This document shows positions 1-64,000 of a DNA stretch of 64,000 bases, piece after piece. Source of the DNA: Octopus sinensis (Eukaryota). Both the position numbers and the translations under genes were made by a program. The notes under the pieces were generated by a model. It made no database searches. It was not told where the DNA came from and saw only the letters and a list, made by a program, of their open reading frames with translations. The first letter of the stretch is position 1; each line of letters starts with the position of its first letter. The stretch lies in assembly GCF_006345805.1 (NCBI RefSeq), contig NC_043008.1:43524001-43588000 (forward strand), read 5' to 3'.

Positions 1-414
1 GTTTGTCAAAGAACGAGTTCGTGTGTGTGTTGTTGTTGTTATTTGTGTGTTTTTTTTGTTTTTGAATCTTTGTTTTACATGTCATTATTTTTCAATTTTT
101 CGACACACTGTTTGTATGCTAAGTTATATATTTTTATATTTTTTTGGTATATGTTTTGTTCGATGTAGATTCTTTTGAACGCGGTTCTCGTATAGGATGA
201 CGTTTTTTATTGACTTTAAGTTACACAATGAAATTAAATTAAAATCAATTTTATAAAAATATGACATTTCCGGCAGGCCCCGGCGCTGGGTTTTCTTCCA
301 ATCCAAAACAATTAAAGTCTCTACAAAAAATAAGCTAAAATGAAAAGCAATTTCTTCAGGAAGTCTTGAAAATTGAGAATTCTCGAACATTTTTATCGTA
401 TCCAGGCGAATATT

Positions 415-511
415 ATTATTGTTATTATTATTATCAGTAGTAGTAGTTGTAGTAGTAGTAGTAGTAGTAGTAGTAGCAGCAGCAGTAGTATTAGTAGTAA
501 TAGTAGTAGTT

Positions 512-594
<83 letters not shown>
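415..594. repeat. Compound (TAT)n/(TAG)n/(CAG)n microsatellite
   Basis: Direct reading; source of the poly-T, poly-S and poly-V ORFs. Confidence 0.95.
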
Positions 595-595
<1 letters not shown>

Positions 596-935
596 TGGCA
601 CATCGTTAGCAAATGCCCGAATCTGGCATAACGTGCATAAAAAAAGACGCCATCGCAATGTGGTAAGAATGATCCATTGGGAGCTCTGTGGAAATCACGG
701 CCTACAAAGAGCAAAGATGTGGTATGAGAGAACCCCAGGAGTCACTGAAAACGAGAATTGTAAAATCCTGTGGGATGTGATCCAGTGTGATCACCTGACC
801 AGACATAGGAAACTGGACATCGTTGTGATGAATAAAAGAGAAAGACCATGCATGATAATTGACATAGCATGGCCTGGTGACAACAGGATCAATGTGAACG
901 AAGAAGAAAAAATTATACAGGAGCTATGTATAAGC
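590..935 (+). mobile_element. R4/Dong-like non-LTR retrotransposon C-terminal fragment (restriction-like endonuclease)
   Basis: HIVSKC...RRHRNVVRMIHWELC...KILWD...KLDIVVMNK...CMIIDIAWPGD; interrupted frame. Confidence 0.8.
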
Positions 936-939
936 GTTA

Positions 940-1720
940 TATATATATATAGGCTTCTTAGCTTTCTGTATAATGTTTATGCGTAGGCTTTATTGACTTT
1001 ATATATTGGTTTTAAGTATGGACTTTATTATAGGCTTTCTATATAAGCTCAATGCATAGGCTTTAGTAATATGGCTATATATAAGCTTTATGTAAAAGCT
1101 TTATGTACAGGCTTTATGTACAGGCTTTATATACTCTTTACTCTTTTACTTGTTTCAGTCATTTGACTGCGGCCATGCTGGAGCACCGCCTTGAATCGAG
1201 CAACTCGACTCCGGGACTTATTCGTTTGTAAGCCCAATACTTATTCTATTGGTCTCTTTTGCCGAACCGCTAAGTAACGGGGACATAAACACACCAGCAT
1301 CGGTTGTTAAGCGATGCTAGGGGGACAAACACAGACACACAAACACACACACACATATATATATACATATATACGACGGGCTTCTTTCAGTTTCCGTCTA
1401 CCAAATCCACTCACAAGGCTTTGGTAGGCCCGAGACTATAGTAGAAGACACTTGCCCAAGGTGCCACGCAGTGGGACTGAACCCGGAACCATGTCGTTGG
1501 TAAACAAGCTACTTACCACACAGCCACTCCTGCGCCACATATATATATGTATTACCTATCGGCCTTATGAATAAGCTTTATCTAAAAGCTTTGCATATAT
1601 GCTTTATGTATAGGCTTTATATACGCGTTCTATGTATAGGCATTGTCTATAGGCTTCATAGCCTATAGTCTTTGTGCATAGGGTTTATGTATAGGCTTAA
1701 ACATGCGCTTGGTATATAAT
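940..1720. repeat. Degenerate ~13-bp TATAGGCTTTATG minisatellite, interrupted by a SINE
   Basis: Repeated tataggc motif at 940-1130 and 1560-1720. Confidence 0.8.
1134..1536 (-). mobile_element. tRNA-derived SINE family A (full length)
   Basis: Head GGCGCAGGAGTGGCTGTGTGGTAAG, GGTTCAGTCCC B box, internal (TA)/(GT) tract, (GTAAAAGA)n tail; many copies in the window. Confidence 0.9.
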
Positions 1721-2223
1721 CTTTATTCACTTACAGCATCGTCGCCATAAACTCCACAAATGTTTTTGCAAGTCTTTGCAGCATTTTCTCCTTTTTATAA
1801 AAAACAAAAGCATTGCGATACGAATATGAAATTTTTGGTTATCCATTTCAAATGTCAATAAAAGGGAATCGGAATGAAAGATAAATCTATCTTTAGTCAG
1901 AAACAAAGAACGGGTGCACTACCACTTCAAGCAACGCCAAGGTTTTATCTATGTTACGTTTCAGGTGTGTTCGATGAAGCGCTATAAGATTTAGATTAAA
2001 AAAAGCTCGGAACTTTCTGGACAACCTAATATATAGTTTTTTATTCACTCGCTGTTTATTTTCTCTTATTTCTTTCGGTTGAAGGGCGTAGGCTCGAAAC
2101 ATAAAAGACTTTCTCACCTTCCCAAGCGTCAAACTAATACACCTGCTTGTTGTTTACACACCCGTCTTCCTCTTTCGTTTGTTTGTTTTTTGTAAATTCC
2201 AACTATACACACACACACACATA

Positions 2224-2255
<32 letters not shown>

Positions 2256-2384
2256 CGCATATATATACATATATATATATTTATATAGCGTGTGTGGTGT
2301 ATGTAATATATATATATATATAATATATATATTATATATTTATGAGTGTATATATGTATATATATATGTGTGTATATATGTATA

Positions 2385-2420
<36 letters not shown>

Positions 2421-2474
2421 GAGGAGAGAGAGAGAGAAAGAGATATGCACACACACACAATCACATATATAAAT

Positions 2475-2505
<31 letters not shown>

Positions 2506-3630
2506 GACTATATATATATATATATACACGACGGGCTTCTTTCAGTTTCCGTTTATCAAATCCCCCCTCTCACACGGTTTTCGTCGACCAAAACTAGAGA
2601 ACTATACTAAAAGATACTTGCCCAATCTGCACGCAGTGGGACTGAACCTGGAACCATGTGATTGGGAAATAAGCTTCTTACCACACAGCTGCACCTGCGG
2701 CTATATCTACTTTTCTTACGACTAAGATTTCTTTCTTATTAAATAAGTGGCTGAATATACCATGGGTAAGCGTAGCGTCAACGTAATTCTTTTGCGGAAT
2801 TAACGTAACACGATGAATGTCACAAGGTTGGCTGAATTTCTTGAATTAGGGGGATATTTTAACCACGCGCTTCAGTACAGTTTCCATCAACCCAGTTTCA
2901 CTAACAAGGCTTGGGCCGACCAAACAGAGGGTACTTGTCTAAAATGCCACGCAGTGGGATAGAACACAGACTCTTGTGATTGCGAACCAAGCTTTTTAAC
3001 TATTGTAACTTCATTAGCCATTACAGTACAATATAATGTGATCTGAAAGGGATTTGACTGCTATTTCTACCAAATCGAACACTAATTGTGATGCTCAGCC
3101 ATTGACTATTGTTGGTGTACGTTTAACCCCAGGACAACATCGATCCAGTAGATGGATGATGGGGGCCTTCCATGCCTTAATGCATCTAAGACTACATTCG
3201 AAGGGTTTCACTGTTCCTTCTTTTGCTATTAGTGTTATCGTATCGTTGAATACTGCGCCTTTCGATTCATGTTGCTAAAAATATTGGTAGTTATTTCGGT
3301 TTTAATTTGATATAACTAGGCTATTTTGCATAAACATATTGGGTTATATTTCACCCCACCCCCAAAAGAAAATTAAGAAGTTATCGTAAGGAATGTCAAC
3401 TCACTCAAATAACCCAAACTTTTTTGATTGATTTCATTAAAAAAATTTTTTTTTAATATTGAGGCGAAGTTACTGGCGGCAAGAAATTGATAGAAATACG
3501 ATCAAAGGTAAATAACTCTTGTTGCTACTTTAATATTACTTATCTCCCTTAGACCGTTATTGCTTCCCAATCGTAATACATGTTCTGATTGGGTTTTTTT
3601 AGTCTGCTATGAAAAGTTATTTTATATAAA

Positions 3631-3975
3631 TAGAAACCTGAGCACCAAACAGTTAATTGTTAATCAACGAAGTTAACGTTTCCGTTAACGATTTACCTTT
3701 TAATTTAACTTTGGATATCATTTTCGGATTAATTAAATTGAGTTAACTTCTGTTAACTTTAATTCCATTGAAGTTAATGGATTTTATAGTTTTGACACAT
3801 TTTAAAAGTATTTTTAGTTGGTTTTAAAGCAAAACCTGTGTTTTTCTTTTTATTTACTCTATCATAAAAATTAACGTTAACGGTTTATCGATAATTTCCG
3901 TCACTGATTCACGGTTAACGAGGTTAACTTTTTGGTTAACGGTTAACTTTTCGATTAACGGTGCTCAACTTTGTA
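3631..3975. mobile_element. Putative non-autonomous DNA transposon rich in GTTAAC motifs
   Basis: Imperfect terminal inverted repeats tagaaacctgagcac / gtgctcaactttgta. Confidence 0.55.
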
Positions 3976-4612
3976 TAAATATTATACAGATGTGGTATAC
4001 TGCGATATAAATGGAATTAGAGAAATATCCTGCATCATAATTGCTACAAAAATTCGTAAAACCTAACCGAAAATATTCTAATTAAAACTTTAAATAAATG
4101 TTATGTTGTTATATATCTTGTTCGCCAGGATGTCTTGTATTTGAGATCATGGTGAGTTCAAATTACGCCGGGGTCGACTTTGCCTTTCATCCTTTCGGGG
4201 TCGATAAATTAAGTACCAGTTAGGCACTGGGGTCGATGTAATCGACTTAATCCGTTTGTCTGTCCTTGTTTCTCCCCTCTGTGTTTAGCCCCTTGTGGGT
4301 ATGCTCTATATATAGGCTTCATGTATAGTAAAGAAATAGGTATTAAGATAAAGAGAGGAATATGTAGTGGGAGCAGGAGTAGAGAGAGAGAAAGACGGGA
4401 GGAGGAGGTACCATCAGTATGATATTGTGGTAGGAGGTAATAGCACAGTAAGGTGAGACTGACAGAGTGAAGATGTCTACGGGGAGGTAACTCGATATTC
4501 CCTCATCAGATTTGGTTCTACATTTGACTAAGGCATAAATGACGGCTGTTATTATAAACAGCAAACACATTCTGCTGAAATAAATAATAATATCTACATC
4601 ACCCGTCACAAA

Positions 4613-4694
4613 GGTAGCGTGGCCGAGCGGTCTAAGGCGCTGGTTTAAGGCACCAGTCTCTTCGGAGGCGTGGGTTCGAATCCCACCGCTGCCA
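4613..4694 (+). tRNA. tRNA-Leu(AAG)
   Basis: 82-nt GGTAGCGTGGCCGAGCGGTCTAAGGCG-CTGGT-TTAAGGC-ACCAG-TCTCTTCGGAGGC-GTGGGTTCGAATCCCAC-CGCTGCCA. Intact A and B boxes, long variable arm, anticodon AAG at 4647-4649, T-runs at 4702-4705 and 4712-4724. Confidence 0.97.
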
Positions 4695-4949
4695 ACGTAA
4701 CTTTTCTCATCTTTTTTTTTTTTTGTATTTTATTTAAAAATATTATTTGGTATGCTGATGTTTCCTCGACACTCTTTTAGAATAGTTATCACTGACGAAT
4801 GGAGAACGAAATGGGATGAGGAGTCTGTGAGCAAAAGTGTAAAAGAAAAGCAGCTTCCAGTATATTAAATGTGGGAACACATCGTCATCGTCGAAATAAT
4901 AATACCAACTTAACCCTAACCATACAAAAAGCGTTAAGTGTATGCTCAA

Positions 4950-5390
4950 TATACAGGCTTCATGTATAGCTCGGTTTTATGTGTTGGTTTTATGTATAGG
5001 ATACATGTATAGGCTGTATGTATAGGCTTTATTATAGGCTTCATAAGCTCTATGTATAGACATTATGGATAAGTTTCATAGACTCTTTTATAGACTTTGT
5101 TTATAGGCTGTATGTATAGGCTCTATGTATTACAGCCTATACTAAGCTTATACATAAAGCGTTAATTATAGACCCCATATATAGGCTTTATGTAGGCTTT
5201 ATGCATAGGTTCTATGTATAGGCTTTATGTATAGGCTGTATATATAGGCTTAGGCTCTATGTATAGGATTCAAGGCCCTATGTATATGCTCCATGTTTAG
5301 GCTCTATGTATAGACTCTATGTAAAGGATGTATGTATAGGCGCTATGTATTGGTGGTTTGTAAAGGCTCTATGTATAGGCTTCAAGCATA
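4950..5390. repeat. Degenerate ~13-bp TATAGGCTTTATG minisatellite
   Basis: Same unit as 940-1720. Confidence 0.85.
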
Positions 5391-6076
5391 AGCTTTCAAA
5401 AATTCCAATTCTAAAGGGTCGGAATGAATTTTTTTGTGATGTCATTGGTTTTGAGCGAACGACGGATCAGCTGTTCCAATGCAGAGGAGTAATGTTCACT
5501 GTGTGAATGCATTAATTTTCAATGTTGTCAACTGCTACAGCGTTGAGTACAATTCAGCAATTTCAATTGATTTTTTGTGAGAAAAACTAATTGCATTAGC
5601 ATAAGACAGAACATTTGTCGGTTTAAGTGATTCTTATTTGTGGGTATGGCAGTCGTAGCAGTTGTGCGATCAGCATGCTGTTACTATCTACGATGTTCAA
5701 GTCAAACCTTCAATGGGTATGTTTTGATTTTACAGATTTTTTTTTAGTTATACATAATGTAAAATAGTCGATTTTATTCATTTTACAGGTACAATCACGA
5801 TTCATGTTGCCCACCCGTTTGGCTTCAAAATAACTTTTTTTTTTGTAACCACAAACTGTTCTTACTGACGTTTTGGATTTTCCTGTACTTTTTCTTAATG
5901 AAGACTGTTGCAGTGTTAACGTCTTAATAGATTTTCAGTGCAGTTCAAAACTTGAGCTTCATTTAAATGTACTGAAGTCGGCATTACACATTTGCAGCAC
6001 ATTCAGAGCAAACTTGAGCATCACCACACTATACTTTTAAAAGCACAACTAAAAAACAAACCCGAGCAATGCTGGG

Positions 6077-6370
6077 CTATACTGTTAGTTCTTCATATAT
6101 TGGAGAATTACAAATTTGAGCTGACTTTTCTGATAGTGGATTTCTGCTTTCACATACATCTAGAGGGTTAAGCTGTGAAGACGTTGATCCTTGACAGGAC
6201 TCAACTGAGCTGGGATTTTGCATGTAGCAATAGTCATGCTCTTCAAATCCTTGACTGGGTTCATTAATACGAACTGGAGTGTTTATTTGCATGGGGAAAT
6301 AACCTTGTTCAGCAACGTCTTGAATTGTTGATGTGTTAGCATTGTTTATACTGTTCTGAGCGTATTGTAT
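6077..6370 (-). CDS. Membrane protein probable last exon (cytoplasmic tail)
   Basis: ttgcag acceptor, 98-codon open frame IQYAQNS...EHDYCYMQ...SPIYEELTV*; the link to the TM exon needs one or more intervening small exons. Confidence 0.65.
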   Translation of the reverse strand: MQYAQNSINNANTSTIQDVAEQGYFPMQINTPVRINEPSQGFEEHDYCYMQNPSSVESCQGSTSSQLNPLDVCESRNPLSEKSAQICNSPIYEELTV

Positions 6371-6400
6371 CTGCAATAGACAATATGTGTATATATATAT

Positions 6401-6454
<54 letters not shown>

Positions 6455-6642
6455 CTTATATATATATATATATATATAATACATGGAAAGAAACAAGTTT
6501 AAAATAATGACTATTACATATTTTCCTTTACTGGAGCAAAGAATTTATATTCTAAATAAATGATACAGAAGATGGAGCATGTAAATATGTATATATATAT
6601 ATGTATGTATATGTATATATGTATATATGTCTATATATATGA

Positions 6643-6683
<41 letters not shown>

Positions 6684-6765
6684 ATAATATATATATATAT
6701 GTGTGTGTGTGTGTGGTGGTGGTGTGTGTGTGGTGTGTGTGGTGTGTGTGTGTGTGTGTGTGGTG

Positions 6766-6796
<31 letters not shown>

Positions 6797-7445
6797 TGTG
6801 TGTCTGTGTCTGTGTGTATAAAGAGAGAGAGAGGATTTAGAGACAAAATGCTATTTAGTAATTCGATCAATACTGAACGTTACTATCTATAAAAACCATA
6901 TAGAAAGTAATTAAATATATTATAATTATTATTCTAAAAATCACAAAACAAAACAAACATTATTTCCACTACGCGCATTTCATGACCAAATATATAAATT
7001 GATAACATTAAAAGTTAATATTAATTCGATTTAAAAATATAGCCACTCTTCAGGTCAAAAAATAACATAAAATAAATGAAGATATTATATAATTAAACAA
7101 TAAATATATAAATATATGTATTTTAACAGTAAATAATCAATAAAATTTAACAATAATTAGTAAAAAGTGCTGATATTCTTTTCCCATATTATCTATCAAC
7201 AATATTTTAATTGAAGGTGGGTGATTACTATTAACATTTATATATCTAAGGTTTTCATTAATTTTATGGAATGGTTGGGTTTTACCTGTTATTAAATTAA
7301 AATTAGCATCTAAATAATTAACATTATAGTTCTCTTTATCTATAGTAATACCTAATCCATATCTTTAAAAAGAACTATATAGTTTCTTCTTATATATATG
7401 TTCTATTGGTGTTCTATTGGTTTTTCTCTCATTGCACAAAAAATT

Positions 7446-7519
<74 letters not shown>

Positions 7520-7601
7520 GTGTATGTATATATGTGTGTGTGTGTATGTAGTATGTATGTATGTGTGTATGTATGTATGTACGTATGTATTACATATAGA
7601 C

Positions 7602-7661
<60 letters not shown>

Positions 7662-10600
7662 CATCTATATATATGTATGTATATATAGACAAATACATAC
7701 ATGCAAACACACACACGCACAAACTCAAGAAGGGAATAAAACAAGAGTAAAGATTAATGATATATGTGTTTACCTGATTCTGAGAACGATGATGATGATG
7801 ATCAAGAATGATATGATGACTGCAAGGGTGCCAATAACTAAAGAAAAAAAAAACAATAAGATAGTCAAACAATATTTTAAGTATATTAAGTAGAAGCTAA
7901 TATACCTAATGTAATTATCAAAAACAAATTGATCACCATTAAAAATTACTAATGTAATTAAAAAGAATTCATTAATTTTAATGATAATTGCCGTCAAAAT
8001 TAAGGGAGACAATTCCTAGATGAAAACTGATAAAAAATTTGAATGTGGACATGCTTTAAGAAGAAAGACTGGTCATTGCCAGATATGGGAGATAAATCTA
8101 GATATATTTCGGTCTTATTAAACCTCTACAGTAATATATATTGGTATTCATTTTTACCAGACCCCAACTCTCCCTACTGCATAGTCCCATTAGATATTCT
8201 TAAAACAGTTTGAATGGTGAACTTGTCACTCCTCTTTTGGACAAGGATTACCTTTATTACTATTGATTTTTCGTTTCATCATGAGTGTAATTTTTAACTC
8301 TTAACTCCTTGTACTACATCCCAGGAGTTGTACAAACCTTGTCCCTCGTTCATTTGGAGGGATAAAGCCCTAATCCTTTCTTCCATCATTCAGTTTCATT
8401 TTGTCACAGAATTATTACAAGACTTGGAAAATTTCAATATGATTTTAGGAGTTAATTAATTCCAAGTTTTAGTGTTAGGGAGTTATTATGCTAAGTTTGT
8501 TAATTTCACTTAACTTTCTGTATTTCATTCTGATATTTTTGCTGCAGTTTTTAAACTGTCAAACACCAGCTAAATAATGGCAAATTCATTTTCCTAGTTT
8601 CTCCTTTATTTTCAAAATTAGTTAAAACAAAGGTAGAATATTTGAAATAAAAAGGGACAAACTCATTCAAACTTTCTTGGTGCAGTTATTAAACTGTTGA
8701 TCGAATTCAATATTGAGTTTTGAGAAAAACCCACTCTCAAGAATAAAATCATGTTTGAGAGGAGCTAACTGTTATCCATACCTCACAATCCTATTTCTTT
8801 ATTACCCACAAGGGGCTAAACACAGAGAGAACAAATGGATTAAGTCAATTACATCGACCCCAGTGCGTAACTGGTACTTAATTTATCGACCCCGAAAGGA
8901 TGAAAGCAAAGTCAACCTCGGCAGAATTTGAACTCAGAACGTAACGGCATACGAAATACTGCCAAGCATTTTGTCTGGTGTGCTAACGTTTCTGCCAGCC
9001 CACCACCTTTTAGTGTAAGGGAGTTATTACGTCCACATGGATTGTGCCATGCCTCACAATCCATGACAGAACATGACCCATATTTTCAATACATGACGTT
9101 AAGTGGCTACCATTCCAGTGATAATCAAATAATTATTACAGAATTTCTAACTTCTAAATTCACCCAGAGGACATTAGATCTTCAGCTTTGAGCTCTTGTG
9201 GAAGACATTTGCCCAAGGTACCATGTAGAGGGACTGGACTTGAAAACATGGAGTTTCAGAAAGAAACTTAAATAATGAAAATATATTTGATGATAAATGA
9301 AGACAAAAATAATTACCTATTTTCATAATGTTCGTAACATTCGTAACGTTTGTAACGTGACATGATTTATTTGATTGTATTTTCTCTCCTTTCTCCTCTA
9401 TAAAGTAAAGAATAAATTTTCATTAAAACTTGACAAAAATAACTCTGAAATATGCAAATATTATTATTGAACTGAGAAGTCCAATCCTGTTTCATATGAG
9501 GATTGTCCATCTGATGATTTCCATCAACTTCATCATCATCATTATCATCGTTTAATGTCCGCTTTCCATGCTAGCATGGGTTGGACGATTTTGACTGAGG
9601 GCTGGCGAACCAGACTCCAATCTAAGTTTATACAGCTGGATGCCCTTCCTAACACCAACCACTTCGAGAGTGTAGTGGGTGCTTTTACATTTAATTAAAC
9701 ATGGCACTTTGTTCTGGTATTCCCTCTTTCCAATAATTACACCACTCTCTCACTTCCCTCCACTATGATTTCTACATGTTTTCTCACCTCAAACTGGAAT
9801 TCTTTTATTCATTTATTCTTTTATTTGTTTCAGTCATTTGACAGTGGCCATGCTGGAGCATACTCTTGGGTTGGTTGCTTCCTGCATTATCCATCCAACC
9901 AGTTGATGTTTGTGTATATGTGAGGAAAATATGTATGTGTATAAGTGTGTGTATTTATACTAATGTTGATGTCTGACATTTAAAATAAACAATATTTAAA
10001 TAAGACAATTTCAGATACACTGTATACCTTTTGGTATTCGAGTAAATTCTGTCACCGAACTATTCTGCAATTTTCTTTCTTCATTTGTTTTGAATTTAAA
10101 CTCTGGGTGATTCTTGGTTAAGCTTATCTGAAATGATAGATTTAAAACATCGTTAACATAGCTCAGTTGTTAAGGCACTGATAATGGTTTTCCTCAGTTC
10201 CCTGCCAAGGTGTTGATGTTGTTTGTCCCTACACTCTCTATTTGTATTTTTTTTAGTGGGGAAGACATTTTAAGTACTTTCCCACCCACCTTCCTCCAGG
10301 TCAATCAATCAATCAATCAATCAATCAAATCAATCAATCAGTCAAACAACTAATGATATTCATTACACAAAAGTTTAATAAGTAGATTCTTCGGATTGAC
10401 TTTTTTAACTAGGTATTTGTGATACCTGTGCTGATGGCACGTAAAAAGCACCATCAGTACGTGGCCAATGCCAGCGCCACCATGACTGGCTCCTGTGCTG
10501 GTGGCACGTAAAAAGCACCAACCGATTGTGGCCGCCGCCAGCCTCCCCAGGCACCTGTGCCGGTAATACATAAAAAGCACCCACTACACTCTGAGTGGTT

Positions 10601-11795
10601 GGTATTAGGAAGGGCATCCAGTTGTAGAAACACTGCTTGATCAGACTGGAGCCTGGTGCAACCTCCTGGCTTGCCAGACCTCGGTCGAACCGTCCAACCC
10701 ATGCTAGCACAGAAAACGGACGTTAAATGATGATGATATATATCTATCAACAGGTTATTGACATTTCTGATTTTTATTAGAAGACTGGCAGTCCATGCTA
10801 CACTGATGGTAGAATGTAGATTTATACTGAAAAATTCATGAAATAGTCAACAATTATACACTGCTCCCACTGCTTGCAGCAGTAAGATGTAACACTTTGG
10901 GGTAGGTATTTGCAGTGAAGTGGAACAGACCAGTAAGAGTTAAGTAACATTGGAGATGAATTTTCAGTTGTTCAGTTGGGGGTGGGGAGACACTTTTTGA
11001 TGGAAGTGTTCAGTTGATTACATTGACACCATCCTCCTCCTCCTCTCATCATCATCATCATCATCCTCATTTGTGTCCTGGCACCAACACTAGTGAAGAT
11101 TGCCTTGCAACTTGTAAGGCTAAAGCCCTAAAGTGGCCCCTATGGAAGAGGGAGAACAGAAGAGTGGGAGGTGATTCTAGGAAGACGGATGGGGGGATGG
11201 TAAATGAGAGGTGAGGGGTGGGGAATAAGGCAAGGAACAGAATAAGAGGAAAGGGTTGAGAGAAAACAGGAGAGATAGAATTAAAAGGGGATGGGAGGGG
11301 TTTTGTGTATATGTAGTAGGGGCCAGGTCTAGAGCAGTCCATCATAATAAGAATGTTTCAGAAAAGAACTAGAAGAAAAGTTGGTTCCACTGAGAGTTTG
11401 GACCCAGCCATTTTGAAGCATGAAATTCACTCCCCTAAAACATGCAATCAGGCCCCTATCATCTTTAGATGTTTTAAAATAACTGAAGAAAATAACTTCA
11501 CTTCACTGATTCTGAAGGATTTATCGAAGAAATGGAGTTTTAAGCTTGTAACTTCATCGTCTTCATACGTCTTTAGATTAAAATACATGATATGACTATC
11601 TCCGTAAAAAGTGGAACGATTCCATGTCAAGTTTCTGGAGAAAGAAGATAACTTGTCTTGAATAAATTCTACAACAAACTTTCTTTCTTGTTCTTCAGGA
11701 GAAATAACTTTCAACAGCCAATTTTTGCCTGAAAAATAAAGTTAGAAAACATGTCTTTTAGTGGTGTGTGTGTGTATAGATTTATATGTATATAT

Positions 11796-11832
<37 letters not shown>

Positions 11833-14800
11833 CACATACACACACATACATATGTATATATATATAAAATACAAAATGGGACAAGAACGCAAAACATTCA
11901 AATAGACGATACAAAAAACACGGACGGGTCATTCGAAGCCTCTAATCTTCAGTCAAGAACCGGATCATCCTTGCAATTTTGGCTGATTAATAATGCTACA
12001 CATAATTACCAATGATTAAAATTCTTAAGATCTTCACATTAAGTAAACATAGAAAAATAGATATGTGAATTCCATGCAAATTATTCCTTAAATATCCTTA
12101 ATTTCAATTTCAAATTTCTGATGCTGCTTTGAATTATTACAAAATGGTTAACTCCCTTGTAATAGCTGCACCCATTAGAGGGACCACATGTGTTTCATTT
12201 AGTTGTTGAATGAAATCTTACTTTTCCATAGTTTACACGAATATTTAGCTGGGATTGTCTTAGTGATGTTAACACAACCATATTCTTCTCCAGTACGTAT
12301 TCCTGTCATAACAATCTGAAAAATGTTTAGAGAAAACTTTAAGCTCGTTAGTTTAATTATAGATTCAGATTAACAAAAATGTCAACATTGATAAAAGGGA
12401 AATCCTTTGAGAGCGCAACCTGTTCACTGTGCGGCAGCGAATTTTGTCAGTGAACAGGTTTGGTAGCCTTCAACTAACACTATCTCCTCCGAGACCCTGC
12501 AACGCAAGTTGACCAAAATTGAGAGTATGATAGAAGAAGGGTTGCTCTTCCTTCCGTAGAAGAAAAAACATTCAAATCAGACCATGTCAACACCAAAAAT
12601 TATTTACATCAAAACGGTGATTTTTTCCTATGAAAATTCCTACATTTTACAATTTTTTTGACTGCTGTGTCACCATTTTTTGGTGTATTTCAACCAGAAA
12701 AATATTCACTTAAAGAGAATAACAAACTACATAATGCAAAATTTTTACTATTAAAAAATTCCAATTCTAAAGGGCCGAAACAAACCTGAGCAACGCCGGG
12801 TGATACTGCTAGTAAGTAAATAAGTAAAATAAAAAAGCAAACATGGTGAAAATTCTCACTTTGGATATGTCAAAAGATTCGTTATAATCTTCAAAGTATA
12901 TTTCAACCTCATCAATGCTTACGGTTCCAATATTGGTAGAAGCAGAGAATGTGGGGGAATAAGCTGACTTTCTGAATGTTAGTTCTTGTGAAGAGTTTGT
13001 TCCATTGCTGGTCACTCCAACAAATATCGTTACCTGTGTGACGAGGCTAATTAGTTTGGAATGAGAGGTTAGTTCTATTATCCACATAAGATCTGCAAAA
13101 AAAAGAATAAAATAAAATAAAAATACAATAAAAAATGGTATAGTAGTTGTGATACATTAAAAGAAAAGTACTGTAAATACATACATACATATATACATAC
13201 ATACATACATACATACATGTGTGTATGTGGAAGGGGTGTTTGCATCTCCAAGTCTTGATGCTGAGCAATAGTTGTAAACGAGTACCACCGTCATACAAGC
13301 GGTGGCCTTCACTTCAAACCTGATGTGAAAATGTGTAATTTTATATCATTTGATTGGAAACTGGTTTCAGAGTTGGGAAGATTTAACTCTTGATAATAAC
13401 ATCAACACATCAACATGGATCATTTAGAATTTCCTCTGCTCACTCTCTCTTTTTTTTTACCATTAACATCTTGTAAAAGCCACACAGGCAGCAAAGTAGA
13501 ACTACTTCATAGTTTCTAATAAAGTGACATAAGAAATGCCTTCTATCAACTTACCATTTCTCAATGAACACTCATTGTAAGGATTACTTTGGTTAAGAAT
13601 ATCACTACAGGAATATATCTTGGTAGTTTCCATGTTCTTCAGTTTGATCTAAAGTAAAAGAAAAAAAAACAAACAAAATTGTGTCATCTGGAGTTACCTT
13701 GGTTTAGACAGGTGTTGTTTTGTTCTGGATCCAGTAATTAAACAGATGAGAAATACCTGACTTATCCATCTACTCAGCAATTTCACCTCTACTTGAACTG
13801 AAATGTTTTCTCAAATATTGAAAAAAAAGACCATCTTTACAGGGCTCAAGAGCACCATCCGAGCATGATCATTGCCAGAGCGGCTAACTGGCTTCCATAC
13901 CAGTGGCATATAAAAGGGCACCATTCAAGCATGATCGTTACCAGCGTCGCCTTACTGGCACCTGTGCCAGTGGCATGTGTAAAAAGATTCAAGCGAGGTC
14001 ATTGCCAGTACTGCCTGACTGGCCCCCGTGCTGGTGGCATGTAAAAAGCACCGACTAGACTCTCGGAGTGGTTGGCATTAGGAAGGGCATCCAGCTGTAG
14101 AAACTCTGCCAGATTAAGATTGGTGCCTGGTGCGGCCATCTGGTTCACCAGCCCTCAGTCAAATTGTCCAACCCATGCCAGCATGGAAAGCAGACGTTAA
14201 AAGATGATGATGATGATGATGATGATATGTGTGCATACATGTATATATCTTACTGTATTTTCTCAAATCTAGAAACCCTGGAAACAAAATATAAACTGAA
14301 GTTGAATCAGCCAGTTGTATTCCTTTGTAACTGGAAAAAAAAAAAAGAAAAGAAAATAATATATAAATAAAAATAAAGGGTTTACTCACAATCTTTTCCG
14401 GACAAGATTTTCCTGTGGTTAATAACTCTGTTCTTGACTTTCTATTCCTTTTCGTGGGCAGAAACAATGATGCGTTTGATGTCGTAGAATTTGTTTTAAA
14501 CATTATATTCTTTTCACCATAAGGCCTTATCTCAATGGAATAGTCATAACTGTCGTTTATCTCTCTATGTATAAATTTAAGGTTCCAGTGTGTCCCTAGA
14601 AATTAATAGAAAAAATTTGGCATCAATGACAGCAAAATTTCAAAATTAATAAACTTCAAAGGATAATTGTGATTATAATGAGGGATATTTAGAATGAAAC
14701 TATCAACATATGATCAAAAAGACATTTATTTTCTCTGCTTTTCCATCATAGATTTATTACACTTCTTTTCATTTAAAATCTATTTAGATTTCAACTCTAA

Positions 14801-16003
14801 CGGATCCGGCACCTTTCGTGGAAGCTTTCACCCGCTTCTTAGGACCGACTGACCCATGCTCGACCGCCGTTGGCACGGAACCCTTCTCCACTTCGGTCTT
14901 CAAAGGTCTCTGGACAACCGATGCTGGTGCGTTTATGTCCCCGTTACTTAGCGGTTCGGCAAAAGAGACCGATAGAATAAGTACTGGGCTTACAAAAGAA
15001 TAAGTCCCGGGGTCGAGTTGTTCGATTAAAGGCGGTGCTGCAGCATGGCCGCAGTCAAATGACTGAAACAAGTAAAAGAGTAAAAGAGAGTAAAAGAGAG
15101 ATTTATTTATTCGTTTGTATAGTAAACAATGGCATGAGAAGATTTAAAAACTTTAAATAGTCATATGTGTAAATTGTACACATACTATCTCTGGTAGTTT
15201 GGTACCAAATGCACTAAACAGTGCTTTTCAAACTACCATAAATCCTCGAGTATAATCCGCATTTTTTCCCCAAAATTTAAAGGTCAAAATCCTTAGTGCG
15301 TACTATATACAAGGTTAGAAATGAAAAGTATTTTCTAAGCAATGTCCACGTCTCTGTTTGCTGTCCGGCAATGTTTATTCAGACGTATTTTGTGATGTCG
15401 GGCACGAAAATACCTTAAGCTAAGCCTGAAAGCAATGAAGTCATAAAAGAATCATCCATAACTTGCAATAAGCAACATTTATTAAACCTTATTACTGTTA
15501 TTTATTTATTTTCTGCAAACAAAATGCACAAAAAAGCTACATGTTTACATTATGTTATATATACAATAATAATAAAGGACATTATCGTATAAATTTTTAG
15601 AAATCAAGGACATTATATAGACCTCCTTGACTCAAGTTAGAGAAGATGTGCGTATTGTACACAAGGTTTAGGTTTTTCAGAGGTACAGCCCCCTAAAAAT
15701 CCTCTGCGTATTTTACTCAAGGGCGGATTATACTCAAGGATTTACGGTATTTTAAATATCATCCTTTTTCTCTTCCTAATACTTTTTAAATACACCTTGC
15801 TCTATATTTTTAATGTATAAACATTAAAAATACCCGGGTGTGGCTGAGGGGTTAAAAAGCTTGCTTTGCATCCAGGTGTTTTCAGGTTCAGTCCCTGTGC
15901 TCAATAACCTTAGGCAAGTTTCTTCTACTATAACTCTACTCTGACCAGAATCTTCTGAGTGGATTTGGTAGACAGAAATAGAAAGATATCTGTAAGATAT
16001 TTG

Positions 16004-16041
<38 letters not shown>

Positions 16042-16042
16042 C

Positions 16043-16118
<76 letters not shown>

Positions 16119-18631
16119 GGGTATTCCTTAAGTAGGTTAAGAGAGAAAACAAAGTAAAAAAAGAGAAGAATAAAGAATAAAGCAAAAGTCTTGCATTCTT
16201 CTAATTTCTGGTTTCCAGGACAACCTGACAGGCCCTCAATAGCATACATTTCTTGAAGATCTTCATTTTGAGCAAATACCTGAAATAGAATTATTCAACA
16301 AAGTTAGCAACAGTGCAATGTATAAAATAGTTTGATTGTGATGATGATGATGATGATGATGAGACGGAGGATGAACATCATCATCATCATCATATATCTA
16401 TTACTAAACAATTAAAAAATTAAGAAATTGGAAAGTCAAATAAGGATGTTGGAGGTTGCCCAATGGAATTCGGTATATGCACTGTGCAGTGATTTAGGTT
16501 GCAATTAGATCTGTGGAAAAATTTGAAGGTATGAAAACAGTGGTGGTTGCATGTACCTAGGGCCTCATTATACTTATTTAGTAGTATTGAAAATGATAAT
16601 GAAGAATTATTCAAAATTTCTGACTGCCAATAGAGAAAAGAGCTGGTTTCTAACCTCAAAGCTCCTTCATTGGAATTTCAACATCAACAACAGGATATTT
16701 TTGTTTGTATGTATGGCGCGTAAAAAGCACCCACTACACTCACGGAGTGGTTGGCGTTAGGAAGGGCATCCAGCCGTAGAAACATTGCCAGATCAGACTG
16801 GGCCCGGTGCAGCCTTCTGGCTTCCCGGACCCCAGTTGAACCGTCCAACCCATGCTAGCATGGAAAGCGAACGTTAAACGATGATGATGATGATGATGAT
16901 GATGTGGAATGCCTCTTTTAGGCATAACTTACATGCTGAGAGATGTTCCTGCCTCGAGGCTTTCACTCTACACACACCAGCTCAATATGATTCATCTTGT
17001 TGCTTGTATATGTAATTGTATAACATTCTCTCTGTTTTTGTTTTTTTTGTTTTTGTTGTTGTACACATTTGCTTGTTTTCTCCCCCAAAATTTAATACTC
17101 TTAGCTTAGATTTTTGGGGACAACCAGATTTGAACAGTCTCAAGTGTAACCAGCCAAAACTGTAAGGATGATTTGGAAACTTGACTGATGAGAGAAGACT
17201 GCAAATGACCCCATCCTTGTTTTAACCTGTCCATTTTTTTGTTGTGTTCCTGTCTGTCTTTGAATCATTTATCTGTTCAGATGTTTTGTTGTCATCTGTT
17301 GCAGTCTTGTTCCATATTTTTGGATCTATATATACATAGAGTGGTGTATGAACCCTTTTGCTCACTTTGTGAGTAAGTATGTATCTAAATTCCACGTGAC
17401 TCTTTTACTCTTTGTTTAGTCCCCCTCGGGCTTTCTTCTTTCTTTCCTCTTTTCCTTTTCTTGCTCCCTCTTTCTCACATTTCTTTTCCTCTTCATTTAT
17501 CTCCCTTGTACCTTTCTCTGATTCATATATGTGCATGCATGTATATATCTTACTGTATTTTCTCAAATCTAGAATCCCCGGAAACAAGTAATAAATTGAA
17601 GTTGAATCAACTGGAAAAAAAAAGAAAAGAATATATAAATAAAATAAAGGGTTTACTCACAATCTTTTCTGGCCAAAATTTTCCTGTAGTAAATAACTCT
17701 ATTCTGGACTTTCTATTCATTTCCGTAGGCAGAAACAATGTGTTTGATGTCCTAGAATTTGTTTTAAACACTATATTCTCTTCACCATAAGGCCTTATCT
17801 CAAACGAATAGTCATAACTGTCGTTTATCTCACTATGTATAACTTCAAGGTTCCAGTGTGTCCCTAGAAATTAATAGAAAAAAACTTGACATCAATGACA
17901 GCAAAATTTCAAAATTGATAAACTTAAAAGGATAATTGTATAATTGCTTGATAATCATTAACAATTGCAATGAGACATTTCTTGCTTTCTCCATCAAAAC
18001 ATGAAATTCCAATTAATTAAGAATTCTTTTGCATCGATTATTCAGTACATCAACCCTTAAAATATTTTTCCAAATTCTTAAAATCAGAACATTACTGCTT
18101 AAGCCATTTTAGAAAATATAATTTTTATATTGAACATTAGCCGAAAGAGTTGTTGCAAATTTCCATAATGATTCGTGATTGATTGGAGATATTGACTTTA
18201 CATTTGATTTTGTTTCTAATTGCTGACAGCACAACTGTGAATTGAACCTCTAAATGTAGAATAATGTGTCTTTCCAAGGGATTGAATAGCAACAATAAAG
18301 TCTGGTCTCATAAAATTGATCTTAGCAGTTGAGCAAAGTAATCTTACAATTATTATGCTGTGTGTGTGTGTGTGTGTGTGTGTGTGCATGTGTGTGTATG
18401 TTAAGAGTATTCCTTAAGGAATTTAAAAGAGATAGAAAAGCGAAAAAGAAAAGAATAAAGAACAGTTCTAAAGCAAAAAGCTTACATTTTTCTAACTTTT
18501 GGTTCCCATGACATTGTGACAGGCACTCTAAAGCATACATTTCTTGAAGATCTTTATTTTGAACAACTGCCTAAAAGAGAAATTATTCAGCGAAAATTAG
18601 CAACAGTGCAATGTGTAAAATAGTTTGATTG

Positions 18632-18663
<32 letters not shown>

Positions 18664-21600
18664 CTCCTTGAGAGTTTTTCTCTGGTACCACACCATTACC
18701 AGCTTATCTTTTCCTTGATACTCTCATCCTCTCTTATATAAATGTGGGGTAGCCAGGCATCTTCACTACAGCAAGACACCTCTATCTTTGCTTGTCCCTC
18801 GCATAAAATCACCTCTCCACCCACTTAAATATTCTTTTCTCCTCTAGGCACAAGGTCCGAAGTTTTTAGGGAGGGGGGCCAGTTAATTAGTTCGACCCCC
18901 CCAGTATGCAACTGGTACTTAATTTATTGACCCCCAAAAGGATGAAAGGCAAAGTTGATCTCGGCAGAATTTGAACTCAGAACATAAAGACAGACAAAAT
19001 ACTGCTAAGCAATTTGCCCGTTGTGTTAACGTTTCTGCCAGTTCGCCACCTTTAGCGTGGCAGTGATTCTGTCAGCTCCCTGCCTTAAGTATCATGGCAA
19101 ATACAACACTTCTTTTATAAAACAGATAATAAATAAGAATAAATAAGAATGAAAGGCAAAGTCCTCCCACTTAAATTTTGTCCCCACTTCTTTGAGAGAT
19201 TTCCCTTTTTTCTTGTCGTTTCCTGTCTTACAACTTACTTGGCAACCTCACATATTCAAAAGTGGTTGGCATTAGGAATGGCATCGAGCCATAGAAACCA
19301 CACCAAAATAGACAATGGAGTTTGGTGTAGTTTCAAGTAGGGAACCCGTGCTAGTGCGGAAAACGGACGTTAAACGATGATGATGTATAACAAAAGGGGT
19401 TATAACAAAAGGGTTGTAACAAAAGGGTTATAAGAAAAGGTTATTAAGAAAGGTTGTAACAAAGGTTATAACAAAAGGGGTTATAATAAAAGGGTTGTAA
19501 CAAAGGTTATAACAAAAGGGGTTATAATAAAAGGGTTGTAACAAAAGGTTATAACAAAAGGGTTATAACAAATGCTTTCCGTTAAGGTTGTAGTTGTGGC
19601 TGTGCCAGTTCTATGGAAATGACACCCATGTGTCATGGTCGTTGCTGGTGCCATATAAATGGCATCTTTGAACCATAGTCATGGTCGTTTGCTGCTGGTT
19701 GTAGTTGTGGTCAAGGATGGCATCATGTAAATGATACTTGGGCATCAGAGTTGTGGTCATCAATGGTGCCAGGTAAATTGGTCCCTTGGAAATCATGGTC
19801 GTTGGTCGTAGTCTTTGCCAATGCCATGCAAATGGCACCAATGAATTATCGGAGTTGCTACTAGTGCCATGTAGACAGTACCTATTTGGGAATCATAGTC
19901 CTGGTTGCTGCCAGTGTCGGTGGCACGGAAAAGCGCCCATTGCACTCCTGGAATGGTTGGCATTAGGAAGGGCATCCAGCTGCAGAAACCAAGCGAAATC
20001 AGATTGCAACCTGGTGCAGCTCTCCAGTCCATCAGCTCCAATCAAACTGTCTAACCCATGCCAGCAGGGAGAGTGGACATTAAATGATGATGATGATTTG
20101 TAATTAAATTAATGAGTAATTCTAATGAATTTGTCAATTTCAGTGTGTGTGGGCACACACCTAGCACACCCAAAATTTATGCCCTTTGTATGTTTGCATA
20201 TTTGTGTTTGTGTATGTTTGCTAGTGAGTGTATATATATTTTGATTTAATTACCTTATAACCAGTATGCTCGTTAACTTCAATAGAACTTGGCTTTTCTC
20301 TACTGTTTAATTCAAAATTATTGTTGAAGCATTTTTGCAACTCTAAACTTCTTGTGGTTTTCGATTCATTGTTCAAAGTAACTGCGGCTGAGTAGTAATA
20401 TGCCTCAAAGAAACAAATTTCTACGTTCCACGTTGTGTTCTGGGCATCTGGCAAATAAATTGAGAAAGAAAAGACATTACCGATATATTTTTTCAAAAAT
20501 CCAAACATTTTTCAATGTGAATGAATACAGTGAGAAAACTCACATGATACACTGGAATTGGTTTTGAAAATAGCATGAAAATCTGAATAACCATGTAAAC
20601 CTGAATTCTTCCTACGTTTTCACTCAAGAAAAAAATGCTTTATTTTTACTTGTTTCCTTTATGAATCAAGAATAAATCTGATTGTATCATTATCTAATTA
20701 TGATTTTTTTTTTTTTTTGCAATATCCACTCATATTTCATGATTGAGTGGTTAATGTTAATGTTAGGGAAGGCAGCAAGCTGACAGAAATGTTAGCACAA
20801 TGTTGAAATACTGTGCCTTCATCAATTAAGTTGGAAAATGTGGGAAGAGCTGGACGAAGAGGGTCATGACGTCAATGGTCAAGGAACTGACCGGAAAAGG
20901 AAGTGCGAAAGGAGAAGTGGAGCGAGAGAGGTGAGTGTCAGGATCTTGTATGATCAAGGCCATAGTGGAGAGGACACACATATCACCGCTGAAAGCAGTA
21001 TTCTGGTACAACATGCTGCTCCAATCAGGTCAGGGCAAAGAGTCCGTGCCACATAGAATGATATTCAAATATGAATGGTGGCATCCAAGTAAACCATCAA
21101 GATGCCCTGTAGAAGAGTGGGGACCCATCTTTGTGGAGGTGGGAGATGAAGTCTGGGTGAAGCCACCAAAGGCTCAACTCAGTGGAACAGAAGAATAGGG
21201 ATGGCTGTCAATTCCAAAAACAACAGTTCTGTGGATGGAATTCAACATCATGTCTTAGATGTTCGTAGGATTGTCGCTCCGTCAGATGATGACTGTGGTG
21301 AAGAGGAAGAGAATGAGGTTCCCAGCTTAAGAAGATCACAACGTGCAAGGTTGTAGTTGTGGTCAAGGATGGCATCACGTGGGTGGTAGATTTCGACATG
21401 GAGTGAAGTGAAGAAGTGATCGTTGAGGTCAGTGGAGCATTTGGAGATGAGCCAGAAGAAAAGTGTCATGATGTCAATGGTCAAGGAACTGACCGGAAGA
21501 GGAAGCATGAGAAGGGAAGTAAGGGGAAAGAGGCGAGCATCAGGCTCTTTTTGCCCACCAGAGGCATCGTGAACGGACGTCAGGGGATTCGTTTCCTGGT

Positions 21601-22169
21601 TGGTCAGATAGCAGCTGCTTATACTGGGTGACAGGGGTAGGGCAGGATTGCCGGAGAGATTACTGCTTGATAGGGGTCGATGAGAGAGGAAGGTAGGTAA
21701 ACCTCTTTTCATTTTCCATGCCTTGCAGAAAATAATAAAGAATTTGGTAAAATAATATTGTCATTATAAAAACTGTTATTTAGAACAAAATTTAACATGA
21801 AATTTTGACTGAGGGTTTTAATTTGGACCACTTTAAAGGAGTAGATTTGTTTCATACAACTAGGTACAATCTCAAGTAATTAAACCAAGCAATGGATGAA
21901 GTCAACCCCGCAAGAACAGGAACAGAAATACTTCCACAGGATCCCCAACAATCAAATTCTACTCCATAGACTTTGGTCGACATGTCACTATTGTACAAGA
22001 CACTAACTAATCCAAAGTGACATACAGTGGAAACTGACCTGAAGACAAACTCCTTGACCATTCACAGCCAGACACAATGATTGCGCAAAGGAATAAATAA
22101 CAAAGAGGACTTACCTGTAAAATGAGGAAAGGTGAAGAATAAAATACTCCAAAAGGAAAGAACCAACAT
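6077..22169 (-). CDS. Uncharacterised single-pass type I membrane protein with five repeated extracellular modules
   Basis: Phase-consistent exon chain on minus: 22169-22115, 20447-20254, 18570-18486, 17863-17661, 16279-16195, 14595-14390, 13648-13555, 13092-12860, 12315-12222, 11728-11502, 10127-10028, 7837-7774, then probable small exon(s), then 6370-6077. Signal peptide, many N-x-S/T sites, [21 protein letters not shown], Tyr-motif tail. Confidence 0.82.
7774..7837 (-). CDS. Membrane protein exon 12 (transmembrane helix)
   Basis: ctttag|(V)[22 protein letters not shown]|gtaaac; 64 nt, phase 1-2. Confidence 0.8.
8792..9009 (-). mobile_element. tRNA-derived SINE family B
   Basis: AAGGCGGCGAGCTGGCAGAA head, GAGTTCAAATTC B box, GCCTTTCATCCTTTCGGGGTCGATAAATTAAGTACCAG central block, AAAGAAATA tail. 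Confidence 0.88.
10028..10127 (-). CDS. Membrane protein exon 11 (stalk)
   Basis: tttcag|[34 protein letters not shown]|gtatac; only phase 0 is open. Confidence 0.72.
11502..11728 (-). CDS. Membrane protein exon 10 (3' boundary uncertain)
   Basis: tttcag|(S)[13 protein letters not shown]...[13 protein letters not shown]; donor GAA|gtgaag is weak and chosen by analogy with the FDISK end of exon 8. Confidence 0.7.
12222..12315 (-). CDS. Membrane protein exon 9
   Basis: tttcag|[32 protein letters not shown]|gtaaga; 94 nt like exon 7. Confidence 0.85.
12340..12812 (+). mobile_element. Helitron-like non-autonomous element (left boundary approximate)
   Basis: 3' end cctgagcaacgccggg (degenerate GC hairpin) followed by CTAG|T at 12809-12813. 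Confidence 0.55.
12860..13092 (-). CDS. Membrane protein exon 8
   Basis: ttgcag|(D)[10 protein letters not shown]...[19 protein letters not shown]|gtgaga; 233 nt. Confidence 0.85.
13555..13648 (-). CDS. Membrane protein exon 7
   Basis: ctttag|[32 protein letters not shown]|gtaagt; 94 nt. Confidence 0.85.
14390..14595 (-). CDS. Membrane protein exon 6 (paralogue of exon 4)
   Basis: ttctag|(W)[26 protein letters not shown]...GKSCPEKI|gtgagt; 206 nt. Confidence 0.85.
15236..15747. mobile_element. Tc1/mariner-pogo type MITE
   Basis: TIRs CCATAAATCCTCGAGTATAATCCGC / GCGGATTATACTCAAGGATTTACGG flanked by TA (15234-35 and 15748-49). Confidence 0.85.
16195..16279 (-). CDS. Membrane protein exon 5 (paralogue of exon 3, GC donor)
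   Basis: tttcag|[29 protein letters not shown]|gcaaga; 85 nt like exon 3. Confidence 0.75.
17661..17863 (-). CDS. Membrane protein exon 4
   Basis: ttctag|(W)[26 protein letters not shown]...GKFWPEKI|gtgagt; 203 nt. Confidence 0.85.
18486..18570 (-). CDS. Membrane protein exon 3
   Basis: ttttag|[29 protein letters not shown]|gtaagc; 85 nt. Confidence 0.85.
19386..19572. repeat. ~14-bp GGTTATAACAAAAG minisatellite
   Basis: About 13 units with a higher-order three-unit period. Confidence 0.9.
20254..20447 (-). CDS. Membrane protein exon 2
   Basis: ttgccag|[12 protein letters not shown]...EHTGYK|gtaatt; phase 1-0. Confidence 0.82.
20830..21700 (+). mobile_element. Gypsy-like LTR retrotransposon remnant (integrase C-terminus plus LTR-like direct repeats)
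   Basis: [20 protein letters not shown]...[10 protein letters not shown]; 41-bp direct repeats at 20863-20903 and 21465-21505. Confidence 0.6.
22115..22169 (-). CDS. Membrane protein exon 1 (signal peptide)
   Basis: [19 protein letters not shown]|gtaagt; 55 nt, phase 1. Confidence 0.8.
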
Positions 22170-24370
22170 GGTAGTAAATAGAAATGAATTAGGTATTCTT
22201 GACAAATAATGGTTTTCCTTTTATTTATTTTTTTTGAGATCTTGGCTGAGGCTAAACAAAGTTGATTAGAATTTCTACATCAAATGTTCTTAAAGACAGG
22301 TATTATTAATTGCTTTACTTTCATCCATTTAGCTGTATTTACAAACTGCAAAGGAAAAAAATAAGATATAGTCTTTTGATGTTTTATAATTCTTGGTACA
22401 TCAAATAATTCAGAGTTTATGGTGGGAGGAAAATACAGAATTGAATGTTCAGAGGAAATCTGAGGATTTAAAAAAAATGTTTAAGTAATATTACTGCTTC
22501 TCAGTTATTGCAATATATTTCACAGTAATGATGAAATCATTAATACCTGAATGATTGATGTATGTACTCAGAAGATGTTGTTTTGTCCCACAGGCAACCT
22601 TCAAATTTTTCAATCCAAAGGTTTTTTTAAGCCAATATTTTGTCTGTTTTGAGTTTCACCATTCCAAAAACGAATATGCTTATGTGTGTGTGTGTGTGTG
22701 TGTGAAAAGAGAAAGAGAGTCAATGCATAAGATTGAGAAAATGTCAACATAGAAAACACTTGGCAGTGCTCAAATGACTTGAACTTACACTCTGATATTG
22801 TCACCGAGGATCAAGTCAGTAGGGTTATGGCTATAAGGGGAATCAAAGTGAGCAGATATGGAGGCAATGATTCAAATAAGCAACTTTCAGTTTCCGTGTA
22901 CCAAATCCACTCACAAGGCAATAGTAGAAGACACTTGCCCAAGGTGCCACGCAGTTTGACTGAACCCAGAACCATGTGGTTGGTAAGCAAGCTACTTACC
23001 ACATAGCCACTCCTGCACCTGTGTATATATATATGTGCAAAAATTATTATAATTATAAACATAATTATAATTAGGGCTTAGCAAAATTGCTTCACCACAT
23101 ACCAAAATTTACAAAAGCAGTTGAATCCTATTTTACTACCATATCTCCCAAACAGCAATACTCTCAACACATTCAGGCAAAGATAAAAAAATAACAAATC
23201 CACCCAGCGTTGATTAACTATATACACGTTTCTGGATTAAAGATATGTAAAATAACTCATACTTTATTTTACATATCTTTAATCCAGAAACGCATATATA
23301 TATTTCTTTACTGCCCACAAGGGGCTAAACACAGAGGGGACAAACAAGGACAGACAAACAGATTAAGTCGATTATATCGACCCCAGTGCACAACTGGTAC
23401 TTAATTTATCGACCCCAAAATGATGAAAGACAACGTCGACCTCAGCGGAATTTGAACTCAGAACGTCTGTCTTAATCAAAGCTGGGTGGATTCGTTATTT
23501 TTTTTCTCTTTGCCTGTGTGTGTTGAGAGTATTGCTTTCTGGGAGATAAGGTAGTAAAATAGTATATAACTGCTATTTCTAAATTTCGGTATGTGATGAA
23601 GCAATTTTGCTAAGCGCTAATTACATGGCACTGGCACAGGTCTCTTGTTGGCCAATCCTCTTCAGCAGAGGATGCAGCCTGGGCTTTAGTAGAAAGCATT
23701 TGCCCAAAGTGCTGCACGGAGGGATTGAACCCAAGCTGCCTTAAAATAGAAAAAACTGTATTCACAATAGAACATTTGATATTTGATTCCCAGCACATGG
23801 TATAGGGTCTGTATCCTATTTCTTTACTACCCACAAGGGGCTAAACACAGAGAGGACAAACAAGGACAGACAAACGGATTAAGTCGATTATATTGACCCC
23901 AGTGCGTAACTGGTAATTATTTAATCGACCCTGAAAGGATGAAAGGCAAAGTCGGCCTCGGCAGAATTTGAACTCAGAACGTAAAGACAGACGAAATACT
24001 GAAAAGCATTTCACCCGGCGTGCTAACATTCTATATCCCATTGCAGGAACGTCCTTGAACAAGATACTTCACTAACCTTGTCTCTATCTCATCCCCTCTC
24101 TTTCTCACTCTTTCTCTTTTTATTTATGCATCCAAATGACCTCAATTAAAGATAATTGGCAATTTTGATATACGAGAAACATCCTGTATGAAACATGTCA
24201 AATGTCGGGTTGTACTAAGGTGACAGCCTTGCATGATAGCCTTCCCTTTCGTTTGTATCTTCCCATTTTTTCCTTTCGAGCAAACGAAATGATGTTTGTT
24301 CATTTTTGGTGAACTCGTTATCTAATTGATGATCTCAGCAATTAAATTTGTGAAAGTGTGTGTGTGCGTA

Positions 24371-24401
<31 letters not shown>

Positions 24402-25841
24402 TGTGTGTGTGCGTGTGTGTGTGTGTGTGTGAATTTGTGAAACTCCCCGAGTCAGCTAAATAGTTCTGGGGTCAACACAGTAATGGCTCTTGTCCCTGTG
24501 AATCAGCATCAAGGCTCGTAACAGCTTAAGAAATATTATGTAACTATATAACTCAGCAGTGAGTTGTTTTGAATGGAAAATCTCAGAATAGAAAAGGGGA
24601 GAAGCTTCAATTTGACTAAATGAATATCTGTATGAGAAGTAAGTATGACCGTGATGGTACATAGCTTAGTGTACCATCATGACTGAAGCAAGTAAAGAAA
24701 TAAAGGAAATAAAGGAATATATATACATATATATATATATATATCATCATCATCATCATCATCGTTTAAAGTCCGCTTTCCATGCTAGCATGGGTTGGAC
24801 GGTTCAACTGGAGTCTGGGAAGCCAGAAGACTGCACTAGGCCCAGTCTGATCTGGCAATGTTTCTACAGCTGGATGCCCTTCCTAACGCCAACCACTCCG
24901 TGAGTGTAGTGGGTGCTTTTTACGTGCCACCGACACAGGTGCCAGGGGAGGCTGGCAGCGGCCACAATTGGTTGGTGCTTTTTACATGCCACCAGCACGG
25001 AGGCCAGGCAAGGCTGGCAATGGCCACGATCGGATGGTGTTTGTTACATGCCACCGGCATGGAGGCCAGTCGATGCAGCGCTGGCTACGGCCATGTTCAG
25101 ATGGTTCTCTTATGTGCCACCAGCACTCAGCGCTTGCCGCCGGCACTCAGCGCTTATATATATATATATCAAAGGCTGGTTAATTGGCAGCTCATTACAG
25201 CTGTTTCTTACATAATTTTTAATAGAAGAATGAGAACATTCCATCATTATAAAAGACTAATCATCAGATGAGAAGTAATTTTAGAAAATAAAATAGTTTA
25301 CAGGAATACAGCAGGGATATGTCTGTTGAGGCTAAGCTACGAATGGGAGAAACATGCACACACACACCACACACACACACACACACACCACACACTCACA
25401 CACACACTCACACACAGATGGTTCAAATGTACAGAAAACAAAAGCCAGACATGTGAGGGAACAACAAGCAGATGTTTGACACTTGGGAAAAATGGAAAAG
25501 ACTTTAGGGTTTTGAGCCTACAGACTTCATCAGGGAGGGATGAGAGGAATAGAATGGAGGGGAGAAAAAAAATGTGTTAACCCTTTTGTGTATTTATTTG
25601 AAATAATACTTTGTGTTTCTTTCAATTACCTTAAATATAACAAAAAATTTAGTAAAATAACTTAGTTATCGTTCATCTAGTGTAAGGAACATTAATTGTG
25701 ACTAAGTTTTGGTGGACGATTTTAATTCAAAACTTACGAAAACAAGACATTTGTACTACAGAGCCAGAGGTGGTTTCAGCCAGGTTGGTAACGAAAGGGT
25801 TAAGATTAATGGATTGACATGCATGGAAAATATTGAACAAA

Positions 25842-26260
25842 GCGCAGGAGTGGCTGTGTGGTAAGCAGCTTGTTCACCAACCACATGGTCCCGGGTTCAG
25901 TCCCACTGCATGGCACTTTGGGCAAGTGTCTTCTACTGTAGCCTCAGGCCGACTAATGCCTTGTGAGTGGATTTGGTAGACGGAAACTGAAAGAAGCCTG
26001 TCGTATATATGTATATATATGTATGTGCGTGTATGTTTGTGTGCCTGTATTTGACCCCCTAGCATTGCTTGACAACCGATGCTGGTGTGTTTATGTCCCC
26101 GTTACTTAGTGGTTTGGCAAAAGAGACCGATAAAATAAGTACTGGGCTTACAAAAGAATAAGTCCCAGGGTCGAGTTGCTCGATTAAAGGCGGTGCTCCA
26201 GCATGGCCGCAGTCAAATGACTGAAACAAGTACAAGAGAGTAAAAGAGAGTAAAAGAGAG
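25842..26260 (+). mobile_element. tRNA-derived SINE family A (full length)
   Basis: Same head, body and tail as 1134-1536. Confidence 0.9.
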
Positions 26261-26289
26261 ATATGCCAATAAAATGTCTAAGAAGCACT

Positions 26290-26970
26290 GGCTATTGTCA
26301 AATGAATTCCAGTTCCAACATCCAAAGAAGATTTTGCAGTGCATTTAGTGGAATACAATAGACATTGTTCACTTTGAATTATTGGAAAAAGGGAAAAGTA
26401 TCACCACAGAATTCTATTTTGCCAACAACTTGAATGTGTCTATCAACTTTTGCTCAAAACAACAATCAGATCCTGTCAAGGGAGAGGAACTCATCCTGCA
26501 ACATGATAAATAATTTCAAATTTTGGCACAAGGCCAGTTGTTTTTGAGGGGAATGACTAGTCAATTACATCGACCCCACTACTTGACTGGTACTTGTTCT
26601 ATCAACCCCTAAAAGATAAAAAGTAAAGTCAAGCTTGGCGGAATTTGAATTCTACAACATAATGCATAGTCGCATTCAGTGAAGATAAGCTAAAATTTTT
26701 TAAAAAATGGATAAAATCATTGGGCGAGGAAGCTCTGTCTCACCCTCTTTAATCACCAGACCTAGTGCCATCTGATGTTTACTTATTTAGATCACTTGGA
26801 CATTTTACCAGTGGAAAACCATTCAAAAGCAGAGACAGTTTTGAAACACCATAAACATTTTCTTTTCTGAAGAATCTAAATTTTTGCCTGAGAAATCAGA
26901 AAAACTGGTTTAGAAATGGTAAAAATGCTATTCCTTATGATGGCAATTATATTTTGAAGGAATAAATATA
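26290..26970 (+). mobile_element. Decayed mariner transposase, interrupted by a SINE
   Basis: KKILQCI-WN...ILQHD and HP-SPDLVPSDVYLFRSL motifs. Confidence 0.8.
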
Positions 26971-28357
26971 TTTACGATATGAATTATGATAATTTGAACT
27001 CATTACTCAAAATGCAACATTACTTTTTGGTAGCTCTGATATAACAAAGGAAAAGATTCAAAATAATTAATGATTTAAGCTGATTAATAACTTACATTTT
27101 GTCTGCAAGAATTCGTCTCTTGTTCCTTTTTTCCTGTCTTTTCATGTCACTCCCTCACTTTGTTTACACATACACAAATCCATATATTTACAAATGCATG
27201 TATGTATGTATATATACATACATACACACATATATATTGTGAGAGAGAGAGAGAGCAAGAGTGGGAGAGAAAGAGAGAGAGAGAGAGAGATAAATAGATA
27301 GATGAATTCTTTTCTATTTTAGGCACAAGGCCTGAAAGTTTTGGGGAGGTGGCCAGTCAATTAGATCGTCCCCCAGTATGCAACTGGTACTTAATTTATC
27401 AACCCCGAAAGGATGAAAGGCAAAGTCGACGTCAGCAGAATTTGAAACCAAGATGTAAAGGCAAATAAAATACTGCCAAACATTTCGCCTGGCATGCTAA
27501 CGTTTGTCAGCTCGCCGCCTTAAATGGACAGATTGACAGACAGACAGACAGGTATTGAAAATCAGGATAAAGGGATAAACACTGATCAAAAGAGACAAGG
27601 TAATTCCAAACCAATGAAAGGCAGAGAGAGACAAGTCGGCAGTTGTTTGTAACTGTGAATGTTTCCAAATAAAGCCAAATAAAATTTTGCTAATTTAAAC
27701 CTAATTAAAACCAGGATGACAATTAATTCTGCTCTTAATGATCTTTACTAATTATGTGTAATATCAAAGAGTTAAATGATGTATAAAGAAATTAGGATGT
27801 TCACATTGTGCTCCAATAACGAACAATTACACACGCACATACACACACACACACGCACACACACACACACACACACACGCACACACACACACACAACACA
27901 CACACACACAAAGACACACACACATAATGAAATGTACTGTGATGGGACTCAACTAAAAAAGTACTCCATCTGGTGAGAGATTAATATTATTTATTTGAAG
28001 GATACAATACATGTTTTTAAGTGCTGCTAATAGTTTCATATGTTGAGAGATACTCAACCATATAATCATCAGGCACAAACCACATATCCTAACGAATTAA
28101 AAATTGAATGGGAGAAGAAACGTGAAAAGTTGGGTACAAAGCATATAGGAAATGTGGTCAGTAAATTTCATTTACGAATATATATTTTTCAGAAAGTTAT
28201 GAGAAAATAAATTTGGAGACGGATTGGGGCATCAAACTGTAGTTATGCCTCAAATGTCTGCGGTTGTGTGCCGGCGGAATTCTAGTTTAAGCACCCCTAT
28301 AACCCGTCATAACTTTTTTAGTTTTTGGAATTTTCAAAAAATCTTTTCAACTTAGTC

Positions 28358-28731
28358 TTCTGGAATGGAAGCACTCCGTCGGTTACGACAATGAGGGTTC
28401 CGGTTGATCCGATCAACGGAACAGCCTGCTCGTGAAATTAACGTGTAAGTGGCTGAGCACTCCACAGACACGTGTACCCTTAACGTAGTTCTCGGGGATA
28501 TTCAGCGTGACACAGAGAGTGACAAGGCCGGCCCTTTGAAGTACAGGTACAACAGAAACAGGAAGTAAGAGTGAGAGAGTACAGCAGGGATCACCACCAT
28601 CTCCTGCCGGAGCGTCGTGGAGCTTTAGGTGTTTTCGCTCAATAAACACTCACAACGCCCGGTCTGGGAATCGAAACCGCGATCCTACGACCGCGAGTCC
28701 GCTGCCCTAACCACTGGGTCATTGCGCCTCC
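28358..28731 (-). mobile_element. tRNA-derived SINE family C
   Basis: Head GGAGGCGCAATGACCCAGTGGTTAGGGCAGCGG...GGTTTCGATTCC; flanked by acttagt repeats. Confidence 0.85.
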
Positions 28732-28931
28732 ACACTTAGTGTTCTACACACCAGAATTCACACGACTATATATATAGGTGTGATTTAAGGGCGCTTTAGC
28801 TGTTGTTTTTAGCACATTCCACAACCATCTGATACCGCCTTCGTCTCTTTGTCACTGGCATTTATTGATGTTTTACAATATTTTTCTCCCCATAAACACA
28901 CTTAATAGAATGATGATGCACCCAAAAGTTG

Positions 28932-29168
28932 GGTACTCCTTAAGAAGAGTGGTCCCGGTGCGCGCACTCGCGTATACTCGCGCTAGCTAGTCGTGACTAG
29001 TCGATCCTTACTTTGTGTTTTTGTGTTCTATTTGCTTTGTTTAAAAAAATTAAACAATTTTTTTACTTTGCTAGGTAGTCGTTGTAGGTTCGACTAGTCA
29101 CGACTAGCTAGTGCGGATGCGCGAGTACGTGGGTGCGCGCACCGGGACCACTCTTCTTAAGTAGAACC
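28932..29168. mobile_element. 237-bp long-TIR MITE with 9-bp TSD (Mutator-like), copy 1
   Basis: GGTACTCCTTAAGAAGAGTGGTCCCGGTGCGCGCAC... long inverted arms; TSD caaaagttg at 28923-28931 and 29169-29177. Confidence 0.85.
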
Positions 29169-29324
29169 CAAAAGTTGTTGGGATTTTAGTAAAAAATTCG
29201 GACTGTTCGTATTTTAAACTCCGATTTCTAAAAAGAGTTCGTAAGAGAGTGGCAATTTGCAGGATTTATGGGGGTGAGGTGTGGGGTGGATTTAAATATC
29301 TAGAAAAAAAAAGCTATTCTGCTA

Positions 29325-29520
29325 TGGTTATATTGGAAGAAAGAAGACAAGAATGTCGTGGATGAAGAGTTTGGCGAAGAACGCAAATGCATGGACGATA
29401 TATCAGAAGCTGGTTGGACAAAAAGGGAGAAGGCAGCTGGGGAAGTGGCGATTAATCGGGAAGACTTTCGTTGCCATGCCATCAATGCGATGCAGGCGTA
29501 TGATACACGATGATGACGAA
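29325..29520 (+). mobile_element. RTE-clade LINE 3' end fragment
   Basis: GRKKTRMSWMKSL...VAINREDFR-like C-terminus followed by a gatgatgac tail. Confidence 0.55.
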
Positions 29521-29601
29521 GCAAACAGGGTCATGAAGAGGACACCAGCTCTTTGCTACAAGTGTGGTAGGGGCGTAAAATTTCCTCTTTCTTATCATAC
29601 C

Positions 29602-30006
29602 TATTTCTTTATTGCCCACAAGGGGCTACACGCGGAGGGGACAAACAAGGACAGAGAAACAGATTAAGTCGATTATACCGATACAGTGCGTAACTGGTAC
29701 ATATTTAATCGACCCTGAATGGATGAAAGGCAAAGTCGACCTCGGCGAAATTTGAACTCAGAACGTAGCGACAGGCGAAATACCTACTTCTTTACTACCC
29801 ACAAGGGGCTAAACACAGAAAGGATAGACAAACGGATTAAGTCAATTATATCGACCCAGTGCGTAACCGGTACTTATTTAATCAACTCCGATAGGATGAA
29901 AGGCAAAGTCGACCTCGGCGGAATTTGAACTCAGAACGTAACGACAGACGAAATACCACTAAGCATTTCGCCCGGCGTGCTAACGGTTCTGCCAGCTCGC
30001 CGCCTT
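29602..30006 (-). mobile_element. Tandem dimer of SINE family B
   Basis: Two successive family B bodies. Confidence 0.85.
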
Positions 30007-30488
30007 CGAGGAACAAAACTAATCGATATCAGAATGCGGTGTTGACAAGCATGATCTGGAATGTAATCTGCGCCCAAGAATGTTAGGAGCCGGAACTAAT
30101 ATCAGAGGATACTATTAAGCAGTGCTCCACCCTCTCTGCCGACGCACCTGCTTCTATAACATCACTTATAATAATAAACCAATGAATGAATGAAAGCAGG
30201 ACAGACTTATCTCCCCTTGCCACTGTTGTACATTACACGACATAAATAAACATGTTGTAACACGCACCCGCACACACATATTTATAGATATATACACAAA
30301 TATATGTATATACATACATGTATGTATATAGTAACGTTCACCAAGTGTTCCCTATTATAAACAATACAAGGCATGGCGGTCCATTTTAAGTTGAATTCTT
30401 CAAAACGTAAGTAATATTTCGTTTGGAGTTATAATTTGGTTTTAAAACTGTGCCTTGGACCCTAATACAGAACAAACTATACATATAC

Positions 30489-30538
<50 letters not shown>

Positions 30539-31624
30539 TATATATATACATAATATATATATATATATATATGCATGTATATGTATATATACATATATAC
30601 ACATATATGTATATATATGTATTATAAGTTCAGCAAAAATTTAGATTCAGATGAATATGGTACTTAAGTTAAGGGCACCAGAATTTGGTATGGTTTTATC
30701 CATATAAATCAAATGGGGTAATTATAATCAAAATAAGCAACAAGGATATCCAAAGGTAGTGTAGTACAATCGTTACAGTATATATATATATATATATATA
30801 ATATAATATAATATATGTGTATGTATGTATATACATATGTTTGCATATATAATTTATTTGCCAAGTTATTCGGGTTTTAATTTTAAATAACCTAATGTTG
30901 TTTGTAAATAAATTTAGTAGCGATCTTTTTTGTAAATGAAGGTTTAATGTTTGGTTTGAAATTATTGGAAAGTAAGCGTAAATAGTTGAAATTGTTTTGT
31001 TTGTTATTTTCTTTTCTTGTTGGTAGTATTTAACCCCTGGTCAGTCCCTGGAAGTACACAAACCCATGATCAAAGGCGATCAAACTTGGACCATCTCCCT
31101 CCCGTCTTTTACTTGCACGTAATACACACACACACAGCAATTTCATTATTATATATATCTTGGACTATAGTACGGTACTTTAATGAACCATTCCTCTTTT
31201 TATTACCTTAAGCTGATGTGTGATTTAAGGGAGATTTAGCTGCTATTTCTAGCAAATTTATACTTATGATTTAATTTTTTTCTTCTCTAATTAGACTTAT
31301 TAATTAAAAGGGAAGCTTTATTAGAACTGAGAAATCGAAAATTAGTTTTGCCTGGTAAAAATGGTTGCTTCCTTACAAGAGACATTTGGTAGGGTGGATC
31401 TTATTTAGGCAGCACGGATGTGTTTTGGGGGGTTCCGTGGATTCCCATAGCACCTTCTTCTTCAAACAGCAATATATTGTTTATTTATTAATTAACGAGT
31501 GAACGGAAATTGCAAAAAATAATGATACTAAATGCTGGATTCGAAACATCGATATAACTGCTGTTTACAAACGCACACATGTGTATGAATGTGTGTATAT
31601 GTATATATATATATATATTATATA

Positions 31625-31861
31625 GGTACTACTATATATATTATATAGGTCCCGGTGCGCGCACTCGCGTACTCGCGCTAGCTAGTCGTGACTAGTCGAT
31701 CTTTACTTTGCGTTTTTGTGTTTTATTTACGTTGTGAAAAAAATTATTTATTTTGTGTTTTATTTACTCTGCTAGGTAGTCGCTGTAGGATCGACTAGTC
31801 ACGACTAGCTGGGGCGAGTATGCGAGTGCGCGCACCGGGACCCCTCTTCTTAAGTAGTACC
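31625..31861. mobile_element. 237-bp long-TIR MITE with 9-bp TSD (Mutator-like), copy 2
   Basis: Same family; TSD tattatata at 31616-31624 and 31862-31870. Confidence 0.85.
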
Positions 31862-31892
<31 letters not shown>

Positions 31893-32407
31893 CTGCCAGG
31901 TTTTTTTTTTGTCAAGTGTTCCTTGTGAAATACTTTCATTTTGCATTATTGCGTTTCCATTTTAATTAAAAAGGTGTTAGAACTCAGCCATAAACACAGG
32001 TGTGTGTATATATGTAAAACGGGCAAGCAATGGAAATGTTAGTCCTGGTGAAATACCGAAGTCTGTGACGTGGGTCTGTTTCCATGTTTTGGTATTGACA
32101 CGTGCGTGTGTGTATAATTACTACACCGCCATCACAGGATTCCAGTTATTTATTATCCAGCCCAGGATCTCGAGTAGATGCCAACAGAAAGAGTAAAACT
32201 TGTAAAAAATCCGAGCATAACTAGTTTGATTTTTTTGACTCCTGATTTAATAATAAGAATTCATTTTGTTTCCAAATGAAATTTTGCGGAGATACTTCCT
32301 CCATGGTTTAAAAACAGACGATGATTTAGGTTCTGTTTGTAGGGGCTTATTTGTATATATGTGTGCATTTCTCTGTGCATATTATATATCTTTAGAGTGT
32401 GTGTCTG

Positions 32408-32464
<57 letters not shown>

Positions 32465-32466
<2 letters not shown>

Positions 32467-32865
32467 ATCTTTTCGGTTTGAACGGCAGTTTTTTAAAATA
32501 ATTTCCACGTAACTAAACACTTTAAAACTTTATATACTGGTAGAATGTGTTTATAAAACATCTTTTTCTCTTGGCTTTATTGAGAAAATTCTATAGTTTG
32601 TAAGATATTTGTTGTTTTTTTTTCTGCAATTTCAACCAATCAATGACGTCTATTAAGGTGAAAACATTCTGTGCCGTATGAATATGCCCCTCGTTTAAGA
32701 AACAGATTGGGTTTATTTACATTTCTGAAGAAAAAAAGATACCCTTCCCCCCACCCCTAACCCTAAAACATTGAAATGCAATAGATCGATACTAGGGTCA
32801 TAATTATGGGTGACAATTTTATATGACACTGCTAGAAAAAATTTCCGTTCAAACCGAAAAGATCC
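32465..32865. mobile_element. ~400-bp MITE inserted in (TA)n
   Basis: TIRs GGATCTTTTCGGTTTGAACGG / CCGTTCAAACCGAAAAGATCC. Confidence 0.8.
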
Positions 32866-33349
32866 TCTATATATATATATATATATTATATATATATATA
32901 TATATATAGTGAATTAGGAGGGATATCTTATGAGTTGGGTTCCAGATGTCGACTGGAACCACAACGGTCGGTATCCAATGTCTGTGTTTGTAATACTTTG
33001 TTAGTCACTCATTGTAATATGCTCTTATATAGCAATAAAATAAATTTTGTGGATGTACAAGTCTCCATACTCCTTATTGTTATTATATACTTTTATATAT
33101 ATATATATGTATACAATATATAACAAGTTATATACGTAGCCACCTTTCGGACGGACTCTACTGTGATTTTTTAACCCCAAGAGGATATCTCCTCTAGCTG
33201 GTTAACAATGCAGAGTTGCATCCAATAAATTGTGGGCAGGGGAACGAACCCTCACCACCGTCTAGCGATGGGACCAGCAGACTGGTCCTGGTTTCGGGCT
33301 ATTTCTGCCACTCTTCACTACTGGATACCTCATCTACTAGGGATGTATT

Positions 33350-35085
33350 CTTCATTATGATAATATTTATTGGACATAGAGAGGACAACACAGGACATCA
33401 CAAACAAAAAGTGTTCATGGGTTCATAAATGAGTTTTAAAAATATGATGATGTATTTAAAACCTTGGCTCTGAAGTCCTACGGTTCAGATTAAGCAGAAT
33501 CATTCACTCCCAACTTTCATCCCTCATCCTTCCATCTTTTCCCGTATACACCTCGCAACAGGCGTCTTTTCTCCAGCCCTATCATGCTCTTCAGATGATA
33601 TCTGAAGTAGTGTAACCAGTCCGAACTAAACTCCAAGCAACTTAACAGGACTTTCCATCCAGTGCCCCACGACACTAGACAGTATCGCCTTGCCTTTCCA
33701 GGGGCCGAGCTGCAAGCTAATGGACTTGGGCTTGTTAATGTTTGCCCCTGCCACTGCCTCGTATCATTTGATAGCCTCCTCTACACAAGGTAGCTGAGCT
33801 TATCAGACACGGTGATGGTGATGTCATCTGCATACGCAGAAACAGACTCACCACATCTTAGTTCATTGGGGATGCTCCCACAAACTCTCCAGCCTCCGTA
33901 GAAATGACTCAAGAGCCAGTGCATATAGAAGCGGAGACAGGGGGCACCCCTGATGAACCGAACGCTCGATGCTAAATGGCACCGACAGGTAACCGTTCAT
34001 CTGGACTGTACATTTAATGCCGCCATAAATGGCAGTGATCCAACTACGGAAACCTGGGCCTAGCCCAGCTGCGTCAAAGACTGCCGCAGATACTAATGAT
34101 CTACCCTCTCTAAGGTGTAGCACAAGAGATGGAAATTGTCCTGGATCAACCTGCCTGCGATGGCGCATGTCTGCGCCTTCTAAACAAGTTTCTCCATGAC
34201 ACGTGCCAACCTCTTAGCTAGCACCTTGGCCAAAATCTTTAACTCTACGTTAGGTAGATTATGGGCCTAAAATTACTAATATAGTCCCCCTTGCTTGGGT
34301 CTTCACTCCCTAACTCACAGAGCTGGGGATCCTTCCATTCTGCTGCTAGTTGGTGTAGATGCAGGCCAGCAAGTACCCAAACAAGTCCAGTATACTGCAA
34401 TAAAATTCATAGGGCAGACCATCCAACCCTGGCAATGTGTCCCTGGTGCACTCAGCCAGCACCTTTTTGAACTCCGCAGTCGTAATCGGTCTTTCAGAGC
34501 ATTCCGCCTCCCGTGCTGAGAGTCGTGGCCTGCCAGTGATGGGCTCCCCACAGTCCAGCCTGCCACGCTCCCTGAGCAACTGAGCAAAATGCGTGAAAAG
34601 CCTTTTGCATCGCCTCCTATCCTTCCATTGAACACCCATGTTCGTCCATTAAAGACTTGATAGAGGCTTCTCTGCCTCTCTACACAATGTGCCCATCCAG
34701 CAATGTTAATACTCTCTCTCCCACCGCATGAAGTTTAGCTCTGACCCTACACCCTTTGTGTTTGGCTTTGAGATGTAGGTATAAAACTGCTTTCGCTGCC
34801 ACCACTCTGGATGCAGAACCAGACTCCATGGTTTCATCTAATTCCTTAGTTAAAGCCCCTTCTATTCTAGTCTTATCTAGACTTAACTGTTTGCTAAATC
34901 TAATAGACTCAGAACGAATAGCTCGTTTGAGGGCACACCACCACCTATTATTAATAATGGCACCAGTTAATGCCCTCTGCACTAACTCCTTAACCTGGGC
35001 ATGGAAGGTTTTACAAATCAAAATAGACTTGTTCATGTTATTAGTCCACGCCCACTATAAAACGAGCAGTTCACCCAGTCTATAA
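33350..35085 (-). mobile_element. Degenerate L1/Tx1-clade ORF2 (reverse transcriptase) fragment
   Basis: TPGLDGLPYEFY, QGCPLSPLLYALALE and YADD motifs; frameshifts; AATAAA near the 3' end. Confidence 0.9.
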
Positions 35086-35330
35086 CGGTCTACTACGCAC
35101 ACACATAACAGGCTTTATTCAGTTTTCGTCTAGCAAATCCTCTTACAAGGCTTTGGTCGAACTGAGGTTATAGTAGAAGACACTTGTCCAAGGTGCCACA
35201 CAGTGGGACTGAACCTCAAACCATGTATTTGGGAAGCAAGCATCTTACCTCACAGCCACTCCTGCCCCTTATTTATTTTTTTATTCATGTATCTATTTAT
35301 TATTTTTTTTTGCTCTCGTTGCAGGTTAAA

Positions 35331-35375
35331 ATGCTTGATGTTACAGCAAGTATTTCTGCCAGTTTTGTTCTCTAG
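35331..35375 (+). promoter_or_regulatory. Out-of-frame uORF overlapping the upstream LIG3 ATG
   Basis: aaaATGc at 35331, [14 protein letters not shown], starting 7 nt before ATG 35338. Confidence 0.55.
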
Positions 35376-35809
35376 GACTCTAATAAACAAACTTTATCGC
35401 AGCCCCTTTGCTTTTACGAGGCAGGGGTTTCCATTTTACCGTGCAGCAGCTTTTTACCTCAATCCTTTGCTTAGCTCTTTGGATTTGAATTCCATTCCTC
35501 TCCAGCTTCTGCCTTCACGAATAATGGCCGAGAACAGATTCATTGTGGTGTATGCCAAGCTGGGCACATCCAGCTGCAAGAAATGCAAGACCAAAATTGA
35601 AAAGGCTGCTTTGAGGATTGGTAAAGTGGTACCGAATCCTTTCTCTGATGATGGAGGCGACATGAAGCAATGGTACCATCCCTCTTGTATCTTTGAAACA
35701 TTTCTTCGAGCAAGGCCTACCACCAAGATTATCGAAGAAGCTGAAGACCTGGATGGATTTCAAGATTTGCAACAAGACGATAAGGATGCTGTTAACGACT
35801 TAATTAAAG
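35338..35809 (+). CDS. LIG3: LIG3 coding exon 1: mitochondrial-type leader plus PARP zinc finger
   Basis: Acceptor ttgcag ends at 35324; ATG 35338 is in frame with ATG 35524 (MAENRF...); donor AAAG|gtactt, phase 1. Confidence 0.92.
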
Positions 35810-38800
35810 GTACTTTTTATGACATAATTTTTTAACCCTTCACTGACACCCTTTCGATGAACACGACTTCTTAACCATTCCAGTTAACATTTAGGTTTGA
35901 TGAGGGTTTTGTTGTTGTTTAGTAAAACACCAGTTTGTTTAACGTCTGTTTGTACAAACTGGCTGAGTTTAGACAGGAAGCTATTCCACCATCATCATCA
36001 TCATCATCATCAACATTATTATTATTATTATTGAATGAGAGAGCAGTGCATGCCATCAAAGTGACACTGGGGTAAAATATACGAAGCCCAATATACCCAT
36101 CATGACTACCCGTCTATTAAGGGTACCCAGGCACATGCATCACAACCATCCGCGTGGTACTCAAACCCACATCCCTTTATTAATGCGGCTAAGTGTGTTA
36201 CCATTACACCAGTGAATTAGCCTCCCTGTTTCTGTCAAATTTAAGAACCTCTATCAGTTCATAGTTGTTCTTTTTAAACAAACTTTCTACGTGCTTTCAG
36301 TGCAAATGGTTTTATTATACGGCGCTGGGTTTTACAATCCTGTAAATAATAATAATGGTATTTATATAACCCTACATATTTGTAAAACCTGGTGCTGTAC
36401 AATAACGCCATCTGCATCGAAAGCACATACACCTGACAATTCTTGAAAAGTCGCATTGCGACGAAAACCGCTTTGAATTAATATATATTTAAAAAAAAAA
36501 ATTTTTTAATTTTCCATACACCCATTTTTATTAAAATTTACCTTCAATTTAGCATTCTGCCTTTTTATAATTTTTCCTTGCCTATCATTTCTCCACATGC
36601 AGTCAACACAACCCCACCATTTATTGATTTATATATATATATACTGTCATCATTATCATCATCATCATCTAGCGTCCATTGTCCATGCTAACATGGGTTG
36701 GATGGTGTGACCAGACTTGGCAAGCCAGGAGGCTGCAGTCTGATTTGGCATGGTCCTTATGGCCGGATGCCCTTCCTAACGCCAAATCCATACATTCACA
36801 TGTGACAGGTTTCATACAATTTCTGTCCACCGAATCCACTCACAAGGCTTTGATCAGCACAGGGTCCTAGTAGAAGACACTCGTCCAAGGGTGCCTTGCA
36901 GTGGGGCTGCGCCTGAAACCGTTTATTTTCTTTAATAATATAAATTACATTCTAGATTTATTTCTTCTTTTTTTTTGTTTCAGACTTCTTCAATAATCCC
37001 CAAAATAAAAGGAAACGGTCTGGCACTAGCAGCACCGGCAGCAGCAGCAGCAGCAGCAATGTAACAGCTTCTAAAACTTCCAGTACCCCTAAAAAGGAGG
37101 AGAAGAAAAAGCCTTCTGCTGATGTGAAAGGTAAGGGTCCATCTTTCGTTATTTAAATTATCTTTTGCTTGTTTCAGTCATTGGGCTGTGGCCATGATGG
37201 GGCACTGCTTTGAAGGGTTTTAGTCAAACATATCAAGCTCTGCACCTTTTTTGTCTCAGGGGCTGCTGGTCTTTTGCTGAACCAGTCAGGTTGTTACAGG
37301 GACATAAACAAAGCAACACAGGTTGTCAAGTGGTGAAGGACACACACACACACACACATGTATATCATCATCATCATCATCGTTATCATCATTTAACATC
37401 TGTTTTTCCATGGTGGCATGGGTTGGACAGTTTAGCAGGAGACTGCACCCGGCTTCACTGTTTTTGTGAGGCTTTTACAGCTGGATGTCCTTCCAAACAT
37501 CTATCTATCTATCTGTGTGTGTGTCTATGACTGGCGCCCGTGCTAGCAGGGTGCAAAGAGCACCATACGAGTGTGATCATTGACAGAGCGTCTAACCGGC
37601 TTCCGGGCCAGTGGGACTTAAAAGGCACCATTCGAGCATGATCGTTACCAGCGTCACCTTACTGGCACTCGAGCCTTGTGTTGTAGAGTATTAAGAGCAC
37701 CATCCGAGCATGATCGTGGCCAGAGTGGCTATCTGGCCTCCATGCCGGTGGCACGTAAAAGACACCATTCGAGCATGATCGTTACCAGCATCGCCTTACT
37801 GGCACTTGTGCCAGTGGCATGTGTAAAAAGATTCGTGGGAGGTCGTTGCCAGTACTGCCTGACTGGCCCCCGTGCTGGTGGCACGTAAAAGCACCCACTA
37901 CACTCTCGGAGTGGTTGGCGTTAGGAAGGGCATCCAGCTGTAGAAACTCTGTCAGATCAAGATTGAGGCCTGGTGCAGCGTTTGGCTCGCCAGCCCTCAG
38001 TCATTCGTCCAACCCATGTTAGCATGGAAAGCGGACGTTAAACGATGATGATGATGAATGGGCTTCCATTCAGTTTCTGTCTACCAAATTCTCTCACAAG
38101 GAACTTGCCCAAAGAGCCACTCAGTATAACTGAACTCAAACCACGTGACTGCAAAGCAGCTCCTTAAACTCGAAGCCCCGACTGGGCCTGATTAAAATTC
38201 TTTCTACTATTATCGTGTGGTGGACATTGGGCATTCTCTGCTGTGGCCTTTTGCTGACCATTGCCTTGCGAATGAATTTCTTTGTTAGGTACTAAATAAA
38301 AGTCTGTCATTTGGGTAGCTACACACGCACACACACACACACTTGTTGGTGAGTGTTTAACATATAAAACCATCAACATGTAGCCAGCCTTGCCTGGCCT
38401 CCGTGCCAGTGGCACATAAAGAGCACCATCCGATCGTGGCCGTTTACCAGCCTCGTCTGGCACGTAAAAAGCACCCACCACATTCATGGAGTGGCTGGCG
38501 TTAGGAAGGGCATCCAGCCGTAGAAACATTGCCAGATCAGACTGGGCCTGGTGCAGCCTTCTGGCTTCCCAGACACCAGTTGCACCGTCCAACCCATGCC
38601 AGCATGGAAAGCGGACGCTAAACGATGAAACGAACGATGATGATGGTATGTGAGGGAGATTTGGAGATTTGGCTGCTATTTCTAGAAGGTTAGGCGATCA
38701 CGTAGAGATTTCATTGGGTGAAGTAGCGCCTTCTCCAAGCTTATCTTGTCGACGTTATGTAAGGGACATAACTCTGGTAATCCTTCATTCAGTGCCCGCA

Positions 38801-39141
38801 GAACTGTGAGAATCCAAACATGGCATTCTGGTCGATACGAACGGGAATATCTGGACGCTGGTGATTTTCATCAATGGAAAACATGCGACTCACCAGTGCA
38901 AAGGGATTTTGTGACGCCGACGTTGAAGTCTGCTGAATGGTATTAAGGACAAATGGACAGGTTATTGTTTACGTAATTCTGAATTTTCTGTCTAACCCAT
39001 GCCAGCATGGAAAACAGATGCTGCTAAATCATTATGAATTCTTTCTACTAAAGGCACAAAATTTTGCAGGATGGGGACAAGTCGATTACATTGGCCCCGG
39101 CACTTAACTGGGGTTTATTTCATTGACCCTGTTGAACATGC

Positions 39142-39177
<36 letters not shown>

Positions 39178-40957
39178 GTTTCAAATTTTGCCACAAGGTC
39201 AGCCGATTTGGAAGAGGGGATGAGTCGATTGCAATGACCCCCAGTGTGTCACTGGTACTTAATTTATTGACCCCAAAAGGACAAAAGGCAAAGTCGACCT
39301 TGGTAGAATTTGAACTTAGAACGTGAAGACAGATGAAACATCGCTAAGCATTTTTCTTGGCGTGCTTATGATTGAGCCAGCTCACCAACTTAATAATAAT
39401 AGTGATAATTATAATAATAATTAATTCTCGTTTATTGGCCACAAGGGCTTACAAAAATCAGATAAAATACGTAAGGACAAAATACAGGACGAAAGTTAGA
39501 AAAAGGGTTTTGTCCGTTTGAAAAGTCCATGTACAAATGCGAAAATAAGTAACAATTAAAACTCCCAATAGGGGGAGGCGCTTCGAAAGGTTACTCGTGG
39601 AAAAACTCATAAAATCCATGGGAGCCTGGTCAAAAGGTGGGTAGAGAGCCCCTTTCTCCTTTTATATTTACCTCTTTTGTTACAGGGGTAACCTCAGAAT
39701 TGGTCCGTTAAATACTGGCCATTCTTCCGACATTCACCCACCTTTCAATGAATTTGCTACGAGACAGCACTTCCCTCTCTACTCTCATCTTCCTTTTCAT
39801 GCTGATAATAATAATAATGATAATAATAATAATAATAATAATAATAATATAATAATAATAATAATAATAATAATAAATGCCCTGATGCAGTACCAGGCAG
39901 TGGCTCTCATGGCTTCTGATCTTAACTGATTGGAAGTGTTATCATGTACATTGTTTTGTCTTGGTATAAAAGATGGGCTACAGCAAATATTCTGCTCAAT
40001 ACCACAGATTTGCTTGTCAGTTGTTTGACCTTAACCAGTTGAGCATGTCCCTTAGTGGCTGACGATATGTGCATCTCTGATCACGAGCAGAAGTAGCGGC
40101 GGAGCATCATAGCCGTGTGTTGAGAGGGATTCTTTGGGGTTTGAATAATTCACCTTTGGAAACATGGGGGTTTCGTTCAACGTCCTTAAACAAACCTTAT
40201 TCAGGGACCTTTTGAGCGGGATGGGTTACTCAACCAGAAGAAAATTCTAACTGGGCCCCACCTGCAAGGTCATGCACTGTTAATCTTGATATGAGATCAC
40301 CATGTCTCGCACATATGGTTGTGATGCATGTGCCTGGTGTACCCTTATCAGACGGGTAGTCATGATAGGTATACTGGGCTTCGTATATTTTACCTCAGTG
40401 TCACTTTGATGGCATGCACTGCTCTCTCACTCAATAATAATAATAATAATAATAATAACCACAACAGCTGCAGAATTTTTGAAATGTAGGTTGGCAATGG
40501 AGAAAATGTTGGAAAACTTTCTTTGACTTCTTAAAGTAATTAGTAGATGTCTCGTTCTTCCATTTCAGAGAGCAAACCACCTCCACCGTCACCGTCCAGT
40601 AACAGTGCTGAAAGTGAAAGTAAAGAAGGCAAGAAAGGCGGCAACAAAGACGACGCCTTCCGATGTTTCCGACAACTTTGTGCTAAGATTGCTGATGAGA
40701 ACACTTACCTGGGGAAGACCCAGTTGGTGTCCGATATGTTGAAGAAAGGTTCTTCCGGAGGTGAGCATTCGGAATGGTTTCCTGTAATCTCCCTTTTGTT
40801 TTCTCTCTCATCATTTGTCTTTCTCTCTCTCTCCCTCCCCCACTCACTCTCGTCTATTGCCTCTCTCTCTTTCTCTCATCTATTGTCTCTCTCTCTCTAT
40901 GTGTATATATATATGTGTGTGTGTGGATGTATGGATGGCTGTATGTAAATATATATG

Positions 40958-41016
<59 letters not shown>

Positions 41017-44000
41017 ATTTCTGTGTATGTATGTATATCTATGTTTATGTATATGTATATTTATGTGTATGTTTGTATGTATATTTCTATATATGTATGT
41101 ACGTTGCCTACATACACTTACTTACAGCATCCGTTTTCCATGCTGGCATGGGTTAGACGGTTTGAGGTTTCTATGGCTGGATGCCCTTCCTAATGCTGAC
41201 CACTCCAAGGATGTAGTGGATACCTCTCGTGTGTCACCAGCACAGGTGCCTTTCATGTGTCACTGGCACAGTCCACAATTACAATTTCACTTGGCTTGAT
41301 GAGTCTACTCAAGCACAGTAAATTGCCAAAAATCTCGGTCACTCATCAGCCATCACCGTCATGAAACGCAACATCCAAAGGTCATGCTTCACCACCTCAT
41401 CCCATGTCTTCCTGGGTCTACCTCCTCCACGGGTTACCTTCACAGTTAGAAATCGCCACTTTACCATATCACGATAATTTTACCAAACTCTTTTTTCTGT
41501 CTGTGAATTCTTTCAGATGTTTTCTGCGGTGATACCTACCTGTGGTTGAAACTTCTGCTGCCAGGTGTTGTGAAACTTGTTTACAACCTGAATAGCAAAC
41601 AACTCGTTAAGTTGTTTAGTCAGGTAAAAACTGTTCCCAATTTTTGTCTTTATCAGTGAAACCCCATTGATTTTTTTTTGTCTAATTTACATGTAATGCC
41701 CTGAAAGCATGAGGAAATAAAAGATCATTTGCCTCGGTGGTGAAGAAACTTTCTTCTCAATCACCGGGCTTTGAGTTCAGTCCCACCTTAGGACCTTGGA
41801 CAAGTATCTTTTGCTGCAGCTTCAAGGTTTGTGAATGGATTTGGTAGAAAGGAACTGAAAGAAGCCCATTGTATGTGTGTATGTGTGTCTGTGTGTGTGC
41901 GCGCGCCTGTCTGATAAGAAGCTTGCATACCAACCACATGGTTCCGGGTTCAGTCCCACTGTGTGGCACCTTGGGCAAGTGTCTTCTACTATAGCCCCGG
42001 GCCGACCAAAGCCTTGTGAGTGGATTTGGTAGACTGAAACTGAAAGAATAATAATAAATAATAATAATAATAATAATATTAATAATCCTTTCAGGCATAT
42101 CACCATCATCATCGTCGTTTAACGTCCGCTATCCATGCTGGCATGAGTTGGACGGTTTGACTGAGGACTGGCGAGCCAGAAGGCTGCACCAGGCTCCAAT
42201 CTGATCTAGCAGAGTTTCTACAGCTGGATGCCCTTCCTAACGCCAAAGAAGTTTTAGGAGAGGGGTTTGGGGGTTAAGTCAATTACATCGACCCAGTCCC
42301 CAATCGGTACTTATTTCATCATTTCCGAAAGGATAAAAGGCAATGCTGAAATTTGAACTCAGAACGTACAAATTTACAAAATGTCTCTCAATAATTTGTC
42401 TGGCATGTTAACGATTCTACCAGCGCGTCGCCTTATTTTCCGGTAGTAAAAACCGAATATTCTTAGCAAGGTACAAATAAGATGACACAGTTATTCCCCT
42501 TACACCTGCTACATTTTCTATTCATCGCTCGAATTCTGAAATTCAGCTGCGAAACGGTTTAATGATTGCTTCTGAATATCATATTACAGTTGTTGTTGCT
42601 GCTGTTGCAGTTGAGCGAAGCGGTCTTCGTCCCAGAGCTCGCAAGATCGCGCCTCTGTAGTGAGAGAAGTCCGAAACGTGTTTGGTCCTTTGCTATTTGT
42701 AAGACCCGCAGAAGAGAAAGCAGGTCAACCACCCCGACACTGAGAGCATCGACGGATGGATGAATGCGCATCTAGGCTCAGCAGTTGCGTAGGAAGTCGG
42801 GGAGAAGAAACAGGAAGAAAGCGTGAGAGAAAGTTGGAGCGAAAGAGTACAACAGGGGTCGCCACCACACCTTGCTGGAGCCTCGTAGAGCTATAGGTAT
42901 TTCCGCACAATAAACACACACAACGCTCAGTCTGGGAATCGAAACCGCGATCCTCCGACCGTGAGTCCGCTGCCCTAACCATTGGGCCATTGGGCCTCCT
43001 CTGTTGTTGATGTGGCTGTGTTGCCACAGGTCGTCCCTGATGTAGTTGTTATATGGTACACATTAGTAAGGGAATTTGTTTCGTTGTTTAACCCTAGGCT
43101 AGCTCTTACCTAACAGCAGTTTTTCATATGAAATATACAGAATAATACTGGCGCAGGCGTGGCTGTGTGGTAAGAAGCTTGCCATGGTTTTGGGTTAAGT
43201 CCCACTGCGTGGCACCTTGGGGAAGTATCTTCTGTTATAGCCTCGAACCGACCAAAGCCTTGTATGTAGATTTAGTAGATGGAAACTAAATGAAGCCCAT
43301 CGTATATATATATATATATATTGGTCGATGTCAGTGCTGCCTTGACTGGCTTCCGTGCCGGTGGCACGTAAAAAGCACCAACTGATCGTGGCCACTGCCA
43401 GACTCCACTGGCACCTGTGCCGGTGGCACGTAAAAAGCACCCTCTACACTCACGGAGTGGTTGGCGTTAGGAAGGGCATCCAGCTGTAGAAACACTGCCA
43501 GATCAAGACTGGAGCCTGGTGCAGCCATCTGGCTTCCCAGACCCAAGTTGAACCGTCCAACACGTGCTAGCACGGAAAACGGACATTAAACGGTAATGAT
43601 GATGATATATATATATTTATATGTTTGTATGTGTGTGTATGTATTTGTGTGTCTGTGTTTCCCCCCCCTCTTTTTGCCTGACAACCGATGTTGGTTTATT
43701 TACATCCCTGTAATTTAGCAGTTCGACAAAAAGAGATCGATAAAATAAATACTAAGCTTACAAAGGATAATTTGTTTGACTAAATGCGGTGCTCCAGCAT
43801 GGCTGCAGTAATCAAATGACTGAAACAAGTAAAAGAAAAAAAGAATTCTCTCTCTCTCTCTCTCTCTCTCTTCCCTTATCTCTCTCACTCACACACATGC
43901 ATATTTCTGAATTTGACCGTTGAATAGAAATACTTTTTCTTAGATGGAATATTCTTTACTTTTTATACAAACTTCAATTTTAACCCCAATTTCCTGCTGA

Positions 44001-47000
44001 CCACTACAATTTTCATTGTCACTCACAAATTTTTGCTGGGTGTTTGTGTTTTTTATAAATGATTTTCTTATAAGATTTTCTTTTTTTCTTTTTTCATTAA
44101 TTATTATCTTTTAATAGATTTTTGGTGAAAACCATGAAGAAATGGTGAAAGACTTAGAACAGGTAATATATGTTCTCATCTCTTAATTGTTGTCGTTGTA
44201 TAGCCCCAGGCTCAATCTTTATTGAGCAAGCCTAGAGGTAGACACAATTAGACAACCAAACATTTAGTTGCAGCCAAGAGACCAGTCGTCCCAGTTATCC
44301 TCTGTTCTTGCCTTGACGGTTCCCATCAAGGCAAGAACTGTTTATATAAGGCGGCGAGCTGGCAGAATCGTTAGCGCGCCGGGCGACATGCTTTGCGGTA
44401 TTTCGTCTGCTGTTACGTTCTGAGTTCAAATTCCGCCGAGGTCGACTTTGCCTTTCATCCTTTCGGGGTCGATAAATTAAGTACCAGTTACGCACTGGGG
44501 TCGATGTAATCGACTTAATCCCTTTGTCTATCCTTGTTTGTCCCCTCTGTGTTTAGCCCCTTGTGGGCAATAAAGAAATAAGGGAGCCATACTGCATGGT
44601 GAATGATACAGGGTGCAGTGTATCTCTCTGCTCATGTTGTACTCTCTCGATTGTTCAGTCTGTATGTCTGTAAATTTCTGTTGGCCACAGTGAAAAGCTC
44701 ACTCAAACCACACCGGTTGAAGTTCTCCTTTTGTTAGTGCTGAGTAACCCAGTGCAATATTTGGCAGGTCACTGAGGTCATCATTTTTACCACTGCTTCT
44801 GAGTGTGTTTCTCTTGGCTATGTGATAAAAAGGCAGTCATCATCATAATCATCACCATCATTTTAAAGTCTACATTTCCATACTTGCATAGGTCGGACGA
44901 AATTTGTCCTTTTGATGAGCATGCATATTAAAGAATTACAAATGGTTCTCATTTTAACGATAGCAGGTAATTTGAAATAAAGAAATTATCATCAACATCA
45001 TTTTAATGTCCACTTCTTCATGTTTGCATGAATCAGACAGTTTATTAAGGCAGATTCTCTACAGCTCAGATGCCCTTCCTGTTGCCAACACTCACCCATT
45101 TCCAAGCAGAGTAACATTTCCTTATGGATAGACATGTTCTCAATTCCTTTCACCAACCCTCAATTGTGTTCAGACAAGGGAATATTTCCCCCAACCAGGC
45201 ATATTCTTTGCAGAAGACTGGGAATGAATGACGTTGCATATATATATATTTTTTTTTTTTTTACTGCCCACAAGGGGCTAAACATAGAGGGGACAAACAA
45301 GGACAGTCAAAGGGATTAAGTCGATTAATTCGACCCCAGTGTGAACCTGGTACTTTATTTACCGGTACTTTATTTAGGCGGCGAGTCGGCAGAAACGTTA
45401 GCATGCCGGACGAAATGCTTAGCGGTATTTCGTCTGCCGCTATGTTCTGAGTTCAAATTCCGCCGAGGTCGACTTTGCCTTTCATCCCTTCAGGGTCGAT
45501 TAAATAAGTACCAGTTACTGGGGTCGATATAATCGACTTAATCCGTTTGTCTGTCCTTGTTTAGCCCCTTGTGGGTAGTAAAGAAATAGGTACTTTATTT
45601 ACCGACCCCGAAAGGATGAAAGGCAAAGTCGACTTCGGCGGAATTAGAACTCAGAACATTAATGACGTTGGATATATGGTGGTGATATCTTTGAAGAAAG
45701 GCAGTGTGGTCATGGTTGGAATAACTTTGATTGTAGATCTGATCAGAAATAGTTTACGGCTAAGCAACACTTGACTTTTAAATCAATGGTGTAAAGTAAG
45801 TTACCTCCCTTAGATTTTGTTCGGGCGATTCTCTGGTCAGTCCAAGCCTGGCCACCCAACTGTTTTAAAACACAAGCTGATAAAGGAGCCACTGCATGGT
45901 TTCCCTGTATCCTAGAAATAGGTGCTAAAGCTCCCTCAAATTACATTTTGTTCTTGGTGAGAAAGGACACATTCGATAAATATTGTCCAAGATATGCTAT
46001 GCCTTCCATCATATTCTTTTACTTATTCCAGCCATTTAGCCAAGGCCATGCTGGGGCACTGCCCTGAAGGGTTTTACTCTGTCAAACTGACCTCGTCACT
46101 TGCTTTAAGTCTAGTTCTTATTCTGTTGGTCACTTTTTATTGAACCACTAAATTTCAGGGTTGTAAACAAACATTGGTTGTCAAACACAGATTTTTAATT
46201 TAGATCTCTTTGAAACAGTTTATATCATAGAACTAGTGGTGATGGTCTCAGATGGGTTGGTATCAAAAAGGTTAATAATCTGAAGAGAATGAATGATGAG
46301 GCTTTTGATTGATGGAGGAGACTAGTGTGATTGATGTGGTTAACGTTCGGTTTGGACATTTGTTGGCAAATCATCTATTTGGTAGAGAGGGGTTTCCAGA
46401 GGGATGCAGTTCAGGGGAAGAAGGAATGGCCTAAGTGTTTAGTGTAGTAAGATGTTGGGGAGGTGAGGCACAGTGGAAGTGACAAGAGGAGGTCGAGGAG
46501 AAACGGACAGGAATTGTGGGGTCTTGGTTGAGTAAGATCATCATCGTTTAACATCCGCTTTCCATGCTAGCATGGGTTGGACGGTTCGACCGGGATCTGG
46601 GAGGCCAGGAGGCTGCGCCAGGCCCAGTCTGATCTAGCAGTGTTTCTACAGCTGGATGCCCTTCCTAACGCCAGTGTAGTGGGTGCTTTTTACGTGCCAC
46701 CAGCACATGTGCCAGGCAGGGCTGTCAACGGCCACGATCGGTTGGTGCTTTTTACGTGCCACCGGCACAGAGGCCAATCGAGGCGGCGCTGGCAACAGCC
46801 ACATTCGGATGGTTCTTTTACGTGCCACCGGCACTGGTATCACAACTAGATTCAAATGAACAGAGGAGGTTATTGTTTCAAAAATAGAGGGGGAAGACAG
46901 AAGCCATTGTAGTAGCAACCAGAGGAGAAGTCAGAGGAAGAGAGAGACTTACTCATTAGTAATTATGGTGGGCAGGCAGAGTCAGTAATTGCTGAAGTCC

Positions 47001-49870
47001 ATTATGGTTTTGTGGTGTTTTTAACTTGATTTGCTTAATGTAATGACAGACATATTACTCCCCCTCCATCTCACAAAGATTCTGTTCTCGCACTAAATGT
47101 CACGTGTTCTCAGCATTATAGATGTTAGGCAGTGCTGACCTTAGGTGCAAGCGTGGCTGTATGGTTAAAAAGCATGCTTCCCAGTCATGTGGTCTTAGGT
47201 TCAGTTCCACTGCACAGCACCTTATGCAAGTGTCTTCTGTTATAGCCCTGGGACAACCAAAGCCTTGTGACTGAATTTGTTAGACTGAAGCTAACATACA
47301 TATCAGGGTCGGCTGAAAAGTTCATAGGCTGACTAAGACACTGTGACCCAATGAGGTTTACTTTCAACAAAGTGGCCCCTTGCTGTCTACATACTTCTGT
47401 CACTGTTGCAGTGCTTGGATCCCTTTGGTGAAGAACCTTTCTTTTCATTCATCAAAACGTCAACAACAGTAGGTATCATGTTATCATCACTGCCATATTG
47501 GTTCCCAGCCAAGAGTTTTTCTCATGTTGGGGAACAGATGATAATCAGATGGGGCCAAATCACGAGAATAAGGATGGTGATCAACCAGTTCAAAGCCACA
47601 GTTATGTACAGCATCCATCGAAACTAAGGACTTGTGTGCTGGAGCATTGTCCTGATGAAACAAGATCCCTTTCGTCAGTTTTCCTGAGTGTTTGGTCTTG
47701 ATAGCCTTTCATAACTGCCTCAGCAAGTTAGCATGATATTTCCCATTGATGTTGTGGGCCTTTTGAAGAAAGTCAATAAACACAATGCCTGTTGTATCCC
47801 CCAGAAACTGAGACCAATACTTTCCCTTTAAATGAAACAACCTTTGGCTTCCTTTAGAGGTGGTAAGGAGGAGTGTTTCCATTGCATGGATTGTCTCTTT
47901 GTCTCTATATTTACATATATATATATATACACATATATCCCCTCTCTCTCTCTTGGAGAGGCACAAGCATCTACACACACATATACACACGGCAGTTGAT
48001 TTCCGCCTACCATATTCAATCACAAAGCTTTGGTCGGCCCGGGGCTATAGCAGAAGACACTTGCCCAAAGTGCCACGCAGTGGGACTGAACCCGGAACCA
48101 TATAGTTGGGAAGCAAGCTTCCTAACCACACGGCCACGCCCATATATGTATATGTATGTATGTGCTTTTGTGTATCGTCTTGTCTAGATATCATATAATG
48201 GTTGTAAATGAGCATCACCATCATACAAGCAGTGCTGTTTGCATCCAGTCTTCTATGGGAAGCAGGTTTGGCTATGGGAAAAGAAGGGTTGGCAACAGGA
48301 AGGGTATCTGGCCATAGAAAAGAAAACCCATCTGACCCATGCTAGCATATAAAAGCAGACGTTAAACAAAGATGATGACGATGATGATGTTTTGTTCGTT
48401 CTCAAGCCATGCCTGTCTCATAAAGGCTGGTTTCCCAGTTTCCTTGGCGTATAGGTTCCCCACCTGGACTGGACGCCAGTCCATCACAGGTGAGCTGCAA
48501 GATGCAGGAAGAAAGAGTGAGAGAAAGTTGTGGCAAAAAAATCAGCTGAAGTTCGCCATTACCTTCTGCCAGAGCTGCATGGAGCTTAGGTGTTTTGCTG
48601 ATAAACACACACATCGCCCGGTCTGAGATTTGAACCTGCAAATCCCCGACCGCAAGTCCACTGCTTTAACCACTAGGCCATGTGCCTCCACACACGATGA
48701 TGATGATGATGATGATGATATAATTCTTAAGATCTCAAAGACTTATTGGCCAGGATAAAGACATAAAGCAGGGACTGACAAGACAATTGAGGTCAGAGAT
48801 GGCTGTTCAGTGGCTCATATGGTTGACGGATTCCAGATAAATTCTTGCTCTGAGGGTACGGCACACTTTCGGTCATCATCGTCACTTATCACCTGTATGT
48901 GGTCACTCACTCATCTAGAAATAGCAGCCAGATTTCCTCAGATATCAGACCTCAAATGCACTTTTGTTCTTCTTTGTAAAGTTTCCCTTGAAGGACCTAT
49001 ATATCATCATGTCAGCGTCGCCGTACTGGCACCTGTGCTGGTGGCATGTGTAAAAAGATTCTAGCGAGGTCGTTGCCTGTACCGCCGTCTTGGCACCTGT
49101 GCCGGTGGCATGTGTAAAAAGATTTGAGGAAGGTCGTTGCCAGTACCGCCTTAATGGCCCCTGTGCCGGTGGCACGTAAAAAGCACCCACTACACTCTCG
49201 GAGTGGTTGACGTTAGGAAGGGCATCCAGTTGTAGAAACTCTGCCAGATCAAGATTGGAGCCTGGCGCAGCCATCTGGTTCGCCAGCTCCCGGTCAAAAT
49301 CGTTCAACCCATGCTAGCATGGAAAGCGGATGTTAAACGATGATGATGATAAAGAAAGATGCATCGAATAATAATCTAATCATAGAGGATACACTATGTG
49401 TGAATAAAAGATGGTCATTGCTGGTATGTCTTTGATCATAGGCCTGCTTGATTAGGCTTACCTGGGGCTAAACACCACCACCACCACCAACAAGCACCAC
49501 AACACTTTGTGCTGCGAAGAGATATTTCCTGTGTTGTATTGTTGTAGTTGTTGCTGCGTCTGCTGTTGTTTGTCCTTTCTTCTTTTGTTGTTGCTGCCGC
49601 TTCTACTGCTACTACTGCTGCTGCCGCTGTTGCTGTCGCTGCTGACAGTCTTGTGTGTGGGATGTTGTCAATATGATGGATGTCAAGCAATGTTGACCTT
49701 AAGCTTTTACTGATGACTCTTCTGACTTCTTCCCACTGATTTACTCCATAATAACTACCTTGCCATTTATGGCGCTCTCTCCTCTCTCACTCTCCGCTAC
49801 CCACAACACTCTTGTCACATTTTATGGCAATGATGCACCAATTATTATTATTATTATTATTACTGTTATT

Positions 49871-49901
<31 letters not shown>

Positions 49902-49902
49902 C

Positions 49903-49981
<79 letters not shown>

Positions 49982-51620
49982 TCGTCTTCTGCATTGTTCT
50001 GTGTGTGACTGTCTGAATGTGTTGTGCGTGTGTGGGACAGATGTAATTTGTATGTGTGTGTGTGGGTGGTGACAATTGTGAGTACAGGACTTTCAAAGGA
50101 GTGAGTGGGTGGTTGGGCATCCAGTCGTGTGTGTGTGGGAGGTGGAGTGGGGTGGGCTGATGTGACCATGGGGGTTTCAGAGAAGTGAGTGCTGGATGGG
50201 TGGGGGCTTTTGGAGTGTCTGTGTGTGTATGTGTGTGTGTGTGTGTGTGTACGTGACACAACCTGAGATAGAAATAGCATTTAAATCTTACCGATTCCTA
50301 CTCTTCTGTCTTTAGAAACAAACAAACAAGGATGTTGGATAACATAAATTGACACCCACTATTTTTAGGAACATAAAAATTGATGGGATGGTCGCAGCTG
50401 GAGTGCCTTTGATAATAAGCCTGCTTAATAACGACCAGTCTAAAACCCTAATAACCAAATTCTTTTGTCTGATGGAATTTCCCTTCCATATTCTCTTGTC
50501 ACTATCTTGTACTCTGGCCATCTTGGCCTCTCTGTACTTCAAAATATCAACTGTCTCTTCTCTCTGTACTTCAAAATATCAACTGTCTCTTCTCTCTGTA
50601 CTTCAAATATCAACTGTCTCTTCTCTCTGTACTTCAAAATATCAACTGTCTCTTCTCTCTGTACTTCAACTATAATCATGTCATATTTTCGTACTTCAGC
50701 TAAAATTATCTCGACATTGTACTTCCTTTATAGCTATCTCTCTCTGTGCTTCAAATGTAAACTGTCCGCTCTCTCTGTACTTCTATTGTCTCTTCTCTTT
50801 GTACTTCAGCTGTAATTATGTCTTTATGGAGATGTACTTGCATAGCAAGTGACCTGATCTGAGATCGTGTGCTGGAACGAAAACAGTTGCAGCGTGGAAG
50901 GTGTTTATAGTCCATTTAAGAAACACACAAAAACCGTTAGATTCACTTCAGCATTTAAATTTAATTTGTCAAAATATTTTCGTCGCTTTCAGACCGTGAT
51001 GCAGCACGGAGTTTTGTCAGTGAACAGGTCGTGGTCTCAAAGCGATGAAAATATTTTGACAAATTAAATTTAAATGTTGAAGTGATTTTTAACGGTTTTT
51101 GTGTGTTTCTTAAATGGCTTACAAACACCTTCCATGTTGAAAATATTTATGTCATTTCTCTGACTTCAAGAATAAACTATCTCTTCTCACCGTACTTGCA
51201 ACTAAAATTATCTTGTCTCCCTGTCTGTAATTCTTCTATACTTGTCTCTTGTTTCTCTACTTCTTTTATAACCATCCTCTCTGTACATCAAGTATAACCT
51301 TCTTATCTCTTAACTCTTACCATGATAACCTCATGACCTCTGTTCGGCCAAATTAGTCCACAATGAATTAGCTTGTGCTGTGTTAAAAGTTTCGAGCGAG
51401 GTTGTTGCCAGTACCGCCTGACTGGCCCCGTGCTGGTGGCACGTTAAAGCACCCACTACATTCTTGGAGTGGTTGGCATTAGGAAGGGCATCCAGCTGTA
51501 GAAACTCTGCCATATCAAGATTGAAGCCTGGTTCAGCCATCTGGTTCGCCAGCCCTCAGTCAAATTGTCCAACCCATGCTAGCATGGAAAGCGAACGTTA
51601 AACAACGATAATGATGATGA

Positions 51621-51652
<32 letters not shown>

Positions 51653-52824
51653 ATCTGAACTGTTAATTAGTTGTAGAAAGTCAATTAAGTGTTGTGTTAA
51701 TGTTAGATAGAAGTATTTTTTTAAAAACTTAAATATAAATAAATCCATTGAAATTCTGTCAACAGGGGGATGTTGCTGAAACTATCCGGATGTTCTTTGA
51801 AAACAACAGCAAGTTACTACCTCAGAAGAAAAGCACCATTTCATTACAGGAAGTAAGTGAATTCAATCTTTTGAAAATGTCTTTGGAATTAATGCCCCGG
51901 TTTGCCTATTGGAATTGGTGATAGTGTATTTGTATGTGTGAAGGCGCATGGCTCTGTGGTTAGAGCATCGAGCTTATGATCGTGAGGTTGTGAGTTTGAA
52001 TCCTGGACCGAGCTGCGTGTTTTGTTCTTGAGCAAGACACTTTATTTCATGTTGCTCCAGTTCACTCAGCTGTAGAAATGAGTTGCGACATCACAAGTGC
52101 CAAGCTGTATCGGCCCCTTTGCCTTTCCCTTGGATAACACTGGTGGCGTGGAGAGGTGAGGCCGGTATGCATGGGCGACTGCTGGACTTCCATAAACAGC
52201 CTTGCTCAGACTTGTGCATGGGAGGGTAACTTTCTAGGTACAATCCCACGGTCGGTCATGACCGAAGGGGGTCTCAATTTGTGTGTGTGTATGTTTATAC
52301 ACACTAGTGCTGGTGCCAAGAGTATTGCACCCAGTACATTCTGTAAAGTGAATGTTGCCATAGAAGCTATGTCAAAGAAGATAACGGACCTTGATGTAGA
52401 CATCTGGCTTGAACCATCCAACCCATGACAGCATGTGAAATGGATATTAATCAACGTTGATGATTATATATATATATATGTGTGTGTGTGTATAAATATG
52501 TGTGTTTGTGCATCTGTGTATATACATATATGTGTGTGTGTAAATATATATATATATCTGTAAAATAATATGTGACAATTATTCGGTAGCCAAGATAAAA
52601 CTCTGAGTTTCAAATGCCGAGGTGGAAATCCACAACACCATCTCTTCGGTTTTTCAGATGGCCAGATAACTGAAGAGATGGTGTTGTGGATTTCCACCTC
52701 GGCATTTGAAACTCAGAGTTTTATCTTGGCTACTGAATAATTGTCACATATTACATTTACAGATAAATTCCTCTATTTACATAATATTGAGGTCTCTTTC
52801 TTTCTTTTGTTATCTTACCGTTTT

Positions 52825-52871
<47 letters not shown>

Positions 52872-55800
52872 AAAGGGCTTAGTAAAATAAATTACTTTGC
52901 CGCATACTGAACTCATTAGAAATAGCAGCCAAAAAACTTTTTTAAAGCTATTCTAATACTTAAAGAAAATCTCTCTCATATATAGTGTTTGCTTAATTCA
53001 ACCCACAAAAGTTTTGTGGGTTGAATTAAGCAAACACTATATATGAGAGAGATTTTCTTTAAGTATTAGAAATAGCTTTAAAAAAGTTTTTTGGCTGCTA
53101 TTTTAATGAGTTCAGTATGCGGCAAAGTAATTTATTTTACTAAGCCCTTTATATAATGTAATAATTTGAATCGCCTTGAATGGTCCCTTTGCATACTGAA
53201 CACTTGGTGAAATTGATTAATAATTAATTAATTTTGCCCTCAATTGTTGAAATATATATATATATATGTAACATATCTGTGTACACTTGTATATATAAAC
53301 ATACATTCACACAAAAGTGTCTTTTCATGAGCAACAGCATACATGTTTGAAAGAGTGTTTGCTTATAAATGTGTGTGTTTATATTTGTATCTGGTGCTGT
53401 CCATTGCAGGTGGATCAACTCTTAACAGATCTCTCAAAAGTTACTAAAGAAGACGATCAACAGAGATACCTCACCAAAATTACTAAAAGGTAAAATGCTT
53501 TTTTATATCAAGACATTTAAAGTGTTTTCTGCTGCATACATGAATGCCTGCCCCTAACAGACATCAAACAACAAGCGCCCCAGGCAGATTCTCCCCCTAC
53601 CTGTCAGGTACAATATCTTTTGTCTTTTACATGTTTCAGTCATTTGACTGTGTTCATGTTTGGGCCCCACCCTGAGGAATTTTAGTTGGACAGATTGACC
53701 CTAGTGCTTTTCTTCAAGCCTGGTACTTATTTATCAGTTGCTTTTGCTGAACTGTTAGGTTATGAGGATGTAAACAAACCAATACTGGTTGTTGAGTGGT
53801 GGTGGAGGACAAACACTGACAAAGACACATACACATACATGATGGGGTTTCTTTCGCTTTCCTTCCATCAAATCCGCTCGTGTGGCTTTGGTTGGCCCCA
53901 AGGCTCAAGTAAAAGACACTTGCCCAAAGTGCTTTGCAGTGGGACTGAACCTGGAACCACATGGCTGGGAAGCAAACGTTTTACTACTCAGCCATGCCTA
54001 ACGATTATTATTATTATTATTATTATTCTATATTTGACTTTTGCTTTACATTTGTACAAGTTGGCTCCAAGTCTCACCCAGAGACCTCAAGAGACATCAA
54101 GCTGGAAGTTCATGTTGTTGTTATGCCTAGGGTGCCATATATTTGGTTTTGTACTTAGTGTTGTACTAGTGAATGTCTAAGAAACCACAAGAAACTTATG
54201 TTTGTTTTAAAACTTGAGATTACATAGGAAGTATTTTGCGTAGGATATGAGCAGTTCTCATGAGCACTATCTTTTGAATTTCTGCCATTTTTGGGTTTCC
54301 TGGTATCATATTATTATTATTATTGTTATTATTATTATGATTATTAAGGCGGCGAGCTGGCAGAATCATTAGCATGCTGGGCAAAATGCTTAGTGACATT
54401 TCGTCCATCTTTGCGTTCTGAGTTCAAATTCCGCTGATGTCGACTTTTCCTTTCATTCTTTCAAGGTCAATGTAATTGACTTGCCCCTCCCCTCAAAAAC
54501 TGCTGGCTCTGTGCTAAAACTTGAAACCTTTATTATTGTTGTTGTTGTTCTATGTTTGATCCCAGTTTTTCTTTTTTTAATATCAGGTGTACAGGTAATG
54601 ATCTGAAAATGGTGATTCGCTTGATCAAACACGACTTGCGGATTAATGCTGGTGCAAAACACATGTGAGTTCAAATCCCGACTTGTTCCACTTCACTTCT
54701 CTCTCTTTCGACCTCTAACTCCCCTCCATTCTAAATCTTCCCCCCTTCTTCCTCTCTCACTGTCTGTTGTTAACAACTGATAATAATAATGATGATGATA
54801 ATGGTGGTGGTTGTGGTGACAATGGTAACGTTGTGCCTTTGCAGTCATCATCTTCATTCTTCTGTCACTGTGGTTGGCATTCATCTGCTGGAATCGTCAT
54901 TGCCATGCTTCATCATCATCGTCATCATCATCATCATCCCTGTCATCATTAGAACCATTTTTCTGTTATTATTGTCGTCATGTAACGATGTTCCCCCTTC
55001 GTTAATCTTATTATTCTTATCATGTATGTTTTTGGTGTGCAGTGATCCCTTGACTATCATCAAATCCATGAAGTAGAAAACAGTACTGTATACGTTTTTT
55101 TTTGTTGTTATTTTTATAATTTGTATATATTTATTTTATTATAAATGCAAAACAACATAAGCTTAAATAAGAAACGGTGATAGATGATCCATGATACGGC
55201 GAGGGATTACTGTACATATATGTGTGTATGTATATGTATATATATATATATATTATATTAAATTAGAGACAAAACCACTATTAGGCAAATCATACAATGC
55301 AAAACTTAAGCCAATACATAAGATTAATTAATTTATATTATTTTAAATATATATCAAAATTATTAAAAAAAGATAATTAGTATAACACTACGATCGTTTC
55401 ATGGCTGTCCAATTCGTAAAAATTCGAGTTACAGTCATTCTTCAGGTGATTGAAATATTTAACTTGGTGAGGTTTAATCAATATATCATCATCATCATCA
55501 TCATCATCATTTAACGTCTGCTTTCCATGCTGGCATGGGTTGGACGGTTCAACTAGGGTCTGGGAAGCCAGAAGGCTGCGCCAGGCCAGTCAGATCTGGC
55601 AGTGTTTCTACAGCTGGATGCCCTTCCTAACGCCAACTACTCCGTGAGTGTAGTGGGTGCTTTTTATGTGCCACCGGCACAGGTGCCAGACGAGGATGGC
55701 GAACGGCCATGCTCGGTTGGTGCTTTTTATGTACCACCGGCACAGAGGCCAGGCGAGGCTGGCAACGGCCACGATTGGATGGTGTTTGTTATGTGCCAAT

Positions 55801-56881
55801 ATATAGATATATAGGAGCCAGTCAGGTGGGCGTGGCATCAATCATGTTTGGATAGCATGTAAAAAGCACGATGACAGGCTTGCCTGGCTGGCTCTGGCGC
55901 TGGTGGCACCACTGATACTGATACTCTCTAACCAATCCCACTGCATGACACCTTAGTCAAGTGTCTTCTATTATAATACTATGTGTGTGTGAGTGATTGT
56001 ATGTGTGTATGTGCTGTCTATGCTTCCTCAGGTTCACATTGTGTGGTGATTGTAAACAATTGTCACCATCAAACAAACGCTGTCATTCCTTTCTAATATA
56101 CTTTGAGACCGTGTCTGGCCACGAAGAAATACTACCTTGCTTGAAAACAGGAGATGGTTGATGACAGAAAAGGCATCCACCTATAGAAAACCTGTCATAA
56201 TGAATTCTGCCTGATCTGTGCCCATCATAGAGAAGGGGACATTAAAACAATGATGATTGTGTTAATGTAATGCTTATCTCTGGCCATGAACTGTGGCAGA
56301 CTGAGCTCCCTGTTTATGACATCTATACTATAGTGATCCCTCTGTTATGTCTATGTAGTGACTGTTTTGTTTCCTTATATATTTTTCCAGCCTTGATGGC
56401 CTTGACCCCAATGCTTATGCTGCATTTCAAGCTTCTCGCAGTCTCCAAGACGTCGTCGACCGGGTGCTCCAAAACCGACGTGAGAACAAATTAGGACTGG
56501 AGAAGAAACTAAGCGTACGGGCGTCTCTAATGACGCCAGTTTTACCCATGCTGGTAAGTCTTTTGCTTTTTCTCCACAGCATCTTTGTGACCACTGATGT
56601 ATAACAACATCTAATAGTCTGCTTGATCATGTGATACATATGTGTGTGTGTGTTTATATCTATATACATGTGTATATATATGTGTGTATATATATATGTG
56701 TGTGTATGTATATATATATGTGTATATATATGTGTGTGTGTATGTATATATATATACATATATATATATATATGTATGTATCTCTCTCTCTATATATGTA
56801 TATATATATGTATCTCTTCTCTCTGTATATGTATCTCTCTCTCTCTATATATATATATATATGTATCTATCTATCTCTCTA

Positions 56882-56926
<45 letters not shown>

Positions 56927-59900
56927 ATATGCACAGATACACACCACGGGCTTCTTTAAGTTTCCATCTGGTAAATCCACTTCCAAGGTTTTGGTTGGTC
57001 TGGGAGCTATAGAAGACACTTGCCTAAGGGGCCATGCAATAAGACTGAACTCAAAAGCCCATGGTCGGGAAGGGACCCCTGTGACCCTTACACTCAATTC
57101 TTGTGTCGTACCCTTTTTCCTTTATTTCTTTGTTTTGTATATTTTTTTTCCTACAGGCTGAGCCATGTCGCTCTGTGGAGATGGCCATGAGGAAGTGTCC
57201 AGGTGGATTTTATGCAGAGATCAAATATGATGGGGAACGGGTTCAAGTCCATAAAAATGGCTCAGAATTCCGTTATTTCAGTCGTTCTTTAAAACCAGTC
57301 CAACCACACAAAGTAAGTTCATTCATTTGTTCATTTTATATCTGGTTTTCCATGTCAGTATGGGTTAGGTGAATGCAATGACGATGCCAATGTGTGTGCG
57401 TCTGTTTTTTATGTCCCAGTGTAAAACGGTGGAAAACTCATTAGCGTATATAATTCCATAGAAGGGAGGTAACTCTCTAAAGGTCCATAACTCTGGTGTA
57501 ACTTAAATTATTAAAAAAATTTGGTCAATATAATTGATTTGAATCATAAAAAGTGGTACCCCGGTTTAGCTGGAGCACATGATTGAAACCAAAATAAGAC
57601 TAAAAGAACACGTCTTTTATTTTTTACTTCTTTCAATCATTGGGCTGTGGCCATGCTGGAGCAAAGTATTGCATGGTTTACTTAAACAAATCTCCCCCCA
57701 CCCCAGTACTTCATATTCGGCTGCCCCCTTTTGCCAAACTGCTAAGTTATAGGGATGTAAACAAACCATCACTGGTTGACAGGTGGTATAGGGGATAAAC
57801 ACAAAAGATGCACACATGAAACCCTAAACCCAAGTTGCCACATGAAAAGCATTGGTGTGGCTGCTGGTGCCATGTAACGACCACCACCCTGTACACCCTG
57901 TAAAGTGGCTGGCATTAAGAAGGGTATCCACCCTTCGGAACTCTGTGTAGCCCTGGCTTTGCTAGTTCCTGTAAAGGCATCCAATGGATGTTAAATGATG
58001 ATGATGATGATGACATATATGATGGGATTCCACAGAGTTTCTTATTTCTTTATTGCCCACAAGGGGCTCAACATAGAGGGGACAAACAAGGACAGACAAA
58101 GGGATTAAGTCGATTACATCGACCCCAGTGCGTAACTGGTACTTAATTTATCGACCCCGAAAGGATGAAAGGCAAAGTCGACCTTGGCTGAATTTGAACT
58201 CAGAATGTAGCAGCAGACGAAATACCTATTTCTTTTCGACCCACAAGGGGCTAAACACAGAGGGGACAAACAAAGACAGACAAAGGGATTAAGTCGATTA
58301 TATCGACCCTAGTGCTTAAGTGGTACTTAATTTATCGACCCCGAAAGGATGAAAGGCAAGGTTGACCTCGGCGGAATTTGAACTCAGAACATAACGGCAG
58401 ACGAAATACTGCTAAGCATTTCGCCTGGCATGCTAACGTTTCTGCCAGCTCACTTCCACTCAGTTTTTGTGGACCAAATTCACTCACTTGGTTGTGGTTA
58501 GCCTGTGGTTATAGTAGAAGATAATTAACCACAATGCTGTGCAATGGGATTGAAACTGAAACCACATGATAAGGAAGGGAGCTTCTTAACCACACAGCCA
58601 TACCTGCATTCATCTATTTAATGAACAATTACTTCCCATCCAAACCCAAACAAAATATTCGTTACTCAAGCCCCATGATAATTAATTGTTTGTCTGTGTT
58701 TTGCAAAAGGTGTCTCACTTCAAGGATTTTATCCCGAAAGCTTTCCCAGGAGGCAATAATTTGATACTGGATGCTGAGGTTCTTCTTGTTGACAACGCCA
58801 CGAGTACCCCGCTGCCATTCGGAACTCTTGGAATACATAAGGTAAGCAAAACAATATTGGTTTCAAATTTTAGCCCAAGGCCAGCAGGTATCTGTCCCCA
58901 GTACTCGATGCTGCCAACCAGGCAGCCACGACATTCGTGTATATGACTATACCATAACCATCTTTTTTTTGCTTTTTTTTAAAAATATTTTTCTGTTTCT
59001 GTCTCCCTCCAACAGAAAGCGGCGTTCAAGGATGCAAATGTTTGTCTGTTTGTCTTTGACTGTCTACATCTGAATAATGAGAACCTGATGGAGTTGTAAG
59101 TATTAACCTCTGCTTCTTCCTCCTTTTTCTTCCTCTCTTCCTCATCTTCTTTTTCCTCTCTTCCTCCCCTCTTCCTCCACGTCCTGCTCTTCCTCCTCTC
59201 TTCCTCTTCTTCCTCCTCTCTTCTTCTTCCTCTTCTTCTTCCTCCTCTCTTCCTCTTCTCTTCCACCTCCTCTTTTTCCTCCTCTTCCTTTTTCTCCTCC
59301 CCCTCCCCTCTTACTATTACTACTACTACAGCCACTTCTACTATGGCTGCCTCTACCACCACCACTTGTCTTGACTAGCTAGCTACACGTCTCCCCTTTT
59401 CCACCTGAGCTCGCTTGACACAGCACTCCTCTCCGATTAACCTCCAACACATTTTGCTTAGAACTCCCTACCCAAACATTCCAGCCCCCCACCCCCCGAA
59501 AACTTCGAAAATATTTCAGCTGCGCACCCTCTAATGTAGGACCAGATGCACAATAACAAAAACAGCAAGGTGCTGCAGCTGCAAAGCGTTCCATTTTGTT
59601 GCAATCTAATTCTTCTCACCTTTGTTACTTTCAGTTCTATTAAAAAACGGAGAAAGATTCTTGAGGACAACATGGTTGAGATAAAGAATCGCATCATGTT
59701 TTCAAAGACTCAGTTTATTACGGTAAGTTCTTACGATCATCTTGAGTTATTTCAGTTAAGTTAAATCTTTGGAGCTGAACAAACACCACATTAGAAAGTG
59801 AAGGAATCACCGTATCGTCATTCCATGTCTTTGAAATTTCAGTCCAAATTTTTCTTAAGCTACATGTTGCTACTTTAACCCTTTCGTTACTGTATTTATT

Positions 59901-60098
59901 TGGAGATGCTCTGTGTTTCTTTCAATTTAAATATAACAAAGAAGTGGCTGTGTGGTAAGTAACTTGTCTACCAACCACATGGTTCCGGGTTCAGTCCCAC
60001 TGCGTGGCACCTTGGGCAAGTGTCTTCTACTATAGCCTCGGGCCGACCAAAGCCTTGTGAGTGGATTTGGTAGATGGAAACTGAAAGAAGCCGTCGTA

Positions 60099-60142
<44 letters not shown>

Positions 60143-63100
60143 TGTGTGTGTTGTGTGTCTGTGTTTGTCCCCTAGCATTGCTTGACAACCGATGCTGGTG
60201 TGTTTATGTCCCCGTTACTTAGCGGTTCGGCAAAAAGAGACCGATAGAATAAGTACTGGGCTTACAAAAGAATAAGTCCCGGGGTCGAGTTGCTCGATTA
60301 AAGGTGGTGCTCCAGCATGGCCGCAGTCAAATGACTGAAACAAGTAAAAGAGTAAAAGAGAGAGTTATCATTCAGCTACTGTTAGGAACATAAAGTCTAG
60401 ATCTAGACTTTCCTTGGTGGTGTAGGAATATTCTTCAGTGTCTTTCCATGATTTGTTTTGGTTCTGCTTTCCTGATTATATATTCTTTAGATATTTTTTC
60501 TTTCTTTACCTTTAGGACCCAACTGATCTCCAGTCTTTAATGACAAAGGTCTTTCGCGAAGGATTAGAAGGACTTGTTTTGAAACATATCAAAGTAAGAC
60601 AGTTTCTCTTTTATGGCCTTTGTTCTAGAAATATTTTGTTGTTGCCTTTTTGGAAATTCCTTGATTGGTTTATTTGGAATTAAATACATTTGCTACAATT
60701 GACATTACATTATCAGAACCATCTCACATGACCAGCTTGAGAGCCTCCATATGACTAGAGTTTGCTAGAAATAGCAGCTAAATCTCCCTCAAATCATACT
60801 CTTATATATTCATGCATTGGATGATGCAGTAGTACATGTTCATTTGCTGGAGCGATGAGGGCCATCCTTAACGATGATTGATGACTTGTGTAGTGAATAA
60901 TTGTTGTGCACTGGCTGTGCTTGAGAAGACTCGGCCAGCTCAAGTGAGACCATAACCTTGTGGCCTATGCCAATGGATGAGGCTGGTGAGATCGATACTG
61001 ATTGGAAATGCCTGTGAATCAATATCTGGATTGGTGTGGGGCTGGTTCTGTGGACGGGTGGTCTTTGGTGAGACATAGTTTCACATTACCTGTACAGGTA
61101 CACCGTGTGCCACATGTCAGATATCAAAATGATCGCAGAGCAACGTGAAATGAAGTACTTTTGCTCAAGAACACGATGCAATGCTTGGTCTGGGAATTGA
61201 ACCCACGATCTTGCAGTCACGAGTGCCACACCTTAGCCACTAAGCCATGTGTCCACACAAACATCTGGAGATGAGTGACTGATACGCCTCTGTGGTGTTC
61301 AGTTAGAAGTGTCTCTCTTTAAGTTAGGTTTCCTCTGTAGACACTGGAATATTTCCAAGAATTCCAAAGGGTTGATACTTTTATAGGAGAAGGATTAACC
61401 TTGGGGTTGCAGGTGGGTGGTGAGACACATCATCATCATCATCATTGTTCGACTGTGGTCGAGACAATGAAATTTACTATGTTATGCCAGACTTCACGGT
61501 CTATCATTGCATTACGGAGGTCCTGTTGCTGGATGCCTGTATTCCTGGAGATTACATCAGGGTAGGAGTGTGTGTGCCCTCTGGTATCACGAGCAAATGG
61601 CTTCCAGAGGAGAAGAGTAGAAATTACCTCTTTTTCAGCTCTACAACAATGTCCAGCAAACTGGACTCTTCTACTTTTCACAAGAGATGACACAGGAGGT
61701 AATTTCCCATATATTTGTACTTTGGTTGGATGACGCTTCCACGAGAGATTCTGAGCTCTCATAAGGAGGCGAGTGTAAGTTCCATCCAACCACCTCTCAA
61801 GCTTCTTTGATAACGTCCAGGGTTCAGAGCCATATAGGTGGGGGTGGTGACTCCTATCTTCATATTTCACACCTGATATCTGCTCTAATACAAATCACTC
61901 TTTCTCACTCTGATTAGAGTATTTATGAACCAGGCAAGAGACATTGGTTGAAAGTGAAAAAAGATTATTTGGAACAAGGAAGTATGGCAGACTCTGCTGA
62001 TCTGGTTGTTCTTGGAGCTTACTACGGCACCGGAAATAAAGGTATTTCAAAAAGTTTTTCAATTTAGTTTTTGTTTAAATTTTTTACGTCTGTGATTCCC
62101 CCCCCCCCTGAATTCCTTTATTTGTTTGTTTACTAAATTTCAGTCTTTTGGGCTGTGGCCATACTGGAACACCACCTTCAAGGGTTTTTGTGAATTATAT
62201 TGGTCCCTTGTTCTCCACCCAGCATGTCATCTGAAATTTATTCTGTTCATGAAACAAAACACAATAAACCAGTAAAACATAAAAATAAATAATCTTTTTT
62301 TTATTGGTGGAACTTGAATTCGATAAAGTTGTAAATAATAGCTTGTAGAATATTGAGCTCAAAAACCCATTGGAGAATACAGTGGGATAATGTCCAAGGG
62401 ATGATGGGTTAGGCATAGCGATTAGTGTGGTGAAAGGCTTGTTGGACAGACCAAGGATAGCAGTTTTCCTGTCACCAAACATTTTACTCTCTCAAATGGG
62501 TGTATTTCATTAGATCACCAGCACTGTGAACTGTTTAATCTCACAGTCATGCCTCTATTCATATCACCGTGACTGATCAGGCTATCAGATGTTGCTACAC
62601 ATCGCTGGTCACAATGCGCTTTGCATTGTTTTAGCCTTCAAGTGATGCCACCCCGCTGGCTAAGCAAGCAGGCCAACAGAAGAAAGAGTGAGAGGAAGTT
62701 TTGGTGAAAGAGTACAGCAGGGATCGCCACCACCCCCTGCTGGAGCCTCATGGAACTTTAGGTGTTTTCGCTCAATAAACACTCACAATGCCCGGTCTAG
62801 GAATTGAAACCGCGATCCTACAACCGCGAGTCCGCTGCCCTAACTACTGGGCCATTGCGCCTCCACTCTATTCATATAGTCATCTTTAAACAGTTCTGTT
62901 TTACCGTTCTTTCATGTATTCTGGAACTTATGTTTTATTGCACTTCTCTTCTCTGCTAGGTGGACTTATGTCGGTGTTCTTAACAGGAGTATACAATCCA
63001 TTCACCAAAAAATGGTGTACCGTTAGCAAAGTTGGTAATGGTTTCGATGACAAAACCTTAGACCGTTTGCAGAAGGAGCTGAAGATGGTAAAAATTAGCA

Positions 63101-63324
63101 AGGATGTTCAGAAAGTACCATCTTGGTTAAATATAAAAAAGAGTGTCATACCAGATTTTATTGTTGAGGACCCACATCAGGCGCCAGTCTGGGAGATCAC
63201 CGGAGCAGAATTTAGCAAGGCTGAAATTCACACAGCTGATGGGATTTCCATCAGGTTCCCTCGTCTCACCAAAATACGAACAGATAAAAGCTGGAAAGAA
63301 GCAACTGACCTACCAAGGCTTAAG
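35338..63324 (+). CDS. LIG3: DNA ligase III (multi-exon, 3' end beyond window)
   Basis: Sixteen GT-AG exons with consistent phases: 35338-35809, 36984-37130, 40569-40760, 41517-41623, 44118-44162, 51766-51852, 53410-53489, 54587-54664, 56391-56553, 57157-57312, 58710-58841, 59016-59095, 59635-59722, 60516-60593, 61918-62041, 62960-63324. Motifs: PARP-type zinc finger (CKKC...WYHPSC), [39 protein letters not shown]. Confidence 0.97.
36984..37130 (+). CDS. LIG3: LIG3 coding exon 2 (Ser/Lys-rich linker with basic KRKR)
   Basis: tttcag|[19 protein letters not shown]...SADVK, G|gtaagg; 147 nt, phase 1-1. Confidence 0.85.
37540..38055 (+). mobile_element. RTE-tail non-autonomous element (family D)
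   Basis: Internal GTGCCGGTGGCACGTAAAAAGCACC repeats, TTAGGAAGGGCATCCAGC block, (GAT)n tail. Other copies at about 10400-10735, 13850-14225, 16710-16905, 19880-20097, 24745-25150(-), 38370-38640, 46537-46850(-), 48990-49350, 51390-51620, 55485-55800(-), 63810-64000(-). Confidence 0.8.
39425..39770 (-). mobile_element. L1/Tx1-like 3' end
   Basis: [29 protein letters not shown] followed by a UTR ending in AATAAA and (AAT). Confidence 0.6.
39875..40455 (+). mobile_element. ~570-bp element flanked by (AAT)n on both sides
   Basis: 3' end identical in family to the truncated minus copy at 36025-36150. Confidence 0.7.
40569..40760 (+). CDS. LIG3: LIG3 coding exon 3 (start of DNA-binding domain)
   Basis: ESKPPPP...[38 protein letters not shown]|gtgagc; 192 nt. 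Confidence 0.92.
41517..41623 (+). CDS. LIG3: LIG3 coding exon 4
   Basis: [36 protein letters not shown]|gtaaaa. Confidence 0.95.
43150..43835 (+). mobile_element. SINE family A interrupted by an RTE-tail element
   Basis: 5' half at 43150-43320, insert at about 43340-43605, 3' half at 43630-43835. Confidence 0.75.
44118..44162 (+). CDS. LIG3: LIG3 coding exon 5
   Basis: taatag|[15 protein letters not shown]|gtaata; 45 nt, phase 0-0. Confidence 0.92.
44348..44582 (+). mobile_element. tRNA-derived SINE family B (full length)
   Basis: Complete head to tail. Confidence 0.9.
45258..45660. mobile_element. Sense family B SINE nested in an antisense family B SINE
   Basis: Plus copy at 45376-45588 flanked by ggtactttattt duplications inside a minus copy. 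Confidence 0.8.
47305..47885 (-). mobile_element. Mariner transposase 3' half with TIR
   Basis: [10 protein letters not shown]...[13 protein letters not shown]...[19 protein letters not shown]; terminal cagggtcggctgaaaagttcataggc. Confidence 0.9.
49840..49982. repeat. (ATT)n microsatellite
   Basis: Direct reading. Confidence 0.95.
50528..50830. repeat. 32-bp minisatellite CTCTCTGTACTTCAAAATATCAACTGTCTCTT
   Basis: Units start at 50528, 50560, 50592, 50623 and 50655, then decay; degenerate continuation at about 51150-51330. Confidence 0.9.
50896..51133. mobile_element. Fold-back MITE-like element
   Basis: About 100-bp inverted arms at 50896-50995 and 51033-51133. Confidence 0.8.
51766..51852 (+). 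CDS. LIG3: LIG3 coding exon 6
   Basis: caacag|[29 protein letters not shown]|gtaagt. Confidence 0.94.
51940..52275 (+). mobile_element. tRNA-derived SINE (further family)
   Basis: GGCGCATGGCTCTGTGGTTAGAGC...GAGTTTGAATCC head followed by a non-tRNA body. Confidence 0.7.
52555..52830 (+). mobile_element. Penelope-like 3' end with inverted 5' duplication
   Basis: Arms at 52555-52651 and 52668-52765; ends in (TA)n; contains a hammerhead motif. Confidence 0.65.
52662..52729 (+). ncRNA. Type I hammerhead ribozyme-like motif
   Basis: CCAGAUAA-CUGAAGA-stem II-GAAA-CUCAGA-GUU-UUAUCUUGG. Confidence 0.6.
52864..53157. repeat. Near-perfect 294-bp palindrome
   Basis: About 146-bp arms around a single G at 53011 (cacaaaa-g-ttttgtg); about 3 differences. 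Confidence 0.92.
53410..53489 (+). CDS. LIG3: LIG3 coding exon 7
   Basis: ttgcag|[26 protein letters not shown](R)|gtaaaa; ends phase 2. Confidence 0.94.
54028..54308 (-). mobile_element. R4/Dong-like 3' end embedded in (TAA)n
   Basis: [20 protein letters not shown] followed by a UTR; (ATT)n on both flanks. Confidence 0.75.
54587..54664 (+). CDS. LIG3: LIG3 coding exon 8
   Basis: tatcag|[25 protein letters not shown](I)|gtgagt. Confidence 0.95.
55386..55448 (-). ncRNA. Type I hammerhead ribozyme motif in a Penelope-like end
   Basis: CAC-CUGAAGA-AUGACUGU...ACAGCCAU-GAAA-CGAUC-GUA-GUG; palindromic stem III ACGAUCGU. Confidence 0.7.
56391..56553 (+). CDS. LIG3: LIG3 coding exon 9
   Basis: ttccag|[25 protein letters not shown]...[10 protein letters not shown]|gtaagt. 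Confidence 0.95.
57157..57312 (+). CDS. LIG3: LIG3 coding exon 10 (catalytic motif I)
   Basis: AEPCRSVE...[13 protein letters not shown]...; adenylated Lys codon at 57223-57225; donor gtaagt. Confidence 0.97.
58041..58455 (-). mobile_element. Tandem dimer of SINE family B
   Basis: Two successive family B bodies. Confidence 0.85.
58710..58841 (+). CDS. LIG3: LIG3 coding exon 11
   Basis: [28 protein letters not shown]...[11 protein letters not shown]|gtaagc. Confidence 0.96.
59016..59095 (+). CDS. LIG3: LIG3 coding exon 12
   Basis: caacag|[26 protein letters not shown](F)|gtaagt. Confidence 0.95.
59105..59350. repeat. Polypyrimidine (CTT/CCT)-rich low-complexity tract
   Basis: Direct reading. 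Confidence 0.9.
59635..59722 (+). CDS. LIG3: LIG3 coding exon 13
   Basis: tttcag|[29 protein letters not shown]|gtaagt. Confidence 0.94.
59943..60362 (+). mobile_element. tRNA-derived SINE family A (near full length)
   Basis: Same body and (GTAAAAGA)n tail. Confidence 0.9.
60516..60593 (+). CDS. LIG3: LIG3 coding exon 14
   Basis: ctttag|[26 protein letters not shown]|gtaaga. Confidence 0.95.
61430..61860 (-). mobile_element. RTE-clade LINE 3' end
   Basis: [27 protein letters not shown]...RRVQFAGHC...AMIDREVW; (GAT)n tail. Confidence 0.88.
61918..62041 (+). CDS. LIG3: LIG3 coding exon 15
   Basis: gattag|[41 protein letters not shown](G)|gtattt. Confidence 0.96.
62565..62865 (-). mobile_element. 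tRNA-derived SINE family C variant with 12-bp TSD
   Basis: ctctattcatat at 62553-62564 and 62866-62877. Confidence 0.85.
62960..63324 (+). CDS. LIG3: LIG3 coding exon 16 (OB fold)
   Basis: tgctag|[13 protein letters not shown]...[46 protein letters not shown]|gtgagt. Confidence 0.96.
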
Positions 63325-64000
63325 GTGAGTTTGTCAATGAAAGTAAGCTCCTTTCCATTTTCTCCACTCACTCCGTGAGTATAGTGTGTGCTTTTTACGT
63401 GCCAGGGGAGGCTGGAAACAGCCACGATCGGTTGGTGGTTTTTACGTGACAGGTGAGACTGGAAACGGCCACGTTCAGTTGGTGGTTTTTACGTGCCACC
63501 AACACGGAAGCCAGTCAAGGTGGCGCTGGCTTTATTAGATGGAAATTGAAAGCAGTTCATCGTATATTATTATCTTCATCATTATTTAACCCTTTAGTGT
63601 TCGCATTATTTTGCCAAAATTAATGCTTCTTTATCCTAATTGTTTTGAATTAATCAGGCATTATCTTGTAGCTATGAGATTTTGATGAGGTAGCTGTTAA
63701 TTTTTTAAACAATATTGTAGGGTTGGTGTGAGAGACCAGATATGGCCAGTTTGAACATAAAACAGGCAGAATACTTTTGGCCGGATATGGCCGGTTTAAA
63801 TGCTAAAGGGTTAATGTCCATTTGCCATACTGGCATGGGTTGGATGGTTTGACAGGAGCTGGCAAGCCAGGGAGTTGCACCACGCTCCAATTGTCTGATT
63901 TGGTAAAGTGTCTATAGCTTGATGCACTTCCTACACCAACCACTTTCCAGACTGTTCTGGGTATTTTTTATGTGGCACGAGCATAAGTGCTTTTTGCATA

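What the first reader, a model, noticed from the sequence alone, without database searches (positions are those of the whole stretch)
6077..22169. Unrecognised receptor-like gene built from five exon-pair modules with weak PLAT/LH2-like features
Seen: an unbroken phase-consistent minus-strand exon chain. It runs signal peptide, then alternating long (194-233 nt, phase 1-0) and short (85-100 nt, phase 0-1) exons five times, then a TM exon and a tail. Each module starts W-x-hydrophobic-x-hydrophobic (WNVEI, WNLEV, WNLKF, WIIEL, WLLKV) and ends with a [17 protein letters not shown] or [17 protein letters not shown] type segment. Established: PLAT/LH2 beta-sandwiches typically show a V-x-I-x-L-x-G-x-x-G strand and a W-x-L-x-x-V-x-V...G-x-x-Y segment; [10 protein letters not shown] and the segments above echo these. 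Inference: a fast-evolving, heavily N-glycosylated multi-PLAT-like single-pass receptor, possibly cephalopod-specific. I cannot name an orthologue.
Basis: partly seen in the sequence, partly recalled or inferred. Interest (0 to 1): 0.8.

Follow-up and report, generated by a model that had tools for sequence, protein, structure and literature searches.

The report
Octopod receptor family with PLAT-like modules

Summary
Fourteen minus-strand exons (window 22169..6346) translate exactly to RefSeq XP_036363780.1, "uncharacterized protein LOC115217897" of Octopus sinensis.

Three corrections:
- Short exon S2 uses a GC donor.
- The long tail ORF (to 6077) is out of frame here, because of a 1-nt deletion in an A-run (6355-6354). 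The O. vulgaris and O. bimaculoides orthologues lack this deletion.

Relatives turned up only in octopods (Octopus species and Argonauta hians). An exhaustive profile search of 1.84 billion proteins gave 30 hits. No member matches any Pfam domain, PLAT included.

Module 4 modelled alone (pLDDT 84, pTM 0.78) matches almost only PLAT/LH2 domains in the PDB (lipases, lipoxygenases, Rab6IP1; probability 1.00, TM 0.55-0.67). The PLAT-like call is therefore supported at fold level for that module and inferred for the other four.

Orthologue and paralogue tails carry tyrosine motifs (YxxM, YxN, YEEL). The most likely reading is a surface recognition receptor with a tandem PLAT-like ectodomain. Its ligand and the tissues that express it are unknown.

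The parts
22115..22169 (-). Exon 1: start codon and signal peptide ([18 protein letters not shown]), 55 nt, phase 0->1
   Evidence: Identical to the N-terminus of XP_036363780.1. AF2 models a helix at residues 2-19.
20254..20447 (-). L1, long exon of module 1 (194 nt, phase 1->0; WNVEI...)
   Evidence: Module 1 has pLDDT 86-91 in the full-length model.
18486..18570 (-). S1, short exon of module 1 (85 nt, phase 0->1; [20 protein letters not shown]...)
17661..17863 (-). L2, long exon of module 2 (203 nt; WNLEV...[10 protein letters not shown]...WPEKI)
16195..16279 (-). S2, short exon of module 2 (85 nt). It is a duplicate of S1, uses a GC donor, and has lost the first Cys of the C-x3-C pair (AIEG).
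14390..14595 (-). L3, long exon of module 3 (206 nt; WNLKF...). It is a duplicate of L2, 90.6% identical at nucleotide level.
13555..13648 (-). S3, short exon of module 3 (94 nt; [14 protein letters not shown]...NEC). In the 4-module paralogues this is the ancestral partner of the L2-type exon.
12860..13092 (-). L4, long exon of module 4 (233 nt; WIIEL...[16 protein letters not shown])
   Evidence: Part of the module modelled as a PLAT-like fold.
12222..12315 (-). S4, short exon of module 4 (94 nt; [14 protein letters not shown]...YSC)
   Evidence: Y-G-C is invariant across the family.
11502..11728 (-). L5, long exon of module 5 (227 nt; WLLKV...[14 protein letters not shown])
   Evidence: This is the most conserved module in the family.
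10028..10127 (-). S5, short exon of module 5 (100 nt; [33 protein letters not shown])
9317..9397 (-).
7774..7837 (-). Transmembrane exon (64 nt, phase 1->2; [22 protein letters not shown])
   Evidence: AF2 models a helix at 544-580.
6346..6370 (-). Annotated last coding segment, RYNTLRTV plus stop (TAA at 6348-6346)
6354..6355 (-). A-run (AGAAC) that is one base shorter than the orthologues imply. This frameshift truncates the tail.
   Evidence: O. vulgaris P0046 and O. bimaculoides P0045 read RIRYNTLR-NSINN/[12 protein letters not shown] across this point.
6077..6353 (-). Out-of-frame but still open remnant of the ancestral cytoplasmic tail ([23 protein letters not shown]...SPIYEELTV*). It carries YxxM and YEEL motifs.
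   Evidence: (63% identity to the P0002 tail, E 1.7e-34)

Best explanation
The locus is LOC115217897 of Octopus sinensis, one member of an octopod-restricted family of type I membrane glycoproteins.

Shown:
- It is a 14-exon gene encoding a signal peptide, five beta-rich modules, a short glycosylated stalk, one TM helix and a tail.
- Each module is encoded by a long exon (phase 1->0) plus a short exon (phase 0->1).
- The ancestral family form has four modules. This gene and its O. bimaculoides and O. vulgaris orthologues gained a fifth by tandem duplication of the [short-long] segment S1-L2.
- Module 4 is predicted with good confidence to be an eight-stranded beta-sandwich, and its nearest solved structures are almost exclusively PLAT/LH2 domains.

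Inferred:
- All modules share this fold. The basis is the shared exon-pair design, similar strand layout in the full-length model, and weak collinear profile similarity.
- The ectodomain acts as a surface binding array for a lipid-bearing, membrane or protein ligand, as PLAT domains do in lipases, lipoxygenases and polycystin.
- In the ancestral and orthologous form, occupancy is passed on through a cytoplasmic tail of about 100 aa carrying tyrosine motifs (YxxM, YxN, C-terminal YEEL) that could dock SH2 proteins.

In this assembly a single-base deletion cuts the tail to about ten residues after the membrane. Either this copy is a signalling-dead or decoy form in O. sinensis, or the deletion is an assembly error.
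For: - Gene model: the CDS built from the window equals XP_036363780.1, and the DNA equals CM016870.1.
- Family: 17-18 clusters at 90% identity, and 30 representatives in 1.84e9 proteins, all from Octopus or Argonauta.
- Paralogue LOC115217915, 8 Mb away, has the same long/short exon alternation.
- Duplication: 17939-17525 matches 14670-14225 at 86%, and 18655-18359 matches 16362-16073 at 84%. The duplication is present in the O. bimaculoides orthologue too.
- Fold: the module 4 model has pLDDT 84.4 and pTM 0.78, with all five models at 80-84.
- Foldseek against the PDB: ranks 1-39 are all PLAT-containing chains. Examples are 1bu8 (E 1.7e-3, TM 0.60), 8ghb (TM 0.66, rmsd 3.6) and 1lox (TM 0.67), plus Rab6IP1 and lipoprotein lipase, all at probability 0.99-1.00. 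A C2 domain scored only probability 0.30 and TM 0.25.
- The full-length model is all-beta, with 7-8 strands per well-modelled module. It also picked up a lipoxygenase chain at probability 0.98 (rank 48).
- Tail: the frameshift is absent in O. vulgaris and O. bimaculoides, and the remnant ORF stays open for 93 codons. The tail alignment shows a conserved juxtamembrane NTSTLQ block, an MQN..V.ISEP block, and tyrosine motifs including terminal IYEEL in three genes and YLEI in Argonauta.
Against: - No sequence-level homology to PLAT. PF01477 was not hit at E<=10 in 16 members, nor at E<=1 in the two Argonauta proteins. hhalign of module 4 against a verified 5-LOX PLAT sequence gave probability 0.3%. 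Profile searches of PDB sequences found nothing.
- Foldseek E-values are modest (about 2e-3 to 1e-1), and the query is a prediction from only 14 sequences.
- Modules 1, 2, 3 and 5 were not modelled alone. Modules 2 and 3 have pLDDT below 50 in the full model.
- Module-to-module profile similarity is marginal. hhalign E-values were 0.015-0.19. In the worst pair, 21 of 60 column-shuffled controls scored as high as the real comparison.
- There are no expression, ligand or phosphorylation data.
- PLAT domains are mostly cytosolic or sit in secreted enzymes, so an extracellular receptor role is an extrapolation.
Confidence: 0.7

Rival explanations
1. The modules are a generic or novel beta-sandwich (highly diverged Ig/FN3-like, or a fold of their own). 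On this reading the PLAT match is convergence or a bias of the predictor, and the protein is an ordinary adhesion-type molecule with no lipid or PLAT-type binding.
For: - No sequence signal to PLAT at any level.
- The full-length model search mostly returned multi-domain Ig/FN3-like and macroglobulin chains at low probability.
- Foldseek E-values for module 4 are only about 1e-3 to 1e-2.
- The alignment behind the model is shallow, at 14 sequences.
Against: - With a single-domain query, all of ranks 1-39 are PLAT chains from several unrelated protein families, at probability 0.99-1.00 and TM up to 0.67.
- Ig and FN3 chains are absent from the top 50, and a C2 domain scored only TM 0.25.
- All five AF2 models agree, at pLDDT 80-84.
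Confidence: 0.15
2. This O. sinensis copy is a decaying or decoy gene. On this reading the 1-nt deletion is real, the protein lacks its signalling tail, and it acts at most as a non-signalling surface binder or is on its way to becoming a pseudogene.
For: - The assembly and the RefSeq model both end at RYNTLRTV*.
- The S2 donor has changed from GT to GC.
- S2 has lost a conserved Cys.
- The internal duplicates have dN/dS of about 0.65, and their exons are no better conserved than the flanking introns.
Against: - The whole 1.7-kb ectodomain CDS is intact, with good splice sites.
- The out-of-frame tail ORF has no stop in 93 codons and still ends in IYEELTV. That implies a very recent change or a sequencing error.
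- The sister species O. vulgaris has the intact frame.
- The GC donor and the lost Cys (AVEG/AVEV) are shared with orthologues, so they are old and tolerated.
Confidence: 0.3
3. The family acts in cell-cell or gamete recognition or tissue adhesion, through homophilic or heterophilic protein binding, rather than in sensing lipids, membranes or microbes.
For: - The architecture of tandem beta-sandwiches, a TM helix and a short conserved tail resembles adhesion molecules.
- The family is lineage-specific, with divergent paralogues (40-63% identity).
- PLAT domains can bind proteins, for example colipase and GPIHBP1. This rests on established knowledge; structures of the lipoprotein lipase-GPIHBP1 complex were among the hits.
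Against: Nothing in the data speaks directly against this. Isoforms or paralogues that lack a TM segment (P0010, P0015, and the X2 forms of P0004 and P0005) and the SH2-type motifs fit a receptor with soluble forms somewhat better than a structural adhesin.
Confidence: 0.25

Closest known systems
PLAT/LH2 domain (Pfam PF01477) of pancreatic and lipoprotein lipases, animal and coral lipoxygenases, and Rab6IP1
   Same: Module 4 is about 109 aa and is predicted as an eight-stranded beta-sandwich. It superposes on these domains at TM 0.55-0.67 over 106-131 aligned columns, and they fill the top of the Foldseek list.
   Different: - Sequence identity is 7-19%, and no HMM or profile match exists.
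- The C-terminal part carries a conserved Cys pair (YGC...YSC).
- The modules are extracellular and N-glycosylated, and occur as 4-5 tandem copies in a type I membrane protein with no catalytic domain.
LOXHD1 (protein made of 15 tandem PLAT repeats)
   Same: Tandem repetition of PLAT-type modules as the main body of the protein. This rests on established knowledge of LOXHD1; see PMC8051682, listed.
   Different: LOXHD1 is cytosolic or membrane-associated in stereocilia, has no signal peptide or TM helix, and its repeats are recognisable by Pfam. The octopod family is a secretory-pathway type I protein and is invisible to Pfam.
Polycystin-1 / REJ (PKD1) family
   Same: Membrane proteins that contain a PLAT domain and take part in surface sensing. 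Sea-urchin REJ proteins are involved in gamete recognition (PMC1934368, listed).
   Different: The PKD1 family has 11 TM helices, REJ/GPS modules, and a single PLAT in a cytoplasmic loop. None of these features is present here.
Immunoreceptor-type type I proteins with tandem beta-sandwich ectodomains and tyrosine-motif tails (for example KIR/LILR, or CD28-type YxxM/YxN tails)
   Same: - Overall layout: signal peptide, several roughly 100-aa beta modules each bounded by phase-1 introns, one TM helix, and a tail with YxxM, YxN and YEEL-type motifs.
- Multigene, lineage-specific family with variants that lack a TM segment.
   Different: - The modules are not Ig-like by fold search.
- No canonical ITAM or ITIM spacing is present in the window's tail.
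- Each module is split into two exons.

Membership tests
PLAT/LH2 domain (PF01477) | Significant match to the Pfam PLAT HMM (gathering score 23 bits) | tested here: not met
   No PLAT hit at E<=10 for the window protein, its single modules, or any of 16 family members, nor at E<=1 for two Argonauta members. As a positive control, the 5-LOX N-terminus hits PLAT at E 4e-30.
PLAT/LH2 domain (PF01477) | A beta-sandwich of about 110-120 residues made of two four-stranded antiparallel sheets, superposable on solved PLAT domains | tested here: met
   Tested for module 4 only. The AF2 model has pLDDT 84.4 and 8-9 strands. Foldseek ranks 1-39 are all PLAT chains, at probability 0.99-1.00 and TM 0.52-0.67. 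This rests on a prediction, not on an experimental structure.
PLAT/LH2 domain (PF01477) | The same fold in modules 1, 2, 3 and 5 | tested here: inconclusive
   - The full-length model is all-beta, with 7 strands in module 1 and 8 in module 5, at spacing similar to module 4. Modules 2 and 3 are below pLDDT 50.
- The multi-domain Foldseek search was uninformative apart from one lipoxygenase hit at probability 0.98.
- Inter-module hhalign gave E 0.015-0.19.
PLAT/LH2 domain (PF01477) | Binding of lipid, membrane or a protein partner (Ca2+-dependent in some members) | not testable with these tools
   Needs biochemistry.
Ig-like / fibronectin type III receptor ectodomains | Seven-stranded Ig or FN3 topology, with Pfam Ig/fn3 matches | tested here: not met
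   No Ig or fn3 Pfam hits. KIR, LILR and IL-6R chains appear only at probability 0.06-0.21 with the five-module query, and not at all in the top 50 with the single-module query.
C2 domain | Eight-stranded C2 sandwich | tested here: not met
   The best C2 hit, 1wfj, has probability 0.30 and TM 0.25.
Polycystin-1 / REJ family | 11 TM helices, REJ and GPS modules, and a PLAT domain in the first cytoplasmic loop | tested here: not met
   There is a single TM helix and no REJ, GPS or PKD Pfam hits.
Octopod LOC115217897/LOC115217841 family (unnamed) | Signal peptide; 4-5 modules starting W-x-h-x-h, each encoded by a long plus a short exon; invariant YGC...C in the module 4 short exon; KNWLLKVIS at the start of the last module; TM helix; NTSTLQ juxtamembrane tail | tested here: met
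   Alignment A1, exon maps, and E-values from 0 to 1e-68 against family members.

The most novel reading that the evidence does not exclude
Octopods evolved, and then expanded, a family of cell-surface receptors that redeploys the normally intracellular or enzyme-attached PLAT lipid and membrane-binding fold as a tandem extracellular sensing array. That array is coupled to SH2-type tyrosine signalling. It would be a lineage-specific innate-immune or chemotactile sensor for lipids, lipoproteins or foreign membranes, with no counterpart described in other animals.
Probability: 0.2. Interest if true: 0.75.

Novelty: new variant of a known kind. Interest (0 to 1): 0.55.

Why it matters
Cephalopod genomes hold many lineage-restricted genes labelled only "uncharacterized". 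This finding gives one such multigene family a testable structural identity.

- If the PLAT assignment holds for all modules, this would be, to my knowledge, the first described type I receptor with an ectodomain built from tandem PLAT-like domains. No such architecture turned up in the literature searches.
- It would also show how symmetric exon-pair modules let such a receptor grow by internal duplication.
- It points to concrete experiments on octopod surface recognition, immune or sensory: lipid or membrane binding by the ectodomain, and SH2 docking by the tail.
- It flags a probable single-base error, or a very recent truncation, in the O. sinensis reference.

Tried and rejected
1. Pfam scans of the whole protein, of four single modules, and of all 16 aligned members at E<=10 gave only TM-driven noise such as TMEM154, RIFIN and EphA2_TM.
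2. Profile searches of PDB sequences with the family alignment and with the module 4 alignment gave nothing relevant.
3. hhalign of the module 4 profile against a human 5-LOX PLAT sequence gave probability 0.3%.
4. The Foldseek search with the five-module full-length model was dominated by long, low-probability alignments to multi-domain beta proteins and was not informative. This is why I modelled a single module.
5. Module-to-module homology by hhalign, with reversed and column-shuffled controls, was significant only for the recent duplicates. The ancestral modules are marginal.
6. A search for further family members in the window found none; there is one gene only.
7. I looked for a DNA-level copy of S1/S2 that could serve as the module 3 short exon and found none. 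S3 is a different, ancestral short-exon type.
8. My first model used a downstream acceptor at 6350 to bring the long tail into frame. I dropped it in favour of the canonical acceptor at 6370 plus a frameshift, because the orthologues read RYNTLR-NSIN across that junction.
9. Fetching O. bimaculoides orthologue DNA failed because the protein is not on record. Two paralogues were also not on record.
10. Five literature searches found no paper on these loci or on octopus PLAT-like receptors.
11. I did not pursue UniProt's automatic name "Vitellogenin domain-containing protein" for one paralogue. No Pfam vitellogenin hit was seen.

Full report
**The observation**

The window is AT-rich metazoan DNA full of microsatellites and SINE-like repeats. 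That recovered the chain described:
- a 55-nt first exon with ATG at 22169 and a hydrophobic signal sequence;
- five alternations of a long exon (194, 203, 206, 233, 227 nt; phase 1->0) and a short exon (85, 85, 94, 94, 100 nt; phase 0->1);
- a 64-nt exon encoding [22 protein letters not shown];
- a last exon entered at 6370.

All acceptors are AG. All donors are GT except the donor of short exon S2, which is GC.

A protein search with my assembled model returned "uncharacterized protein LOC115217897 [Octopus sinensis]" (P0001, XP_036363780.1, 581 aa). It is identical through the ectodomain. With that exon added, the 14-exon CDS 22169..6346 translates exactly to P0001. The gene DNA is identical to GCA_006345805.1 chromosome CM016870.1 at about 43.5 Mb. 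The gene was already modelled by RefSeq but has no name, no domain and no literature.

**The tail**

The TM exon ends in phase 2. The canonical acceptor at 6370 gives RYNTLRTV and a stop at 6348-6346.

The O. bimaculoides orthologue (P0002/P0045) and the O. vulgaris orthologue (P0046, 95% identical to P0001) both read RIRYNTLR-NSINN/[12 protein letters not shown]. That is the window's first frame followed by its second. The window therefore lacks one A in the run at 6355-6354.

An open 93-codon frame in about 35% GC DNA is unlikely by chance; I estimate roughly 0.003. The sister species is also intact. So the deletion is either very recent or an assembly error. I could not distinguish these without reads.

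**Family and distribution**

Two word-seeded searches of 5.8 billion proteins found 17-18 clusters. One exhaustive HMMER profile search of 1.84 billion representatives found 30. All named hits are from Octopus sinensis, O. bimaculoides, O. vulgaris or Argonauta hians. No squid, cuttlefish, other mollusc or any other organism appeared. How well decapodiform proteomes are represented in these libraries is unknown to me.

Most paralogues have four modules: L1+S1, L2-type+S3-type, L4+S4 and L5+S5. The window gene and its orthologues have five because the [S1-L2] segment was duplicated in tandem. Exons and flanking introns of the two copies are 84-86% identical. Between the two copies:
- the exons (90.6% and 82.4% identical) are no better conserved than the flanking introns (85-95%);
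- dN/dS is about 0.65, from 25 non-synonymous and 9 synonymous differences.

This is consistent with relaxed or diversifying evolution, but the counts are small. A paralogue 8 Mb away on the same chromosome (LOC115217915) shows the same long/short exon alternation. Only one family member lies in this window.

**What the modules are**

Sequence methods see nothing. There is no Pfam domain in any member, PLAT included, at E<=10. Profile searches find no PDB sequence relatives.

An AlphaFold2 model of the full protein from a 16-sequence alignment is all-beta (mean pLDDT 67). Confidence by module:

| Module | pLDDT |
|---|---|
| 1 | 86-91 |
| 4 and 5 | about 72-78 on average (10-residue blocks 60-85) |
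| 2 and 3 (the duplicated pair) | below 50 |

The model also has a long helix at 544-580 that covers the TM stretch. Its Foldseek search was dominated by long, low-probability alignments to multi-domain beta proteins. The one high-probability hit (0.98) was a coral lipoxygenase chain.

I then modelled module 4 alone (109 aa, 14 sequences). It reached pLDDT 84.4 and pTM 0.78, with all five models at 80-84, and showed eight to nine strands and one short helix. Against the PDB, ranks 1-39 are all chains that contain a PLAT/LH2 domain:
- pancreatic lipase-related protein 2;
- pancreatic lipase;
- lipoprotein lipase;
- coral 8R-, human 5-, 12- and 15-lipoxygenases;
- Rab6-interacting protein 1.

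Further down comes the C-terminal domain of clostridial alpha-toxin. These hits have probability 0.99-1.00, TM 0.52-0.67, rmsd 3.6-6 A and 7-19% identity. A C2 domain reached only TM 0.25, and no Ig or FN3 chain is in the top 50.

For the other modules the support is indirect:
- the identical exon-pair design and phases;
- similar strand number and spacing in the full model (module 5 has eight strands, module 1 seven);
- collinear but marginal profile similarity, with hhalign E 0.015-0.19. Against 60 column-shuffled controls per pair, module 4 versus 5 was matched 0 times, 1 versus 2/3 twice, three other pairs five times each, and 1 versus 5 twenty-one times.

**How it probably works**

Shown: a secretory-pathway type I protein with 17 sequons, conserved cysteine pairs in the short-exon segments and one TM helix.

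Inferred: the tandem PLAT-like modules form an extracellular binding array. In known proteins, PLAT domains dock onto lipid surfaces or specific protein partners; this is established knowledge for lipases, lipoxygenases and polycystin-1.

The tails of orthologues and paralogues share three features:
- a juxtamembrane R-x-K..N..NTSTLQ block;
- an MQN..V.ISEP block;
- tyrosine motifs of SH2-docking type. These include YFPM/YFTM/YYSM (YxxM), DIYENL/EIYANM (YxN), terminal IYEEL in three genes, NIYLEI in Argonauta, and a five-fold DIEQLYTQPI repeat in another Argonauta member.

Some paralogues or isoforms end before the TM segment, which suggests soluble forms. A lineage-specific multigene surface receptor that signals through phosphotyrosine is the most economical reading. 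The ligand class (lipid or membrane versus protein) and the tissue are open. In this assembly the copy would lack the signalling tail.

**Comparison with known systems**

The fold is closest to PLAT/LH2. The repetition resembles LOXHD1. The overall receptor layout resembles immunoreceptor-type type I proteins. It fails sequence membership of PF01477 and lacks every other feature of the polycystin/REJ family. I found no description of a type I receptor with a tandem extracellular PLAT-like ectodomain in five literature searches. I therefore rate it a new variant of a known kind: a known fold in a new, lineage-restricted architecture.

**Verdict**

Three corrections apply: the missed exon, the GC donor and the frameshifted tail. 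The main limits are that the fold evidence is predictive and covers one module, and that there are no expression or functional data.

Noticed in passing
window 35203-35835 (+) and 62914-63378 (+), probably spanning about 35-64 kb: A DNA ligase 3-like gene lies on the opposite strand from the receptor gene. One exon has a PARP-type zinc finger (PF00645, E 3e-24) and another has the ATP-dependent ligase C-terminal domain (PF04679, E 2e-14). The ORF 40547-40948 also reads like a ligase III exon, by eye only; Pfam gave no hit for it.
   Followed up: partly
window 6354-6355 (-): A single-base deletion in an A-run, relative to the O. vulgaris and O. bimaculoides orthologues, truncates the cytoplasmic tail in the O. 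sinensis reference. The downstream 93-codon ORF is still intact, so this is a possible assembly error in GCA_006345805.1.
   Followed up: partly
window 16193-16194 (-): The intron after short exon S2 starts with GC instead of GT (aat|gcaaga). Its duplicate S1 has gtaagc at the same position. The RefSeq model uses the GC donor.
   Followed up: partly
window 10571-10737, 14041-14229, 16720-16906, 19919-20097, 24858-25271, 38164-38592, 48945-49307 and elsewhere: A SINE-like interspersed repeat occurs many times on both strands, inside and outside the gene's introns. It translates as ...[20 protein letters not shown]... and copies are 75-86% identical to each other.
   Followed up: no
window 17519-17575 (-) and about 14230-14290 (-): Just downstream of L2 and of L3 there is a short stretch (…[14 protein letters not shown]…) that resembles the family's S3-type short exon (VKLKNMETSKIYSC). 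It could be a decayed pseudo-exon carried along by the duplication, or a chance match in microsatellite-like sequence.
   Followed up: no
window 633-986 (+), 61442-61870 (-), 7140-7364 (-): ORF fragments that look like retrotransposon remnants by eye. The third sits in the intron between the TM and tail exons. Pfam gave no significant hit for any of them.
   Followed up: partly
window 6380-6870, 7400-7760, 11740-11900, 15990-16130, 18330-18410: Long (TA)n, (CA)n and mixed microsatellites fill several introns. A (CA)n tract follows both S1 and S2, so it was part of the duplicated unit.
   Followed up: no
family members outside the window (P0004/P0005 X2 isoforms, P0010, P0015; P0021 of Argonauta hians): Several paralogues or isoforms end before the TM segment and may be soluble forms. 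One Argonauta member has a tail with five or more DIEQLYTQPIKS repeats. UniProt auto-names one paralogue 'Vitellogenin domain-containing protein', with no Pfam support seen here.
   Followed up: no
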